Source: an uncultured Verrucomicrobiota bacterium (GTDB lineage: Bacteria > Verrucomicrobiota > Verrucomicrobiia > Limisphaerales > CAIQOK01). From it: a stretch of DNA of 64,000 nt. The notes beneath the pieces were generated by a model, which was not told the origin of the DNA, searched no databases, and worked only from the letters and a program-made list of their open reading frames with translations. The stretch's first letter is position 1. Each line of letters begins with the position of its first letter. The DNA lies in NCBI GenBank assembly GCA_903873415.1, contig CAIQOK010000163.1:11985-75984 (forward strand), written 5' to 3'. Made by a program: the position numbers and the translations under genes. Positions 1 to 64,000 of this stretch are shown piece by piece.

Positions 1-221
1 AACGCGTAGCTGACCGGGGGTTTGTCAGCCTGCCTCTGCAGGGCGTCAATAGCCCGGCCCATTTCAGCCAGTCTTTTGTCCTGGGCTTCTTTGGCGGCCA
101 CGAGGTCTTCAATGTGCGCGCTGAGTTTGTTAAGCCGCTCCTCGGTGGCGGCATCCTCCGCAGTCAGGGCAGCAGGGGCGGTGACCAGAGCGAGAGCGAG
201 GAAAGTGGCGATCCGTTTCAT
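1..221 (-). CDS. Partial CDS (N-terminal part; continues past the left window edge): secreted coiled-coil protein of unknown function
   Basis: Reverse complement from the ATG at 221-219 reads MKRIATFLALALVTAPAALTAEDAATEERLNKLSAHIEDLVAAKEAQDKRLAEMGRAIDALQRQADKPP with no stop before the edge. It has a signal-peptide-like N-terminus followed by a charged, heptad-like region. It is absent from the ORF track because it is open-ended. Confidence 0.45.
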   Translation of the reverse strand, partial: MKRIATFLALALVTAPAALTAEDAATEERLNKLSAHIEDLVAAKEAQDKRLAEMGRAIDALQRQADKPPVSYA

Positions 222-536
222 ATGCCGAACATAAAAACCCTGACTTGGGAGTTCAAGCGTCAATGTGTGGCTTGGGGGAGGCAAAGCGCTCCGCTTAATC
301 CTGCGAGCCTCAACTTTCGGCAAGGGGCTTGCTACTAATCGTTGATGATGAAAAAGAATCCAGCCCGGTCCGCATCGATTCGCCCCGAAACCAGAGGGTT
401 TCTTGCCGATCCGAGGGGAAATCGAAGGGGTTCGCGGATAATTGGTGGCTGTTCCAAGCCGTTGGGGTGGCTGACAGGCACGGTGCCGTTGGCTGTAATT
501 AGCCACCGCGACTAAAAAAGAACCCAGCACACCGCC

Positions 537-1976
537 ATGCTACACGATTACAAAAGGGAAATGTTTTTTGATGAAATGCTCGACGAGCGAGGTGCGGTGC
601 GGCCGCATTACGAGCAGTTCAGCCGCCTTTTTTCCTGCCTTTCCCCGGAGGAATTTGACAGCAAGCGCCAGGCTCTGGATCTGGCCTTTCTGCGCCAGGG
701 TGTGACTTTTAACGTCTATGGTGATTCTGCCGGGACGGAGAAGATTTTCCCGTTTGATCTTCTGCCGCGCATCATCCCGGCCAAGGAATGGGCCTTTCTG
801 GAACGTGGCTTGATTCAGCGCATCACGGCGCTGAATCTTTTTCTTCATGACATTTATCACGAGCAGAAAATCCTCAAGGACGGGGTGATTCCGCCATTTT
901 ATGTGTTGTCGGGAAGGCATTTCCGGCGGGAATTTGTGGGTTTCAACGTCCCGCGAGACATTTACATTCACATCTGCGGCACCGACCTGATTCGCGGTGC
1001 GGACGGCCAATACATGGTTTTGGAGGATAACGGCCGATGCCCCAGCGGTGTGAGCTACGTGTTGGAAAACCGGCGGGCCATGAAGCGCAGTTTCCCGGGC
1101 ATGTTTGAAGGGGTGGGTGTGCGGCCGGTGGAGGATTATCCCCGCGAGTTGCTGCGGATGCTCGAATACATCGCTCCGGCCGGGGTTTCCGATCCGACCG
1201 TGGTGCTGCTCACGCCCGGGCCTTACAACTCGGCGTATTTCGAGCACACCTACCTGGCCCGTCAGATGGGCATTGAAATTGTCGAGGGCCGGGATCTGGT
1301 CGTGCGCGATGCCCGGGTCTTTATGCGCACGACCAAAGGGCTCAAGGCCGTGCATGTCATTTACCGGCGGGTGGATGATGATTTTCTGGATCCCACGGTT
1401 TTCCGCCGTGACTCCATGCTCGGGGTGCCCGGTCTGGTCAATGCCTATCGTTCCGGCAATGTTTCCCTGAGCAACTCCATTGGCACCGGCATTGCCGACG
1501 ACAAAGTCATGTATTATTTCGTGCCGCGCATGATCAAGTATTATCTGGATCAGGAACCTCTCATCCCCAATGTGCCGACCTATCTGGCCAGCGAGGAGGC
1601 GGATCTGAAATACATCCTGGAAAATCTGGAGCGGTTGGTGGTCAAGGCCGCCAATGAATCCGGCGGTTACGGCATGCTGATGGGGCCCAAAGCGACCCGG
1701 GCTGAAATCGAGGCTTTCCGGGAGAAGATCATCGAGGATCCCCGCAATTATATCGCGCAGCCTATGATTTCCCTGTCGCGTCATCCGACCCACATTGAGG
1801 GGGGGGTGTTTGAAGGCCGGCACGTTGATTTAAGGCCTTACATCATTTACGGGGAGAAGACGGTCATAGTTCCGGGCGGACTGACCCGCGTTGCGCTGCG
1901 CAAGGGCTCGCTGGTGGTCAATTCTTCCCAGGGGGGTGGAAGCAAGGACACATGGGTTTTGTATGGGGATGAATAA
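537..1976 (+). CDS. Circularly permuted ATP-grasp protein (type 2; COG2308/DUF404-DUF407-like amidoligase)
   Basis: 479-aa ORF. The N-terminus ...[18 protein letters not shown]... and the blocks [57 protein letters not shown] and GGGSKDTWV are as I remember them for this family. An Alpha-E gene follows. Confidence 0.85.
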
Positions 1977-2050
1977 ATATTGTCGTGCCTGCGCAGGATC
2001 AACCGGTGACCGCAGGAGCCTGAGCGCAAAATCCGAAGCTTTGAAAAAAA

Positions 2051-3091
2051 ATGTTAAGCCGCGTTGCTAATTCGCTTTACTGGATGGCCCGCTATATCGA
2101 GCGTGCCGAGAACATCGCGCGGATTGTGGATGTGAACCTGCAATTGCTTTTGGACCTGCGCGATCTTGATGAGAAACGCGTGGCGGAGCATTGGCTGCCT
2201 ATTGTGCAGGCGACCGGCGACGAGGAGCAGTTTTTTCAGCGCCACGCCCAGGCCACCGCCCAAGCTGTGACGGAATTCCTAGTGTTTCAGCTGGAAAACC
2301 CTAATTCCATCGTCACCTCAATCTGTCAGGCACGGGAAAACGCCAGGATGGTGCGTGACCAAATCACCGTGGAATTGTGGGAGGAATTGAACCGGCTGTA
2401 TTGGTTTGTGCGCACGCCTCAGGCGCTGGCGGTTTGGAAGGAGAGCCCCAGCGACTTTTTTCAGCAGATCAAAGCCAGCTCGATGCAGATCATGGGGTTG
2501 ACCTATGCAACCCTCATTCGCAATGAGGGTTGGTGGTTCACCCAGGCGGGCAAGTTGATCGAGCGGGGGGACAAGACCTCTCGGATACTGGATTTACGGT
2601 TCCACACCTTGCCGGAGCGGGGGCTGCCTAAAAGTGTCAGCGAGACGGATGCCTTGGCCTGGTCAGCCATTCTGCGGTCATGCAGCGCTTGGGATGCCTA
2701 TAAATCCCTTCGCGGCGCGGAGGTTAACCCGCGTTTGGTTGCGGAATTCCTGCTGCTTAACGCGGATTTCCCCCGGTCCGTGAGGTTTTGTGTCAACGAA
2801 CTCAATCGGGCTCTGCGCCACATTTCCGGCGTGTCTGAGGGACGGTTTTGCAACGAGGCTGAAAAACTCGCCGGCCGTCTGGTGGCCGAGCTGCAGTTCA
2901 CCACCATTGAGGAGGTTTTTGATCAGGGCTTGCATATCTATCTGGACCAGTTGCAGGGAAAGTTCAACCGCATCGGCGATGCTTTGTTCCAAGCGTATAT
3001 TTTCCAGAAGTTCAGCAACATCGAGGACGAAATCATGGTCCAGCAGGAGGAACAGCAGCAACAGGAGCTGCGAAAAATCAGCTTGTTCTGA
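2051..3091 (+). CDS. Alpha-E domain protein (COG2307/DUF403-like), partner of the preceding ATP-grasp
   Basis: 346-aa ORF starting MLSRVANSLYWMARYIERAENIARIVDVN, the characteristic Alpha-E N-terminus. It lies 74 nt downstream of the ATP-grasp gene. Confidence 0.85.
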   Translation: MLSRVANSLYWMARYIERAENIARIVDVNLQLLLDLRDLDEKRVAEHWLPIVQATGDEEQFFQRHAQATAQAVTEFLVFQLENPNSIVTSICQARENARMVRDQITVELWEELNRLYWFVRTPQALAVWKESPSDFFQQIKASSMQIMGLTYATLIRNEGWWFTQAGKLIERGDKTSRILDLRFHTLPERGLPKSVSETDALAWSAILRSCSAWDAYKSLRGAEVNPRLVAEFLLLNADFPRSVRFCVNELNRALRHISGVSEGRFCNEAEKLAGRLVAELQFTTIEEVFDQGLHIYLDQLQGKFNRIGDALFQAYIFQKFSNIEDEIMVQQEEQQQQELRKISLF

Positions 3092-3120
3092 CTCCAACTG
3101 GTGCCACCTTTTAAACCAAC

Positions 3121-6100
3121 ATGCAGACCACTGTTACACCCCGTTCAGCCTTGGTTCCGGCCCATTTAAAAGCGTATATCAACATCAAGCTGGCGCTGCT
3201 GGGTTGCCAGGCCGTGCCATCGCAGGACAGCGAGGCATTCGCTGACATTATTTCGTCGTTGATTGCCCAGTGCAAGGAGAAGGAACGACTGTTGGCCAAT
3301 CACCTCTGCCCGGCCGACCGCCGTATCCAGTCGTTTCTCTACGACTATCTGCAGGAACTTCCGGTGGCTAAGCTCCCTCTTCAGACTTTCACGCTGGATC
3401 GGGAGGGGATGGCGCGCGTGCTCTCGCTGCCGGTGGACCGGGATGAATTTGTTTCGGACATTTGCAGTTCCTACCGTGTTGCGCAGGGTGTGCTCCATAA
3501 TCCCCGGAGTGATCGGCGCACGACGCAGGGCATTTTTCATATTGCGGAAGGCGGTCTGCCCATCCCGGCCGATAAAATCAGCGTGCCCAAGGCGGTCTTT
3601 GGCAGGATGCTGGGGTTTGCCCTCACTCCGCCCCGCTCTTTGCTGGGCCTGCCTTTCACCGCCACGCAGCCCCAAACAGCCGAGTGTTTTGTTTCGCTGC
3701 TGCTGCGTCCGGTGGTTTGTCCGGCGGTGCCGGGATTTACTCCCCAGAAAACCATGGAGATCCGGTTCTTTGCACCCGGAAATCTGGTGAGCAATCTGGA
3801 TTTCGTGGAAAGTATTTTCGGCAACGCCGGCGATCCTGGCCTTCCGGAAAACGACGCCGGACTGGATCCGGAGCACTGGAGCGGCCACACGGGCTGTGTC
3901 ATTCTTGCGCCCCATCTGACCGGGATCACCAAGAGGGATGGCGGGCTGCCGCATTGGGATGCCGCCACTGAGCGTCAGCGCCGCGACGGCATGTGCTGGC
4001 GCGACGAGGCCGAACTTTACAATGGCGGTCAGGCCTTCAAGCTCACCTGTCGCGACGAGTCGGGAGTGATAGTGACCCTGATTGCAGACAATTATTTCGG
4101 CTACTGCAAGAAGGAGGTCAAAACCCAGATCAGCTACGCTGCCAACCTCTTCGGATTATGCGAGGAGGAGCACGCAGGCGGGGCCCTGGTTTTCCCCGGT
4201 TACGACTTGGGCGAGGAATTCAGCGGCAATGTGCATGTCAAGCCGATGGGCCACTCGTATGCCGAGATGACCGAGCTCTTCGGCGAGCTTCTGACGCCGA
4301 TGCCGGAGGGGTTCGCGGTGGATAAAAAACACCCGGATATTATCTACGTGCCTGAGGACGCCCGCTTCGACCTGCACAAGCAGAGGGTGTTTTGGTCTGG
4401 CGCCGAATCGGAGCATTCCATCCGGCTGCAACCCGGGAACACTTATGTGCGCCCTTCGGGGTATCAGGTTCAAATGGAAAAGCCCGGACCCAATCGCGGG
4501 TGGCGTCTGGTGGGGGTGGCGGCCGAGGGCGCTTTTTGCCACAAACCCTGCACTGTTTCTGGCGGCGGCAAGTCGGAGATTTCCAAGCCGATCAGCGACG
4601 CCATTCTCACCGGCCCGGTTTTCATTGCCGACTTCAAAAAAGATTTCGACCAGGTCGCTCATCTTATTCAGCGCGATTATAGTGGCCGATTCAAGGATCC
4701 AGCCCGGACCGACACCCGGGCCATTTTGAGCGCAGAACGATCGCTGGGTTCTGTGATCAAGCTGCTCACCCCGGACGAGCGCGATTATCTGCCGGAGTAC
4801 AACGACTGGCTTGAGGCGGTGCCGCAATACCTCAAGGAACTGGTCTTTGTGGTTAAACGCTATTACAAGCCCGAGTGGGCCGGCGACTGGCGGGAGCATT
4901 TCAGTGTTGATATTATCAACGGCAAGCCCGCAAACGAACTGAAGTGTGATAATCGCAAGCTGGTGACCACCTGTCTGAGGGTCGGATTTGACACTGACGG
5001 ATCGTGGCGAACCTTCGGCTTGCGCAAGGATTTTTATCCCGCCGTCAAAATCCAGATGGAAGACGACATCACCGCCTCGGTGCTCGTGCCCCGGGACCGG
5101 CTCAAACACCTTTCGGACGAGGATTGCGCTCCGACCCTCAAGTTTGTTCAGAACTGCGAGCGGCGTTTGTTTCAGCGTCCGGATGACGCGATTCATCGCG
5201 GATATGACAAGCAGGCGGAGGCGGATTTTGCGCGTCCTGATAATTTCTTTTCGAATTACCAGCCGCTGAACCGGAACCAGGCTCGCGAACTGATGGATGA
5301 GGCGATTGGCTTCTATCAATTCACCGAGCCGATGCAGGCTTTGATCCGCCAAGTGGCCGAATCAACCTCTCCGGGTTTTCTCGTGTCTTCCGCGCATCCG
5401 CGGTTGGTGGAGGGCAAACCCAGTAAGAACCCCCGTTACCTGCAGACCCGGCCCGATCTGGTCCAGCCCCGGGCTAGTTATCTTGCCTCCATGTCGGCGC
5501 GCCTGCGCCGGCGTGTGCCCGTTGGTCAGCCCGTTTACACGCCGGTCACTGCTGTTCTCCCGGGGCGCCGTAATAATCCGGCCGAGCCGGGGATCCGTTC
5601 GTTGGCGGTTTTCAATCCCATTCATTATCTTGAACTGCCCGAGCTCTTTATGGAGTTCATTTGCAGCATGACGGGAAAGTCACCCTCAACCACCGGAGCG
5701 GGTTCCGAGGGGGCTTTGACCAAGGGGCCCTTCAATGCCTTGCCCCCTATCATTGATCTGAACAACGCCCTGGTTTCCTGGATTCTGACCGGGCACCATG
5801 GCTTTGTGACAGCCGCCGGCTGCGTGGGACCCAAGTTCCGCGTGGATCATGATGTCAGCCTTCTGGTGCCGGAAGTCTGGTGCCGCATGACGCCGGCCGA
5901 ACGCGACCCTGCGTTTCTCATCGCCAACCACTATCTGGATCGATGCGAGGATTATTTCCACGGGGGGAAACCTGTTTACGCCAGCCGTCTGGGCTATAGG
6001 ATCAACGCCCACTTCAGCCACGCGTTCTTCGGCCGTGTCTTCAACCATCCCCACGCCGTGTTTAGCGAGGAAATGCTCCGGCCGGAGCTGCAGGATCCCG

Positions 6101-6543
6101 AGGAGTTTGCCGATGGGGTTGACAATATCGTGGCCACGCAGCGGCGTGTCTCCGCGCTGTATTTTTCGGATGGCAGCATCAACCAAGCTTGTCCGCCTTT
6201 GCGGGCCCTGCTCCACATCATGCTTCATGATTCCTGGGAGGGGCGCTCAATCCAGCATCCCGAAGTGCGGAGCCTCTTTAGCCGGGAACAACTCATGGCC
6301 AGCGACTGGTATGCCGCCCGTCTGGCGGCGCGGCAGGAAATCGACCGGGCCCAGTGGAAAGGGCATGTCGAGTATCTTGAAAAATTCCTCAAGCGCGCCA
6401 GTCATGCCGAAGAAGCGGCACACCTCGGTCTGCCTGATCGATTGGTCCGAGCGCGGCATATGTTGGAAAAGACCTGGGCGGCAGACTATCTCCAAAACAT
6501 CGCCGGGACTTTGGGGGCGGAACCGGTTGGCTCCTATCTTTAA
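3121..6543 (+). CDS. Large (1140-aa) conserved-looking protein. Candidate PPi-dependent phosphoenolpyruvate carboxykinase (PPi-PEPCK-like); function not established
   Basis: Uninterrupted 3.4 kb ORF with gaps of 29 nt and 11 nt to its neighbours. PEPCK-like motifs occur in the canonical order: NPRSDRR (aa 127-133), YFGYCKKEVK (aa 325-334), EEH 20 residues after the KK pair (aa 349-351), and the P-loop-like SGGGKSE (aa 480-486, nt 4558-4578). The length matches the ~1100-1150-aa PPi-PEPCK class. The confidence value refers to the functional call; that this is a real CDS is about 0.9. Confidence 0.45.
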   Translation: MQTTVTPRSALVPAHLKAYINIKLALLGCQAVPSQDSEAFADIISSLIAQCKEKERLLANHLCPADRRIQSFLYDYLQELPVAKLPLQTFTLDREGMARVLSLPVDRDEFVSDICSSYRVAQGVLHNPRSDRRTTQGIFHIAEGGLPIPADKISVPKAVFGRMLGFALTPPRSLLGLPFTATQPQTAECFVSLLLRPVVCPAVPGFTPQKTMEIRFFAPGNLVSNLDFVESIFGNAGDPGLPENDAGLDPEHWSGHTGCVILAPHLTGITKRDGGLPHWDAATERQRRDGMCWRDEAELYNGGQAFKLTCRDESGVIVTLIADNYFGYCKKEVKTQISYAANLFGLCEEEHAGGALVFPGYDLGEEFSGNVHVKPMGHSYAEMTELFGELLTPMPEGFAVDKKHPDIIYVPEDARFDLHKQRVFWSGAESEHSIRLQPGNTYVRPSGYQVQMEKPGPNRGWRLVGVAAEGAFCHKPCTVSGGGKSEISKPISDAILTGPVFIADFKKDFDQVAHLIQRDYSGRFKDPARTDTRAILSAERSLGSVIKLLTPDERDYLPEYNDWLEAVPQYLKELVFVVKRYYKPEWAGDWREHFSVDIINGKPANELKCDNRKLVTTCLRVGFDTDGSWRTFGLRKDFYPAVKIQMEDDITASVLVPRDRLKHLSDEDCAPTLKFVQNCERRLFQRPDDAIHRGYDKQAEADFARPDNFFSNYQPLNRNQARELMDEAIGFYQFTEPMQALIRQVAESTSPGFLVSSAHPRLVEGKPSKNPRYLQTRPDLVQPRASYLASMSARLRRRVPVGQPVYTPVTAVLPGRRNNPAEPGIRSLAVFNPIHYLELPELFMEFICSMTGKSPSTTGAGSEGALTKGPFNALPPIIDLNNALVSWILTGHHGFVTAAGCVGPKFRVDHDVSLLVPEVWCRMTPAERDPAFLIANHYLDRCEDYFHGGKPVYASRLGYRINAHFSHAFFGRVFNHPHAVFSEEMLRPELQDPEEFADGVDNIVATQRRVSALYFSDGSINQACPPLRALLHIMLHDSWEGRSIQHPEVRSLFSREQLMASDWYAARLAARQEIDRAQWKGHVEYLEKFLKRASHAEEAAHLGLPDRLVRARHMLEKTWAADYLQNIAGTLGAEPVGSYL

Positions 6544-6554
6544 GTCAAGTAACC

Positions 6555-9500
6555 ATGTCCATTCACGTCGCGCTACATCACAAGACACATTACAAGTACG
6601 ACCGGCTTGTCACTCTCGGGCCCCAAGTTGTGCGCCTGCGTCCCGCTCCCCATTCGCGGACCCGGATCCTGAGTTATTCCCTGAAAATCCGGCCGGAAAA
6701 GCATTTTATCAACTGGCAGCAGGATCCCCAGTCGAACTATGCCGCGCGGCTGGTTTTCGAGCGGCCGACCCGCGAATTTCTGGTGGAAGTGGACTTGGTC
6801 GCGGAGATGGCGGTTCTCAACCCGTTCGATTTTTTCCTGGAGCCGCAGGCCCGGAAATTCCCTTTCGCCTACGACCCGGCGATGGACCACGAGCTGGCGC
6901 CTTTCCAGCGCAAATGCTGGCTCACTCCCCAGTTTGCGAAGTATCTCACCGTCTTGAGGCGCGATTTGATTGGCGAGTTGAAACGACGCACCAAGCAGCA
7001 GCGACTGGAGATGCCCGAGAGCGAAAAGCTGCCCACCAACGACTTCATCGTGGCCATCAATCAGCGGCTCTGGAAAGACATCCAATACACCATCCGGCTT
7101 GAACCCGGTGTTCAGGCGCCGGAAGAAACCCTCACCAGAATGAGCGGATCCTGCCGCGATTCGGCCTGGCTGCTCGTCCAGTTGTTACGCCATTTCGGCC
7201 TGGCTGCCCGCTTTGTCAGCGGATATCTGATCCAGCTCAAGGCGGATGTGAAATCGCTTGATGGTCCCAGTGGCGCGGAAAAGGATTTCACCGATCTTCA
7301 CGCCTGGACCGAGGTTTATCTGCCCGGAGCCGGGTGGATTGGTCTTGATCCCACCTCGGGCCTGCTGGCTGGTGAGGGGCATATTCCGCTGGCCTGCACG
7401 CCCGAGCCTTCCAGCGCCGCGCCCATCAGCGGAGGTGTGGATGAATGTGAAACCCAGTTCGGCTTCGACATGACCGTTGCGCGGGTGCATGAGTCTCCTC
7501 GTGTTACCAAGCCTTACACCGAGGAGCAGTGGGTGGAGATCGAGAAGCTTGGCCATGCGATTGACGCTGATCTGGTGCGGAATGACGTGCGGCTCACCAT
7601 GGGCGGCGAGCCCACTTTTGTTTCCTTGGACGATCCCGACGGTCCCGAGTGGAATTTCACCGCGATGTCGCGGCACAAGCGGATCCTTTCCGGGGAGCTG
7701 ATCCGCCGGCTTAGGAACAAGTTTGCTCCGGGGGCTTTGCTTCATTACGGGCAGGGCAAATGGTATCCGGGCGAACCTCTGCCGCGCTACGCCCTGGCCG
7801 CCTATTGGCGGAAGGACGGAGTTCCGGTCTGGAAAGATGAGTCGCTTATCGCTGACGAGTCCGAAAACTATGGTCACGGCCCGAAGGAGGCTAAGGAGCT
7901 GGCCTCCCGCATTGCGAAGAAGCTCGGTGCCGATTCCACCCATCTCATTCCGGCCTACGAAGATGCCTTCTATTACTCTTGGAAGGAGCGTCGGTTCCCC
8001 TCCAATGTTTCCCCGGAAAAATCGAACCTTAAGGACAGGCAGGAACGGGACCGGATTGCCAGAATTTTTCAACAGGGGCTTGGCTCGGTGGTGGGCTACA
8101 CCCTTCCTATCCAGCGTGTCAGGCAGGGGGGGCAAGATGGCTGGGTTTCGGGCCGGTGGTTTCTGCGCGATGACAACACGCTGTGGTTGATTCCCGGTGA
8201 TTCAGCAATGGGGCTGCGCCTGCCGCTTGATTCCATCCCATGGGTTTCAGAGAAAGAGTATCCTTGGGTGCGACAACAGGATCCTTCCCAGCCGGATCTC
8301 CCGCAGTTGCCCCGGGGGTTCCCCTACCGCACCAGCCCGGAATCAAGCGGTCAGCGGTTCCTCAGCGGTGCGCCGGCACCAAGGCCCCCGGGCTTCGGTC
8401 CCGGTCAAGCAGCCCGAAAACCCGCCGCGCCCGAAAACCAGTTTTCCAAGTTTGAGGCCGACCCCAACCGTTGTCCGGCACCGGGAGAGAGCGCGCCATG
8501 GATCATCCGCACCGCGTTGTGCGTGGAACCGCGCGAGGGAAGGCTTCACATCTTCATGCCGCCTGTGGAAAAGGCGGAGGATTATCTGGACCTCATCGCC
8601 GGGATCGAGGCGAGCGCTGCGGAGATCGGGTTGCCGGTGGTCATTGAGGGGGAAACCCCGCCCAAGGATCCGCGTCTGAACAAACTCGCCGTCACCCCCG
8701 ATCCGGGCGTCATCGAGGTGAACATGCATCCCAGCAAGTCCTGGGGTGAGTTGGTGGAGTGGACGACCGTGCTTTATGAGGAGGCGCGGCAGACGCGTTT
8801 GGGCACGGAGAAATTCATGGTGGATGGACGCCACACCGGCACCGGCGGAGGCAATCATATCATTATCGGAGGGGAAACTCCGGTCGACTCCCCTGTCTTG
8901 CGCCGGCCCGACCTGCTGCGCTCTCTGCTGACCTACTGGCAGAATCACCCCTCCTTGAGCTGGCTATTCAGCGGACTGTTTATCGGTCCGACTTCCCAAG
9001 CCCCGCGCATGGACGAGGCCCGCAATGATTCGCTTTACGAATTGGAGTTGGCTTTCAAGGAAATGGACAAGCAGGCCGGTGCCCAAGTGCCGCCGCCGCC
9101 CTGGCTGGTTGACCGTTTGTTCCGCAATCTGCTGGTGGACTCGAGCGGCAACACCCATCGCGCCGAGTTCAGCATCGACAAATTATTCGCGCCCGAGAGC
9201 AGCACCGGTCGTCTTGGCTTGGTGGAGATGAGGGCTTTTGAAATGCCCCCTGATGCCCGCATGAGTTTGGCGCAGCATCTTCTTCTGCGCGGCCTGGTTT
9301 CCAAGTTCTGGAAGGAACCCTACACCAACCGTTTGATCCGTTGGGGCAGCGCCATTCATGATCGATGGATGCTGCCGCATTTTTGCGAAACCGATTTCAC
9401 GGACGTGATCGAGGACCTGCGCAAATCCGGCTACGGGTTTGAGCGGAAATGGTTCGACCCTCATTTTGAATTCCGGTTTCCGCGGATCGGGGATCTGGCG

Positions 9501-10016
9501 CTGCGGGATTTGCACGTTGAGCTTCGCACGGCTTTGGAGCCCTGGCACGTTTTGGGGGAGGAGCCGGGCGGCGGCGGGACCGTGCGCTATGTGGACAGCT
9601 CCGTGGAACGGCTGCAGATCAAGGCCCGCGGTCTGGCGGATGACCGGTTTGCCATCACCTGCAACGGGCATCGGGTGCCTTTGCACCCCACCGGTGTTAA
9701 TGGAGAGGGTGTGGCCGGCGTTCGCTATCGTGCCTGGCAGCCGCCGGTCTGCCTGCAGCCCACCATCAAATCCCATGCCCCGCTGCGCTTTGATCTCTAC
9801 GACACGTGGAACGGGCGTTCGCTGGGCGGGTGCACCTACCATGTGGCGCATCCGGGGGGGCGCAGCTATGACTCTTTTCCCGTGAACAGTTATGAGGCGG
9901 AGAGCCGCAGGTTAGCCCGTTTTTTCCGGCATGGCCATCAGCAGGGCCGTTTTCAACCAACGCCTGAAATCCCCAATGCAGACTTTCCTTTCACTCTGGA
10001 TTTGCGCATTCTTTGA
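6555..10016 (+). CDS. Large transglutaminase-family protein (Bact_transglu_N + transglutaminase core + long DUF2126-like C-terminal region)
   Basis: 1153-aa ORF. The N-terminus MSIHVALHHKTHYKYDRLV...VVRLRPAPH is typical of the bacterial transglutaminase N-domain. The core reads GSCRDSAWLLVQLLRHFGLAARFVSGY...LHAWTEVYLPGAGWIGLDPTS, so the Cys/His/Asp context is intact. About 800 further residues follow, as in the ~1100-aa DUF2126 proteins. Confidence 0.85.
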   Translation: MSIHVALHHKTHYKYDRLVTLGPQVVRLRPAPHSRTRILSYSLKIRPEKHFINWQQDPQSNYAARLVFERPTREFLVEVDLVAEMAVLNPFDFFLEPQARKFPFAYDPAMDHELAPFQRKCWLTPQFAKYLTVLRRDLIGELKRRTKQQRLEMPESEKLPTNDFIVAINQRLWKDIQYTIRLEPGVQAPEETLTRMSGSCRDSAWLLVQLLRHFGLAARFVSGYLIQLKADVKSLDGPSGAEKDFTDLHAWTEVYLPGAGWIGLDPTSGLLAGEGHIPLACTPEPSSAAPISGGVDECETQFGFDMTVARVHESPRVTKPYTEEQWVEIEKLGHAIDADLVRNDVRLTMGGEPTFVSLDDPDGPEWNFTAMSRHKRILSGELIRRLRNKFAPGALLHYGQGKWYPGEPLPRYALAAYWRKDGVPVWKDESLIADESENYGHGPKEAKELASRIAKKLGADSTHLIPAYEDAFYYSWKERRFPSNVSPEKSNLKDRQERDRIARIFQQGLGSVVGYTLPIQRVRQGGQDGWVSGRWFLRDDNTLWLIPGDSAMGLRLPLDSIPWVSEKEYPWVRQQDPSQPDLPQLPRGFPYRTSPESSGQRFLSGAPAPRPPGFGPGQAARKPAAPENQFSKFEADPNRCPAPGESAPWIIRTALCVEPREGRLHIFMPPVEKAEDYLDLIAGIEASAAEIGLPVVIEGETPPKDPRLNKLAVTPDPGVIEVNMHPSKSWGELVEWTTVLYEEARQTRLGTEKFMVDGRHTGTGGGNHIIIGGETPVDSPVLRRPDLLRSLLTYWQNHPSLSWLFSGLFIGPTSQAPRMDEARNDSLYELELAFKEMDKQAGAQVPPPPWLVDRLFRNLLVDSSGNTHRAEFSIDKLFAPESSTGRLGLVEMRAFEMPPDARMSLAQHLLLRGLVSKFWKEPYTNRLIRWGSAIHDRWMLPHFCETDFTDVIEDLRKSGYGFERKWFDPHFEFRFPRIGDLALRDLHVELRTALEPWHVLGEEPGGGGTVRYVDSSVERLQIKARGLADDRFAITCNGHRVPLHPTGVNGEGVAGVRYRAWQPPVCLQPTIKSHAPLRFDLYDTWNGRSLGGCTYHVAHPGGRSYDSFPVNSYEAESRRLARFFRHGHQQGRFQPTPEIPNADFPFTLDLRIL

Positions 10017-10053
10017 ATCTGATAAGCAGACCGAATGATTTAATCCGTTCCCT

Positions 10054-12636
10054 ATGTTCCAGTCTCAAGCGCAATCCGCCTCGGACCAGAAGCGCGCCGT
10101 CCGCAAGGGGGCGCTTGGGGAAGCCGACTGGTTGTGCGGCTATCCGTCAGGGGCGTCGGCTTTCGACGAGTTTTTAGGGGGGCAACGCAAGCCCCGCCCG
10201 CATTACGCCGGTTTGTTTGATTCCTTGCAGGGGCTGGGAAGGGCCGAATTCAAACGCCGCCAGGAAACCTGCGGTCATCTCGTTCAGGAACAGGGCATCA
10301 CCTACAATGTTTATGGCGACCCTCGCGGCATGGAGCGGCCTTGGCAACTGGATCCGCTGCCGCTGGTCATCGCGCCGGACGAGTGGGCTTTGATCGAGGC
10401 GGGCCTGATCCAGCGCGCCATCCTCTTGAACAGGATCCTGGCGGATTGCTATGGGGCGCAGGAGTTGATCCGCTCGGGCTGGCTTTCACCGGCTTTGGTG
10501 TTTGCCCAGCCGGCGTTTCTGAGGCCCTGCCACGGCGTGCTTGTCCCCCGTGATCTCTTCCTCTATTTCTACGGTGCGGATCTGGCCCGTTCGCCCGATG
10601 GCCGCTGGTGGGTTGTCTCCGATCGCACCCAGATTCCGACCGGTGCCGGGTATGCCTTGGCCAACCGTTTGATCACCTCCAGGATTCTGCCCGAACCTTT
10701 CAGGGATCAGCGGGTGCGCCGGTTGGCCGGTTTCTTCCGGGACGCCCAATCAACCCTGAGCGATCTGGCAGACCGCCCGTCTTGCAAGGGGCGTGTGGTT
10801 ATTCTCACCCCCGGCCCGCATAACGAGACTTATTTCGAGCAGGCTTACCTGGCGCGTTATCTCGGATACATGTTGGTGGAGGGGCAGGATTTGACCGTGC
10901 GCGACAATGAGGTTTTTTTAAAGACCCTCGGCGGGTTGGAGCGGGTGGATGTGATTTTGCGCCGGGTGGACGATGATTTTTGCGATCCGTTGGAACTGCG
11001 CAATGATTCCATGCTCGGAGTGCCGGGTCTGGTCGAGGTGGTCCGCGCTGGCAATGTGGTTATGGCCAATGCCTTGGGTAGTGGCTTGGTGCAGAGCCCC
11101 GCCTTCATGCCTTTTCTTCCGGGGCTCTGCAAGCATCTTCTCGGGGAGGAATTGAAGCTGCCCTCGGTGGCAACCTGGTGGTGTGGTCAGCAAGCGGCCC
11201 AAAAGTATGTCTGCGAACACCTTGGCGAATTGAATGTGCGCCCCGCTTTTCCCGCCCGGCCTGCGGTGGCCGATACCGACCAACCCATGAGCGCGGCGGA
11301 GTGCGAGGATCTGCGCCGGCGGATTCAATTCGACCCGGATTTGTTTGTGGCTCAGGAACGGGTTGGTTTGTCCACTTCGCCGACTTGGGACGGCGCCGGG
11401 TTGACGGCCAGTCCGATCGGGTTGCGTGTTTTTCTCGCGGCAAGCGGCAGGGGCTATTCCGTGATGCCAGGAGGTTTGACGCGTGTTTCGCCCGAGGGCA
11501 GCGGGCGGGTTGTTTCCCTCCAACGCGGCGGTGCCAGCAAGGACACATGGGTCCTCAGTGAAACCCCCGTTGAGGAGGTTTCCTTGCTTCATCGTGCCGG
11601 GCAGACCATTGAGTTGAGGCGGACGGGAAACAATCTTCCTTCGCGTCTGGCGGACAATTTTTACTGGCTGGGCCGCTACGCCGAGCGGGCCGATGCCACG
11701 GGGCGTTTGTTGCGCAGCGCACTGAGGCGTTTCAATCCGGAGCGCACCGGCAGCGCCATGCCGCTGCTGGCGCCCCTGTTGAAAACATTGGAGGTTCAGG
11801 GACAGTTGCCCGGTGTGCTTGGGCGGCTTGATTTGAGGCAGAATCCCGAGGCGTTTGAGGCGGAGCTCCTCGCAGCCATCTTTGATCCCTCGCGCGGCGG
11901 GAGCCTCCACAATATCTGCAGCCATCTCCACCAGCTTGCCATGCATGTTCGCGACCGGACGTCCAACGACATGTGGCGTGTCATCAGCCAGATCAACCAA
12001 CGCCTGGCCACGCCGGCCAGCAGTCTGGCCATGCTCGCCGGGGATGCCACTCAGGTGCTTACGGAGACGCTTCTGGGCCTGTCGGCCTTTCAGGGATTGG
12101 CCCGTGAGAACATGACCCGCGCCCAAGCGTGGAGGTTTCTTGACATGGGTCTGCGCCTGGAGCGTGCGATTTATCTGTGCACCCTGTTGGATGCCACCCT
12201 GCTTTCGGATGAGGCGGAGGACCAGAGCGTGTTGGAGGCCGTGTTGGAGGTTGCCGACAGCTCCATCACCTATCGTTCCCGCTACAGTCTGCTGGCGCTG
12301 GTGCCGCCTGTGTTCGACCTGATATTGTTGGACGACAAGAACCCTCGATCCGTGCTCTTTCAGCTCCGCCAGTTCCTCAAACATATCGAAAAGCTTCCCG
12401 GGCAGCGCGAGGGGACTGCGGGCGCGGGGCGCACCCTGCTGCTGGCTTGCACCGCCCTCCTTGAACGAGCCGACGCCCGGGAACTGGCCCAGCCGCCGGA
12501 AAAGTGGCCCCGAAGCCAGGTCGCTTCCGCAATCAGGGCCACCTTGCATGCGTTGCCCGAGATTTCCAATACCCTTGCCGCCATCTACTTCGCGCATTCG
12601 ACCATCTCGCGCACCGGACGGGAGAACTCGCCGTGA
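10054..12636 (+). CDS. Fusion protein: circularly permuted ATP-grasp + Alpha-E domain
   Basis: 860-aa ORF. The N-terminal half is paralogous to 537-1976 (ILTPGPHNETYFEQAYLARYLG, RRVDDDFCDP, GVPGLVEVVRAGNVVMANALGSG, GGASKDTWVL). The C-terminal half carries the Alpha-E signature (RLADNFYWLGRYAERADATGRLLR). Confidence 0.85.
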   Translation: MFQSQAQSASDQKRAVRKGALGEADWLCGYPSGASAFDEFLGGQRKPRPHYAGLFDSLQGLGRAEFKRRQETCGHLVQEQGITYNVYGDPRGMERPWQLDPLPLVIAPDEWALIEAGLIQRAILLNRILADCYGAQELIRSGWLSPALVFAQPAFLRPCHGVLVPRDLFLYFYGADLARSPDGRWWVVSDRTQIPTGAGYALANRLITSRILPEPFRDQRVRRLAGFFRDAQSTLSDLADRPSCKGRVVILTPGPHNETYFEQAYLARYLGYMLVEGQDLTVRDNEVFLKTLGGLERVDVILRRVDDDFCDPLELRNDSMLGVPGLVEVVRAGNVVMANALGSGLVQSPAFMPFLPGLCKHLLGEELKLPSVATWWCGQQAAQKYVCEHLGELNVRPAFPARPAVADTDQPMSAAECEDLRRRIQFDPDLFVAQERVGLSTSPTWDGAGLTASPIGLRVFLAASGRGYSVMPGGLTRVSPEGSGRVVSLQRGGASKDTWVLSETPVEEVSLLHRAGQTIELRRTGNNLPSRLADNFYWLGRYAERADATGRLLRSALRRFNPERTGSAMPLLAPLLKTLEVQGQLPGVLGRLDLRQNPEAFEAELLAAIFDPSRGGSLHNICSHLHQLAMHVRDRTSNDMWRVISQINQRLATPASSLAMLAGDATQVLTETLLGLSAFQGLARENMTRAQAWRFLDMGLRLERAIYLCTLLDATLLSDEAEDQSVLEAVLEVADSSITYRSRYSLLALVPPVFDLILLDDKNPRSVLFQLRQFLKHIEKLPGQREGTAGAGRTLLLACTALLERADARELAQPPEKWPRSQVASAIRATLHALPEISNTLAAIYFAHSTISRTGRENSP

Positions 12637-13505
12637 ATTATCAGATCATCCACCGCACAACCTATGATTATTCAGCGCCGGTGACCGCTTCGCATCATGT
12701 GGCCCGGCTCAAGCCGGTGGATCATCCGGGCCAGGTCTGCGAGGTCTTTGAGCTGCAGATTTCCCCCGCCCCGGCCCGGCGGGCGGAGCGGACCGATTAC
12801 TTTGGCAACCGGCTTTGCTTCTTCAGTATTCAAGAGGCGCATCAGAGGCTTGAGATCACCTCCACCAGTCGTGTGAAGCTGCAAGCCGGCAGGATGCCGA
12901 TGCCGCGCTCCTCCGCCCCCTGGAAAACCGTGGCCGGGCTGTTCCGCGATCCTGTCTCTCCGGAAGCGGTGGATATTTATCAGTTTGTTTTTGATTCCCC
13001 CCATATCCGTTCATCCCCGGATCTGGCAGGCTACGCTGCCGTGAGCTTCCCGGCCGAGGGGTCTTTGCTGGCGGGTGCCCGCGATCTGACGCGCCGGATT
13101 TTCCAGGATTTTATTTACGATCCCCGGTCGACCACTGTGGCGACGCCGTTGGAGGAGGTGCTGGAAAAACGGCGGGGGGTTTGTCAGGATTTTGCGCATC
13201 TGGCTATTGGCTGTCTGCGGTCTCTGGGGCTTCCGGCCCGCTATGTCAGCGGGTATTTGCGGACCCGCCCGCCGGAAGGTCAGACGCGCTTGGTGGGGGC
13301 CGATGCCTCGCACGCCTGGTTCTCTGTATTTTGCCCTGGTGAGGGCTGGGTGGGTTTCGATCCAACCAACAACGTGCTGCCCCGCGAAGAACACATTCCT
13401 GTGGCGCACGGCCGCGATTTTGGCGATGTCAGTCCCGTGGCGGGAATCCTGACGGGGGGCGGTCTGCATACCGTGCAGGTGTCTGTGGATGTTTCAACTG
13501 TCTGA
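12633..13505 (+). CDS. Transglutaminase-family protein (Bact_transglu_N + Transglut_core)
   Basis: The GTG at 12633 overlaps the upstream stop (GTGA). The product begins VNYQIIHRTTYDYSAPV, the canonical family N-terminus. The core reads RRGVCQDFAHLAIGCLRSLGLPARYVSGY...SHAWFSVFCPGEGWVGFDPTN. The track ORF start at 12504 would overlap the upstream gene by 130 nt. Confidence 0.85.
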   Translation: MNYQIIHRTTYDYSAPVTASHHVARLKPVDHPGQVCEVFELQISPAPARRAERTDYFGNRLCFFSIQEAHQRLEITSTSRVKLQAGRMPMPRSSAPWKTVAGLFRDPVSPEAVDIYQFVFDSPHIRSSPDLAGYAAVSFPAEGSLLAGARDLTRRIFQDFIYDPRSTTVATPLEEVLEKRRGVCQDFAHLAIGCLRSLGLPARYVSGYLRTRPPEGQTRLVGADASHAWFSVFCPGEGWVGFDPTNNVLPREEHIPVAHGRDFGDVSPVAGILTGGGLHTVQVSVDVSTV

Positions 13506-13531
13506 GGTGGTCCAAATTAGTTCTTTTGCCT

Positions 13532-14362
13532 ATGAAATGGGAAATCATCCACCGCACCCGTTATGATTACGCATCCTTGGTGCGGGAAAGTTTCAACGAG
13601 GTCCGCTTGCAACCCTTCTCCGACGAGTGGCAGTCGGTGGACGATTTCCTGCTTAAAATATTGCCTGCTGCGCGCCTGCGGCATCATCACGATTTCTATT
13701 CCAACATTGTTCATTGCTTTGAAATAGCAGAGCCGCATCAGACACTTCTTGTGGAAAGTCGGTTGCGCGCCACGACCCGGTCGCAGCCGCCGATTCCGGA
13801 GCACGCCGAGACTTGGCCGCTGGCGCGGATGAGGGATGCGGCGTTGGCTCCTCGCGACTATGAGTTTCTGCAGGCGAGCCGGTTTGTGGAGTTGTCCCCG
13901 GAAGCGTGGCGGTTGGCGCTCGACGCCACGGTCGGGTTGACCGATGCCTGGCAGGCGGCTCTGGCAATTGTGCGATTTGTCCACGCCCGGTTCAAGTATG
14001 TGCCCAACTCCACCACCGTTCATACGCTCATGGGACAGGTGCTGCGGGAACGGCAGGGTGTCTGCCAGGATTTTGCCCATGTCACTTTGGGTTTGTGCCG
14101 CGCCTTGAAAATTCCGGCCCTGTATGTCAGCGGCTATCTGGCCACCGAAAATGCCAGTGCCACCCACGCCTGGGTCGAGGTCTTCATTCCGGGGCAGGGC
14201 TGGCGCGGTGTCGATCCGACTCACGGCCGGCAGGTTGACTCGACTTATCTTAAAATTGCCGTCGGTCGGGATTACGGGGACGTGCCGCCGGTGACCGGGC
14301 ACTACAAGGGCACTCTGGAGCGGAAGATGGAGGTTTCGGTGCAAATTCAGACCGGTGTTTAG
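13532..14362 (+). CDS. Transglutaminase-family protein (second small paralogue)
   Basis: From the ATG at 13532 the product reads MKWEIIHRTRYDYASLV. The core reads RQGVCQDFAHVTLGLCRALKIPALYVSGY...THAWVEVFIPGQGWRGVDPTH. The track start at 13526 is a TTG two codons upstream. Confidence 0.85.
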   Translation: MKWEIIHRTRYDYASLVRESFNEVRLQPFSDEWQSVDDFLLKILPAARLRHHHDFYSNIVHCFEIAEPHQTLLVESRLRATTRSQPPIPEHAETWPLARMRDAALAPRDYEFLQASRFVELSPEAWRLALDATVGLTDAWQAALAIVRFVHARFKYVPNSTTVHTLMGQVLRERQGVCQDFAHVTLGLCRALKIPALYVSGYLATENASATHAWVEVFIPGQGWRGVDPTHGRQVDSTYLKIAVGRDYGDVPPVTGHYKGTLERKMEVSVQIQTGV

Positions 14363-14432
14363 CCCGTCGATCGGAAGGCGTTGCCGGAGAACAATCGTTG
14401 AAAAAAAAACGGCTCTCGTTCATGTTCAGCGC

Positions 14433-15989
14433 ATGACAGATTTGGATCTAGTGAATGAACCTATGATTTGCCGTCTGGGCGAATCGCGCAAACCGGCCGA
14501 GCCCTGCTCCATCGTGATTTTTGGCGCTAGCGGCGATCTAACCGCGCGCAAGCTCATTCCCGCTCTTTACCACCTTTTCAAGGAAAAGCAGATGCCGGTC
14601 GCCTTCCGGGTGGTCGGATTTGCGCGCCGCGAGAAAACGGACGAATCCTGGCGTCAGGAATTGCGGATCGCCCTGGATCAGTTTTCGCGCACAAAGCCCG
14701 TGGACGAGACTGTCTGGCGGGAGTTTGCCGCCAACTTGGTCTATTGCCAGGGGGACCTCACTGACGCGGGGGCCTATCAAAAGCTGGAGTGTCTCTTGAC
14801 GGGGTTTGGTAGCGGGCCATTGCGTGAAAACCTCTTGTTTTATCTTGCCATTTCGCCCAGCCAGTTCGGCGAGGTCGTGGAGCATGTCCATCGCGCCGGC
14901 CTCTTGAACAAGGACGGAGCGGCCTGGCAGCGTATTGTCGTTGAGAAGCCTTTCGGCCACGATTTGAACTCGGCCCATGCGTTGAACAACGAACTGACCC
15001 GGTTTGCCCACGAACGTCAGGTGTTCCGGATTGACCATTACCTTGGCAAGGAGACGGTGCAGAACATTCTCATGTTCCGTTTCTCCAACTCCATATTTGA
15101 GCGCTTGTGGAATCGCGAATCGGTTGACCACGTCCAGATCACCGTCAGCGAAAAACTCGGCGTTGGGGGGCGCGGTGGGTATTACGAGGAGGCCGGCGCG
15201 CTGCGGGACATGGTTCAAAATCACATGTTGCAAGTGCTGGCCCTCATCACCATGGAACCGCCGGTGTCACTCGAGGCCGAAGCCATCCGGGATGAAAAAG
15301 TAAAACTGCTCAAATCAATCCGGCCGCTCCGCAGCGACGAGGTCCTGCGCCAAGTGGTCCGGGGCCAATACTTTGCGGGCATGGTGGGCGGCGAGTCCCG
15401 TCCGGGCTACCGTCAGGAAATCAAGGTCAGGCCTGATTCTCATGTTGAGACCTTTGTGGCTCTTAAATTGTTTATCGACAACTGGCGCTGGTCCGGCGTG
15501 CCCTTTTATTTGCGGACTGGCAAGAACCTTCCGATGAGCGCCAGCGAGGTGCGGATCCAGTTCCGTTCCACTCCGAACGTTCTGTTTGCGGCGCAGTGCG
15601 GGGAACGGCTCGATTCCAATGCGCTGACTTTGCGTCTTCAACCCAACGAAGGCATCTCTCTGCGCTTCAACGGAAAGGTTCCAGGCACGAGCTTGGCCGT
15701 GCGGCCGGTGCGCATGCACTTTAGTTACGATTCGGAATTCGGGGCCTACACCCCCGAGGCATACGAGCGGCTGCTCCTGGAGGCGATGGTCGGGGATGCC
15801 ACGCTCTTCATCCGCCGCGATGAGGTGGAAACCGCCTGGCAGATTGTGGATTCCATTCGCGCGGGGTGGGAGGGCAAGGCGCTGACAAACCGGGAGTTTT
15901 ATGCCGCCGGCACTTGGGGTCCGATTGCCGCCGAGGAGTTGCTGGCGCGAGCCGGGCACGCTTGGCACGAGCCCCAGGGCAGGAAGTGA
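14433..15989 (+). CDS. zwf: Glucose-6-phosphate 1-dehydrogenase
   Basis: Contains IVIFGASGDLTARKLIPALYHLF (NADP-binding motif), RIDHYLGKE (active-site motif) and VQNHMLQVL. The ATG at 14433 avoids overlap with the upstream gene, which ends at 14362. Confidence 0.93.
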   Translation: MTDLDLVNEPMICRLGESRKPAEPCSIVIFGASGDLTARKLIPALYHLFKEKQMPVAFRVVGFARREKTDESWRQELRIALDQFSRTKPVDETVWREFAANLVYCQGDLTDAGAYQKLECLLTGFGSGPLRENLLFYLAISPSQFGEVVEHVHRAGLLNKDGAAWQRIVVEKPFGHDLNSAHALNNELTRFAHERQVFRIDHYLGKETVQNILMFRFSNSIFERLWNRESVDHVQITVSEKLGVGGRGGYYEEAGALRDMVQNHMLQVLALITMEPPVSLEAEAIRDEKVKLLKSIRPLRSDEVLRQVVRGQYFAGMVGGESRPGYRQEIKVRPDSHVETFVALKLFIDNWRWSGVPFYLRTGKNLPMSASEVRIQFRSTPNVLFAAQCGERLDSNALTLRLQPNEGISLRFNGKVPGTSLAVRPVRMHFSYDSEFGAYTPEAYERLLLEAMVGDATLFIRRDEVETAWQIVDSIRAGWEGKALTNREFYAAGTWGPIAAEELLARAGHAWHEPQGRK

Positions 15990-16219
15990 GATTTCCAAGT
16001 GTCTCCCGGGACACCGGTGCTTCGGGTTCGTTAACAGATCCTTTGAAACGGCCCGTTTCTCTTGTCGTAGTCGGCAAAATAGAGGGTGTGGGGCGGCCCC
16101 GATTGCGTCTTCCCTGTCGGGGTGGCGGCCCGGCTGTTTTTTGAGATGCGGCTGGTGTAACGGCCGGGATCCGCCCCGGCAACTGGAAATGTTTATAGGC
16201 TTTCATCCCCAAGAAATGC

Positions 16220-16957
16220 ATGAGTGGAATTGAAATGGTTTCCTGTTCCAGCGACAATGATTTGGCTGCGCGGGCTTCCGAGGCGTGGATCAGTGAGATC
16301 GCACGAGCCAGTCGCGCAGGAAAGCCGCATTGCGTCGCCCTGTCTGGCGGCCGAATCGCCCGGAAGTTTTTCACCGCGACCGTACATCGCATTAGGACGG
16401 GGCGAATTGGCGGGGGCGACTCGGCGCGCTTGCTTGACCATGTGCATTTTTTCTGGGCGGATGAGCGGTGTGTTCCGCCGACGGATGGCGAGAGTAATTT
16501 CCGGATGGCCGACGAGTTGTTGTTCCGGCCGTTGGGGGTTTCCGCCGGCCGGATTCATCGCATCTGCGGGGAGGAATCGCCGGAGGTAGCCGCGGAAAAG
16601 GCGGCGGCGGAAATCTCCCGTATTGTTCCCCTTAAGGCAGCGGGGCAGCCCGCGCTGGATCTTATCTTGCTCGGTTTGGGGGAGGACGGTCATGTGGCCT
16701 CGCTTTTCCCCGGTGAATCCGAGGCGGTGGCGTCCGGTCCCGAGGTCTATCGTTCCGTTCATAATTCGCCCAAGCCCCCACTCAAGCGGGTGACGCTGGG
16801 TTATGCGGCGATTGCGGCCGCAGGGCAGGTCTGGATGCTCGCCTCTGGGGGTGGTAAAGCAGCCGCACTGGGCGATGCGGTGTCGCCTGCGGGGAATAAT
16901 CCTTTCGCCCGGGTCTTGAGGAGCCGCTCGGGAGTGACGGTTTTCAGGGACTTTTGA
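16220..16957 (+). CDS. pgl: 6-phosphogluconolactonase
   Basis: Contains VALSGGRIARKFF, FFWADERCVPPTDGESNF and DLILLGLGEDGHVASLFPG, which are typical Pgl/DevB motifs. It follows zwf. Confidence 0.88.
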   Translation: MSGIEMVSCSSDNDLAARASEAWISEIARASRAGKPHCVALSGGRIARKFFTATVHRIRTGRIGGGDSARLLDHVHFFWADERCVPPTDGESNFRMADELLFRPLGVSAGRIHRICGEESPEVAAEKAAAEISRIVPLKAAGQPALDLILLGLGEDGHVASLFPGESEAVASGPEVYRSVHNSPKPPLKRVTLGYAAIAAAGQVWMLASGGGKAAALGDAVSPAGNNPFARVLRSRSGVTVFRDF

Positions 16958-17238
16958 GCCTTCGTTGCACATGGGCATTCGACATTCCGGTGGCCAAGAT
17001 GTTTTTGGTTCCATCCATAGGCGGCCATTCGGGCCGCTGAGTTGCGGGATGTTTATTTGAGTTTTCTTTTGAACTATTCCGGCGGCTGGTGTATCCATAA
17101 AGAGTCGATTCAAACTTTCGCTGTTCGTTTAGGGTTAGTATAGAGGTTTTACTCGTAGTGCGGTTCGAACAGCGCGAATAGTTGGCTGCACTACCCTTCT
17201 GAGCGCCTGGGTGAAGGCGTCAAAACCTCGTCACCACC

Positions 17239-17264
17239 GGGTGCCGGATGCAAGTCCGGCACCC
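17239..17264. other. Perfect 10-bp GC-rich hairpin (gggtgccgga-tgcaag-tccggcaccc) inside a 460-nt intergenic region
   Basis: Read directly from the sequence. There is no adjacent T-run on either strand, so it is not a canonical intrinsic terminator. Confidence 0.5.
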
Positions 17265-17417
17265 CTCTCTCTTCAAGGGACATGTTCTTCTGAACGCGCT
17301 TCATGAACTCACTTCATCTTTGACACTGCGGTTTCATGTTGGCATGGTGAGAGTTCAGTCATCGAACGTCGGATCACCGGCTGGCTTGGATGCCCGCCAC
17401 TAACGAAAGCGAAAATT

Positions 17418-18697
17418 ATGGCAGAACTGGTTGGAAATTTGTTGGTCGGGCAGTCAGGCGGCCCCACCGCCGTCATCAACGCGAGCGTGGCCGGTGTGTT
17501 GCAGGAGGCCGGCCGCCACGAGTGCATCGAAGAGATTTACGGCGGGCTTAACGGCATCCTCGGCATCCTCAATGAGGAAATCATTGATATTAATGAGGAG
17601 AAAGCCCGGAGCATAGACGGCCTCAAGTCCACGCCCGCGGCGGCGCTGGGGACATGCCGTTACAAAATCGATTTCAAAAAGAACCCCGAAAAAGCCGCCC
17701 GGGATATGGACCGTCTCTTCGAGGTGTTTGCCGCTCACAACATCCGCTTCTTTTTTTACGCCGGCGGCAATGATTCCCAGGACACCTCCCATAAGATTCA
17801 TCTCGAAGCAGTCAGACGCGGCTACGAGCTGCGCGTCATCGGCGTGCCCAAAACCATCGACAACGATTTGCCTCACACCGATAGCTGCCCCGGTTACGGT
17901 TCGGTGATCAAATACGCCGCGACCACCGTTATGGAAGTGGGCATAGATGTGGCCAGCATGGCCACGGACGATGGATCCTGCTGCATCATTGAGGTGATGG
18001 GCGTGCCGCCGGTTGGATTGCGGCCGGGACGGTGCTCGCGAAACAGGGGAATTCCGCAAATCCTCCGCACATCATCCTGCTGCCCGAGTTGCCCTTTGAG
18101 CAGGATAAATTTCTCGCAAAGGTCAAGGAAACCATCGAGGCGCACAAATGCTGCATCGTCGTCACCGGCGAGGGTATCAAATATCCCAACGGCGAGGAAG
18201 TCGGTGCTGACAAGACCCGCTTGGACGCCTTTGGTCATCCTGTGCTCGCTGGGGCGGCGGAGGAGCTCAAGGAAATCATCCAAGCCAAGATGAATCTGAA
18301 GACCCGCACGGTGCTTCTTGGGTATGCCCAGCGCGCCGCCGCACATTTCGCCAGCGCCACCGATGCCAACAACGCCCACTCCTGCGGGGTGGCCGCCGTC
18401 AGGGCCGCAGTGGAAGGCAAGAGCGGGTTCATGGTGAAGATCATTCGTGAGACCGGCGACAATGGCTCCATCAAATGGAGCACCGGACTGCAACCGCTCG
18501 AAGACATCGCCAATGTGGAGCATTTCCTTCCGAAGGAATGGATCGGCGAAGACGGGTTTCTGCCCAATGAAAAGTTTGTCCAATACGCGCGCCCCTTGAT
18601 CGAGGGAGAGGTCAAGATTGCCACCGAAGGCGGCCTGCCTAAATACGTCACTCTGGAAAAATCCAAGGTTGAGAAGAAGCTTGCACCCCGCGCCTGA
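17418..18697 (+). pseudogene. pfp: Phosphofructokinase, PPi-dependent type (pfp-like), interrupted by an apparent 1-nt deletion near 18002
   Basis: Frame 1 (from 17418) reads ...GQSGGPTAVINAS...FFFYAGGNDSQ...IGVPKTIDNDL...CCIIEVMG and then loses similarity. The next frame, open from 17993, continues (R)AAGWIAAGTVLAKQGNSANPPHIILLPE... to the stop at 18697. Joining the two at 18002 restores the universal PFK motif EVMGR. The Asp in GGNDS and the Lys in PKTIDND sit at the two positions known to specify PPi rather than ATP. Confidence 0.8.
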
Positions 18698-18711
18698 AGC
18701 CGGTCGCCGGA

Positions 18712-19467
18712 TCACGTTCGGAAAATTTCCGCAGATGGGGAGGGTTTTAACCAACTCTCCCCGTCTTTTCTTCGGCTGTGTTTTCGCCGCCTTTTTGCCG
18801 GGCTTTGCTTCCGTTTGGGTTTTGTTCTGAACCTAAAACCCGCAGTTGTTGCCAACCACGTCCGCAGCCCTTTGTAGCAGCCCTTTAACAACTGCCACCA
18901 CTCCGATTTCGCCGCCAGTTGGTGAGCGCGTTGACGTCCGATTTCGACAACTTGCGCCGCAACGCAGACCAACGCATGAGGGCTCTTGCGTCCGCGCTTG
19001 TGATGGTTGTAGCTCACGGCGGTGTCTCCCTGGTGGCCGTAACGGGTGTTCACGGTCGAGTCCCAGCCGGCAACGAAGCGGTCCGGCGGCGCCGCGTAGA
19101 GTTCGGTTCTTGGACGGTGCAGCCACTGGCGGAGGAGGTCCCGGTCCGGTCTCAGGCCTAGGCGGGGCAGAGCATCTTCGCTGCGCACACGCTCCATTTC
19201 CATCAGCGTGGCCACTGCCGGATCATCCATCATCCAGCGCACGTGGCAGAAGCGTTTCTCTTCCACCAGTGCGCCCGGCAGAAAGTTGTGCAACACCTCG
19301 CGCACCGGCGCCGCATTGGGGCTGGTGCGCACAATCGGGTAATGGTCGGCCAGCCGCTCAATGGTGCCGAGGTGCTTGAGAAAACTGCTCCACGAGGCCA
19401 GACCGCCGTAAGTCGTCAGCGCCTCATCTGTTCCTGTGATCGTGAATTTCCCCGGCAAGATGTCCAA
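18712..19467 (-). mobile_element. Degraded DDE transposase remnant (IS1380/IS4-superfamily-like N-terminal fragment)
   Basis: The ORF reads ...LTTYGGLASWSSFLKHLG...FVAGWDSTVNTRYGHQGDTAVSYNHHKRGRKSPHAL. This resembles the D-S-T...YG.Q.G...GYN..K.GR.S.HPL block around the first catalytic Asp of these transposases. The downstream catalytic region is missing. The ORF tail (about 18712-18950) is Arg/Lys-rich junk, and I saw no terminal inverted repeats. Confidence 0.6.
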
Positions 19468-19616
19468 GGAACTCTCATCCTTTCCTTCACCCGCCAGATG
19501 AACCGAAAACAGCGATGCAAAAGGGCTCGTTGCCCCCGATCTTATTCACTTATCCATCCTTGATCACCACTTCAATTGCGAAGGTTAGGTTCATGGTCGG
19601 TCGGACGCCTGATCTG

Positions 19617-19655
19617 GGAAATAAAAAAGCGGCGGTCCGTTGCCGGACCGCCGCT
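19617..19655 (-). terminator. Rho-independent terminator of gap
   Basis: On the minus strand the sequence is agcggcggtccg-gcaa-cggaccgccgct followed by ttttttattt: a 12-bp perfect stem with a T-run, about 20 nt after the gap stop. Confidence 0.85.
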
Positions 19656-19673
19656 GCAAGCTTCAATTTGGGA

Positions 19674-20738
<1,065 letters not shown>

Positions 20739-21071
20739 TTAAATACCGATTTGACTGCGCATGGTAACGGGGGCGGCCCACGGGTCAACGAAGAATTCCA
20801 AAGTGGTCGCGGCAGCGGGTTACCTCAAAAATGAAGATGGGGGATAAAACTGGTGGCGGAGGCGAAAGGCTCCGGCTTTATTTTGCCATGAGTCAACCGG
20901 CATGGCGTTGCTTGTTTCCGTCGGTGTGGTTTTTTGGACTGGATTGTTGAGCCGCGAAAACCCGGGAAAATCCCGGCTTGCTTTCCCGCCGCGCCCGGCT
21001 AATCTGGAACTCTGCCGTATCCGGCCAAGCCGGAAGGCAAAAAAAGATTTAAGCACGACCTTTTAGATTTT

Positions 21072-21629
21072 ATGGCATCAGCAAACGACCTCCGCCGCGG
21101 CATGGCGATCAATTACAACGGCGACATCTGTGTGGTTCTGGATTTCCAGCACCGTACTCCCGGTAATTTGCGCGCTTTTGTCCAAGCCACCCTGCGCAGC
21201 ATCCGCACCGGCAAATCCTCCGACATCCGGCTCAGCTCAACCGAGCGGATCGAGCCTGTCCCCATGATCACCAAGAAGATGGAGTTCAGCTACAAGGACG
21301 GTCAGGATTTTGTGTTCACCGATCCAGAGACTTACGAGACGGTGAATGTCACGCCTGAGCTGGTGGGAGACGCCAAGAATTTTCTGGTTGAAAACGGACT
21401 CGTCACCATGGTCTTCGTTGAGGACAAGGCGGTCTCTGTTGAAATCCCCCCCTCGGTCATTCTTACCGTGTCAGATGCTCCGGAAGGCATTCGCGGCGAT
21501 TCTGCAAACAATATGCAGAAACCCATCACGCTGGAAACCGGCATCACCATTCAGGCTCCCCTCTTCATTAAAACCGGTGAGAAGATCAAGGTGGATACGC
21601 GGACCGCGAAATACATGGAACGCGCCTGA
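21072..21629 (+). CDS. efp: Elongation factor P
   Basis: 185 aa, starting MASANDLRRGMAINYNGDICVVLDFQHRTPGNLRAFVQATLRSIRTGK. Length and pattern are typical of EF-P. Confidence 0.95.
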   Translation: MASANDLRRGMAINYNGDICVVLDFQHRTPGNLRAFVQATLRSIRTGKSSDIRLSSTERIEPVPMITKKMEFSYKDGQDFVFTDPETYETVNVTPELVGDAKNFLVENGLVTMVFVEDKAVSVEIPPSVILTVSDAPEGIRGDSANNMQKPITLETGITIQAPLFIKTGEKIKVDTRTAKYMERA

Positions 21630-21664
21630 GGCGGTCCACTCTGATTCCTCCATTTTGAAATTGT

Positions 21665-21691
21665 AGGCCCGCCTCTGGCGGGCCTTTTTTC
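21665..21691 (+). terminator. Rho-independent terminator of efp
   Basis: Sequence is aggcccgcc-tctg-gcgggcct followed by tttttt. Confidence 0.8.
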
Positions 21692-21978
21692 TGGGCGAAA
21701 CCTCAGGCTGAACTCCCATCCTTCACCAGCGCAGCACCCGCAGACCGCGATGCCGCATGCGGCTTGGCATCAACCATGTCTCCTTTGGATCCACCGCCTT
21801 CCCGGGTGGCAAACGCGATGCGGTGAATTGTCTGGTTTGTTTTCTGGCCGGCAGCCGGTTTGGGCCGGCAGACTTCTTGGAAGCGGACAGTGTCGCCGGA
21901 AATGTCCGCATAAAGAAAGATCAGGGTTGATATGGCGGCAAATTGCGGGCCTGTCGCCCCGTTTCAGAAACAACCCAG

Positions 21979-23571
21979 TCACTCCTGCGGACTGATCGAC
22001 GCCGCAGCCGGCAGGTTGGACCGCGCCTCGAGAAATCTTTTCAATTCCTCGGCCGCCTTGCCGCCAAACCCGGAAACCTCGGCAATCTGTTCCGTGCTTG
22101 CCAGCCGGAGCCTCTGCAGGGATCCGAATTTTTTCAGAAGTGCCGTCTTCCGCTTCTCCCCCAGATTCGGGAATTCGTCCAGGAGGCTTTCGGAGATTTT
22201 TTTCAGGCGCAGCTCGGCGTTGTAGGAGTTGGCCACGCGATGGCATTCGTCGCGCACCCGCTGAAGGAGCTTGACTGCCGGATGGTTCAATCCGAGGCGC
22301 AGTGGCGTGCTTTCTCCAGGGCGGTGGATCTCTTCGAATTCCTTGGCCAGGCCGATAACGGGGATTTTTTCCAGGCCTAATTTTTTCAACTCAGCGCAGG
22401 CCATTCCCAGCTGTCCCTTGCCGCCGTCGATCAGAATCAGGTCGGGCAAAAGAGGATGGGGAGTTTTCGAGTCGGGAGGGGGAGCCTGGTCCGGCATCTC
22501 TTTCTCCGCTTTATCCGCCTGCGGTTGCGCGGCGGTTAGCTCCTTTTTCAGGCGGGAATAGCGTCTTCGCACCACTTCGGCCATGCTGGCGAAATCGTTC
22601 TGCCCCTGAACACCCTGGATTTTGAACCGGCGGTAATTGGCGCGGTCGGGCCGTCCGTTTTTAAAGCTCACCAGCGACGCCACGCAGAAAGTGCCGCTGA
22701 TGTTCGAGATGTCAAAGCCCTCGATGCGCCGCGGCGGCCCGGGTAGGCAAAGAACCGCGGCCAGCGCGGCCAGATCCTTTTCCGGGTCTAGTGCGATGGG
22801 CAGGCTGTAGGGCATACGCTCGAATTTCTCGGTTTTTTTCGCCAGATATTTCAGGTCTTGTATCAGGTCGCGCAGTTGGGCCGCGCGCTCGAAATTCTGC
22901 GCGGCCGCCGCCTTTTTCATCTCGCCCTCAAGTTGCTCCTGCATTTCCACGCACTGGCCGCCGATGAAATCGCAGGCCGCGTTGACCTGTTCGAGATACT
23001 GGTCGCGGGTCACGTTGCCGATACAGGGCGCCGTGCAGTGTTTGATGTGCGCGTAGAGGCAGTGTTTGTAATCGCGTTGGCCGGGGGTCAGCGGGCGGCA
23101 GCCGCGCAGATTGAACTGCCGCCTAGCCAAAGCCAGGGTGCTGCGCAACGCCCCCGAATCTGGAAACGGTCCGAAATAGCGCGCACCGTCCTCCTGCTTG
23201 AGCCGGGTCAGGGTAAAGCGCGGGATCGGGTCGTTCAGGTTCACCTTGAGCATCAGGTAGTTCTTATCGTCGCGGAAGCTCACGTTGTAGCGCGGATGCA
23301 GCTCCTTGATCAGCTTGCTCTCCAGCAGCAGCGCCTCCGGCTCGCTGCCGACGGTGTGGAAATCGAAATCGTGGATGGCGTCGACCAGCGCGCGGAATTT
23401 CAGGTCCCAGCCCATGCGGCGTGAGGATTGGAAATACTGGCTGACACGCTTGCGCAGGTCGCGGGCTTTGCCGACATAGATGACCGTGCCGAAGCGGTCC
23501 TTGTGCAGGTAGACACCCGGTTTGTGGGGAACGTTTCCGAGCTTTTGCCGAATGACTTCTTTGACGGACAC
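21979..23571 (-). CDS. uvrC: Excinuclease ABC subunit C
   Basis: GTG start. The GIY-YIG N-terminus reads KPGVYLHKDRFGTVIYVGKARDLRKRVSQYF. A UVR motif (FERAAQLRDLIQDL) and a C-terminal HhH region are present. It lies 10 nt downstream of trpD. Confidence 0.9.
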   Translation of the reverse strand: MSVKEVIRQKLGNVPHKPGVYLHKDRFGTVIYVGKARDLRKRVSQYFQSSRRMGWDLKFRALVDAIHDFDFHTVGSEPEALLLESKLIKELHPRYNVSFRDDKNYLMLKVNLNDPIPRFTLTRLKQEDGARYFGPFPDSGALRSTLALARRQFNLRGCRPLTPGQRDYKHCLYAHIKHCTAPCIGNVTRDQYLEQVNAACDFIGGQCVEMQEQLEGEMKKAAAAQNFERAAQLRDLIQDLKYLAKKTEKFERMPYSLPIALDPEKDLAALAAVLCLPGPPRRIEGFDISNISGTFCVASLVSFKNGRPDRANYRRFKIQGVQGQNDFASMAEVVRRRYSRLKKELTAAQPQADKAEKEMPDQAPPPDSKTPHPLLPDLILIDGGKGQLGMACAELKKLGLEKIPVIGLAKEFEEIHRPGESTPLRLGLNHPAVKLLQRVRDECHRVANSYNAELRLKKISESLLDEFPNLGEKRKTALLKKFGSLQRLRLASTEQIAEVSGFGGKAAEELKRFLEARSNLPAAASISPQE

Positions 23572-23581
23572 GAGGGGATTG

Positions 23582-24652
23582 TCAGTGACCGCCCAGTTCT
23601 GTCAACTTTCCCATCGCGGCACCGTCGTCGATCAGTCTGCCGGCCAGATCCCAGCCCTCGATGAGCGAGCGGGTGCGCCCGGCGACAAACAGGGCCGCGG
23701 CCGCGTTGAGGAGAACAGCATCCCGTTTTGGACCATGGTCCTCGCCGCGCAGAAGCCGGCATACAATCTTGGCGTTCTCCTCGCGTCCCCCGCCGGTCAG
23801 GTCGGCAAGTGTCGCGCGTTGCAGCGGGAAGGGATCCAGTGACAGGCCCGAGACGGTAAAGCCGCGTTCCTGATAGAATTCCGCAATTTGATTTTCCCCG
23901 AGCGTCGAGAGTTCATCGAGTTTTCCGCCGGGGGTGCTGCCGCAAACAACCATTGCCCGCCGGCTTCCCAGAGCCTGCACCACGCGGGCCATGGGTTCGC
24001 AGAGTTCCGGCCGGGGCACGCCAATGAGTTGGGCGGTGGGGTGCGCCGGGTTGAGCAGGGGGCCCAAGATATTGAAAATCGTGCGCTGGCCCCGCTCCGC
24101 GCAGAGTTTCCGTGCCGGGGCAATGTGTTTGAAGGCGGGGTGATAATTTGGGGCGAAGAAAAATGCGAAGTGATGATCCCTCAATGATTCAGCCGCCTCG
24201 CTCGGGGACAACCCCACGCTCACACCCAAGGATTCAAGCACATCGGCACTTCCGCACTTGGAGGTGATGGCTCGATTTCCGTGTTTGGCGACCGCGATGC
24301 CGGCGCTGGAGCAAAGGATGGCGACGGTGGTGGAAATGTTGAATGTGTTTAACTGGTCGCCGCCTGTACCAACCACATCCAGAATCTCCCGGGCGCGGGT
24401 GGACGGGTCAATGGGCACCGGGACGGATTTTTTACGCAGCGCCTTGGCGAAGGCGGCGATTTCACCAGTGGTCTCGCCCTTGCGGGCTAAAGCCGAAAGA
24501 AATTCCGCCTTGGTTGTTGCGGCCAGTTGCTCATCCACGAGGCAGTCCACTGCCGCATCCACCTGTTCGTCCGTGAGCGGGCGGGACGAGGCAAGGTCGT
24601 TTATCAAGTGTTCAAGCACAGCGCATTTTAAGAGCCCGGTGCCCAAGTCCAA
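23582..24652 (-). CDS. trpD: Anthranilate phosphoribosyltransferase
   Basis: Contains GETTGEIAAFAKALR, VVGTGGDQLNTFNISTTVA and AKHGNRAITSKCGSADVLESLGV. Confidence 0.92.
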   Translation of the reverse strand: MDLGTGLLKCAVLEHLINDLASSRPLTDEQVDAAVDCLVDEQLAATTKAEFLSALARKGETTGEIAAFAKALRKKSVPVPIDPSTRAREILDVVGTGGDQLNTFNISTTVAILCSSAGIAVAKHGNRAITSKCGSADVLESLGVSVGLSPSEAAESLRDHHFAFFFAPNYHPAFKHIAPARKLCAERGQRTIFNILGPLLNPAHPTAQLIGVPRPELCEPMARVVQALGSRRAMVVCGSTPGGKLDELSTLGENQIAEFYQERGFTVSGLSLDPFPLQRATLADLTGGGREENAKIVCRLLRGEDHGPKRDAVLLNAAAALFVAGRTRSLIEGWDLAGRLIDDGAAMGKLTELGGH

Positions 24653-24837
24653 AGAGGAAAGTTTCCGGCTGCACGCCGTCCCTCCGGGGCTGGTACATTT
24701 GCGCCGCGCTTTTCGGGGTGGAATTCGTTTGATCTCACGCCATCGTCTCGGCGACTCTCTCCTTACCGCTCAGGATCCGGGAACACGTGAGTGGTCGCCC
24801 GTTTCGGCCGTCGGAAGGGGTTGTTGTCTACCCGGCC

Positions 24838-26094
24838 ATGAGTAGAAAGTTTTTTTGCATGAAGTGGATTCTTTTTTTGGTTGTGGCGGTCTCCACCCTG
24901 GGGGGCGGCTGGTGGTATTACTCGCACCGGCCCGACCCCGCGCCGCAGTATCAGGTCAGCGCCGTCAGTCGCGGCGATATTCTCCAATCCGTGACCGCCA
25001 CGGGCGCTTTGAATCCGGTCACCAACGTGACGGTGGGCAGCCAGATTTCCGGCATCATTCAGAGCCTAGGGGCCGATTGGAACACGCGGGTCAAAGCCAA
25101 CCAGGTGGTGGCCCAATTGGATCCCGCAACCTACCTGGCGGCGATGCAACAGGCTGAGGGGGATCTGGCCAACTCCCGCGCCAATCTCGAACTGGCCCAG
25201 ATTCAAGCCCGGCGCGCCGATGAACTGTTCAAAGACAAATTGATTTCCGGGTCCGACCACGACACGGCCGTTGCAAATCTGCATCAGGCCCAGGCTGTGG
25301 TGCAGATCAAGCAGGCGGCGCTGGATAATTCCAAGGTGAATTTCTCCCGCTGTACCATTCGCTCGCCGGTCGACGGGGTGGTTATCTCTCGCAATGTGGA
25401 TGTCGGTCAGACGGTGGCGGCTAGCCTTTCCGCGCCGACCCTCTTTGTGATCGCCAACGACCTGACTCAGATGCAGATCGACGCGAGTGTTGCTGAGGCT
25501 GATGTGGGGAGCATTGCGGAGGGGCAGAAGGTTAATTTCACGGTCGACGCCTTTCCCTATCGCACCTTCGGCGGCAAAGTCGTGCAGGTGCGCAGCTCTC
25601 CCACCACTGTGCAGAATGTGGTCACCTACGATACGGTCATTGCCGTGAACAATGATGATTTGAAGCTCAAGCCCGGCATGACGGCGAATGTCTCCATCAC
25701 CATTGCCGAGCGAACCAATGTGCTGCGGGTGGCCAATGCCGCGCTGCGATTCAAGCTGCCCGAAACCATTACGGGCTCAACCAATTCCCTCTCGTCAAAC
25801 AGTTCCGATGCCCATCATTCCGGCGGGGCGGCGGCGGGCGCAGGTGGCCGCCGGCCGCGGGGCGAGCGCAATGTGCGCAATGTTTACACCTTGCCTCCCG
25901 ACTCGGACAAAAAGGACTTGCCCGTGCGGCCTGTCCAAACCCAGATCAAAGTCGGTATTTCCGATGGATTCACGACAGAGGTGAAAGACGGGCTCGGCGA
26001 GGGAGACCGGGTGGTGACCGCCGTGATGCAGTCGGCGACGGGTGTCTCGGCGCCATCCACCAATCCTTTTGGCGGTGGATTCCAAAGGCGCTAG
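24838..26094 (+). CDS. Efflux transporter periplasmic adaptor subunit (HlyD/MacA-like)
   Basis: N-terminal TM or signal segment (MSRKFFCMKWILFLVVAVSTL), then a coiled-coil hairpin region and beta-barrel blocks (IRSPVDGVVISRNVDVGQTV, FTVDAFP...GKV). It sits directly upstream of the MacB-type ABC genes. The start is either 24838 or 24859. Confidence 0.8.
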   Translation: MSRKFFCMKWILFLVVAVSTLGGGWWYYSHRPDPAPQYQVSAVSRGDILQSVTATGALNPVTNVTVGSQISGIIQSLGADWNTRVKANQVVAQLDPATYLAAMQQAEGDLANSRANLELAQIQARRADELFKDKLISGSDHDTAVANLHQAQAVVQIKQAALDNSKVNFSRCTIRSPVDGVVISRNVDVGQTVAASLSAPTLFVIANDLTQMQIDASVAEADVGSIAEGQKVNFTVDAFPYRTFGGKVVQVRSSPTTVQNVVTYDTVIAVNNDDLKLKPGMTANVSITIAERTNVLRVANAALRFKLPETITGSTNSLSSNSSDAHHSGGAAAGAGGRRPRGERNVRNVYTLPPDSDKKDLPVRPVQTQIKVGISDGFTTEVKDGLGEGDRVVTAVMQSATGVSAPSTNPFGGGFQRR

Positions 26095-26123
26095 CCGCCT
26101 TTCCCTCACATCAAAGTTCCGAA

Positions 26124-26878
<755 letters not shown>

Positions 26879-26882
<4 letters not shown>

Positions 26883-28087
26883 GAATCTTTGCCACTCTTC
26901 GGCTGGCTGTCCGCGCCCTGCGCCGCAACAAGCTGCGTTCGCTGCTGACCATGCTTGGCATCATTATCGGCGTAGGGTCGGTCATCGCCGCAGTGAGCAT
27001 CACCACCGGCGCCACAAAGCAGGTGGAGGATCGCGTTGCCAGTCTTGGACAGAATATAGTGATGGTCTACTCCGGCAATTTCAACACGGGCGGCACCCGC
27101 GGCGGGTGGGGGAGCGCTCCAACACTCACCGTCGAGGATGCGGAGGCGATCCGGCGGGAAGTCCCAAGCGTGGCGGCCACCAGCCCCGAGGTCCGCGACC
27201 AGTATCAGGTTTTGGGTAATGGGTTGAATTGCAACACCACGATCTACGGCGAGGATGTCGACTTTCTCCATATCCGCTCTTGGAATATTGAGGAGGGGGT
27301 CATGTTTACCGATGCCGATGTGCGAAGTCTGGCGAAAGTGGCGGTGATTGGGCGGACGGTGGCCGACCAGCTTTTTCCAAACCAAAATCCCGTTGGCGAA
27401 ACCATCCGGGTGCGCGACATCCCCTTCAAGGTGGTCGGGCTTCTTGAGCAGAAGGGCTTCAGTGTGTTCGGGCGCGATCAGGACGATTTGGTGTTGGTTC
27501 CCTATACCAGTCACATGCGGCGTGTGGCCCGCAGAACTTACATCAATAACGTTCTGGTTGAAGCTGCCACCCCCGAGTCCATCAACCAGGTGCAAGCCGA
27601 TATCACCTCTCTCCTCAAGGCGCGTCATCGCAGTATTGAGCCGGATTTCACGGTCCGGACCCAGCTCGAAGTGGCTCAAATGGCTACTGCCACCGCCAAG
27701 ATCATGTCCGTTCTGCTGGCCGCCATCGCTAGCGTCTCTCTTATCGTCGGAGGCATCGGCATCATGAATATCATGCTGGTCAGCGTCACCGAGCGGACCC
27801 GGGAGATCGGGATTCGCATGGCCGTGGGCGCCCGGGCAAGGGATATTCTGGTTCAATTCCTCATCGAGGCGGTGACCTTGAGTGCGTTGGGTGGATTGAT
27901 TGGAATTGGCTTGGGGATGGGGGCCTCAAAAATTGTGGCTTACTCCACCGGCTGGCCAACTCTCACCCCGTTTTCTTGGGTTGGCATCGCATCCCTGTCC
28001 AGCGCGGTGGTCGGTGTCATTTCCGGCTTCTATCCTGCTTGGAAGGCTTCCAAACTTGATCCGATTGACGCCCTGCGCTACGAGTGA
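26879..28087 (+). CDS. ABC transporter permease (MacB_PCD + FtsX-like)
   Basis: Starts RLAVRALRRNKLRSLLTMLGIIIGVGSVIA and has the C-terminal FtsX-type block GGIGIMNIMLVSVTERTREIGIRMAVGA. It overlaps the ATPase gene by 4 nt. Confidence 0.88.
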
Positions 28088-29112
28088 TGCACGCCGAAGT
28101 TCTTTCCACCCATACTGCGGCTCTCTTTGCCGTGGCGGTGCAGCGCGCAGCGGCTCTGCTCCGGGCCGGCGAGGTGGTGGCTTTGCCGACCGAAACCGTC
28201 TATGGCCTGGCTGCCAATGCGCTCGATCCAAAGGCCGTAGCCCGTATTTTTGAAATTAAGGGACGGCCCGCCCATAACCCCATCATTGTCCACGTCGCGA
28301 GTTTGGATCTGGCCCGAAATTGTGCCGGCTCATGGCCTCAGAGCGCCGGGCATCTCTCAAGGGCCTTCTGGCCCGGCCCTCTCACCTTGGTGTTGCCACG
28401 TTCCATGATCATTCCGGATTCCGTGACTGCGGGTGGCGGAACCGTTGGGATTCGCTGGCCTAGCCATCCATTCATGCAGGCGGTAATCCGGGAGTGTGGT
28501 TTTCCACTGGCCGCGCCGAGCGCCAATCTTTCTAATCAGCTCTCTCCCACCAATGCGGGGCACGTGTTGAAACAGCTCGGCGACCGCTTGCCGCTTATTG
28601 TGGACGGTGGCCAGGCCCAGATCGGGCTGGAATCCACCGTGCTGGATTTGAGCTCTGCCACTCCGCAGGTGCTTCGGCAGGGCATGATTCATGATGAATC
28701 TTTGGCGGCGGTCCTGTCGGAGCTTGCCAGTCCCTTGACGCAGGCAACAGCGGTGCGGGGCGCGTGTTCCGCCCTGCGCAGTCCGGGACTCTTGGAAAAA
28801 CATTATTCGCCCCGGGCCAAACTGGTCGTCCGGCGGTGGCGGGACGGGGCCGATTTGAAAGCTCAAATGAGGGAGGAGGGTTGGGAAATTGAGAGGGTTC
28901 ACATCATTGCCCACACCCAAATCCCGCTTGAGGCCGGATTTGGAGGTGTAAGTTTGATCCCGCATGATGCCGAGGCGTTTGCGCGGGCCCTCTACGCGGA
29001 GTTGCATTGCTGCGATGATGCCGGTGCCGAGCTGATTGTGGTGGAGGCACCGCCTGAAACCGCACATTGGCGGGCGATTGCCGACCGCCTGAAGCGGGCT
29101 TCGGCCGGTTGA
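28087..29112 (+). CDS. tsaC: L-threonylcarbamoyladenylate synthase, long Sua5-type (YrdC + SUA5 domains)
   Basis: Contains LPTETVYGLAANALDPKAVARIFEIKGRPAHNPIIVHV. The ~340-aa length implies the extra C-terminal domain. The ATG overlaps the permease stop (TGATG). Confidence 0.88.
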   Translation: MHAEVLSTHTAALFAVAVQRAAALLRAGEVVALPTETVYGLAANALDPKAVARIFEIKGRPAHNPIIVHVASLDLARNCAGSWPQSAGHLSRAFWPGPLTLVLPRSMIIPDSVTAGGGTVGIRWPSHPFMQAVIRECGFPLAAPSANLSNQLSPTNAGHVLKQLGDRLPLIVDGGQAQIGLESTVLDLSSATPQVLRQGMIHDESLAAVLSELASPLTQATAVRGACSALRSPGLLEKHYSPRAKLVVRRWRDGADLKAQMREEGWEIERVHIIAHTQIPLEAGFGGVSLIPHDAEAFARALYAELHCCDDAGAELIVVEAPPETAHWRAIADRLKRASAG

Positions 29113-29422
29113 TGCGCAGCCGTTGCGGTTTGTTTGCGGGCTGATTGCGTGAACTTAAAAACCGTGGCTTCAGGGCGGTTTTATTGGAGTGCTGTAAAAC
29201 GATCCACTCGTCCGCAGTGTGGAGGAAACCCGCAATCCAGGATCCCTGACGGTCCGCGCACCTGTGGTTTGGCCATTCTTGGCCCGGCTGCGGCAACCGG
29301 ATTGCTGCTGCTGCCCTTTGCTGGCTGGTTGGATGCCCTGGTTGAGTTGCCAAGAGCAAGCCGGCCGCTTCGGGCGGTTTGTTCCACCTTCAGCCCTTGC
29401 CGGCTTGTGCCCGGATCCGTGT

Positions 29423-32400
29423 TTATCCCCGCTCAAGCGGGTTGGCAAGAGTTAGAGCCAGTTCTTTTATCCGGCGCAAATCAAGCTTGCCGGTGCCCAG
29501 AAGCGGAAAGCTCTCCACCCGGTAGTATGCGTCCGCTTTGGGTTTCCAGAGATTGGGAAGATCGGAGGCGGCGAGATGCTCTTGGCAGGCGGTCAGTCCG
29601 GCCTCATCGAATTTCTGGAGCACCAGCACCGCCAGACGTTCGCCCTTCTTCTCATCCGGCACCCCGGCCACCACAAAGGTCTGTTCGGCGACACCGGCAA
29701 GTTCGTGCAGCTTTTCCTCCACTTTCAGGTGCGGTACCATTTCGCCCCCGATCTTGCTGAACCGGTTCAAACGCCCTGTGATCTGCAGAAAACCGTCCGT
29801 GTCAAGAACCGCCATATCGCCGGTCACATACCAGCCGTCTCGGAGCACCTCGGCCGTCTTGGTGGGTTGGCCCAGATAGCCCAGCATCACATTCGGGCCG
29901 CGGACGAGCAGCATGCCCGGCTCGCCCAGCGGTTGGGTGTTTGCGGCCAGCGGGTTCTCGGGATCCACAATCCGCACGCAAACGCCCGGCAAGGGGTGTC
30001 CTATCTTGCCGCGCTTGGCGCCGACCTGGCGGAAGCCGGCCGCGCGGAAATCCGGGCTGTTCACGGCCACGGCCGGGGCGCATTCGGTGGTTCCGTAGCC
30101 TTCAAACGGGCGGATGCCGAATTTTTCCTCGAACGCGGCGGCCAGCCGGTCAGGCAGTTTTTCCGCCCCGGTCATCACGAAGCGCAGGCTGCCGAAATCT
30201 CCGGCCGCACAACCGCGCAGGTAGAATTGCAGGAAGGTGGGGGTGGCGAGCAGGAAGGTGACTTGTTGATGATTCGCCAAGGGTCCGATGGCGCGCGAGT
30301 CCAGAGGGTTGGGATGATAAACCGCCCCCGCACCCAGCAAGGCGGGCAGCGCCAAAGTGCCGGTGAACCCGAACGAGTGGAAGAAGGGCAGAATCCCCAG
30401 CAACCGGTCATGTCCTTCAAGGGCGAAGACCTGGCCTAATTGCTCCACATTCGAGGCGATATTGTAATGCGAGAGCATCACCCCCTTGGGATCGCCCGTG
30501 CTGCCGCTGGAGAAAATAACCGTGGCCAGATCTTCCAAGGCAATCTTGCGGCGGCACCCCAAGGCGAGTTCCAGCAGTCTGACCGGCACCCATTTGGCCA
30601 GAAAAAGCGCGCCGATTTTTTCCGACCCCGATGGTTTTGCGGCAATATCCTCGAGAAAAAGAACCCGGCCCGGCAGGTTGATTTTCACCTTCTCCAGAAA
30701 GGCCCGGGATGTGATGGTAGTCTCTATCTTGCATTGCCGCAGGCAGGAGGCCAGCGCCTCCGCCGAAAGGGTGTAGTTGAGGTTCACCGGCACTTTGCCG
30801 CAGAGCAATGCGGCTTGGTTTGCGAGAGCCCCCGCCGCACTGGGCGGCAGGAGCAAGCCCACCATCTCCTGTCCAGTCCACGTTCCTTTCAGGCGTCGTG
30901 CCAGAAAGACCGTCCGTGTCAGGGCGGTGCCGAAAGAGACCTTCGCATTCTGCGCATCCCCCAGCGCAAAGCGGCGGGGATGCGAGCGGCAGGAGCGAAC
31001 GAAACCGCGTTGCAGCGGCTCCATCCGGCCTCGCCGATACGGCCAGGCCCCGGCCAGCAATTCCTGAACCTCCTGACGCACCTCGAACGGGGTGGCGGTG
31101 GGCGGCAGAGGTTTTCCAAAACTCACGGTGACCGGATACGGGAGGCGGGCCGGGAGCCGCCAGACAAAGCGGCCCCCTTTGAAACTGCCGGGCCCACCCA
31201 GCAGCCCGTCCAGCGCTACGGGGATGATCGGGGCCTCCACGTTCTTCATGATGCGTCCCATCCCGCGCCGGAACGGGAGGAGCTGGCCGATCCGCGTGAT
31301 CTCGCCCTCGGCAAAAATACACACGACTTCACCGGCGCGAATGGCGTCGCTGGCGGCCTGCAGCGACTGGATCAGCTCGCGCGGCCGCTGTTCGGCGGAG
31401 ATTGGAATCACTCCGAGGATCTTATAGAACGGGTGGAGCCATCGGTTTTCATAAAGATCCTTGAACATGAGAAACCGCACCGACCGGTCGGTGGAGGCGA
31501 TCAGCAGCAAGGCATCCGCCCAGGAAACATGGTTGCAAACAAATAGCGCGCCGCCTTTGTCAGGGATGTTCTCCCGTCCCAAAACCCGAATGCGATAGAA
31601 GGAGTGGGTCACGCACCAGAGCGCAAAGCGCAGCAGGGCGTCGGGCAGCAGCACCACCACGTAGATGGCGGCTTCCAAGGTCAACACTCCAGAGGTCAGG
31701 AAAATTTGGCGGGGGGAAAAGTCCCAAACCTGGGCCAGCAGATAATGGGCGCCTGAAGCCAAAAATACACCGACGAAGGAGAGCAGATTGGCTGTTGCCA
31801 GCACTTCCCCCTTTTTGTCGGGATCGGGGCGGTGCTGCAGCAAGGCCGCCACGGGGACGATGAAAAAGCCCCCGGCCACTCCCAGTAAAGCCAAGCATAC
31901 CAGCGCGCCATTCACCGTGAGACCGGACACGGCCAGCGAGGCGGACATCACCGCCAAGCCGGTTGCGCCCAGCGGGACCAAGCCGTATTCGATTTTTCCG
32001 CCGGAGAGGTATCCCGCCGCCACACTGCCCAGACCGATGCCCAGCGCCAGAGCCACGTTGAGTTTCCCGATGCCGATCTCGTCCAGACCCAGGACGAAGG
32101 ATCCGTAAAAAAACAGGTTTAGCAGGAGCAGCGCGCCGATGAAGTTGAAATAAGTGTTTCCCAGAAGCGACAGGAACAAGGGGCGGTCGCGGCGGATGGC
32201 TCCCACCTGCCGCCAGACTTCGGCGGGAAAATTGGGCTGGAATTTTTTCAGGGGCGCCGCGGCGGGCACACGCGAAATACCTAGGCTCGTCGCCAACCCT
32301 AATCCCGCCAGCAGCATCAGAAAAACGCCCGACCAAGCGGGCTGGGCGCGGAAATGTGTGGACAGAAAAGCGGCCGCCACTGTGCCGAGAATGATGGCCA

Positions 32401-32872
32401 TGAAGGTCCCCAGTTCCAGCAGGCCGTTGCCCCACGAAAGCCGGTGTTCGGGTAGAAGTTCGGGCAGCAGCCCGTATTTCGATGGCCCGAAAAAAGCGCT
32501 GTGCATTCCCATCAGGAAAACGCAGGACAGAAGCAGGGGCAGTTGATGCAGATATAAGCCGCTCAGGGCGGCGAGCATCACGCCGATTTCAAACACCTTC
32601 ACCCCGATGGAGACGGTGCGTTTGCTGAAGCGGTCGGCGAGGAACCCGCCCGCCATGGAGAAGAGGATAAATGGCAGCGAGAAGAGCGCTCCCACCAGCT
32701 CGCCTATTTTGTGTTTCTCGGTCACTGTCACGTCCAGGCTGATAAGCATGAAGATAACGAGGTTTTTGAGGACATTGTCGCTGAACGCTCCCTGAAACTG
32801 GGTGAGGAAAAGGCTCCAGAAGCCCCTCAAGCCTTGCCTCTTTGGGGGATTTGCACCTCCAGATTGGATCAT
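29423..32872 (-). CDS. aas: Tripartite fusion: MFS lysophospholipid transporter (LplT-like) + PlsC-type acyltransferase + acyl-ACP synthetase (Aas-like)
   Basis: 1149 aa. The N-terminal ~400 aa are multi-TM MFS. The HX4D acyltransferase motif is FVCNHVSWADALLL. The AMP-binding motif is IFSSGSTGDPKGVMLSH, with the C-terminal adenylation blocks GWYVTGD and GKLDLR. Confidence 0.85.
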   Translation of the reverse strand: MIQSGGANPPKRQGLRGFWSLFLTQFQGAFSDNVLKNLVIFMLISLDVTVTEKHKIGELVGALFSLPFILFSMAGGFLADRFSKRTVSIGVKVFEIGVMLAALSGLYLHQLPLLLSCVFLMGMHSAFFGPSKYGLLPELLPEHRLSWGNGLLELGTFMAIILGTVAAAFLSTHFRAQPAWSGVFLMLLAGLGLATSLGISRVPAAAPLKKFQPNFPAEVWRQVGAIRRDRPLFLSLLGNTYFNFIGALLLLNLFFYGSFVLGLDEIGIGKLNVALALGIGLGSVAAGYLSGGKIEYGLVPLGATGLAVMSASLAVSGLTVNGALVCLALLGVAGGFFIVPVAALLQHRPDPDKKGEVLATANLLSFVGVFLASGAHYLLAQVWDFSPRQIFLTSGVLTLEAAIYVVVLLPDALLRFALWCVTHSFYRIRVLGRENIPDKGGALFVCNHVSWADALLLIASTDRSVRFLMFKDLYENRWLHPFYKILGVIPISAEQRPRELIQSLQAASDAIRAGEVVCIFAEGEITRIGQLLPFRRGMGRIMKNVEAPIIPVALDGLLGGPGSFKGGRFVWRLPARLPYPVTVSFGKPLPPTATPFEVRQEVQELLAGAWPYRRGRMEPLQRGFVRSCRSHPRRFALGDAQNAKVSFGTALTRTVFLARRLKGTWTGQEMVGLLLPPSAAGALANQAALLCGKVPVNLNYTLSAEALASCLRQCKIETTITSRAFLEKVKINLPGRVLFLEDIAAKPSGSEKIGALFLAKWVPVRLLELALGCRRKIALEDLATVIFSSGSTGDPKGVMLSHYNIASNVEQLGQVFALEGHDRLLGILPFFHSFGFTGTLALPALLGAGAVYHPNPLDSRAIGPLANHQQVTFLLATPTFLQFYLRGCAAGDFGSLRFVMTGAEKLPDRLAAAFEEKFGIRPFEGYGTTECAPAVAVNSPDFRAAGFRQVGAKRGKIGHPLPGVCVRIVDPENPLAANTQPLGEPGMLLVRGPNVMLGYLGQPTKTAEVLRDGWYVTGDMAVLDTDGFLQITGRLNRFSKIGGEMVPHLKVEEKLHELAGVAEQTFVVAGVPDEKKGERLAVLVLQKFDEAGLTACQEHLAASDLPNLWKPKADAYYRVESFPLLGTGKLDLRRIKELALTLANPLERG

Positions 32873-33023
32873 GGGCTCAAGCCTAATGATTAACGGCAGC
32901 CAGTGCGAATCGAAAAACTCGGGGTTCGCATCGACAGGACCGGATGCCTGCGGATTCGGTTGCCTGGCGTCGGCCTTGGATTTTCCTGCTCGTCAATGCC
33001 CTGTGCGATGGTAGGATCGCGGC

Positions 33024-33512
33024 ATGCGAACGGCGATTTATCCAGGCAGTTTCGATCCGTTGACCAACGGTCATTTGGACGTTGTGGAGCGCGCCTCCAA
33101 GCTGTTCGACCGGGTTTTGGTGGCGGTCGCCAAAAATGAAAGCAAAAACCCGCTCTTCAGCATGGAGGAACGGGTGGAACTGGTCCGGCAGTCGGTCGGT
33201 CATCTGGGCAATGTCCAGGCCGATTCGTTTGACTGCCTGCTGGTGGATTATGCGAGGCGCTCTTCGGCTCAAACCATCGTCCGGGGCCTGCGCGCCGTGT
33301 CGGATTTCGAATTTGAGTTCCAGCTCGCCCTGATGAACCGGAAATTGAACGAGCGAATCGAGACCATTTTCATGATGCCCAAGGACACCTACACGTTCTT
33401 GAGTTCGCGTCTGGTCAAGGAAATCGCACGCCTCAACGGGGATGTGAGTTCCTTTGTCCCGGCAGCCGTCCAAGCCGGACTGGCCGGCAAGCTGGCCGCC
33501 ACCCGAGTCTGA
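33024..33512 (+). CDS. coaD: Pantetheine-phosphate adenylyltransferase
   Basis: Starts MRTAIYPGSFDPLTNGHLDVVERA. 162 aa. Confidence 0.93.
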   Translation: MRTAIYPGSFDPLTNGHLDVVERASKLFDRVLVAVAKNESKNPLFSMEERVELVRQSVGHLGNVQADSFDCLLVDYARRSSAQTIVRGLRAVSDFEFEFQLALMNRKLNERIETIFMMPKDTYTFLSSRLVKEIARLNGDVSSFVPAAVQAGLAGKLAATRV

Positions 33513-33520
33513 CCTGATTT

Positions 33521-34018
33521 ATGCCACTGCTTGTCAACCTTCGCCATTTGGAAACCGAGGACCAGGACCTGGACCTGCGCGGGGAGCTGCCCGTTACGGA
33601 ACTCGATCTGGGCTGCAGCGATGATCTGGTTGTCCCCGCGAAGCCCTTGCTTTACCGGCTCACCGTCCAGTTGCTTGAGGATAGCCTGCTGGTGCAGGGT
33701 TCCCTGCGGCTGCCGCTTCAATGCCAGTGCGCCCGCTGCCTCAAACCATTTGAGTATCCTCTGGAGTTTCCGCGCTGGACGCTGCTGCTGCCTCTGGAAG
33801 GCGAAGAAAAGGTGGCCGTTGACAACGATTGCATAGACTTGACTCCTCATGTGCGGGAGGATATTCTCCTCGAGCTTCCGCAACATCCGTTGTGCGGAAA
33901 AGATTGTCGGGGCCTTCCGCAACCAGTGCAGGGCGAGGCCGTAAAAACCAGTCTTCCCGGGCAGGCCTCGTCTGCTTGGGCGGCGCTGGACAAGTTGAAC
34001 ATTGAGCATTTGAATTAA
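33521..34018 (+). CDS. yceD: YceD-family (DUF177) protein
   Basis: 165 aa, acidic, with a C-terminal Cys-containing block ([11 protein letters not shown]). It is in the conserved position immediately upstream of rpmF. Confidence 0.72.
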
Positions 34019-34023
34019 GATTT

Positions 34024-34209
34024 ATGGGCGTTCCCAAGAGAAAACCGTCGAAGAGCCGTCAGCGCATGCGCCGGGCTTACAACAGCGTGCTCAAACTGCC
34101 GCAGCTCAGCACCTGCCCGCAATGCGCGGCACCCTACATCCCGCACCGCGTCTGCCCCTCCTGCGGCTGTTATAAGGGACGCCAGGTGATCACCATCACC
34201 GCCGCCTGA
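34024..34209 (+). CDS. rpmF: 50S ribosomal protein L32
   Basis: Starts [17 protein letters not shown] and has CPQC...CPSCG zinc-ribbon cysteines. 61 aa. Confidence 0.93.
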
Positions 34210-34216
34210 TCGTTTA

Positions 34217-34250
34217 GGGCGCGGAAACCCTTTCCGCGCCCTTTTCGTTT
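34217..34250 (+). terminator. Intrinsic terminator or attenuator between rpmF and plsX
   Basis: Sequence is gggcgcggaaa-ccc-tttccgcgccc (11-bp perfect stem) followed by ttttcgttt. It ends 1 nt before the plsX ATG. Confidence 0.65.
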
Positions 34251-35306
34251 ATGCGCATCGCAGTTGATGTCATGGGTGGCGACCACGGTTGTGGCATTGT
34301 CATCGAAGGCGTCAAGCAAGCGCTCTCCGTTGAGCGTCAAATCTCATCCCTCTACCTTGTCGGCCATCAATCCGAAATCCACGCCGCCCTGAAGAGCAGC
34401 GGCCTGAATGACCATAGGGTTGAGATCTTACACGCCAGCGAGGTGCTGACGATGAAGGACAAACCGCTCGAAGGCATCCGCCGTAAAAAAGACTGTTCCA
34501 TGGTGCGCGCCATTGAACTGGTCCGGGACGGAAAAGCTGACGCGGTCATCTCTCCCGGCAACACTGGTGCTTTGGTGGCGGGCTCTTTGAAACTGGGCCG
34601 GATCAAGGGCGTGGAGCGCCCGGCCATCACCTGCCGAATGCCTTCCCGGAACCAAGACTTCATCCTTCTGGACGCGGGTGCCAACGCTGTGGCCGAACCT
34701 CTGCATCTGGCCCAGTTTGCGGTCATGGGCAGCATCTATGCCCGCGAAGTTCTGGGCCTGGCCCGCCCTCGGGTGGGCGTGTTGAGTAACGGCTCGGAGG
34801 AAACAAAAGGGAACGATTTGACCCGCGAGGCGACCCGGCTATGCCGCAATCTGGATATTAATTTCATCGGCTACACCGAGGGCTTTGATCTTTTCAACGA
34901 CGGCGTCGATGTGGTGGTGACTGACGGGTTCACCGGCAACATTGTTTTGAAAACGGCCGAGAGCATGGGGTATGCGATGATGCATCTTCTTAAGCGGGAA
35001 CTAACCGCCAGCCCGGTGCGTAAACTCGGCGCCCTGCTGGCCCGGGGGGCCTTTCGCGGATTGAAGCGCAGCATGGATCCGGAGGTTTACGGCGGCGCCG
35101 CCTTGCTGGGGCTTAACGGCGTGGTCATCAAGGCGCACGGTTCCTCCCGCGAGCGCGCCATTGCCAGCGCCATCCGCGTCGCCACCGGGGAGATCAGCCA
35201 TGGCATCACCCGGCTGGTCGAACAGGAAATCACCTCAGCCAACCTCAAACTCGCCCCGCTGCTTCAGCTGGCCGCGCCTCCCGCCCTTTCCAGCCTCCCA
35301 CAATAA
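34251..35306 (+). CDS. plsX: Phosphate acyltransferase PlsX
   Basis: Starts MRIAVDVMGGDHG and contains SPGNTGALVA and GFTGNIVLK. Confidence 0.93.
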   Translation: MRIAVDVMGGDHGCGIVIEGVKQALSVERQISSLYLVGHQSEIHAALKSSGLNDHRVEILHASEVLTMKDKPLEGIRRKKDCSMVRAIELVRDGKADAVISPGNTGALVAGSLKLGRIKGVERPAITCRMPSRNQDFILLDAGANAVAEPLHLAQFAVMGSIYAREVLGLARPRVGVLSNGSEETKGNDLTREATRLCRNLDINFIGYTEGFDLFNDGVDVVVTDGFTGNIVLKTAESMGYAMMHLLKRELTASPVRKLGALLARGAFRGLKRSMDPEVYGGAALLGLNGVVIKAHGSSRERAIASAIRVATGEISHGITRLVEQEITSANLKLAPLLQLAAPPALSSLPQ

Positions 35307-35308
35307 GC

Positions 35309-36340
35309 ATGACCACCAAGCCCGTCTTCAAGAATCCTCGCGCCACCCATGATTTTCTCGGACGGAGCTGCTCCATTTCAGGGGTCGGATCCTACGTCCC
35401 CGAGCGAATTCTCACCAATGCCGAGCTGGAAAAACTGGTCGACACCACGGACGAGTGGATCACCAGCCGCACCGGCATTAAAGAACGCCGGATTGCCGCC
35501 CCTGACCAATACACCTCGGACCTGGCGACCGCTGCGGCGCAGCGCGCCATGAAAAACGCCGGCGTCACCCCCGAACAGATCGATCTGATCATCGTGGCCA
35601 CGATCACCCCTGACATGCCGTTTCCGGCGACGGCATGTCTCGTGCAGCGCAAACTGGGCGCGCGGCGCGCCGCGGCGTTTGATCTCGAAGCCGCCTGTTC
35701 CGGCTTTATCTACGCTCTGGAGATCGGTCAGCAGTTTATCATGTCCCGCACCTACGACACTGTGTTGGTCATCGGCGCGGAGAAGCTTTCCAGCATCACC
35801 GACTGGCAGGACCGCAACACTTGCGTGCTATTCGGTGACGGGGCGGGTGCGGCCATTCTCCAGAACCGGGAGGGCGCACACGGTCTTCTGACGGCGGTCA
35901 TGGGCGCCGACGGGGAGAACTCGGACTTGCTCTCAATGGCCGGCGGGGGAAGCCGCTGCCCCGCGACGGTGGAATCGGTGAATTCCCGGATGCATTACCT
36001 TCGCATGGAAGGCAAGGAAACCTTTAAAAACGCCGTGCAAGCCATGGTCACCGCGGCCAAGGAAGCCCTGAGGCGCTGTGAACTGGATGTCTCAGCCATC
36101 AAATGCATCATCCCCCATCAGGCCAACCGCAGGATCATCGATGCCGTCGGTGACCGGCTCGGTGCCACCCCGGAGCAGTTGTTTGTTAATCTTGAAAAGT
36201 ATGGAAACACCTCGGCCGCCTCGGTGGCCATCGCCTTGGATGAGGTGGTTTCATCAGGCCGGCTTCAGCGAGGGGATCTGATCCTGCTCGTGGTGTTTGG
36301 CGCCGGTCTGACTTGGGGTGCGGCTGTGATTGAATGGTGA
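35309..36340 (+). CDS. fabH: Beta-ketoacyl-ACP synthase III
   Basis: Contains LEAACSGFIYAL (active-site Cys), HQANRRII and GNTSAASV. Confidence 0.93.
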   Translation: MTTKPVFKNPRATHDFLGRSCSISGVGSYVPERILTNAELEKLVDTTDEWITSRTGIKERRIAAPDQYTSDLATAAAQRAMKNAGVTPEQIDLIIVATITPDMPFPATACLVQRKLGARRAAAFDLEAACSGFIYALEIGQQFIMSRTYDTVLVIGAEKLSSITDWQDRNTCVLFGDGAGAAILQNREGAHGLLTAVMGADGENSDLLSMAGGGSRCPATVESVNSRMHYLRMEGKETFKNAVQAMVTAAKEALRRCELDVSAIKCIIPHQANRRIIDAVGDRLGATPEQLFVNLEKYGNTSAASVAIALDEVVSSGRLQRGDLILLVVFGAGLTWGAAVIEW

Positions 36341-36390
36341 GTGCCCTGGTTTGACGATTGGTCTCGGTGTGTTAGTTTCCCTTCGATTTT

Positions 36391-36720
36391 ATGAGTGCCA
36401 GAAAGTTGCAATCCGGAAGTTTTTTACACAACCGTCTCTCAATGGCAGCCAGACAGGTTAAATTGTCCCTCTCGCCCGAATCCGTGCTCATTCGCAAGCA
36501 TGGATTGGAGTTTCACAGCCCCACTTCATTTACCCCCTGGGTGGAAATGACGGTCACCTTGGAGTCGCCGCAGGGCGGGAGGCCGGTTAAGTGTTCCGGC
36601 GTGGTGGTTGCCTGTTCAGGCAGCAAACACGCGGGTTATCAGGTCTCGCTGGTGTTCACCAGCATGACCAAGCAGGCCGAGAGCCGCCTCCATTCCCTGG
36701 CCCTGTTGCCTCTGGCCTGA
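36391..36720 (+). CDS. Hypothetical small protein, possibly a degenerate PilZ-like beta-barrel
   Basis: 109-aa ORF 80 nt upstream of pilT. The C-terminal pattern VKCSGVVVACSGSKHAGYQVSLVFTSMTKQAESRL resembles the last strands and helix of PilZ domains. The RxxxR and D/NxSxxG motifs are not evident. Confidence 0.35.
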   Translation: MSARKLQSGSFLHNRLSMAARQVKLSLSPESVLIRKHGLEFHSPTSFTPWVEMTVTLESPQGGRPVKCSGVVVACSGSKHAGYQVSLVFTSMTKQAESRLHSLALLPLA

Positions 36721-36800
36721 GGATATTCCCGGCCGCCGGCACCCTTCCGATCCAACGGTTTTTTGTTTGGCCCGTTCCAGCCCTCGGTTAGCCTGCAGCC

Positions 36801-37889
36801 ATGGAAATTTTTCATCGGATCCTGAAAATCGCCGTCGAAGGCGGTGCCTCCGACATTCACATCAAGGTTGGCACCCCGGTTGTTTTCCGGATCAACCGCC
36901 AGCTGGTGGCCATTGAGTGCCCTCATCCCACCTTGGATTGGATGAACTCCATCACCGCGCAGATCACGCCGGCGCATCTCCGGGTCAAACTGGAGGAGGA
37001 GCGGGAGATTGATTTCTCCTATTTTGTTCCCAACATCGGCCGGTTCCGCACCAATCTTTTTCAGCAGCGCGGCCAGTGGTGCTACGCCATGCGCTTTGTG
37101 AAAAATCATGTGGCCAGTTTTGAGGAGCTGGGCTTGATGCCCATCGTTAAACAAATCGCCGAGTCCCCCCGCGGCATCGTGCTGGTCGCCGGCGCGACCG
37201 GCTCCGGCAAGTCCACCACTCTGGCTGCGATGGTTGAGCACATCAACGCCAACTTCAAAAAACACATCATCACCTTGGAGGACCCGATCGAATTTGTCTT
37301 TGAGGACAACCAGTCCGTGGTGGAGCAGCGCGAAGTCGGCCTGGATACCCTCTCCTTCCACCACGCCCTCAAACACGTCCTGCGGCAGGACCCGGATATC
37401 ATCATGGTGGGAGAGATGCGCGATGCCGTCAGCTTCACTGCGGCCATGAGCGCCGCCGACACCGGGCACCTAGTCATGTCCACGTTGCACACCACCAACG
37501 CGGCGCAGTCCATCAGCCGCATCCTGGACTTTTTCAAGGCCGAGGAGCGCGAGCAGGTAAGGCGTCAGCTGGCCGGCTGTCTGCAGGCGGTGGTCTGCCA
37601 GCGCATGGTCCCCAACGTCAGCGGCGGCGTTTCCCCCGCTCTGGAAATCCTGCTCAACACCCCCACGGTGAGAAAACTGCTCGAGGAAAACCGCCTGGAT
37701 AAACTCTCCGTGGCGATCGAGACGGGTTCGGAGGATGGGATGCTCAATTTTAATCAGTCGCTCTTCCAGTTGGTCAAAGACGGAAAAATCAGCCAGAAGG
37801 AGGCGATGGCCAAGGCGTCCAACCCGCAGGCACTGGAGATGAATTTCAAAGGCATCTTCTTGGACGAGGGCCGTCGCATCTTGGGTTGA
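36801..37889 (+). CDS. pilT: Type IV pilus retraction ATPase PilT
   Basis: Contains ASDIHIKVGTPVVFRINRQL, Walker A GATGSGKSTTLAAM and the Asp/His-box region IITLEDPIEF...ALKHVLRQDPDIIMVGEMRD...TGHLVMSTLHT. Confidence 0.9.
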   Translation: MEIFHRILKIAVEGGASDIHIKVGTPVVFRINRQLVAIECPHPTLDWMNSITAQITPAHLRVKLEEEREIDFSYFVPNIGRFRTNLFQQRGQWCYAMRFVKNHVASFEELGLMPIVKQIAESPRGIVLVAGATGSGKSTTLAAMVEHINANFKKHIITLEDPIEFVFEDNQSVVEQREVGLDTLSFHHALKHVLRQDPDIIMVGEMRDAVSFTAAMSAADTGHLVMSTLHTTNAAQSISRILDFFKAEEREQVRRQLAGCLQAVVCQRMVPNVSGGVSPALEILLNTPTVRKLLEENRLDKLSVAIETGSEDGMLNFNQSLFQLVKDGKISQKEAMAKASNPQALEMNFKGIFLDEGRRILG

Positions 37890-38416
37890 GTGCGGTGATT
37901 TCGCTGAACCGAAAGCCCGCCGCCTTGAATTCCGCCGGCACTGAATCCTCCGACCAGTCGGAGTTCAATCCTGCCCGTTCCCGGTCCGGAGTGCTGTTTC
38001 TCTGCACCGGAAACTATTACCGCAGCCGTTTCGCCGAGGAGCTTTGGAACCATTATGCCCGCCGGAACCACCTCAGGGAACAAGCCGCCTCCAAAGGCTT
38101 CAAGCCTGATCCAAAAAACAATCCCGGTGCCATGTCCCGGTTCAGCCTGGAGCGGTTGGCCACGCGAGGCATCACCCCGGCCGGGGCCGCCCGCCTGCCT
38201 GCTGCCGTGACGCGGGCCGATCTTCTCCGATATCGGATCCTCATTGCGTTAAGCGAATCCGAGCACCGGCCGATGCTGCTGGGGCAATTCCCGGAATTTC
38301 TTGGTGCGGTCCGTTTCTGGCAGGTGGAGGATGTGCAGTGGGAATATTACACCAGCGCGCTGGATAAGATTGAAGTCTGCGTCCGGCATCTGCTGGAGGA
38401 ATTTGGCCCGGAGTGA
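37886..38416 (+). CDS. Low-molecular-weight phosphatase family protein (LMW-PTP/ArsC-like)
   Basis: CX5R(S) active site in VLFLCTGNYYRSRFAEE. The TTG at 37886 overlaps the pilT stop; a GTG at 37895 is an alternative start. Confidence 0.72.
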   Translation: MSAVISLNRKPAALNSAGTESSDQSEFNPARSRSGVLFLCTGNYYRSRFAEELWNHYARRNHLREQAASKGFKPDPKNNPGAMSRFSLERLATRGITPAGAARLPAAVTRADLLRYRILIALSESEHRPMLLGQFPEFLGAVRFWQVEDVQWEYYTSALDKIEVCVRHLLEEFGPE

Positions 38417-38488
38417 CGGGCTGCAACTGCGGCAGCTGGATAAAACGGAGCAATGAAAAGCGGCAGCGGCGCCCGCCGCCCCTCCGGC

Positions 38489-39478
38489 TTACCGCCGCCA
38501 CGCCGTCTTTGGAGGTTCCGGCAGGCCCTGCGCCCTCAACGCGGTGCGGAAGTGCATCTTGGAAACCTGAGGCAACTGCTCCACACCATGCCGGGTGATG
38601 AACTCCTTGGCCGCCGTATCCACCGCGGCTGAAGCCCCCTTGGGAAGCCTCACCTCAAATTGCTTCTCCAGCGCCGCGAGGCGCGACACAAATTCGTGCC
38701 GCGCCAGTATCGAGGCCGCCGCCACCGCCAGATCAGCCTCCGCCTTGTGCCGCTGGACCAGCTCGATCTCGCGCCCCAAACTCATCAGCGCTTTGCCGAC
38801 CACATCTTTGCTGGCGGCGAACTGGTCGCTGATGGCCCGCACCGGGGGCGGGTTCATGCGATGCCTCTGGCCCATGAGATTTTCAATCACCCGCGCGTGG
38901 CCCCAAGCCAGGAGGGTGTTGACGCTTCGCATCTTTTTGTAGAGCCGGTTATACGCGTCATTGCCGATCGGCACGACCGATGTCACACAGCCCGGGGTTT
39001 CTCGGATCAGCTCGGCCAGTTCGGCGATTTTCCTGTCGCTGGAAATGTTTTTGGAATCGCGCACCCCGGCCTCCTTCCACGAGTTGATTACGGCTTCGTT
39101 CACATAAACCCCGGCGATACAGAGCGGGCCGAAAAAGTCGCCCTTGCCGCTTTCGTCCACACCCAGACGCGGGGCGATCAACTCGGGGTTGAGCATCGTC
39201 TCGTAGCCGAGTTTGACCTCCTTCAAAATCTCCGGTTCCAGGACGAACTCGATGAATTCCCGGGTGCCCTTGCCTTGGAGCACCAGCTTGCCGCTTTCGT
39301 AAAAAACCACGTTCAGCTTGTCTTTTTCAGCGGCGAAACGCGCGTAAGGCACCTTTCGGAACCGGTAGTTCCGCTCCTGAAGCCAAGCCCGGAGCGCCGC
39401 GGCTTGCGCGTCGGTCAGTTTGCACGTGTGCGAGGTTAAGGGTTTCACCGCCCGCACCTTAGCCGCCCCGGCGTGCAA
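38489..39478 (-). CDS. rnhC: Ribonuclease HIII
   Basis: Contains GVDESGKGDFFGPLCIAGV, preceded by an N-terminal ~90-aa domain (YARFAAEKDKLNVVFYESGKLVLQGK) as in RNase HIII. The start codon is uncertain: TTG at 39478, with in-frame GTGs shortly downstream. Confidence 0.8.
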   Translation of the reverse strand: MHAGAAKVRAVKPLTSHTCKLTDAQAAALRAWLQERNYRFRKVPYARFAAEKDKLNVVFYESGKLVLQGKGTREFIEFVLEPEILKEVKLGYETMLNPELIAPRLGVDESGKGDFFGPLCIAGVYVNEAVINSWKEAGVRDSKNISSDRKIAELAELIRETPGCVTSVVPIGNDAYNRLYKKMRSVNTLLAWGHARVIENLMGQRHRMNPPPVRAISDQFAASKDVVGKALMSLGREIELVQRHKAEADLAVAAASILARHEFVSRLAALEKQFEVRLPKGASAAVDTAAKEFITRHGVEQLPQVSKMHFRTALRAQGLPEPPKTAWRR

Positions 39479-39608
39479 AGAAACTCAAAAATGGCAGACG
39501 CATCCCCCCCCAGCGTATTGTTCAAAAATGAAGCCCCTCCGATGGGCGCCAATGCCTCGGCTTGCCAGCCCCTTGCCTTCTTCGGCCTCCTCACTACCCT
39601 TCAACCCG

Positions 39609-40745
39609 ATGTCACGCATGTCAGCCATCTTGAGACCCGATGAGGGAAGTCCGGAACCGCGCCGGCTCGTTCCCCTGCTGCTGGACTGGTTTGTCAAAGA
39701 CGCCCGTGACCTGCCTTGGCGCCGGGCCCTCGATCCCTACGCCATCTGGGTCTCCGAGGTTATGTTGCAGCAAACGCAGGTGAAAACGGTGTTGCCATTT
39801 TGGGAGCGTTGGATGCGGGAGTTGCCGGATATTGCCGCGGCAGCCGGTGCGCATCCGGAGCAGCTTCATAAGCTTTGGGAAGGCCTTGGCTATTACACCC
39901 GTGTGCGGAACCTGCAAAAAGCCGCGCAGCAAATCATGCAACACCACGGCGGCCGGTTTCCAGAATCGTTCGACGATATCCTCGCCCTGCCTGGCATTGG
40001 TCGCTACACCGCCGGTGCCATCTCTAGCATCGCTTTCAACCGCCCCACCCCGATTGTGGATGGCAATGTCGTGCGCGTCCTGACACGGCTGTTCGGAATT
40101 GGGGGGGATCCTGGCGAAAAGAGAATCAGCGATCGACTTTGGCAGATTGCCGAGACACTGGTTCTCGATGCTTCACGATGCTCCGGTCGGGCCAGAGCCT
40201 GCTCGCACCTTAATCAATCGTTGATGGAACTGGGCGCGCTGGTTTGCACCCCGCAGGCGCCGCTCTGTTTTTCGTGTCCGGTCAAAGCTTACTGCGCCGC
40301 CCTCCAGGAAGACCGGGTTGCGCTGCTTCCTAATCTGCCAAAGCGCGCCAAACCCACCGTGCTGCACTTCGCCGCTTTTGCGGCAGAGTGGGACGGCAAG
40401 TGGCTGGTCAGGCAGCGGCCCTCTGGCGGGGTTAACGCGCATCTGTGGGAGTTTCCCAACGTGGAGATACCGGCCGGAATGGATCCGGCAAGCGCCGCCA
40501 CGTCCGCTCTTGGATTTTCTCCTGAAACCTTGCGGCCGCTTTGTCGGATCAGCCACGCGATCACCCGTTACCGGATCACATTGACAGTTTTTGCCTGCGA
40601 CACAACGCAGAGCCCGGAAGCGGGGTTCGGCCAAGGCCTGTGGCTCACGGGTGGCGAACTTCAGGCATTGTCTTTCCCGAGTGCCCACAAGAAGATTCTC
40701 AAACAACTGCCTGAGTCAGGCTCGGCCCGCTTTTTTGAGACGTGA
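39609..40745 (+). CDS. mutY: A/G-specific adenine DNA glycosylase
   Basis: Contains RDLPWRRALDPYAIWVSEVMLQQTQV and an HhH-GPD region (LPGIGRYTAGAISSIAF). The Fe-S cluster cysteines are C..C.P...C.SCPV...C, and a C-terminal NUDIX-like domain follows. The start was chosen as the first ATG clear of rnhC; 39528 and 39552 are alternatives. Confidence 0.87.
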   Translation: MSRMSAILRPDEGSPEPRRLVPLLLDWFVKDARDLPWRRALDPYAIWVSEVMLQQTQVKTVLPFWERWMRELPDIAAAAGAHPEQLHKLWEGLGYYTRVRNLQKAAQQIMQHHGGRFPESFDDILALPGIGRYTAGAISSIAFNRPTPIVDGNVVRVLTRLFGIGGDPGEKRISDRLWQIAETLVLDASRCSGRARACSHLNQSLMELGALVCTPQAPLCFSCPVKAYCAALQEDRVALLPNLPKRAKPTVLHFAAFAAEWDGKWLVRQRPSGGVNAHLWEFPNVEIPAGMDPASAATSALGFSPETLRPLCRISHAITRYRITLTVFACDTTQSPEAGFGQGLWLTGGELQALSFPSAHKKILKQLPESGSARFFET

Positions 40746-40933
40746 GTGTGTGCTGGCAGGGCTTTGAATTATTCGGTGGGGACTTTTTCTGCAGTCCCCC
40801 CTCCCGGGGGGGCTTGGGACATTGGATCGGGGATGTTCAGGTGGGGAAGCCGGTAGGATTGAGAGCGGGTTGCGGGTTTTACATGTCAATTTGCGTTGCC
40901 AAGGGCAGGGGAAATCGCAAAAGATAGGTGATC

Positions 40934-41440
40934 ATGTCGACGGTTGCCCAACAGTTGCGTCAGGCGCGAGAAGCGCGAAACCTTTCTCTTGCCGAGGTGG
41001 CGGATTTTCTCAAAGTCCGCACGGATCACCTGCGGGCGCTGGAGGAGGGGGATTTCGGTGTTTTTGCCGCCCCGGTCTACATCCGCGGATTTGTGAGGAC
41101 TTACGCCCGGATGCTGCGGCTCGATGTGCCGCAAACCATCGCCGCCTTGGCGGCTGAGCTGGCTTTGACGGAAAAGTTCAGCGAGCCCCCCCCGCTCACG
41201 CCGCACACCCGAGGGCCTTTGGATTTCGTGACTCTGCAACTCTCCAAGCTGAACTGGCGCATCGCGGCCATCACGATCGGCGTGATGCTTCTTTTGGCTC
41301 TGCTCGTACCGGCCCTGCTTGCAAACCGCCGCCCTCAGCGGGCGGCTGATCCTTTGGCCGGCCTGAAGCCCGGACTTTATCAGCCAGTAAGATCCGGCGG
41401 TGACACTCTGCCGGTGCCCCCGCCCGCCGCCCGGCGGTGA
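40934..41440 (+). CDS. RodZ-like helix-turn-helix membrane protein
   Basis: The HTH reads LRQAREARNLSLAEVADFLKVRTDHLRALEEGDF...PVYIRGFVRTYARML. One TM helix (IAAITIGVMLLLALLVPALL) follows. Confidence 0.65.
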   Translation: MSTVAQQLRQAREARNLSLAEVADFLKVRTDHLRALEEGDFGVFAAPVYIRGFVRTYARMLRLDVPQTIAALAAELALTEKFSEPPPLTPHTRGPLDFVTLQLSKLNWRIAAITIGVMLLLALLVPALLANRRPQRAADPLAGLKPGLYQPVRSGGDTLPVPPPAARR

Positions 41441-41447
41441 GGGAGGG

Positions 41448-44069
<2,622 letters not shown>

Positions 44070-44146
44070 GTTCCGTATTCTAGCAGAGCACTCTTCCAAG
44101 ACAAAACCTCTTTGCGCGGCCAGGTGGTTTGGGATTTACTGGGCTG

Positions 44147-45031
44147 ATGCGTGTGCTGATTGCAGGCTGCGGTTATGTCGGCGTCCCTCTGGGGGGGGAA
44201 TTGATCCGGCAGGGGCACGATGTGTTTGGCCTGTGCCGGAGCGCGGGGTCTCTGGAAAGGCTGGCTGCGGCAGGCATCCGTCCCCTCTGCGCTGACATCA
44301 CACGGTTGGAATCGCTCAAGGTTTTGAGCGCGGATTTTGATTGGGTGGTGAACTGTGCCGCTTCGGGCGGGGGTGGGGCGGCGGCGTACGAGCAGACTTA
44401 TTTAACCGGCAACCGCAATCTTCTGGAGTGGTTGCGGCCCTCGCCGCCCCGGCAATTTATCTACACCAGCAGCACCAGTGTTTATGCCCAAGACGACGGA
44501 TCCCCGGTGAGCGAGGCTGACCTGGTGGAGCCGGGCACACAGACCGGTAAAATCCTGGTGGCGACGGAGCAGTTGTTGCTCTCGGCAGTTCCTTTGTTTC
44601 CCGCAACTATTTTACGCCTGGCCGGCATCTACGGGCCGGAACGCGGCTACTGGTTGAGGAACTATCTGAGCGGCGAAGCGAGTCTGGATGGGGACGGAGG
44701 TCGTTTTCTGAACATGGTTCATCGAGATGATGTTGTGGGGGCGGTGGTCGCCGCGCTGCAACGGGCTTCCGGCGGGGAAGTGTTCAATGTGGTGGACGAC
44801 GAGCCGGTCAGTCAGCGCGCGGTGTTTGAGTGGTTGGCGTCACGCCTTGGCCAACCGCACCCGGCGGCCGCGCCGGAAAATGTCGCGCGCGGCCGACCGC
44901 GACTGGTGACCAATAAGCGTGTGAGCAACCTCCGGTTCAAAACAAAAACGAATTATTCTTTCAAGTATCCAAGTTTCCGGGAGGGCTACGAAGCTGAAAT
45001 CCAGTGCATGTTGGCGGCGGGACAGCTCTAA
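44147..45031 (+). CDS. NAD(P)-dependent epimerase/SDR-family oxidoreductase
   Basis: Starts MRVLIAGCGYVGVPLGGELIRQGHDVFGL, a Rossmann GxGxxG motif. About 295 aa. Confidence 0.72.
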   Translation: MRVLIAGCGYVGVPLGGELIRQGHDVFGLCRSAGSLERLAAAGIRPLCADITRLESLKVLSADFDWVVNCAASGGGGAAAYEQTYLTGNRNLLEWLRPSPPRQFIYTSSTSVYAQDDGSPVSEADLVEPGTQTGKILVATEQLLLSAVPLFPATILRLAGIYGPERGYWLRNYLSGEASLDGDGGRFLNMVHRDDVVGAVVAALQRASGGEVFNVVDDEPVSQRAVFEWLASRLGQPHPAAAPENVARGRPRLVTNKRVSNLRFKTKTNYSFKYPSFREGYEAEIQCMLAAGQL

Positions 45032-45247
45032 ATTCCCACGGCCGCCAAGCGTTGACGGAGACCCAGATCCGGGCCGGGGGCGCCGGGCGGATTCTCCTGG
45101 CGTTGAGAGTTTCCACAGTGGAATCCAAGGGGCGTTTCTGCGGTGAGATCGGGCTCAGTAGCTTGGCCGGTTATAAGCCGTAGTTTGTCAGCGTCAGCCC
45201 CGCTTTGTGCGGGGATTGTCTGCATCGGATGGATTCAAGAAGAGGGA

Positions 45248-45430
45248 TCAGGCGTTGCGAGCCTGCGGGATTGCCAGATCTGGCTCCTCCAAGGCGGGTG
45301 TTCCAGGGGGCTGGCCGTAGTGAAACCCGGTTTCGTTTTCAAAACCCAAAGGCGCATTGGATGTCGCGATAAAGCCAATGCACAAGCCGCAAAGGATCAA
45401 CACGGCTGAAAGAACGAATAGTGTAATCAT
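45248..45430 (-). CDS. Hypothetical small single-pass membrane protein
   Basis: 60-aa ORF starting MITLFVLSAVLILCGLCIGFIAT, with one clear hydrophobic helix. There is no recognisable family and no clear RBS. Confidence 0.25.
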   Translation of the reverse strand: MITLFVLSAVLILCGLCIGFIATSNAPLGFENETGFHYGQPPGTPALEEPDLAIPQARNA

Positions 45431-45825
45431 GAAAGCATTTGAAGCACCCAAGGTGCCAGACCCGGATGCCCCGTTTTAAAGGTAATGCTCGTTCATCCGG
45501 TCGCCCCGCCCTCTGGCTTCCAGATTGCCTTGGTGAGGTGTTTGTTTCTCGGTGCTGCTTCCAATGCGGACTGGTCTCCCTTGCTCCCTTTTTTCCGCTG
45601 AGCGAGACGCCGCTCCTCTGTGTGTTCAAAAAACCGTCCTTGCCTTGGAAACAGGGGCATGGTTCAAACACATCAAGGCAGGGTGCCCAGGAATTGGAAC
45701 AGAACTGTCCCGAAATACTACGGTTGAGATGTTGCACTATGAGTCCGGCGGCAACGTGGTGGAAAGGTTCTGGGATTGATCGTGGGATTGATCACCGCAG
45801 CCGGAGTGGCTAGGATCAGCAGGCA

Positions 45826-46329
45826 ATGCAATCTCTTGAGATGCCCGACTCGCATCACCTTTCCTCCGCCATCGGTTGGATGGAGTTGGGGCTTCCGCTT
45901 GAGGCGGGGGCGGAGGTTGCACTGATTTCCGGGCCGAATCAGAACCACCCTGATGTGCTGGAGGTGCGGTGGACTTTGCTGGCCGAGTCGGGCCGATGGG
46001 AGCAGGCGCTGGAAGTGGCGCGGGCTTTGGTTCGGGTCGACCCCGGGCGGGCTTCCGGGTGGTTGCATCAGGCCTATGCGCTGCGGCGGGCACCGGAGGG
46101 CGGATTGCAGGCAGCCTGGGATGCCTTGATGCCAGCCTGGGAGCAATTCCCCCGCGAATCAATCATCCCGTATAATCTCTCCTGTTATGCTTGCCAGTTG
46201 AAGCGACCGGAGGAGGCGTTGGATTGGTTGCGGCGCGCGCTACGAAGCGGGGGACCCGCAGAAATCAAGAGGATGGCCATGCAGGATCCCGATCTGGCGC
46301 CGTTGCGTGCGCAAATCGAACAGCTCTGA
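45826..46329 (+). CDS. Tetratricopeptide-repeat-like protein
   Basis: 167 aa with repeated helical A/L/W-rich units (WEQALEVARALVRVDP..., PEEALDWLRRAL). Confidence 0.55.
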   Translation: MQSLEMPDSHHLSSAIGWMELGLPLEAGAEVALISGPNQNHPDVLEVRWTLLAESGRWEQALEVARALVRVDPGRASGWLHQAYALRRAPEGGLQAAWDALMPAWEQFPRESIIPYNLSCYACQLKRPEEALDWLRRALRSGGPAEIKRMAMQDPDLAPLRAQIEQL

Positions 46330-46825
46330 GCGGCCGGTCTTCCATTGCCTGCCGGTGGGATGCGGCGCTGGCACGGAATTCTTGCCGCGTGCGGTGAAAT
46401 CAGTTCCTTTGAAAATACCAGTCTGAAAGGTTCAAGCCGATGAGCCTGAAACGGAATGGAGACTCAGCAGACGGTCAAATCCGCTTGATTCACTCGCTGC
46501 TCTGCATGGGAAGCAAGGATGTTGAGCAAAGCCTAGGCATTGGCGACGGGCCTTTTGCGATGAAGCTTCAGCCTGCCGCTTCTCGACTCCGGCTGCGCCG
46601 TGGCTTCTGTGGCGCATCATCCCGACCACCACGGCGTTTCTCCTCGCGTTTAATCCCAGTCCCATGGCTGCTGGATCACCGAAGGCGGAAGGTAAATCCG
46701 GGACTTTGTCAACAAGGCCCGAGGATTGGCAGGCTGTTGACGAAGGCGTGGTGTTCCAAGTGGAAAATCGGTTTTCAACAGCCTGTGAGGCGCGAGGGAA
46801 TGCCGGTCCGGCGGCGGTCCGCCGG

Positions 46826-48001
46826 TCACTTTCGCGCCGCCAGAAACTGCACGTGGCGGTCGATGCGGTTGCCGGCCTCGACGAGCTGTTCGTAACTTGT
46901 GGCGAAGCAGGCGCGGCAGAAGCCCGTTCCGTTTTCGCCGAAGGCCGTGCCGGGAACCATTGCCACCTTCTCCGTCTGCAGCAGGCTGACTGCGAATTCC
47001 TTTTCACTCAGGCCGGTCCGTGAAACATCCGGAAAGGCGTAGAAGGAACCGCGTGGCAGATGGCATTTGAGGCCGATCTCATTGAGGCGGCGGACGATGA
47101 AATCGCGGCGGCGATGATATTGCTCGCGCATTTTCAGCATGCCCTCCTCGCCGCGCACCAGCGCTTCTATGGCGGCTTCCTGGCTGATGATGGAGGCGCA
47201 CATCATAGAGTATTGATGCACTTTCATCATGGCTTCGACCAAGGGTGCCGGGCCGCAGGCGTAGCCGATGCGCCAGCCGGTCATGGCAAAGGCCTTGGAG
47301 AACCCGTGCAGAAAAATCGTCCGCTCCTGCATGCCAGGGAGGCTGGCGATGCTGACATGCTGCCCCTCAAAGGTGAGTTCGGAATAGATCTCGTCGCTCA
47401 ACACGAGGAGGTCTTTTTCGATGGCAAATTTGGCAATGTCCTCAAGCTGCCGGCGGTTGCAGGTTCCCCCGGTGGGATTGCAGGGCAGGTTGAGCATCAG
47501 CAGTTTGGCTCCGGGCTGCCAGGCGGCGCGCAAGGCGTCTGCGGTGAGCGCAAAATTGTCCTTGGCGTAGGTGGGCACGGGGATGGCTTGGCCGTGCGCC
47601 AGCGTGATGCTGGGATGATAGCTCACGTAGCACGGTTGGTGGAACATGACCTTGTCTCCGGGGTTGATGAGGGCTCGGGTGGCGATGTCGATCGCCTCGC
47701 TGACGCCGACGGTGACGATGATTTCATCCTCGGGGCGGTAGCTGACGGCGAAGTTTTTTTCAACGTAGCGGTTGATAGCGCGGCGCAGTTCGATGAGGCC
47801 GAGGTTCGAGGTGTAATGAGTTTTCCCCTTTTCCAGCGCGTAGATTGCCGCCTCGCGGATGTGCCATGGGGTGTCGAAATCAGGTTCGCCGATGCCCAGA
47901 GAGATGACGTCCTTCATCTTGGAGACGATCTCGAAAAAGTCGCGGATGCCCGAGCGGGGCAGGTCGATGACGTGGCGGGCGATGAAGCGGGATGAGTCCA
48001 T
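46826..48001 (-). CDS. Pyridoxal-phosphate-dependent aminotransferase, class I (AlaT/AspC-like)
   Basis: Contains LGIGEPDFDTPWHIREAA, NPTGG and SKAFAMTGWRIGY (PLP-binding Lys). The ATG at 48001 is preferred over the TTG at 48022. Confidence 0.9.
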   Translation of the reverse strand: MDSSRFIARHVIDLPRSGIRDFFEIVSKMKDVISLGIGEPDFDTPWHIREAAIYALEKGKTHYTSNLGLIELRRAINRYVEKNFAVSYRPEDEIIVTVGVSEAIDIATRALINPGDKVMFHQPCYVSYHPSITLAHGQAIPVPTYAKDNFALTADALRAAWQPGAKLLMLNLPCNPTGGTCNRRQLEDIAKFAIEKDLLVLSDEIYSELTFEGQHVSIASLPGMQERTIFLHGFSKAFAMTGWRIGYACGPAPLVEAMMKVHQYSMMCASIISQEAAIEALVRGEEGMLKMREQYHRRRDFIVRRLNEIGLKCHLPRGSFYAFPDVSRTGLSEKEFAVSLLQTEKVAMVPGTAFGENGTGFCRACFATSYEQLVEAGNRIDRHVQFLAARK

Positions 48002-48042
48002 TTTGAAATTGTGAATTCCCAATGACTAGGGGCCGGTTTGAA

Positions 48043-48522
48043 TCACGGTGCGACGTTGAGGCGTCCGGTTTCCTCGGTCCGGCCTTCCATGAGGATGCCC
48101 GACTGCTTGTAGGAGCGCAGAACGAAATGGGTGGCGGTGGAGAGGACGCCCTCGAGTGTGGAGAGTTTCTCGGACACGAAGGCGGCCACCCTCTGGAGGC
48201 TTGTGCCGTTGACGAAGACCAGCAGATCGTAGCCGCCGGAAATCAGGTGGCAGGATTCAACCTCGTCGAAGCGGCTGATGCGCCCGGCCAGGCGGTTGAA
48301 TCCTCCGCCGCGTTCGGGCGTGATGCGGACCTCGATGATGGCGCGCACGCCCCCTTCGTCCTCCGAGAGATTCAGCACGGGGCGCCAACCAAGCAGCACC
48401 CGCTGCTGCTTGAGGTTGTCGATTTCCCGGTTCACGTCGGATTCAGGCAGGTTGAGGACCTGGGCCATGTGCGCGGTGTTCAGACTGCCGCCTTCGAGTA
48501 AAAGTTTTAAAACCGGATTCAT
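48043..48522 (-). CDS. Lrp/AsnC-family transcriptional regulator
   Basis: 159 aa. It has an N-terminal HTH and a C-terminal RAM-domain pattern (VRAIIEVRITPE...VESCHLISGGYDLLVFV). Confidence 0.87.
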   Translation of the reverse strand: MNPVLKLLLEGGSLNTAHMAQVLNLPESDVNREIDNLKQQRVLLGWRPVLNLSEDEGGVRAIIEVRITPERGGGFNRLAGRISRFDEVESCHLISGGYDLLVFVNGTSLQRVAAFVSEKLSTLEGVLSTATHFVLRSYKQSGILMEGRTEETGRLNVAP

Positions 48523-48731
48523 TGAGGTTCTAGTTTTGCAAAAGGCCCCTGAAACTCCAGCCTAATTCTCTCAGCCCGCACGTAGTCCCGGTCATCCTTG
48601 ATGAGGCCTGGCCAAGTGCGGATGAAACATGGAATCAGAGCCCCGCCCTCGGCCGGCAATGGCAAGAGCGCTGGTTCTCAGGATCATCGCCGGGGTTTTG
48701 ACGGCCCGTTGGCGCGGGCCGGTTTGGGCCG

Positions 48732-48768
48732 CCGGTCTCCTTTTTTGTGGAAAAGGAATCCAGACCGG
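48732..48768. repeat. Imperfect inverted repeat or hairpin in the Lrp/isochorismatase divergent region
   Basis: ccggtct cctttt-ttgtgg-aaaagg(aatcc)agaccgg: 13 bp of pairing with a 5-nt bulge, 48 nt upstream of the ATG at 48816. Confidence 0.4.
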
Positions 48769-48815
48769 ATAGAATCGGGTCGTAGTCTGTCAAATCCAAA
48801 AAATCACAGAGAAAT

Positions 48816-49427
48816 ATGAATCCCAAATCAACAGCCATTATCATGGTGGGTTACCAGAACGACTATTTTGCGGCCAACGGCATCCTCCGAGGGGTCGTGG
48901 AAGAGCCCGACCGGGTGGACAGCGTTCTGGTCAACACCCTGGATTTTATCCGCGCGGTGGTCTCCACGCCGATAACGATTATTTCGACCCCGATTGTTTT
49001 GGAGCCGGGCTATCGGGCGCTGGCCAATTCGGTGGGGATTCTGGACACGATCAAGGCGTCCGGTGCTTTCAAAGCGGGAACGGCCGGAGCGGACAACATT
49101 CCCGAACTGACGGCGTTTGGGGACCGCATCACCTATGTGAAAGGGAAGGTGGGATTCAACGCGTTTTCGAGCACTGAACTGGATCGTATTTTGAAGGAGC
49201 GCGGGATCAAGGACGTGCTTGTGGCGGGGATGGTGACTTCGCTTTGCATTGATTCGACGGGGCGTGCGGCCTATGAGCGCGGGTATGGGGTGCAAATCCT
49301 CTCGGACTGCACATCGGCGCGGACCCGGGCGGAACAGGATTTTTTCTGCAAGAATATTTTCCCGCTTTATGGCGGGGTTCTCGACAGCCACCAAGCGTTG
49401 GAACAGCTTACGGTGGTTGCGGGGTGA
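48816..49427 (+). CDS. Isochorismatase-family cysteine hydrolase
   Basis: Contains AIIMVGYQNDYF (Asp) and VLVAGMVTSLCIDSTGRAAYERGY (nucleophile Cys). 203 aa. Confidence 0.85.
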   Translation: MNPKSTAIIMVGYQNDYFAANGILRGVVEEPDRVDSVLVNTLDFIRAVVSTPITIISTPIVLEPGYRALANSVGILDTIKASGAFKAGTAGADNIPELTAFGDRITYVKGKVGFNAFSSTELDRILKERGIKDVLVAGMVTSLCIDSTGRAAYERGYGVQILSDCTSARTRAEQDFFCKNIFPLYGGVLDSHQALEQLTVVAG

Positions 49428-49440
49428 CCGGGCGAGCCTC

Positions 49441-51276
49441 ATGCCACAAGAGCCTGATAGAAAGGTTGCATGCCTCGCCACGGACCTTCATGTACAGGCG
49501 ACGTATCGTCTCACCGAGGCTTTGGTTGAGTCGGAAAACCGGATGCGGCGCCGGATCGAACTGCTCTCCGAGATTGTCTTTGAGACTAACCTGCAGGGCA
49601 AATTGGTCTTTCTGAATGCGGCCTGGCAGAAAGTCCTGGGTTATCCGGTTGAGTCTTCTCTGGGCCGGACCCTGTCCGAGTTTGTCTATGGGGGGGATCA
49701 ACCGGTTCTGGAGGCGGCAATGCCCGGAAAGGTCCCGCCGCTATCCGCGCTTCGGCCCCGCGTGCGGTTCCTCGGGGAGAAGGGGGAGGTCGCATGGATG
49801 GAAGTGTCTGTGGCACAACTACCTGACGGTGGCCTTGTGGGCACCTTGTACAACATCACCGATGTCATAAAGGCCCAGGACGAGCTGGCCAAGTTGTCGC
49901 TGGTCGCCAGCTTCACGGATAATTTTGTGATCATCACCGATCATCTCGGCCGGACCGAGTGGGTGAACCAGGCGTTTACAAAGCGGACGGGCTATTCGAT
50001 CGAGGACATGCTTGGCCGCAAGCCGGGGGAACTGCTACAGGGGCCGGAGACAGACAAACAGACGGTGGAGCAGATCCGTAATTTATTGAAGGCTGAGAAT
50101 TCCTTCACCTCGGAATTGCTTAACTACAGCCGCTCCGGCGAGAGTTACTGGGTGTCCTTTCGGATTTCACCCATCAAGGATGCTCAGGGTCGTGTCTCGC
50201 GTTATGTGTCGATTCAGACGGATTGCACCGACCTGAGGCGCAACCAAGAAGCTTTGGGTCGGCTGGCTGCGATTGTGACCACTTCGGAGGATGCCATTTT
50301 GAGCACGACGCTCAGTGGTTTGGTCACCACTTGGAATACAGCCGCGGAGCTGCTCTTTGGCTACACTGAGGCCGAGATGCTTGGCAAGCCGGTAACTGTT
50401 CTTCTGCCCCAGCAGAGCCTGCACGAGGAGACGATCACTCTGGCCCGGATCAAAGCGGGGCACCGGTTGGACCCTTTTGAAACCGTGCGGATCAAAAAAG
50501 ACGGGACTGCGGCGGAGGTTTCCGTGACGCTTTCTCCCATCAAGAACGCCGACGGCAAAGTCATTGGCGCTTCGACCATTGTCCGAAGCATCACGGATCG
50601 CAAGCGGGCGGAAAAATCCTTGAAAGACTCCTTGAAGGAAAAAGAGGCGCTGCTCAAGGAGGTGCATCACCGGGTGAAAAACAATCTTCAGATTATCAAC
50701 AGCCTGCTGCGGATGGAGGCGGGGCGGAACACGGATTTACCCACGCAGAATGTTTTAAAAGAAATGCATGGGCGCGTTCGTTCCATGGCTCTGCTGCATG
50801 AATCGCTCTATCGTTCCAGCACTTTCGCGGCGGTGGATCTCGGTGATTATTTGCAAAAACTGGTGAGCCAGACCTTCCTCCTGCTGGTGGGCGGTCTCAA
50901 CCGGATCCGGCTTCAGACCGATTTAGCCAGTGTCCAAGTGGCCATGGACCAAGCCCTACCCTGTGGTTTGATTATCAACGAGTTGATTTCCAATTCAATC
51001 AAGCATGCTTTTCCTGGCAGCCGGCACGGGGAAATACGGATTGAGCTGAAGGTGCTTGAAAACGGGCAAAGATTGCGGTTAAGCCTGAGCGACAACGGAG
51101 TGGGTCTGCCGCCGGACTTTCTGGAACGCAGCGACAAGTCCCTGGGCTTGAAACTGGTCGGGGACCTGGCCGACCAGCTCAATGGCCGGCTGGAAACAGG
51201 TTCGCATCCGTCGGCCAGTTTTGCCGTCGAATTCGAGCCTGACAACAGGGAGGGGTGCGGGGTGCCGGCCGCATGA
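49441..51276 (+). CDS. Multi-PAS sensor histidine kinase (HisKA_2/HWE-type)
   Basis: Three PAS-like repeats. The H-box reads EKEALLKEVHHRVKNNLQIINSLL. The ATPase blocks are LIINELISNSIKHAF and LSLSDNGVGLP. The ATG at 49441 avoids a 180-nt overlap with the isochorismatase gene. Confidence 0.88.
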   Translation: MPQEPDRKVACLATDLHVQATYRLTEALVESENRMRRRIELLSEIVFETNLQGKLVFLNAAWQKVLGYPVESSLGRTLSEFVYGGDQPVLEAAMPGKVPPLSALRPRVRFLGEKGEVAWMEVSVAQLPDGGLVGTLYNITDVIKAQDELAKLSLVASFTDNFVIITDHLGRTEWVNQAFTKRTGYSIEDMLGRKPGELLQGPETDKQTVEQIRNLLKAENSFTSELLNYSRSGESYWVSFRISPIKDAQGRVSRYVSIQTDCTDLRRNQEALGRLAAIVTTSEDAILSTTLSGLVTTWNTAAELLFGYTEAEMLGKPVTVLLPQQSLHEETITLARIKAGHRLDPFETVRIKKDGTAAEVSVTLSPIKNADGKVIGASTIVRSITDRKRAEKSLKDSLKEKEALLKEVHHRVKNNLQIINSLLRMEAGRNTDLPTQNVLKEMHGRVRSMALLHESLYRSSTFAAVDLGDYLQKLVSQTFLLLVGGLNRIRLQTDLASVQVAMDQALPCGLIINELISNSIKHAFPGSRHGEIRIELKVLENGQRLRLSLSDNGVGLPPDFLERSDKSLGLKLVGDLADQLNGRLETGSHPSASFAVEFEPDNREGCGVPAA

Positions 51277-51350
51277 AATTTTTTTTGAGGCGGTGATTTC
51301 ATAAAAGGCTGGCCGGAGTCGGCAATCCAACTTTGAAATCCTAGTCAACC

Positions 51351-51770
51351 ATGAGCAACCAGAAGAAAAGGCCGAGGATTTTCATCGTGGAGGATGAGTC
51401 GATCGTCGCCCGCGACATACGCCAGCAGTTGGAAAAGCTTGGCTATGAGGTGGTCGCGAACACCCGGCGCGGCGAGGATGCCATTCAATTAACCGGAAAA
51501 CTAAGTCCAGACCTGGTGCTGATGGACATTGAATTGGCCGGGCGGATGAAAGGGACCGAAGCGGCTCAGGTCATCATGGAGCAGTTTGGAATTCCGCTTG
51601 TTTTTCTCACCGCCAACGCCGATATGGAAACGATGCAATCGGCCAAGGAGGTGAAGCCGCACGGCTACATTCTCAAACCGTTTTCTGAGGAGGAGCTTCA
51701 AAAGGCGGTTTGCAAAGCACTGTCGGGGCAGGAGGATAAACCCAAGCAGGATGGTCCTGGCGCCGGCTAG
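51351..51770 (+). CDS. Single-domain response regulator (CheY-like receiver)
   Basis: Contains RIFIVEDES, DLVLMDIEL (phospho-acceptor Asp) and VFLTA...KP. Confidence 0.9.
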   Translation: MSNQKKRPRIFIVEDESIVARDIRQQLEKLGYEVVANTRRGEDAIQLTGKLSPDLVLMDIELAGRMKGTEAAQVIMEQFGIPLVFLTANADMETMQSAKEVKPHGYILKPFSEEELQKAVCKALSGQEDKPKQDGPGAG

Positions 51771-51786
51771 CCGCACCCGCAGCGGG

Positions 51787-54700
51787 TCAGGGCGCGGCCG
51801 GGAGAGGGTTGGTGGCTGGGGGTGCGGGTGAATCGGGGGCGAGTTCTTTGAGGGTGCGCAAGGGATGCAGCGGCAGCAGCAGCAGTTTGGGCAGGATGAA
51901 CACCGGTTCTGTCTTGGGCGCATCCAGCGTGCCGGTGACTTTGTATTCAAAGAGTTTGGTAACCGGCCAGAGCATGGTGCTCAACACTGGGCCGAACACC
52001 CAGGTGCTGCGCAGCAGTTCGGCTTGAACCCGGGCGTTGAAGCTCCGGTCCATCCCCAGAGTGCCCCGGTATTGCAGGCGCACCGCTGCGGCCCGGATCT
52101 CCAAATCATCCGATCGCAGTGTGCCGTTGGTGATGGAGAAGGTGGCCGACGCTTCGCCGGCCCGGCTGCTGCCCAGCCCGGGTGAAATGCCCTCCAGCAC
52201 GGGCGACAAGATCCCAAAGACAGGGATCGACCAGATCAGCCCCTCGCGCAGGCTGACTTGTCCGCCGCCGCGCAGGCTGGTTAGATCGGAGGTGTCGCCG
52301 TTGGTGAGGGTCGCCGTGCCGGTCAGCCGGCCCTCCAGTTGTCCCGGGCGGGTGGACAGGTTGCTGATCAGCGCGCGGAGATCCGCATTGGTCACGGCCA
52401 CAGTGAACTGGAATTTCGTGCCAGGGGATTCTTGTGGAAACTCAAATTGCGCCTGACCTGCCGCAGTTCCGTCATAGAAAGCGGCCTGTATTTGTTTAAG
52501 GTCCAGATGCTCTCCCACCCAATCCACATGCCCTGAAATATGGGTCGCCGCAAGCCGCCACCATTGGAAAGAGTCCCCGTCCACGTCGAAATGCAGGTCC
52601 GCCAGTCTTTCGTCGCGGATGGGGATGATGCCTTCGGCATGCACGCGGGGCGGGTGGAGAAAACGGTAGGGGGCCATGATCAGGGTCGTCTTGGGCCCTA
52701 TCATGCGGGTGACCACATCCGCATCCACTTGGCCGGTGGCGTTGGTGAGATAGACTCGTTGTCCGATCAGGTCCACCCCAACGCTGGAGGCCATGGCGCT
52801 TTGCGCCCCCACCTCGGCCCGCGGCGCCAGGCAGCGAAGGTAGCCGTTGGTGTAGTCCAGCCCCGTCTCGACGCGGCTGATCGGCTGTCCCCGAAAACTG
52901 CAGTTGGTCACGAGGATGTGTCCCCGCACTCCGATGCCTTGGAGATCATACCAGCGGCCGTGGATTTCGGCATCAATCACGGGTGGCTGGGTAAAGCCGG
53001 CCAGTTTGAAGCGGCGCTGCTGGTTGGTGTTGAGCAGCGGGCGGATCAGAAGCGGATCAAGCGTGCTATGGATCTGGAATGAATAGCTGTGGGTGACCTC
53101 ATCGGATTGATGACTCAGGTTAAGGGTGCCCTCGGGCCGTGTGGCCAGAAGGTCCGGGACCCTCCAAAAACGGTTGGAATAAGAAAAGTGGGCCGCAAGT
53201 GTGTCGGTGGTCACGCCGCGGAAGGCGGCATGATCCATCTGGACATATCCCTGCAGGGAGACGGTGGGCTGCACTTCGTTTTGCCAATCGGGCCAGGCGC
53301 GGGTCCAGGCGGGCAGGGTAAGGGTGCCGGCGGCCTGAAGACGGGGGGGGCTGGACCATGAAAATTGTTCGAGCCAGTGCCGGCTTTTTTCGGTGAGCAT
53401 CCCGGAGAGGCCGTGCGGTTCAAAACCGGACCGGCCGTTGAACCGGAGTTTGCGGGTGATGGTATTGAGGCCGGCCTGCATGTCCAGCGTGCCGCCGTAA
53501 AGCTTGGCGGTCAGGTTGGAGATCTGGAGTTCAGGCGCGAGCCAGCGGCCGCTGCAGGACAGTTCGTCCGCATTGAGCTTGGAAAATTGAGCTTCCCGGG
53601 CCCGCGCCGCAAAGGCCACTTCGAAGGGGGTCAGGGTCTGCCAGAAAGGCCAGCCGTTGGTGGTGCCTGACATTGTGAAAATAGGGGTTGCCGGGAAGAA
53701 ATTCAGGTTCAGGCTTGCATCCCGGGCGCTGCCCCAAGGGGAGCGGGCCTCAGCCACATGGAGGCCAGCCCGGGCGTTCAAAGGCAGCGCATGGGTGAGA
53801 GACTGCAGCCATTCGGCGTTGAGCCCCACTCCGTCGGCGCTGCCCCAAGGTGTCCGTGCGGTGGCGGCTCTGAGATGCAGCCTGGCGGGAAAGGTGTCCG
53901 AATCCGGGGCCGCGGCATCGGCGTTGATGCTCAAAGTGAGATTGGTGGTGATGGCCCAGGGTGTTTGGGCCCGGGCTGCGTTGAGGTGGAGCTCCAGCCG
54001 GACGGCGCCGTTGCTACCTGCGGGGACCAATGCCATCGAGAGATTACCCTGGTGCACTTGCCCCCAGGGGGTTTGGGCATCGGCCGCCTGCAATGTCAAG
54101 CGCGCTACCAGACCTGAAAGGTTGCGCGCATCTCCCCGCACTTCCAGTTTCAGGCGCGGCGGGGTCGAATAATGGATTTTGGCCAGGGTATCGGCCAGAA
54201 GGGTGAGACGTTCCTGGATCACACCCGCTGGCCGGGCAGGGGAGGCCTGAAAGGATTTCCAGTCCCGGATGGACGAGGCGTTGGTAATGACCGCGTCGAG
54301 CTGGATGTCAGCCCCGGCAAAGGAGGCGCGAAAGGGTTGCAATTGCCAGACGTCGTGTGGAAGGAGGTGGAGTTCGGCTTGGATGTTTTCGAAGGCCAGC
54401 TCGCGGGGGGTGAGGTTTGTGCTTAGCGGCCAGGAAAACCGGCCCTGACGCAACCAAAGAGAGTCCACCTGCAGATGGCGGTGCAGCAGCGCGGACAGAT
54501 TGATTCCCACCGCCACTTCCCGAAGGGTCAGGCTGGGTGCCGCGGCATCCGCGGTTGGGCCGAAGGCCACGTTTTCAGCCACAATGCCCCGCTCCCAGTG
54601 CCAGCGCATCCGGGTGAATCGGAGGTCGATTCCGCCGGCACGGAGTTTTTCCAGCACGGGGCGTTTGACAAAATCCGGGAGGCCCACCCGGTTGAGATAG

Positions 54701-54807
54701 AAAATGCCGCAAACCAAGAGGAGGAGGAGCAGCCAAAGGGTGATGCGTAGGCTGCGGAAACCGATGCGCAAGCGGCGCCAAAAAGAGTTTGGTTTGCGCT
54801 GCACCAT
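51787..54807 (-). CDS. AsmA/YhdP-like large envelope protein
   Basis: 1006 aa with a single N-terminal TM helix (ITLWLLLLLLVCGIFYL) followed by GLPDFVKRPVLEKLRAGGIDLRF. The body is long and beta-rich, and the C-terminus reads ...LFEYKVTGTLDAPKTEP, as in the YhdP/AsmA family. Confidence 0.68.
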   Translation of the reverse strand: MVQRKPNSFWRRLRIGFRSLRITLWLLLLLLVCGIFYLNRVGLPDFVKRPVLEKLRAGGIDLRFTRMRWHWERGIVAENVAFGPTADAAAPSLTLREVAVGINLSALLHRHLQVDSLWLRQGRFSWPLSTNLTPRELAFENIQAELHLLPHDVWQLQPFRASFAGADIQLDAVITNASSIRDWKSFQASPARPAGVIQERLTLLADTLAKIHYSTPPRLKLEVRGDARNLSGLVARLTLQAADAQTPWGQVHQGNLSMALVPAGSNGAVRLELHLNAARAQTPWAITTNLTLSINADAAAPDSDTFPARLHLRAATARTPWGSADGVGLNAEWLQSLTHALPLNARAGLHVAEARSPWGSARDASLNLNFFPATPIFTMSGTTNGWPFWQTLTPFEVAFAARAREAQFSKLNADELSCSGRWLAPELQISNLTAKLYGGTLDMQAGLNTITRKLRFNGRSGFEPHGLSGMLTEKSRHWLEQFSWSSPPRLQAAGTLTLPAWTRAWPDWQNEVQPTVSLQGYVQMDHAAFRGVTTDTLAAHFSYSNRFWRVPDLLATRPEGTLNLSHQSDEVTHSYSFQIHSTLDPLLIRPLLNTNQQRRFKLAGFTQPPVIDAEIHGRWYDLQGIGVRGHILVTNCSFRGQPISRVETGLDYTNGYLRCLAPRAEVGAQSAMASSVGVDLIGQRVYLTNATGQVDADVVTRMIGPKTTLIMAPYRFLHPPRVHAEGIIPIRDERLADLHFDVDGDSFQWWRLAATHISGHVDWVGEHLDLKQIQAAFYDGTAAGQAQFEFPQESPGTKFQFTVAVTNADLRALISNLSTRPGQLEGRLTGTATLTNGDTSDLTSLRGGGQVSLREGLIWSIPVFGILSPVLEGISPGLGSSRAGEASATFSITNGTLRSDDLEIRAAAVRLQYRGTLGMDRSFNARVQAELLRSTWVFGPVLSTMLWPVTKLFEYKVTGTLDAPKTEPVFILPKLLLLPLHPLRTLKELAPDSPAPPATNPLPAAP

Positions 54808-54809
54808 CG

Positions 54810-56612
54810 TCAGGGAATGTTCGCCGGGATTGTCAGATAGGTCAGCACGAATTGATACACCCCGAGCGACAGCTCAAAAATCCAAGGCGCCTGTTCAGGC
54901 GCGGCGCTGGCATAAGGCAGACCGGATGCAGCCATGCCGCCCATTTCCAGCCGGCGCTCAGTCCCGTTGGTGAGCGTCAAGGTGATGGTATGTCCGCGGG
55001 TGATGAATCCGAATTGGTCGCGCTTTGAAGTGTCACCGGCCGCCCATGCCGCCGCAGTCAACAGGCCTAGCCGATGGCAGGCCTCATCAAGGGCGGAGGC
55101 GGTGATCTCGTCCATGATGCCCTGGGAGCCCGGGGCGAATGTCCACTTGCCGGTGCCGGTGCGGAGGAGTTCACGCACCTTGCCTGCCTGTTGGATTTTG
55201 ATCCGGGCGACTTCGTTTTCCGAAAATGTCCAGATCTGCCGGTCGCGGAGCTGCCAGCTGGCGTCGGGCAGATTTTGGAAATCGGCCAGTTTGACCGCAT
55301 AGACCGGACTTTCCCCGGCGCGGCGCACGTAAATCAGATTGTCCTGGTTGGTGCCGAAGTCCAGCTGAGCCAGCACGGTGTTGGTTGGCAGGCCGGAGGC
55401 GTTGGTGCCCGCGGTTTTGACGATGAACCGGCTGATCGGTTCTGCCAAGCCCTTGGCCGGCAGGTCCTGGTCCGTGACGACATCCTTCACGAACTGCACC
55501 ACCTCCAGACCGGTGAGCTGTCCGATCAGGTTGGTGACCCAGGCTGTGTCCGCTTCGAACCCTTGTGGAAGCACCTTCCAGCGCCCGCCTTGCCGCTGCA
55601 GTTTGAACCGGTCCCGGGCGTGCACCTCGATTTCGTCAATGGGTGAGGTCGGAGTCACAAGCCGCCGGTCGCGGAAGGATTCGTGGGAGTCGCGCCAGGG
55701 TTCCAGTGGGGAGCGGGCGACGGTCACAACGGAAGGCCGGCCTTGGCACCGGGCGAAGATCTGGGATGTGTCGTTCGTGGGGCTGCGGCCGAAATCAAGA
55801 CTTAGCAGGCAGTTGGTTCCGCGCAGGAGGCTGACGCTCAGTTCCGGACTTTGCAGGCCGAAGGCTTCCAGATCCGCTTTGGGATTATCCGAAACAAAGC
55901 GCCCGGCCTGCAAGGAGCCCAATTGATGCAAGGCGCTGACCACCTTGCCCCCGTCGGCGCGGGATTCCATTGGCAGGATCATTCGCCAAAGCCGGTTGGT
56001 GGGGTCCAACTGGAGTTCGAGCACCTTGCCCGAGTTGGTCACCAGCAGCCGGTCGAAGGCGAGTTGCCGCCAGTCGGCCAGAGCCAGATCGCGCCACTCA
56101 TTTACCGTTCGCGGAATGAACCGCAGAAAACCGGCATCCACAATGAATACGCGATCATCCCCGATTACCTGCACAAAAACCTGATCGCCGGGAGCGGTCT
56201 GGTTACCGATCAGGATGCGGATGGATCTGCCGACGCAGTCCAAGGCGAGCGTCAACTGGGGGCTGGAGAATCCATAGTCCTGATCGGCTTGGGGGAGGTT
56301 CTTCAACTCTTGCGGAGAGAGGCTGGCGGGTGCCAGACGTTCTAAATTCTCAACCAGCGCCTCGATCACAGCCGGGCGGGCCCGATAGCGGATGGGATCG
56401 GTGATGTGCCAAGTGTCATTGGTGTGTTGCAGGCGGATGAGGGGGTGGCCCGCGGGTTGGATTTGAAGGCTGGTGACATGGGTGGCTTGAAAGCCGGGCA
56501 GCAGGAGCTGCGGGAGGTGTGACGGTTCAGGCTGGCGGCGTTCGATCAGGAATATAAACGCACCCAGTCCCGCTGCCAGCGTCACCCAGAACCAGGTTTG
56601 CTTGGGATTCAT
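54810..56612 (-). CDS. DUF4340-like protein
   Basis: 600 aa with an N-terminal TM helix (TWFWVTLAAGLGAFIFLI). Its repeated beta-rich modules and its position directly after a GldG-like gene are typical for DUF4340. Confidence 0.65.
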   Translation of the reverse strand: MNPKQTWFWVTLAAGLGAFIFLIERRQPEPSHLPQLLLPGFQATHVTSLQIQPAGHPLIRLQHTNDTWHITDPIRYRARPAVIEALVENLERLAPASLSPQELKNLPQADQDYGFSSPQLTLALDCVGRSIRILIGNQTAPGDQVFVQVIGDDRVFIVDAGFLRFIPRTVNEWRDLALADWRQLAFDRLLVTNSGKVLELQLDPTNRLWRMILPMESRADGGKVVSALHQLGSLQAGRFVSDNPKADLEAFGLQSPELSVSLLRGTNCLLSLDFGRSPTNDTSQIFARCQGRPSVVTVARSPLEPWRDSHESFRDRRLVTPTSPIDEIEVHARDRFKLQRQGGRWKVLPQGFEADTAWVTNLIGQLTGLEVVQFVKDVVTDQDLPAKGLAEPISRFIVKTAGTNASGLPTNTVLAQLDFGTNQDNLIYVRRAGESPVYAVKLADFQNLPDASWQLRDRQIWTFSENEVARIKIQQAGKVRELLRTGTGKWTFAPGSQGIMDEITASALDEACHRLGLLTAAAWAAGDTSKRDQFGFITRGHTITLTLTNGTERRLEMGGMAASGLPYASAAPEQAPWIFELSLGVYQFVLTYLTIPANIP

Positions 56613-56624
56613 GGCGCGTGAGGG

Positions 56625-58100
56625 CTATTTGCTGCGGCGAAACCAGATCAGCACACCGGAGAGCAAAATGCCGCCGGGCAGCGCCCCGAGCAGCAGCCAT
56701 TGCACCGCTTGCATTTGGGGCCGGGTCAGGGTCAGCCGGTATTCCATAACCGGCCTAGGCCCCAAACCCTGCAGCAAGGCCGGGCGGTCGAGCAGCCAGT
56801 TGGCCGCATAACCTGCGAAATCGCGGTTCGCACCGGACTCAATCTGGCGGTTTCCAAGAAACAGGGCGTCGCCAGCCACCAGAATGCGGGTCGCCCCGCG
56901 TTCACTCACAACACCCTTTACAGTGCCTTTATCCACAGCTGCCAGCAGCGCAAGCGCCTGTCGGGGTGGCGAGGTTTCGGCCCCCTCGAGAAAGGAGCGC
57001 GGCCCGGAGAATGCGATTTCCTCCACGCTGGGGGCGTCGGCTGCCTGCGCGGAGAGATCCAGCTTGCGGATGGCCCGTGGCAGGATCAGTTGCAGCCGGG
57101 ATCCAAGCAGCGGATTGACCACAGGATGTTTGGAAAAGGTCCCCACGATGACATCCGTTCCCACCGTGGTATAATCGGGGTCCTTGACAATCTGGGGGCT
57201 GACGCCGACGCCCCAACGAGTGAGGGTTTTTTCCAGGCCGCAAGGGTGCCCTGCGGAGTAGGCGCTGAAGAGCACAAACAAATGTCCCCCCTCGTCCAGG
57301 TATTTTTCCACCCGTTCCAACTCCAAGGGCGGGATGGCGTCGCGCGGGCCGGCGATGACAAGCAGGTTGCAATCGGCTGGAACGGCATTGGTGAGGAGCG
57401 AGATGGACTCGCATTGGATATGGTTTTGCTGCAGTACGGCTGCGAACTTGGCCAGCCCCTCATCTGCGGTGTCACCGGGGGATTGTTCGCCATGGCCTTG
57501 GAGGAAGCAGGCCTTGAGGGCTTTGGGGCTGGTGACGGCGAGGATGGCGGAGCTGAACCGCATCTCGCCGTTGAAGGCCACGGGCCGGCGGCGGAATTCG
57601 CGTTCGGTCTGATTGGGCACCGGCTCGAGAGAGAATTGGGCCAGAAGGTTGCCGTCGACCACCCGGGAGTTGCCGCCGCAATCAAAAATCACCAGATTCT
57701 TGTTCGTCGCCGCCCCCAGATTGTATTTGAGCTTCACCTGCTCGGCCGCGCCCGGATCACGATAGTAATCCACCGTGGCGACGCTCAGATTGGGTGCCGC
57801 GGCGCGGTATTCCTTGAGCAGGTCGGTGATGTCGCTGTAGAGCGGTTCGTCTTTGTCGTAATAGAGGGTGACCTGAATCTGGTTAGTCAGCGACCTGAGG
57901 AGACTGAGGGTGCGCGTGGAAAGTTCGACGCGGGTGCGGGTGCTGAGGTGGAGGCGGCGAAAATGCCGCCCGCCGAGGTAATTGGCCATGACCAAGAGGG
58001 CCAGTGCCGCGAGGATGCCCAGAACCATATTGAGGCCCAGGCCCCATTTGCGGCCGGGCGAAAAACTGGATTTGACTGGTTTCCCGTTTGGCATGGTCAT
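56625..58100 (-). CDS. GldG-like ABC-transporter auxiliary protein (ABC_transp_aux family)
   Basis: The ATG at 58100 overlaps the permease stop (ATGA). It has N- and C-terminal TM helices and a large periplasmic domain (VTLYYDKDEPLY..., NLLVIAGP...). The track N-terminal extension (58101-58421) would overlap the permease gene. Confidence 0.78.
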   Translation of the reverse strand: MTMPNGKPVKSSFSPGRKWGLGLNMVLGILAALALLVMANYLGGRHFRRLHLSTRTRVELSTRTLSLLRSLTNQIQVTLYYDKDEPLYSDITDLLKEYRAAAPNLSVATVDYYRDPGAAEQVKLKYNLGAATNKNLVIFDCGGNSRVVDGNLLAQFSLEPVPNQTEREFRRRPVAFNGEMRFSSAILAVTSPKALKACFLQGHGEQSPGDTADEGLAKFAAVLQQNHIQCESISLLTNAVPADCNLLVIAGPRDAIPPLELERVEKYLDEGGHLFVLFSAYSAGHPCGLEKTLTRWGVGVSPQIVKDPDYTTVGTDVIVGTFSKHPVVNPLLGSRLQLILPRAIRKLDLSAQAADAPSVEEIAFSGPRSFLEGAETSPPRQALALLAAVDKGTVKGVVSERGATRILVAGDALFLGNRQIESGANRDFAGYAANWLLDRPALLQGLGPRPVMEYRLTLTRPQMQAVQWLLLGALPGGILLSGVLIWFRRSK

Positions 58101-58846
58101 TTCCAGCGCCGGCTTTCCACGACGCGCAGGGTGAAAAAAAGGAAGAACAGCGTCAGCGTCAGATAAAGAACCACCGTTCGGGTGTCGGCCACGCCGCGAA
58201 CAAAGTCGTGCATCTGGTCGGGCAGACCCAAGCGGCCCAAGACCTGCGTCTTCCAGTCGCCATCCGGCAGTTTTACGGCAAGAAAACTGACCAGAAAAAG
58301 GCTCACATTGAATCCCACGCTGATCATCGCCGCGGTGGTCTGGCTGCGGGTCAAAGCTGATGCCAAGCAACCCAGAGACACGAACACCCCACCCAACAGC
58401 ATGATACCCAGATAGGTGCAACCCAACGCCCCGCCATCGAAGCCCGACACCTCTCCGGTGTAATGCCTAAGAATCAAGATGCAACACAGCAGCGGCAGCC
58501 ACATCAGCAGATAAAACACCATCGCGGCGCTGAACTTGGCCGCCACCACCTGCAAATCGCTGACAGGGGTGGTCATGAGCGTTTCAAACGTCCCCGTGAA
58601 CTTTTCCAGGGCGAAAAGCCTCATGGTGATCACCGGCACTGCCAGTAGCAGGATCAACCAAAAGAAGGCGGTGACATAAAACAGCTCGGTCACCGGCATT
58701 GAGGTGGGTTCATCCTGCAATTTCATGAGCAGGATCACAAAGCTCAGCCCGGTCAGAAAGGCCGCGGCCGCAATGATCACATACCCGGCGAGAGAGCAGA
58801 AAAAACCCGCCAATTCGCGCCGCGTCAGAATCCACCAGGCTTGCAT
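58097..58846 (-). CDS. ABC-2 type transporter permease (GldF-like)
   Basis: 249 aa, about 6 TM helices, starting MQAWWILTRRELAGFF. Confidence 0.8.
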   Translation of the reverse strand: MQAWWILTRRELAGFFCSLAGYVIIAAAAFLTGLSFVILLMKLQDEPTSMPVTELFYVTAFFWLILLLAVPVITMRLFALEKFTGTFETLMTTPVSDLQVVAAKFSAAMVFYLLMWLPLLCCILILRHYTGEVSGFDGGALGCTYLGIMLLGGVFVSLGCLASALTRSQTTAAMISVGFNVSLFLVSFLAVKLPDGDWKTQVLGRLGLPDQMHDFVRGVADTRTVVLYLTLTLFFLFFTLRVVESRRWK

Positions 58847-59808
58847 CAGGCTTCCTCCTCCTCGCCCGGTCTGGTCACCTGAACGTAAATATCCTCCAGC
58901 GAATGCCGGCTGCGGGTCAGTTCGCGCAGGGACCAGCCCCGCTCGCGGGCCAGGGCGAAGATCTGCGGCCGTAAATCGATGCCTTCATGGGCGGTCAGCG
59001 CGCAACGGTAATAGTCTCCCTCGGCGGCGGAGACATCGAACTGCTCCACTTCGGGCATGTCTGTCCAGCACGCCCGCAGGTCGGCGGGGGGCGCGGCGAT
59101 TTCGGCGATGATCTGGCTGTTGCTGCTCATTCGCCGTTGCAAATCCTCCGGCGTGTCGGCTGCCAGAATCCTGCCCTGAAACAAAATCAGCATCCGGTTG
59201 CAGGTCACCTCTGCCTCCGGAAGGATGTGGGTGGAAATCAGCACCGTGTGCCGTGCCGCAAGGCTCTTGATGAGCTGACGCACGGAGCGGATCTGGTGAG
59301 GATCCAATCCAATCGTCGGTTCGTCCAGGATGACCAATTCCGGCTCATGGACCAGAGCGTCGGCCAGTCCCACCCGCTGGCGGTAGCCCTTGGAGAGCTG
59401 GCCGATGATTTTGCCGCCCACTTCGGTCAACTCGCACTGTTGCATGACCGTGTCGACCCGTGAACGCGAGCGTTTCCAGCCCAGCCCCTTGAGTCGGGCG
59501 CGGAATTTAAGGTATTCCCGGACGCGCATTTCGAGATGCAATGGATTGTTCTCCGGCATGTAGCCGATGCGCCGGCTTACCTCGCGCGAGTCGTGGAACA
59601 CATCGAATCCCGCCACGCGCACGCTTCCGGAGGTGCCGGGCATGAACCCTGAAAGGATTCTCAGGGTGGTGCTCTTGCCCGCCCCGTTCGGGCCGAGCAG
59701 GCCGACAATCTCCCCGCGGGCGACCGTGAAGGAGATGCCGTCCACCGCCGTATGTCCGGCATACCGCTTGGTCAGGTTCTCCACTTCGATCATGGGCGCA
59801 GCGCTCAT
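58846..59808 (-). CDS. ABC transporter ATP-binding protein (GldA-like)
   Basis: Walker A GPNGAGKSTT, signature LSKGYRQRVGLADAL and Walker B LVILDEPTIGLD. Confidence 0.92.
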   Translation of the reverse strand: MSAAPMIEVENLTKRYAGHTAVDGISFTVARGEIVGLLGPNGAGKSTTLRILSGFMPGTSGSVRVAGFDVFHDSREVSRRIGYMPENNPLHLEMRVREYLKFRARLKGLGWKRSRSRVDTVMQQCELTEVGGKIIGQLSKGYRQRVGLADALVHEPELVILDEPTIGLDPHQIRSVRQLIKSLAARHTVLISTHILPEAEVTCNRMLILFQGRILAADTPEDLQRRMSSNSQIIAEIAAPPADLRACWTDMPEVEQFDVSAAEGDYYRCALTAHEGIDLRPQIFALARERGWSLRELTRSRHSLEDIYVQVTRPGEEEEA

Positions 59809-59864
59809 TATTTAATAAGGAACTGTAGCGGACATTTTATCGGGTCGGCCAACAAAATTTCATA

Positions 59865-61289
59865 TTACCTTAAATTCAGATCCACCTCGCCTTTGCCCCA
59901 GAAGTTGGCGTTGCCGGTCCGCTGGAGCGCGGCAATGCTCAAACGCACCGCTTCTCCCGCCCGCTTTCCATAGAGCAGCTTGGCCAACAGGGTCGCGTCG
60001 CCAACCGCCTGTCCGTCCACCGCGGTGACGAGCATGCCGCTTTGCAGGCCGGCGGCGGCGGCGGGGCCGCCCGGTTGCACGTTGGAAATGGCGAAGCCCG
60101 AAGCGCGCACGCCGTAGCGCGCCAGCAACTGGGGCGTCAACGGTTCCAGTTTCATGCCGGTTTTTTCGAGAACCAGAGCCGCATTAAACACCGATTTTTC
60201 CGGGACCAGCCGCACGTTCAGATCCGTCAGCCCGCTCTTGCGCCGGACGGTGATGGCGATGTCAGCTGCGGCATTGGTGGCCAGCAGTTCGCCGAAGTCG
60301 ATGAAGTTTTTCGGAATCCGGCGGTTGACCTGCAGCAGGGCGTCTCCGATTCGGAACCCGGCGCGGCCCGCCGGACTGTCGGGCTGCACGGAGGTGACGA
60401 CCAAGGGGTAGGATCCTACTTTGACCCGGGCGCCAAACCAGTAGGATTTAACAAACTCCGTCGGCAGAATGTCGGCCAGGGCGTCTTCCACCAGGCGGAT
60501 GGGGATGGCAAAACCAATGCCCTGCACCGGTTCGCCCTTGACCTCGCTCAGGACGGCCACGTTGATACCGATGAGTTCGCCCCGCAAGTTGATCAGCGGC
60601 CCGCCGCTGTTGCCTGGATTGATAGGAGCATCGGTCTGCAACCAGTTGGGGATGTCCAGTGGGGTGTTTTCCTTGGGCAGGCTGCGGCTCTTGGAACTTA
60701 AGATCCCGCGCGTCACGGATCCGCCCAATCCGAAGGGGTTGCCCAAAGCCAGAACGGTCTCGCCCAGCAGCAGGTCGTCTTCGCGCGCCAGACGAATGGC
60801 ATGGAATTTTTCCCCCGGCCGGGCGTTGAGTTTTAATAACGCCACGTCCCTCTTCGGATCGCTCGCCACCACCGTCGCCTGATACACATTGGTGCCGGTG
60901 ACGAATTTCACGGCGATTTCCTCGACCTGGCGGACCACGTGGTCGTTGGTCAGCAGATAGCCCGACTCGTCGATCACCACGCCTGAGCCCAAGCTGTAGG
61001 GGGAGTCGGGTGCCTGCTGCCGATAATAAGGATTGAACCAGCTCTGAAAAGCCTCGGCCACCGGGTCGCGGGCCGGCACCGCGTTGCGGGTGGCAATGTT
61101 CACCACGCTGGGCAAGACTTGTTCCACCGCGTTGACCGTGGCATCGCGCCGCACGTCGTTGTCCACCAGCTCCAGAGCCGGGATCGAGGCGGGAAGCAGT
61201 AGGGCGAGCAATAAGCCGGCGGCCCCCGCGCCCCGGCCGGGATGGTCGATATGGGTGAAACGAGAGTTCATTAGTGTATCAACAGTCAA
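59865..61289 (-). CDS. HtrA/DegP-family serine protease with two PDZ domains
   Basis: Contains GSGVVIDESGYLLTNDHVV (His), DVALLKL (Asp) and GNSGGPLINLRGELIGIN (Ser). It has an N-terminal signal sequence. Confidence 0.9.
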   Translation of the reverse strand: MTVDTLMNSRFTHIDHPGRGAGAAGLLLALLLPASIPALELVDNDVRRDATVNAVEQVLPSVVNIATRNAVPARDPVAEAFQSWFNPYYRQQAPDSPYSLGSGVVIDESGYLLTNDHVVRQVEEIAVKFVTGTNVYQATVVASDPKRDVALLKLNARPGEKFHAIRLAREDDLLLGETVLALGNPFGLGGSVTRGILSSKSRSLPKENTPLDIPNWLQTDAPINPGNSGGPLINLRGELIGINVAVLSEVKGEPVQGIGFAIPIRLVEDALADILPTEFVKSYWFGARVKVGSYPLVVTSVQPDSPAGRAGFRIGDALLQVNRRIPKNFIDFGELLATNAAADIAITVRRKSGLTDLNVRLVPEKSVFNAALVLEKTGMKLEPLTPQLLARYGVRASGFAISNVQPGGPAAAAGLQSGMLVTAVDGQAVGDATLLAKLLYGKRAGEAVRLSIAALQRTGNANFWGKGEVDLNLR

Positions 61290-61560
61290 CCCCGCCCCGA
61301 GTTTTGTTCAAGAATTGCCGAGCCGACGTTGACCAGCAAAAGGCAGACCTGCTGTTAATTCAAGTAATTCCTTTCACCCCGGTCCCTCCGCGGCACCGGC
61401 GGGATCCTCCCGGGCTTAGGTCCCACGGCCCGAATCCGGCTTGACAAGGGGGATTCGGGGGCGGAAGGAACAGGACGAGGTGTTTAAATTCCCATCCAGT
61501 CCCTATGCGCTTTGGAGGCGGGAGAGCGGCGTTGCGCCACTCTTGGGCGATCGTGCCGAC

Positions 61561-62943
61561 ATGCCGCCGGAACGGCTGCTGCAGGCCGTCTGGCAGCACC
61601 AGCGACTGGTTCGCGAAGAACTGTTCCTTCTGGACGGCCGCGCGGTGCGCATTCTGCATCCTGGTTTTCTCAACCGGGAGGGCGGGCCTGATTTTCGGGA
61701 CGCAGTGATCCAGTTTGGAGACGCCTCTCCGGTGTCCGGTGATGTCGAGGTGGATCTGCAGGCGGGAGGCTGGCACGCGCACGGGCACGACACCAATCCA
61801 GCCTTCGCACGGGTAATTTTGCAGGTTTTGTGGGAGGGAGGGAGGATGGTTCCGGGGATGCCGGCGCAGTTGGCTTTGGTCAACCGGCTGGACGCGCCGC
61901 TGGGCGAGTTGGGTTTTTGGTTGAATGCCGAAGCGGAAACGACGCCGGAGAATTTATCGGGCCGGTGTTCCGGGCCTTTGCGACAGATTGCCCCGGAAGA
62001 GTGGTGTGGCCTGTTGCAGCAGGCCGCGGAGATTCGTTTTCAATCGAAGGCGTCGCAGTTTGCCGCATGCGCCCGGCAGACCGGCTGGGAGCAGGCTTTT
62101 TGGGAGGGATTGTTCCGGGGGTTGGGTTACAAACACAACGGCTGGCCCATGCAATGCCTAGCAGAGCGGCGCGGGCGTTGGTTCCTGTCTGAAAGCGCTC
62201 CCTTGGTGCTGCAGGCCCGCCTTCTGGGAATTGGGGGGCTGCTGCCGGCGGATGTGACCCGGCTGCCGGCGGGGTCCGCAAATTATCTGCGCCGGACTTG
62301 GGATCATTGGTGGCGGGAGCGCGATGCCTATGCGGATTGCCAGCTGCCGGGATCGTTATGGCGTCTGCATGGCCAGCGCCCTGCCAATCATCCGCAGCGG
62401 CGTTTGGCGCTGGCGGCCCATTGGCTGGCCAAGGGGGATTTGATTGCGAAAATCGAGCGGTGGTGCGCCGAGGAAGTCCCCGCAGCCGGGTTGGTGGACT
62501 CGTTGCTGGCGGTTCTGCAAATTGACGGGGACGACTTCTGGTCGTGGCATTGGACACTGCGTTCGCCCCGGTTGCCGCGGCCGCAGCCGTTGCTGGGGGC
62601 GGCGCGTGTGACCGATCTGGCGGTCAACGTGATCCTGCCTTGGCTTTGGGCCCGGGCGGTGGAGGGCAAGCGGCCCAAGCTGCGGCACGGCTTGGAAAAC
62701 CGTTTTTTCTCCTGGCCTGCGGCGGAGGACAACGCTGTCCTGCGTCTGGCCCGTCAGCGCCTGGGGGTGGGGGGCAGGCCGCCCACGCCCTGGCGCGCGG
62801 CGGAGCAGCAGGGGTTGATTCAAATTGTGCGCGATTATTGCGACCGGTCCAACGCGGTTTGTGGCGGCTGCAGGTTTCCGGAACTGGTCCGGAAATGGGG
62901 TGAACTGGCCGCTGAAAATCCGGGAAGTGCGAAATCGATGTAA
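61561..62943 (+). CDS. DUF2851-like protein
   Basis: The N-terminal pattern ERLLQAVWQHQRL...LDGRAVRILHPGFLNREGGPDFRDAVIQF...VEVDLQAGGWHAHGHD matches my memory of DUF2851. The ATG at 61561 is preferred over the TTG at 61441. Confidence 0.65.
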   Translation: MPPERLLQAVWQHQRLVREELFLLDGRAVRILHPGFLNREGGPDFRDAVIQFGDASPVSGDVEVDLQAGGWHAHGHDTNPAFARVILQVLWEGGRMVPGMPAQLALVNRLDAPLGELGFWLNAEAETTPENLSGRCSGPLRQIAPEEWCGLLQQAAEIRFQSKASQFAACARQTGWEQAFWEGLFRGLGYKHNGWPMQCLAERRGRWFLSESAPLVLQARLLGIGGLLPADVTRLPAGSANYLRRTWDHWWRERDAYADCQLPGSLWRLHGQRPANHPQRRLALAAHWLAKGDLIAKIERWCAEEVPAAGLVDSLLAVLQIDGDDFWSWHWTLRSPRLPRPQPLLGAARVTDLAVNVILPWLWARAVEGKRPKLRHGLENRFFSWPAAEDNAVLRLARQRLGVGGRPPTPWRAAEQQGLIQIVRDYCDRSNAVCGGCRFPELVRKWGELAAENPGSAKSM

Positions 62944-63003
62944 AAGAGTATTGACTCCCCGTCGCAGTTGAGTAATTTCTTAATTCCTTTGATTGGATTT
63001 TAG

Positions 63004-63438
63004 ATGAAAACGCATTTGCCAAAAGTTAATTTGGATCAACGCAAGTGGCATGTTATTGATGCCGACGGCGTGGTCTTGGGTCGTCTCGCCGTTCAAGTAG
63101 CCGATGTGCTGCGCGGGAAAAACAAACCCGTATACACCCCGCACCTTGATGCCGGCGACTTTGTTGTCGTCGTCAACGCGGACAAAGTCCGGGTGACCGG
63201 TAAAAAAGAAACCGACAAGGAATACATGACTTATTCCGGTTGGAAAGGTGGCGAGAAATACACCACCGTCGGCCAGATGCGCGAGCGGCATCCCGAAATG
63301 CTCATCCACCGCGCGGTGCGCGGCATGGTTCCCAAGAATCGCTTGGGACGCCAGCTGCTCACCAAACTGAAAGTATTCAAGGGTGCAACGCATCCTCATA
63401 CCGCGCAGCAGCCCGCGCCACTCGCTATCGTAAAGTAA
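63004..63438 (+). CDS. rplM: 50S ribosomal protein L13
   Basis: Contains WHVIDADGVVLGRLAVQVADVLRGKNKPVYTPHLDAGDFVVVVNA. Confidence 0.95.
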   Translation: MKTHLPKVNLDQRKWHVIDADGVVLGRLAVQVADVLRGKNKPVYTPHLDAGDFVVVVNADKVRVTGKKETDKEYMTYSGWKGGEKYTTVGQMRERHPEMLIHRAVRGMVPKNRLGRQLLTKLKVFKGATHPHTAQQPAPLAIVK

Positions 63439-63470
63439 GATTGTAACAACTCCCACAACCCTTTCACCGC

Positions 63471-63869
63471 ATGGCAGACAAAGCTCCTGAATTCCTCGGC
63501 ACCGGCCGCCGCAAAACCGCTGTGGCCCGCGTGCGCCTCTCTTCCGGCACCGGAAAAATCACCGTCAACGGCCGCGCCTTTGACAATTACTTCCCCCTCG
63601 AAAGCCTCCGCGGCACCGTATCACAGCCCTTGACCGTCACCGGCACGGCTGACAAATACGACGTGCGGATCAATGTGTCCGGTGGCGGCCCCAACGGCCA
63701 GGCCGGGGCGGTCCGACATGGAATCGCCCGGGCTCTTCTGACGGTGGATGCCGCCATGCGCGGTCCGCTCAAGGCCGAAGGATTGCTTACCCGTGATCCC
63801 CGCATGAAAGAACGCAAAAAATACGGTCAGCCCGGTGCCCGCAAGCGCTTCCAGTTCAGCAAGCGTTAA
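63471..63869 (+). CDS. rpsI: 30S ribosomal protein S9
   Basis: Contains [14 protein letters not shown] and ends [25 protein letters not shown]. Confidence 0.95.
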
Positions 63870-63886
63870 TTTTTCTGGACGGTTTC

Positions 63887-63921
63887 AAACCCCGCCGGGC
63901 GAAAGCCGGCGGGGTTTTTTC
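63887..63921 (+). terminator. Rho-independent terminator of rplM-rpsI
   Basis: Sequence is ccccgccgg-gcgaaag-ccggcgggg followed by tttttt. Confidence 0.8.
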
Positions 63922-64000
63922 TTGCGGCAGCTCCTTTCAGACTCGCAAAACCCGACGATCCCTGAAACATTTCCCCCGATTGTCAGCGCTAGAAATTTGA

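Follow-up and report, generated by a model that had tools for sequence, protein, structure and literature searches.

What does a run of seven ligase and transglutaminase genes in an uncultured Verrucomicrobiota bacterium represent, and how unusual is its arrangement? The genes occupy positions 537-14362 of the 64-kb stretch of DNA analysed here (the window). The initial annotation saw in them a special, nested merger of the split and fused versions of one module, carrying an extra giant gene. We conclude that six of the genes probably form a typical orphan cluster of the kind that combines circularly permuted (CP) ATP-grasp, Alpha-E and transglutaminase-fold (TG) proteins, with a PPi-dependent phosphoenolpyruvate carboxykinase (PEPCK) at the junction between the Alpha-E gene (E1) and the large transglutaminase gene (bigTG). 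Clusters of this kind are widespread across bacteria and already known computationally; CP ATP-grasp / Alpha-E / transglutaminase systems have reportedly been described in this way by Iyer et al. 2009.

Gene and domain content of the cluster

All seven co-directional, + strand ORFs that had been proposed were recovered at the same coordinates, and they are also the gene calls of the source metagenome contig. Recomputed intergenic gaps, from gene 1 to gene 7, were identical to those first given (74, 29, 11, 37, -4 and 26 nt, the negative value being a GTGA overlap), confirming the tight packing. Pfam profiles likewise matched the domains assigned to genes 1, 2 and 4-7 (CP_ATPgrasp, Alpha-E, Bact_transglu_N, Transglut_core and DUF2126). 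Moreover, the Cys/His/Asp contexts proposed for the three transglutaminase-fold proteins (GSCRDS/LHAW/LDPT, GVCQDF/SHAW/FDPT and GVCQDF/THAW/VDPT) are all present in the alignment.

A1 (537-1976, 479 aa) is a stand-alone CP ATP-grasp ligase that matches CP_ATPgrasp_2 over the entire profile (551 bits, 1-374/374) and CP_ATPgrasp_1 at 499 bits. Its presumed partner subunit E1 (2051-3091, 346 aa) is an Alpha-E protein (PF04168, 323 bits). Gene 5, A2E2 (10054-12636, 860 aa), is a CP ATP-grasp fused to an Alpha-E, with 490 bits to CP_ATPgrasp_2 and 222 bits to Alpha-E in its C-half; PF14403 and PF04174 are full-length in both A1 and A2E2. A1 and the N-half of A2E2 share 39% identity, that half also aligns with PDB 3n6x (‘putative glutathionylspermidine synthase’, 309 bits), and E1 is 23% identical to the C-half. 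A conserved ER motif aligns in both Alpha-E parts (YIERAE in E1, YAERAD in A2E2). Because the A and E parts are fused in A2E2, they presumably work together.

The bigTG protein (6555-10016, 1153 aa) consists of a transglutaminase-fold domain (Bact_transglu_N and Transglut_core) fused to DUF2126 (1314 bits, profile 1-826/826). It belongs to a family with 2855 representatives of 50%-identity clusters (E<=1e-30) and is 54-60% identical to proteobacterial homologues; catalytic residues C200, H249 and D265 are invariant in the alignment from Verrucomicrobiota to Proteobacteria. The DUF2126 domain is a putative glutamine synthetase (GS)-like amidoligase, as suggested by its Pfam label and by the motifs GGEPTF, DGRHTGTGGGNH and VEMRAFEMPP, whose resemblance to glutamine synthetase was judged by eye only. 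Profile searches of PDB and Pfam with bigTG matched the TG domain and nothing further (no GS/GCS cross-match), and the AlphaFold (AF2) model (pLDDT 42.6) was too poor to judge the fold.

Two small transglutaminase-fold proteins, each with Bact_transglu_N and Transglut_core, complete the cluster. The GTG start of TGa (12633-13505, 290 aa) overlaps the A2E2 stop within GTGA. TGa matches PDB 3isr (1.6e-13) with the Cys/His/Asp triad aligned, the next PDB match being TgpA (6g49), and it comes after A2E2 in nearly all loci surveyed, making it a conserved partner of bigTG-A2E2. TGb (13532-14362, 276 aa) also has an intact triad in the alignment and occurs in close relatives only. In an unbootstrapped NJ tree TGb clusters with the TGs found between E1 and bigTG in two other loci (L135, L147); on this weak evidence, TGb probably belongs to the split A1-E1 module as its TG and has been relocated to the 3′ end. 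The nested layout put forward by the initial annotation gains a little from this grouping of TGb with small TGs that directly follow Alpha-E elsewhere, though the layout itself is nothing special.

Gene 3 encodes a PPi-dependent PEPCK

The ‘extra giant gene’ (gene 3, 3121-6543, 1140 aa) had been taken for a component of no known identity. It gave zero matches in the Pfam copy used for the profile scan, and its precomputed Pfam family is PF26300 (PEPCK_PPi_lobe_2). A phmmer search of PDB returned 6k31, the Actinomyces israelii PPi-PEPCK (1278 bits, residues 19-1135), and 8e1u, another PPi-dependent PEPCK (1258 bits). Judged by these alignments, gene 3 is a full-length PPi-dependent PEPCK, an ordinary central-metabolism enzyme. 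It resembles the characterised enzymes in its full-length, high-scoring alignment and its length class, but differs in lying within a cluster that is otherwise non-metabolic, downstream of a sigma-54-type motif. PPi-dependent PEPCK is also known from Entamoeba and Propionibacterium.

Placement of the gene varies among close relatives: it sits in the E1|bigTG slot, follows the cluster (L167; after TGa in L017 and L025) or is divergent to it (L007), and in L166 it stands before bigTG without A1-E1. An atypical PFK of 464 aa occupies the same slot in L001, L065, L086, L093, L165 and L007; PEPCK is absent from L165, and in L001 the PFK ATG overlaps the E1 stop. This PFK, often beside PEPCK in relatives, is absent from the 64-kb window. 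The PEPCK insertion is the only lineage-specific feature of the cluster and is limited to one Verrucomicrobiota clade.

A conserved sigma-54-type motif precedes the cluster

A sigma-54 (RpoN)-type promoter motif, GGCAAGGGGCTTGCT, lies on the + strand at 319-333, 218 nt before the A1 ATG, with the -24 GG at 319-320 and the -12 GC at 331-332 (cGGCAaG-GGGC-TTGCT at 318-333). The spacing is that of canonical TGGCACG-N4-TTGCW, with C instead of T before the GG. GGCAAG-N4-YTGCT has this single match on both strands of the window, for a chance expectation of 0.08, and the motif is shared by the A1 upstream regions of relatives, which otherwise do not align. Across phyla, 20/37 loci carry a looser motif upstream of A1 in the sense orientation, and 1/37 in antisense (shuffle mean 0.63). 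A sigma-54-like motif precedes the internal bigTG in 6/40 loci, and the motif occurs at 4/75 PEPCK loci elsewhere, which is the background frequency. No Sigma54_activat domain was found among the window ORFs scanned. The motif at 319-333 is a candidate sigma-54 promoter; it is a consensus match, and its distance from the ATG (218 nt) is unusually long.

The conserved motif before A1 is a new observation and matches published hints of nitrogen limitation and RpoN control, namely an RpoN site predicted in Bradyrhizobium 5′ of a gene with CP_ATPgrasp_1 (PMC13207237) and the upregulation of the Anbu operon in nitrogen-limited P. putida (cited in PMC5666114 and PMC6376114). In addition, the abundance of these domains co-varies with that of urea-metabolism domains (PMC3597751).

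Gaps between genes 1-7 contain no terminator-like site. Downstream, zwf (glucose-6-phosphate dehydrogenase; 14433-15989, + strand; TIGR00871, 641 bits) follows TGb after 70 nt, as measured to its called start. The first terminator-like site in any intergenic gap 3′ of the cluster is a hairpin, GTCGGGGTGGCGGCCCGGC, followed by a T-run, TGTTTTTTGA, on the + strand at 16116-16134 in the zwf-pgl gap. Since this hairpin comes only after zwf, the unit may extend from A1 through TGb to zwf. Gaps of at most 74 nt, the gene overlap and the terminator scan are indirect evidence for a single operon, which would be transcribed from the candidate sigma-54 promoter through TGb, perhaps through zwf. In relatives L001, L065, L086, L165 and L167, zwf does not follow the cluster.

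The merged layout is common

Layout was surveyed at the 43 bigTG loci whose upstream sequence reached 3 kb or more. A1-E1 was directly upstream and co-directional in 15, divergently adjacent in 5 and just downstream in 3, with about 20 having no A1-E1 nearby. The merged split and fused arrangement is thus common, Burkholderia cenocepacia included, with A1-E1 adjacent in about half of bigTG loci, and the special status first given to it does not stand, commonness being part of one of the refuting outcomes that the initial annotation had itself listed. From Verrucomicrobiota to Proteobacteria the trio of bigTG, A2E2 and TG is retained; with TGa as the small TG it turned up in Ralstonia, Azospirillum, Shinella and Burkholderia, and at about 60 metagenome loci. 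A survey of 84 loci, covering flanking ORFs of 120 aa or more (above the size of possible tags), revealed no further neighbour family that recurs.

The B. cenocepacia cluster (NZ_CP091013.1, locus L081) shares the merged A1-E1-bigTG-A2E2-TGa content, in the order A1-E1-smallTG-bigTG-A2E2-TGa, and carries GGCACGTTCCTTGCA, a canonical sigma-54 motif, 59 nt ahead of A1. It differs from the window cluster in having a small TG directly after E1, with Ser replacing the catalytic Cys and a low-complexity insert, and in having no PEPCK.

Genes 4-6 have the content and order of a DUF2126-type trio, in which a protein of ~1100 aa with an N-terminal TG domain and a C-terminal DUF2126 precedes an A+E fusion and a small TG; to this the window adds PEPCK before and a second small TG after. 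We take Rv2566-Rv2567-Rv2569c of M. tuberculosis to be such a trio. The claim that this species carries the split and fused versions at two loci agrees with the locus tags Rv2411c and Rv2567, which, as tags only, are far apart. According to a 2026 preprint, Rv2567 exists and is annotated as ATP-binding, and both Rv2411c and Rv2567 were expressed, with activity absent in its one assay.

[quoted passage not shown] 2017; Piasecka et al. 2018). A1 and E1 are adjacent in the same order, the window unit has a matching small TG (TGb), and a nitrogen-limitation / sigma-54 regulatory flavour is common to both. The window differs in that its TG has moved to the 3′ end, PEPCK comes next after Alpha-E, and Anbu is missing, no proteasome-family domain being found in the eight unit genes or 20 other window ORFs scanned. 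In Yersinia, the Anbu-operon ATP-grasp has Pi-releasing activity on ATP (PMC6376114). Neither of the Anbu-operon papers (Fuchs et al. 2017, PMC5666114; Piasecka et al. 2018, PMC6376114) identified a substrate, which, with the inactivity of Rv2411c and Rv2567 in one assay, bears out the earlier statement that the family has no experimentally defined substrate.

Proposed function and alternatives

Each ATP-grasp with its Alpha-E partner would activate a carboxylate as an acyl-phosphate and join it to an amine, and DUF2126 would be a further GS-like carboxylate-amine ligase. The bonds so formed, of gamma-glutamyl or isopeptide type, would be hydrolysed or transferred by the three TG-fold thiol enzymes. 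As substrate class we favour, over a protein tag, a small peptide or amide that contains nitrogen and whose synthesis and trimming would follow nitrogen status. The housekeeping PPi-dependent PEPCK gene would have inserted at the E1|bigTG junction, and PEPCK (with PFK in relatives) is most likely a passenger sharing cluster regulation. A pure-passenger reading is somewhat weakened because PEPCK still adjoins the cluster through several rearrangements.

PafA and Dop are GS-like ligases of actinobacterial pupylation, and they lend some plausibility to protein or peptide tagging, in which the ligases would tag and the TG-fold enzymes would de-tag as isopeptidases or cross-link (an idea of Iyer et al. 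2009). The split module is also that of operons encoding Anbu, a proteasome homologue, and TG-fold enzymes act on protein Gln/Lys linkages, TgpA being among the PDB matches of TGa. We nevertheless consider tagging unlikely: Anbu and other protease genes are absent in or near the cluster among the window ORFs scanned, the 84 loci show no recurrent extra neighbour among ORFs of 120 aa or more, and the internal gaps, none longer than 74 nt, are too short to hold a tag gene. The very high conservation of bigTG across phyla (54-60%) better suits a universal small substrate, and Anbu displayed neither peptidase activity nor a complex with its operon partners (PMC6376114). Two independent modules (A1-E1 and bigTG-A2E2-TGa-TGb) lying beside unrelated metabolic genes, under separate promoters, would agree with the distant M. 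tuberculosis tags and with the motif before some internal bigTG genes; the many bigTG loci without A1-E1 imply that the trio works alone. Such independence is very improbable given that A1-E1 adjoins bigTG in three orientations, and that the window has one sigma-54-like motif, gaps of 11-74 nt and no internal terminator-like site. Moreover, L007 combines A1-E1 with bigTG-TGb and has no A2E2 or TGa, so parts are interchangeable between modules.

Lastly, PEPCK (and PFK in relatives) could be a functional part of the system, the ligase and TG proteins covalently modifying or regulating these enzymes, or using an oxaloacetate/aspartate-derived substrate, and the linkage being selected. The enzymes are PPi-dependent and sit at the PEP-oxaloacetate and fructose-6-P nodes. 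Their association spans at least four arrangements (in-slot, after TGa, after TGb behind a cNMP regulator, and divergent) across lineages with bigTG only 61-87% identical; PFK recurs in one slot in six loci, with the E1 overlap in L001, and the divergent PEPCK of L007 has its own sigma-54-like motif at -63. We find a functional role distinctly unlikely, as the link is seen in a single Verrucomicrobiota clade, about 70 of 80 PEPCK loci lack a nearby module, PEPCK and PFK are both missing from all of the roughly 70 non-verrucomicrobial-like bigTG loci, and the window lacks the slot PFK. Shared ancestry could account for much of the recurrence. ATP-grasp and GS-like ligases yield ADP+Pi, not PPi, so there is no obvious chemical link to PEPCK.

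It is quite improbable that, in this one Verrucomicrobiota clade, the ligase/TG system is functionally tied to PPi-PEPCK and the atypical PFK under sigma-54 control, a tie that might consist in covalent modification of PPi-PEPCK/PFK or in a shared oxaloacetate/aspartate-derived substrate. If true, it would provide the first physiological handle on a system present in thousands of bacterial lineages.

Gene content of the cluster

The seven + strand ORFs were found exactly where the initial annotation had placed them, and match the genes called on the source contig, the 88.5-kb metagenome record ERZ1426842. Successive intergenic distances for genes 1-7 are 74, 29, 11, 37, -4 and 26 nt. Pfam agreed with the domains previously assigned to A1 (537-1976, CP_ATPgrasp_1/2), E1 (2051-3091, Alpha-E), bigTG (6555-10016, Bact_transglu_N and Transglut_core followed by DUF2126, 1314 bits across the whole profile), the fusion A2E2 (10054-12636, CP_ATPgrasp and Alpha-E) and the two small transglutaminase-fold (TG) proteins TGa (12633-13505) and TGb (13532-14362), both carrying Bact_transglu_N and Transglut_core. 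The three Cys/His/Asp contexts reported earlier are all present in the TG proteins, and C200, H249 and D265 of bigTG are invariant between Verrucomicrobiota and Proteobacteria. A1 shares 39% identity with the N-terminal half of A2E2 and E1 shares 23% with its C-terminal half, thus the split and fused modules are old paralogues.

Taken as a whole, the cluster is an orphan amidoligase/transglutaminase system, probably forming one unit. This part of the initial interpretation stands, whilst the novelty claimed for the giant gene and for the merger of modules does not. The kind of cluster is already known, being computationally described but experimentally orphan.

Directly 5′ of the A1 ATG, a stretch at 480-536 (AAATG.CCAC...CAAAAA) is conserved between the window and the orthologous loci L001, L065 and L086. 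In some relatives it is in frame with A1, which puts their start around 13 codons earlier; the window version is interrupted by a TAA, and A1 is therefore taken to start at 537. Scans of the whole window for Rfam families and tRNAs returned no matches. A horizontal-transfer island was ruled out, GC content being 55-62% throughout.

The giant gene is a PPi-PEPCK

The 1140-aa product of ORF 3121-6543 had been regarded as an uncharacterised component of the system. It gave no match in the copies of Pfam, NCBIfam and PHROGs that were scanned, and its identity came only from a sequence search of the PDB, where it aligns end to end with two solved structures of PPi-dependent PEP carboxykinase (PPi-PEPCK; 6k31, 1278 bits; 8e1u, 1258 bits). 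Its precomputed family is PF26300, PEPCK_PPi_lobe_2. The giant gene is therefore a known central-carbon enzyme. For both PEPCK and bigTG, the best homologues are encoded by Verrucomicrobiota MAGs that carry the labels Verrucomicrobiia, Limisphaerales or Pedosphaera.

Frequency of the merged layout

A PEPCK profile was run against species-representative genomes and a bigTG profile against metagenome contigs, and the window proteins were mapped by tblastn onto 160 loci. The comparison also took in four proteobacterial replicons and the genomic surroundings of bigTG in three of its nearest relatives. The bigTG family is large (at least 8000 close matches; 2855 clusters at 50% identity, E<=1e-30), and a third round of homologue searching, based on a mixed profile, added no bigTG diversity. 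Downstream of bigTG the order bigTG-A2E2-TGa is nearly universal, extending to Ralstonia, Azospirillum, Shinella and Burkholderia, where bigTG identity is 54-60%. Upstream sequence extends for 3 kb or more at 43 bigTG loci; of these, A1-E1 lies directly upstream and co-directional in 15, divergently adjacent in 5 and just after TGa in 3, with no A1-E1 in the remaining 20. Burkholderia cenocepacia has the order A1-E1-smallTG-bigTG-A2E2-TGa. A merger of split and fused modules, initially considered unusual, is therefore a normal and frequent configuration. Clustering of the flanking ORFs (120 aa or longer) at 84 loci turned up no other recurrent partner and no Anbu.

Two proteobacterial TG proteins depart from the catalytic motifs. 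In the small TG right after Alpha-E in B. cenocepacia (NZ_CP091013.1, locus L081, 10990-11904) the catalytic Cys is replaced by Ser (GTSRDH) and there is a long low-complexity Ser/Gln-rich insert; the protein may be non-catalytic or use a serine nucleophile. In Azospirillum brasilense (L083, 18126-18992) the TGa homologue carries VCPT in place of the catalytic-Asp motif (F/L/V)DPT.

Arrangements with PEPCK, PFK and TGb

PEPCK adjoins the cluster in only one Verrucomicrobiota clade, in several arrangements. The fullest, A1-E1-PFK-PEPCK-bigTG-A2E2-TGa-TGb, occurs at L001, L065 and L086, and recurs without TGb at L093. The order A1-E1-PEPCK-bigTG is seen at L012 and L050, where the contig ends soon after, and PEPCK-bigTG-A2E2-TGa without upstream A1-E1 at L005 and L166; at L085 PEPCK-bigTG-A2E2-TGa is followed by TGb and a contig end cuts the upstream side. 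PEPCK follows TGa at L017 and L025 (A1-E1-bigTG-A2E2-TGa-PEPCK), and at L167 the cluster is followed by a cNMP-binding regulator and then PEPCK. At L007 PEPCK is divergent from A1-E1-PFK-bigTG-TGb, and at L165 and L105 PFK is present and PEPCK absent.

The PFK occupying the E1|bigTG junction (the slot) is an atypical protein of 464 aa, between Alpha-E and PEPCK/bigTG at L001 (5276-6670), L065, L086, L093, L165 and L007, and frameshifted at L105. It scores under every NCBIfam cut-off and carries the motifs GGDG and PKTIDND. The L007 cluster (1459-9681, minus strand; 10001-13384) lacks A2E2 and TGa, and its PEPCK is next to A1. In L167, a close relative, the regulator (18032-18877, minus strand) is CRP-family-like and lies between TGb and the downstream PPi-PEPCK. 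TGb was found only in this PEPCK-cluster clade. An NJ tree, unbootstrapped, separates it from the TGa clade and places it with small TGs 3′ of Alpha-E at L135 and L147, which is weakly consistent with the nested picture of the initial annotation, A1-E1...TGb around bigTG-A2E2-TGa.

Downstream of the cluster lie zwf (14433-15989, 70 nt after TGb), pgl (16220-16957) and, on the + strand, a split PPi-dependent phosphofructokinase (17418-18697, NCBIfam PRK14072). ORF 17418-18293 of the latter covers PRK14072 positions 4-189 and ORF 18032-18697 covers 203-414. The split is a one-base frameshift, either a pseudogene or an assembly error; an extra C after GGC at around 18009 would restore the motif EVMGRAAGWIAAG. 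Amongst the sampled loci zwf follows the cluster in the window only, and zwf/pgl were dropped as part of the system, being adjacent in no relative. Further along the window, 29423-32872 (minus strand) encodes a protein of 1149 aa in which MFS transporter, acyltransferase and AMP-binding domains are fused, resembling the lysophospholipid transporter/acyl-ACP synthetase type.

A sigma-54-type motif upstream of A1

The gaps separating genes 1-7 contain no terminator-like hairpin; the first one in an intergenic gap is at 16116-16134, after zwf. A sigma-70 scan gave nothing relevant within the cluster interval. The consensus for sigma-54 is TGGCACG-N4-TTGCW. Alignment of the A1 upstream regions of eight loci, otherwise unalignable, revealed a common motif, CGGCAAG-N4-YTGCT, that fits this consensus. 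The window copy was missed by a pattern requiring TGG and emerged only from the orthologous alignment; located at 319-333, it is the sole match on both strands of the 64 kb (chance expectation 0.08) and may act as a promoter there.

A looser pattern (GGC[AC]-N6-YTGCW) was searched 5-450 nt upstream of genes, with shuffles as control. Upstream of A1 it occurs in sense at 20/37 loci and in antisense at 1/37 (shuffle mean 0.63, maximum 3). For bigTG genes leading a cluster the counts are 11/52 and 8/52 (shuffle mean 1.04). For PEPCK they are 4/75 and 5/75 (shuffle mean 1.44), therefore the PEPCK frequency is background. A canonical GGCACGTTCCTTGCA lies 59 nt upstream of A1 in Burkholderia, and GGCACGAACCTTGCT lies at -79 of the leading bigTG in Ralstonia. 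The loose pattern also matches GGCC..CTG.CTGCA in the 3′ coding region of bigTG, around 295 nt before A2E2, at L089, L090, L097, L115, L116 and L129; these are probably conserved codons rather than the alternative, an internal promoter.

The A1 motif fits the literature on related systems. The Anbu operon of Pseudomonas putida is induced by nitrogen limitation, as cited in PMC5666114 and PMC6376114, a CP_ATPgrasp_1 gene of Bradyrhizobium is preceded by a predicted RpoN site (PMC13207237), and in marine metagenomes the domains of the CP-ATP-grasp system and those of urea metabolism vary together (PMC3597751).

PEPCK as passenger or partner

A functional link between PEPCK and the ligase/transglutaminase cluster would account for an adjacency that survives several rearrangements, for the slot shared with the atypical PFK, whose ATG at L001 overlaps the Alpha-E stop (ATGA), and for the sigma-54-like motif that the divergent PEPCK of L007 has of its own (GGCATCGCAGTTGCA, 63 nt upstream). 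However, the association is limited to one clade, is missing from most PEPCK loci (around 70/80 have no module nearby) and from all distant bigTG loci, and the window has PEPCK without the slot PFK. Moreover, no chemical rationale is apparent, since the cluster ligases yield Pi, not PPi. We consider the link improbable; PEPCK is most likely a passenger now under the regulation of the cluster.

Proposed mechanism and substrate

The two ATP-grasp:Alpha-E ligases would make amide bonds through acyl-phosphates, with DUF2126 as a putative additional carboxylate-amine ligase; the three Cys-His-Asp TG proteins would cleave or transfer those bonds, and the whole set would be turned on via sigma-54. 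Drawn from established fold chemistry, this general scheme is in our view the most likely one, with moderate confidence. The ATP-grasp protein of the Yersinia Anbu operon releases phosphate from ATP, but the work on that operon detected neither a substrate nor a complex, nor any peptidase activity of Anbu (PMC6376114). Rv2411c and Rv2567 do not make GABA-trehalose (bioRxiv 10.64898/2026.04.15.718621). In our literature search, functional studies of the Anbu operon ended in 2018, and no paper came up under the name DUF2126.

Sequence and profile searches with bigTG recognised only the TG domain, and the DUF2126 profile had no cross-family match in the PDB or Pfam at E<=10. The AlphaFold2 model of bigTG, built on an alignment of 35 sequences at 64-87% identity, had a mean pLDDT of 42.6 and a pTM of 0.34, too low to be usable. 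We lean slightly towards a small peptide or amide over a protein tag as substrate, because of the extreme cross-phylum conservation and because there is no space for a tag gene and no protease partner.

CP-ATP-grasp, Alpha-E, transglutaminase and DUF2126 genes are very widespread, yet have had no known substrate in over 15 years. The additions made here, a conserved sigma-54-type motif and a clade-specific tie to PPi-dependent carbon enzymes, are modestly useful. The motif heading the merged form suggests a condition under which the product could be sought, and the repeated retention by one clade of PPi-PEPCK and PFK in or beside the cluster is a cheap, testable lead.

Follow-up and report, generated by a model that had tools for sequence, protein, structure and literature searches.

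Introduction

The window, a 64,000-nucleotide stretch of DNA from an uncultured Verrucomicrobiota bacterium, carries an open reading frame (ORF) with phosphoenolpyruvate carboxykinase (PEPCK)-like motifs inside an array of ATP-grasp, Alpha-E and transglutaminase-like genes. The question raised by this locus is whether the ORF encodes a pyrophosphate (PPi)-dependent PEPCK and what its position in the array means. A first-pass annotation had offered two readings, namely (a) a PPi-PEPCK inside an amidoligase/transglutaminase operon and (b) a novel accessory enzyme of that system.

The gene order of the window (ATP-grasp, Alpha-E, transglutaminase), the transglutaminase-DUF2126 protein and the ATP-grasp/Alpha-E fusion presumably represent the cluster type of Iyer et al. 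2009 and of the M. tuberculosis annotation. The domain architectures of the flanking genes are the same as those of Anbu operons and of M. tuberculosis Rv2409c-Rv2411c and Rv2566-Rv2569c. COG2308 (CP ATP-grasp), COG2307 (Alpha-E) and COG1305 (transglutaminase-like) share an operon with Anbu, and clusters lacking a PEPCK are familiar, the Anbu operons being an example (PMC3235984, PMC5666114). It is spread over cyanobacteria and alpha-, beta- and gammaproteobacteria (PMC3235984), and a specific peptide-synthesis system was put forward for it by Iyer et al. 2009, according to the summary in PMC5666114.

Identification of the ORF as a PPi-dependent PEPCK

The ORF at 3121..6543 (+) ran from an ATG to a stop codon and encoded a product of 1140 aa, with a gap of 29 nt to the Alpha-E gene upstream and of 11 nt to the transglutaminase/DUF2126 gene downstream. 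The length and both gaps agreed with the first-pass annotation, and the two neighbours that it named were confirmed by their Pfam domains. The coordinates of all features are shown in Table 1.

Table 1. Features of the PEPCK locus in the window
Feature	Position	Strand	Evidence or remark
CP (circularly permuted) ATP-grasp protein, the module 1 ligase; opens the co-directional array	537..1976	+	Pfam CP_ATPgrasp_2 1.6e-165, CP_ATPgrasp_1 5.7e-150; gene call in identical JGI contigs
Alpha-E domain protein	2051..3091	+	Pfam Alpha-E 2.3e-96
PPi-dependent phosphoenolpyruvate carboxykinase (EC 4.1.1.38 family), 1140 aa	3121..6543	+	Homology, model fold
NPRSDRR motif (aa 127-133)	3499..3519	+	R133 family-invariant, followed by invariant T135
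YFGYCKKEVK...EEH block (aa 325-351)	4093..4173	+	Y325, G327, K330, K331, H351 invariant
SGGGKSE P-loop-like motif (aa 480-486)	4558..4578	+	S480, G481, G483, K484, E486 invariant
DUF2126 putative amidoligase with transglutaminase-like domains fused at its N-terminus, 1153 aa	6555..10016	+	Pfam DUF2126 1313.9 bits, Bact_transglu_N, Transglut_core
CP ATP-grasp + Alpha-E fusion (module 2 ligase), 860 aa	10054..12636	+	Pfam CP_ATPgrasp_2 4.1e-147, Alpha-E 1.5e-65
Transglutaminase-like protein, 290 aa	12633..13505	+	Pfam Bact_transglu_N, Transglut_core; 4-nt overlap of its start with the stop of the gene before; called at 19513-20385 in L081 (window coordinate + 6880)
Second, divergent transglutaminase-like protein, 276 aa	13532..14362	+	Transglut_core 3.8e-21, Bact_transglu_N 6.5e-21
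Glucose-6-phosphate dehydrogenase (G6PD), last gene ahead of the terminator-like hairpin	14463..15989	+	Pfam G6PD_N, G6PD_C; gene calls
Terminator-like hairpin	16116-16134		First intergenic one after array start
PPi-PFK	17418-18697		NCBIfam PPi-PFK model

Searches against characterised PPi-PEPCKs, which had been proposed as a check, gave strong full-length matches. In phmmer the ORF protein matched PDB 6K31 and 8E1U with 1278 and 1258 bits, respectively (E = 0, residues 15-1135 covered). These two solved enzymes, the PPi-PEPCK of Actinomyces israelii (6K31) and that of Propionibacterium freudenreichii (PEP carboxytransphosphorylase; 8E1U), have 1131-1153 aa against the 1140 aa of the ORF protein, are 52-53% identical to it end to end, and share the invariant motifs HNPrxDRRTT, NYFGYcKKEVKTQ..EEEH and VSGGGKSEISK. 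The P. freudenreichii sequence (P0121) aligned over 1131 aa with 52% identical and 67% positive positions. The PPi-type PEPCK of Entamoeba, represented by the E. dispar homologue (P0243), was about 46% identical over its full length and fell into the same family in a 50%-identity cluster search; it is eukaryotic and has no operon context, unlike the window gene. The gene encoding it was originally found in E. histolytica (PMC10441589).

Members of the PPi-PEPCK class have ~1100-1200 aa, roughly twice the size of ATP/GTP-PEPCKs, and full-length representatives of the family ranged from 1121 to 1293 aa, so the argument from size made in the first-pass annotation fits. No family was named when the ORF protein was scanned with Pfam-A and NCBIfam, the Pfam copy scanned being one without PF26300; the absent Pfam match is a matter of library version, because PF26300 (PEPCK_PPi_lobe_2) is precomputed on a protein (P0001) 100% identical to that of the window. 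Homologues are named "phosphoenolpyruvate carboxykinase (diphosphate)" by JGI.

The four motifs that had been read by eye were all found exactly where they had been placed, with YFGYCKKEVK at aa 325-334 (nt 4093-4122) and EEH at aa 349-351. Each holds residues that are invariant in a family alignment of 17 diverse PPi-PEPCK sequences (33-54% identity), and the invariant residues of Table 1 are presumed to be catalytic, metal-binding or phosphate-binding. A total of 59 columns were invariant across this alignment, all of them present in the ORF protein by construction. The caveat that such short motifs could be chance holds for the motifs alone; it does not hold for the whole protein, given full-length matches at E = 0. 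The ORF is thus a clear member of the PPi-dependent PEPCK family, and by homology it is predicted to catalyse the reversible reaction OAA + PPi <-> PEP + CO2 + Pi. The family itself is not new: it has solved structures and is annotated in both KEGG and JGI.

Structural prediction and relation to ATP-PEPCKs

The AF2 model of the ORF protein had a pLDDT of 85.4 and a pTM of 0.87. Foldseek aligned it to 8E1U_C with a TM of 0.94 (rmsd 2.4 A) and to 6K31 with a TM of 0.90, while ranks 11-28 were all ATP-PEPCKs (E 2e-8 to 1.5e-5, TMt 0.53-0.62), so that the proposed comparison with the PEPCK core came out in favour of reading (a). The modelled catalytic core is structurally similar to the ATP-PEPCK core. 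For E. coli PckA (PDB 1AQ2, 1AYL, 2PXZ) a structural core in common was found at Foldseek E 2e-8 to 3e-7, with a PckA-normalised TM of 0.56-0.61.

Like ATP-PEPCKs, the ORF protein carries first an Arg motif, then YxGxxKK with a His ~20 residues on, and last a Gly-rich Lys motif, but it is twice as large, has ~110 additional residues from the His to the P-loop-like motif, and belongs to a family with another phosphoryl donor. The first-pass annotation had compared its motifs with GRSPKD, YGGEMKKG and GTGKT of the ATP enzymes, and its Lys-to-His spacing with theirs; in E. coli PckA the residues concerned are R65, K212/K213, H232 and K254. The order and the Lys-to-His spacing (20 residues from K331 to H351 against 19 from K213 to H232 in PckA) agreed with a one-to-one equivalence, but profile methods did not show it: in hhalign the 17-sequence profile aligned to E. 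coli PckA with 1.3% probability and in a different register, and the same profile, run against the whole set of PDB sequences, recovered no ATP/GTP-PEPCK, only 8E1U, 6K31 and two chance matches. Sequence methods therefore cannot confirm motif-to-motif equivalence, and with the predicted model the PPi-PEPCK and ATP-PEPCK families are connected by fold comparison only.

Gene array around the PEPCK

The same-strand gaps along the array, from the ATP-grasp gene to the second transglutaminase-like gene, were 74, 29, 11, 37, -4 and 26 nt, and the GC content was uniform (0.55-0.62). No terminator-like match fell in these gaps, and the number of such matches (29 against 22.2 +/- 5.5 expected) was at chance level. 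Judged from the sequence, the PEPCK gene is most likely co-transcribed with the ATP-grasp, Alpha-E, transglutaminase-DUF2126, fusion and two transglutaminase-like genes. The annotated genes between 537 and 18697 included no Anbu-type gene. The adjacency of G6PD was specific to the window, with a G6PD match in 0/80 of the related loci.

The PFK gene of the window matched the NCBIfam PPi-PFK model with 514 bits against a cutoff of 273. A PFK-family gene lay directly upstream of the PEPCK gene in about 16 of the related loci, and in L033, L036 and L042 that PFK filled the slot between the Alpha-E and TG-DUF2126 genes that is held by the PEPCK in the window.

Conservation of the PEPCK-cluster linkage

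Linkage was defined as ATP-grasp/Alpha-E/transglutaminase-DUF2126 genes within 10 kb of the PEPCK gene, and 80 related loci, mostly verrucomicrobial, were compared. It was present in 44 of the 80, and in 30 of the 47 loci whose two flanks each extended to 5 kb or more (missing in 17). The linked loci showed at least five arrangements: the PEPCK lay within the cluster, either in the order of the window or preceded by a PFK-family gene; it was the terminal gene on the 5' or on the 3' side; or it was divergent. The TG/DUF2126 gene was the commonest direct downstream neighbour, often on the same strand at an apparent distance of 6-41 nt, as measured from tblastn match ends. As a control, other flanking gene families recurred in at most 7 of the 80 loci; the only other conserved neighbours in unlinked loci were housekeeping/regulatory families (4-7 loci each). 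By eye from sequence, the recurrent non-cluster families were glycosyltransferase-like, Mg-chelatase-like, ABC ATPase-like, sigma-54-type regulator-like and hybrid-kinase-like.

Linked loci were scattered over the whole verrucomicrobial PEPCK tree and interleaved with unlinked ones, and neither the tree nor the C-terminal tails held a feature separating the two. Outside the lineage, linkage was found in 0/3 genomes of the gammaproteobacterial sister clade and in 0/2 Actinobacteria, one of the two being the source of the characterised P. freudenreichii gene. The actinobacterial PPi-PEPCK genes are solitary: no gene of the ATP-grasp, Alpha-E or transglutaminase type lies within 10 kb of them, whereas the window gene, the activity of which is predicted, has such genes on both sides. 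No linkage was seen in the loci carrying an Armatimonadota or Methylomirabilota label, and the two Abditibacteriota-labelled loci had at most one weak transglutaminase-like match, 1.3 kb off (L069). The expectation that orthologues keep ATP-grasp/Alpha-E neighbours was therefore borne out in the 44 linked loci and failed in the five actinobacterial and gammaproteobacterial genomes.

The linkage is real and conserved, yet restricted to the verrucomicrobial lineage; it is a trait of a verrucomicrobial clade, kept across repeated rearrangements, and universal to neither the enzyme family nor the ligase/peptidase system. Because all linked loci fall in one broad clade, the number of independent origins may be one.

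A role of the PEPCK as a core part of the CP-ATP-grasp/Alpha-E/transglutaminase system does not agree with these counts (44/80 related loci, 0/5 in other phyla) or with published descriptions of the system without a PEPCK (PMC3235984, PMC5666114).

Discussion

The family membership, fold, family-invariant residues, gene spacing and recurrent linkage observed at this locus are very probably explained by a bona fide PPi-PEPCK that is most likely co-transcribed with the cluster, the linkage being a conserved trait of the verrucomicrobial clade kept through rearrangements. The PEPCK would retain its ordinary catalytic role and be co-regulated with the cluster, and it may be part of a PPi-based central-carbon module with the neighbouring PFK-family gene of many relatives or the PPi-PFK of the window. 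Such a module would join the C4 (oxaloacetate/aspartate) pool to PEP when the amidoligase/peptidase system is expressed. ATP-grasp and GS-like ligases give off ADP + Pi, not PPi, and for this reason the PEPCK and the ligases have no obvious shared cofactor.

That the PPi-PEPCK came to lie in the cluster incidentally, as a remnant of an older gene order retained in this lineage without functional or regulatory meaning, appears doubtful. Confinement to one clade, the unlinked actinobacterial and gammaproteobacterial genes (0/5), the 17 of 47 unlinked full-flank relatives and the wide occurrence of the cluster without a PEPCK (PMC3235984, PMC5666114) would all suit such an origin, but the adjacency has outlasted at least five different rearrangements (insertion, terminal, divergent) while all other flanking genes turned over, the commonest occurring in 7/80 loci; the short same-strand junctions in many loci and the ability of a PFK-family gene to take the same internal slot also speak for more than a leftover. 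We consider a direct partnership of the PEPCK and the PFK-family enzyme with the system unlikely, whether as proteins modified by the ATP-grasp/amidoligase enzymes and demodified by the transglutaminase-like peptidases, or as suppliers or drains of oxaloacetate/aspartate for an amide-linked product. Peptide modification of proteins was reportedly also weighed by Iyer et al. 2009. A direct partnership would agree with the tight conserved linkage, with PEPCK or PFK between the Alpha-E and transglutaminase genes, and with the peptide-synthesis proposal as PMC5666114 summarises it; against it, no sequence feature tells linked from unlinked PEPCKs, which are interleaved in the tree and alike in their C-termini, and Rv2411c and Rv2567 continue to be listed as uncharacterised, GABA-trehalose, the sole activity tried, not being made in crude lysates (bioRxiv 10.64898/2026.04.15.718621).

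Reading (b) of the first-pass annotation, in which a recruited accessory enzyme of new activity is no longer a PEP carboxykinase, is very improbable. The unusual location and the lack of a name from the Pfam copy scanned and NCBIfam might suggest it, but the latter reflects the library version, and the full-length identity to two solved PPi-PEPCKs, the 59/59 family-invariant columns (present by construction), the TM of 0.94 to 8E1U, and a tree in which it neither sits on a long branch nor forms a subfamily apart from unlinked homologues all favour a PPi-PEPCK. Reading (a) is supported by similarity, fold and the neighbours of orthologues.

Described COG2308/COG2307/COG1305 clusters have no central-carbon enzyme (PMC3235984, PMC5666114), whereas here a PPi-PEPCK (a PFK-family enzyme in relatives) sits between the Alpha-E and transglutaminase genes. 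A literature search returned no report connecting a PPi-PEPCK with the ATP-grasp/Alpha-E/transglutaminase cluster, and the novelty is the gene-neighbourhood association, not the enzyme, which is ordinary and adds a verrucomicrobial member to a known family. The value of the finding is its context, a widespread orphan COG2308/COG2307/COG1305 (+DUF2126) cluster with M. tuberculosis homologues (Rv2411c, Rv2567). Should the direct partnership be true in Verrucomicrobiota, it would for the first time open to concrete biochemical study a cluster conserved across bacteria and uncharacterised since 2008-2009. A PPi-PEPCK and a PPi-PFK in one 15-kb stretch support PPi-dependent central metabolism in these freshwater/soil Verrucomicrobia. 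The persistent linkage also indicates tractable organisms and assays for testing the physiology of the cluster, and a central-carbon enzyme staying with it hints at the condition under which the cluster operates, pointing to the C3/C4 node and to PPi economy, and possibly also to nutrient limitation.

Identity and predicted fold of the enzyme

The ORF proposed in the first-pass annotation to encode a PPi-dependent PEP carboxykinase (PEPCK) was recovered exactly, with an ATG start and a length of 1140 aa. No family was assigned to the protein by the Pfam-A or NCBIfam scan, the Pfam-A copy being older than PF26300, and a precomputed PF26300 (PEPCK_PPi_lobe_2) match was found for an identical protein. 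Sequence search of the PDB showed full-length matches to 6K31, the PPi-PEPCK of Actinomyces israelii (E = 0, 1278 bits, query 19-1135), and 8E1U, the PPi-dependent PEPCK of Propionibacterium freudenreichii (E = 0, 1258 bits, query 15-1135). BLASTP against the P. freudenreichii protein (P0121), named "PPi-type phosphoenolpyruvate carboxykinase" in NCBI and UniRef, gave 52% identity (67% positives) across 1131 residues, with 2% gaps. Two metagenomes from JGI and one Logan assembly also contained the exact protein, and JGI labelled many homologues with 73-76% identity "phosphoenolpyruvate carboxykinase (diphosphate)". The family was compact: when 1.84 billion cluster representatives were scanned exhaustively with HMMER, 776 matches fell below 1e-30, many of them fragments, and about 20 were full-length representatives at 33-54% identity, including an Entamoeba dispar protein.

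The four motifs picked out by eye were present at the residues claimed, namely NPRSDRR (127-133), YFGYCKKEVK (325-334), EEH (349-351), and SGGGKSE (480-486). An alignment of 17 diverse PPi-PEPCK family members had invariant columns that included R133, T135, Y325, G327, K330, K331, H351, S480, G481, G483, K484, and E486; since each motif holds such columns, all four are family-invariant blocks. The canonical order and the Lys-to-His spacing (20 residues, K331 to H351) agreed with E. coli PckA, which has GRSPKD at 64-69, YGGEMKKG at 207-214, H232, and GTGKT at 251-255 (19 residues, K213 to H232). Using the PPi-PEPCK family profile, no ATP- or GTP-PEPCK was matched in the PDB by sequence, and hhalign of this profile with E. 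coli PckA gave a probability of 1.3% in a register that differs from the proposed motif pairing, so that a one-to-one equivalence of these motifs with those of ATP-PEPCK was not confirmed by sequence. Homology of all PEPCK classes is supported by three-dimensional structures (review PMC10441589, citing Chiba 2019).

An AlphaFold2 model built from 67 homologues had a mean pLDDT of 85.4 and a pTM of 0.87. Foldseek against the PDB aligned it to 8E1U chains with TM 0.91-0.94 (rmsd 2.4-3.3 Å) and to 6K31 with TM 0.90. The sole further significant matches were ATP-dependent PEPCKs (E. coli, T. thermophilus, A. succiniciproducens, T. cruzi, and one integrative PckA model; E 2e-8 to 1.5e-5, target-normalised TM 0.53-0.62). 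Because the matches were PPi-PEPCKs and then ATP-PEPCKs, the predicted fold contains the expected PEPCK core. The first-pass interpretation as a PPi-dependent PEPCK is supported, being borne out by the full-length structural-database matches and the identity to the P. freudenreichii enzyme. Sequence and model together predict with high confidence a working PPi-PEPCK, which is a new member of an already known family.

Gene organisation of the window

Every gene from 537 to 15989 was on one strand, with successive gaps of 74, 29, 11, 37, -4 (ATGA overlap), 26, and approximately 70-100 nt; the 29 nt from the Alpha-E gene to the PEPCK gene and the 11 nt from there to the transglutaminase (TG)-DUF2126 gene are as first described. 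Terminator-like hairpins occurred at chance frequency and none lay in the gaps of the array, the first intergenic one being 3' of the G6PD gene, and GC content was uniform along the array. The shared strand, short gaps, hairpin-free gaps, and even GC make co-transcription likely. A G6PD gene near PEPCK was found in none of the 80 related loci, so the zwf adjacency is specific to the lineage of the window. Upstream of the window start, contig L081 (identical to the window, coordinates offset +6880) carries genes for a Roadblock/LC7 protein, a small Ras/Arf-like GTPase, and a large Robl-related protein, which look like an MglA/MglB-like module.

Location of genes and features in the window and at related PEPCK loci
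Feature	Location	Strand	Remark
CP ATP-grasp		+	gene 1
Alpha-E	2051-3091	+	gene 2
PPi-PEPCK	3121-6543	+	gene 3
PEPCK C-terminal tail	6469-6543		
TG-DUF2126	6555-10016	+	gene 4
ATP-grasp/Alpha-E fusion		+	gene 5
Transglutaminase-like		+	gene 6
Second, divergent transglutaminase-like		+	gene 7
zwf (G6PD)	14463-15989	+	gene 8, directly after transglutaminase genes
Terminator-like hairpin	16116-16134		separates zwf from pgl
pgl (6-phosphogluconolactonase)	16220-16957	+	
PPi-PFK	17418-18697	+	after cluster, zwf, and pgl; split by apparent frameshift near 18020
MglA/MglB-like genes	L081:523-3112	opposite	upstream of window start
PFK-family gene	L014:8610-10004		directly upstream of PEPCK
PFK-family gene	L033:5833-7224	-	directly upstream of PEPCK
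Three-gene module with inserted PEPCK	L035:7428-14351		ATP-grasp, Alpha-E, and small transglutaminase, without DUF2126 protein
Arrangement A	e.g. L003, L013, L026, L038, L039, L048		as window
Arrangement A'	L002, L004, L014, L023, L025, L045, L058		as A, with 464-aa gene between Alpha-E and PEPCK
Arrangement B	L012, L028-L031, L049		PEPCK first, then TG-DUF2126, fusion gene, TG
Arrangement C	L001, L009, L011, L066-L072, L078		uninterrupted cluster, then PEPCK
Arrangement D	L007, L018, L033, L036, L042, L044		PEPCK divergent from cluster

In the A' loci, the extra gene before PEPCK encodes a 464-aa PFK-family protein (PF00365) with a mixed ATP/PPi signature, GGDGT as in ATP-PFKs and PKTIDND as in PPi-PFKs; it scored above the cutoff of no NCBIfam model. 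About 16 loci have a PFK-family gene immediately upstream of PEPCK, and in L033, L036, and L042 this gene fills the slot between Alpha-E and TG-DUF2126 that PEPCK holds in the window. The window PFK runs in frame 0 to CCIIEVMG and resumes in another frame at RAAGWIAAG, the apparent frameshift being either an assembly error or a pseudogene; the bridged 426-aa protein matched NCBIfam NF010675 (diphosphate--fructose-6-phosphate 1-phosphotransferase) over its full length (514.5 bits, cutoff 273). PPi-PFK and PPi-PEPCK use PPi in opposite directions in glycolysis and gluconeogenesis, which makes a PFK-PEPCK pair plausible as a module for PPi cycling.

Conservation of the linkage

In a scan of species-representative genomes, PEPCK homologues with 64-75% identity were found at 80 loci, mostly in Verrucomicrobiota MAGs (Limisphaerales, Pedosphaera, and relatives), with some taxon labels evidently unreliable. 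Several MAGs with a verrucomicrobial-type PEPCK and the cluster were labelled Bifidobacterium, Bifidobacteriaceae, Akkermansia muciniphila, Klebsiella, and Acidobacteriota candidates (e.g. L001, L002, L013, L017, L076); such labels look unreliable as a measure of taxonomic spread. Using the window cluster proteins, tblastn placed cluster genes no more than 10 kb from PEPCK in 44 of the 80 loci; among the 47 having at least 5 kb on each side, 30 were linked in this way. Judged from hit ends, PEPCK and TG-DUF2126 often appeared to be just 6-41 nt apart, and in L035 the PEPCK stop overlaps the transglutaminase gene start. On a neighbour-joining PEPCK tree, linked loci were spread all over the verrucomicrobial clade, including a deep Pedosphaera-like branch, and were intermixed with unlinked ones. 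Most verrucomicrobial PPi-PEPCKs (L001-L080) ended in a conserved tail, GAEP(I/V)E(A/x)YL, directly at the stop codon, in both linked and unlinked enzymes; actinobacterial and gammaproteobacterial C-termini differ.

As a synteny control, all ORFs of the 80 loci were clustered. With PEPCK, the cluster genes, and PFK set aside, along with ORFs antisense to any of these, the commonest flanking family occurred in just 7 of the 80 loci, so general synteny has decayed while the PEPCK-cluster adjacency was kept. The expectation that orthologues keep ATP-grasp/Alpha-E neighbours held in over half of these loci but failed in the loci examined outside the verrucomicrobial clade. PEPCK neighbours were unrelated to the cluster in the Actinomycetota P. 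freudenreichii and Propioniciclava, and likewise in Methylomonas methanica, a Methylococcales MAG, and Sedimenticola, whose PEPCKs form a gammaproteobacterial sister clade (54% identity). Linkage was also absent in loci labelled Armatimonadota, Abditibacteriota, and Methylomirabilota, save for the Abditibacterium locus L069, where one weak transglutaminase-like match lay 1.3 kb away from PEPCK.

Discussion

We hold with good confidence that PEPCK is probably co-transcribed with the amidoligase/peptidase genes and that the adjacency is selectively maintained in the clade. The most economical reading would be a PPi-dependent carbon module at the C3/C4 node that is co-regulated with the cluster. 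When nitrogen is limiting, P. putida upregulates Anbu (PMC5666114).

A position due purely to historical accident fits the origin of all linked loci from one clade, yet it is disfavoured, as the adjacency persists across differing arrangements while other flanking genes turned over. A direct partnership, with PEPCK or PFK as a modified substrate or as the supplier or drain of an Asp/OAA-derived product, is possible but unsupported, linked and unlinked PEPCKs having no distinguishing feature in the tree or at their C-termini. Neofunctionalisation of PEPCK as an accessory enzyme of the cluster, the other reading offered at first, is very unlikely.

The COG2308/COG2307/COG1305 cluster, often with Anbu, has been described without PEPCK and without an assigned function (PMC3235984, PMC5666114). 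The ATP-grasp proteins Rv2411c and Rv2567 of M. tuberculosis were still uncharacterised in a 2026 preprint, in which they made no GABA-trehalose in crude E. coli lysates (bioRxiv 10.64898/2026.04.15.718621). Literature searches found no published report of the PEPCK-cluster association. Novelty is confined to the gene neighbourhood, in which the association with an orphan system is conserved but restricted to one lineage; it offers a useful lead and does not amount to a new kind of system.
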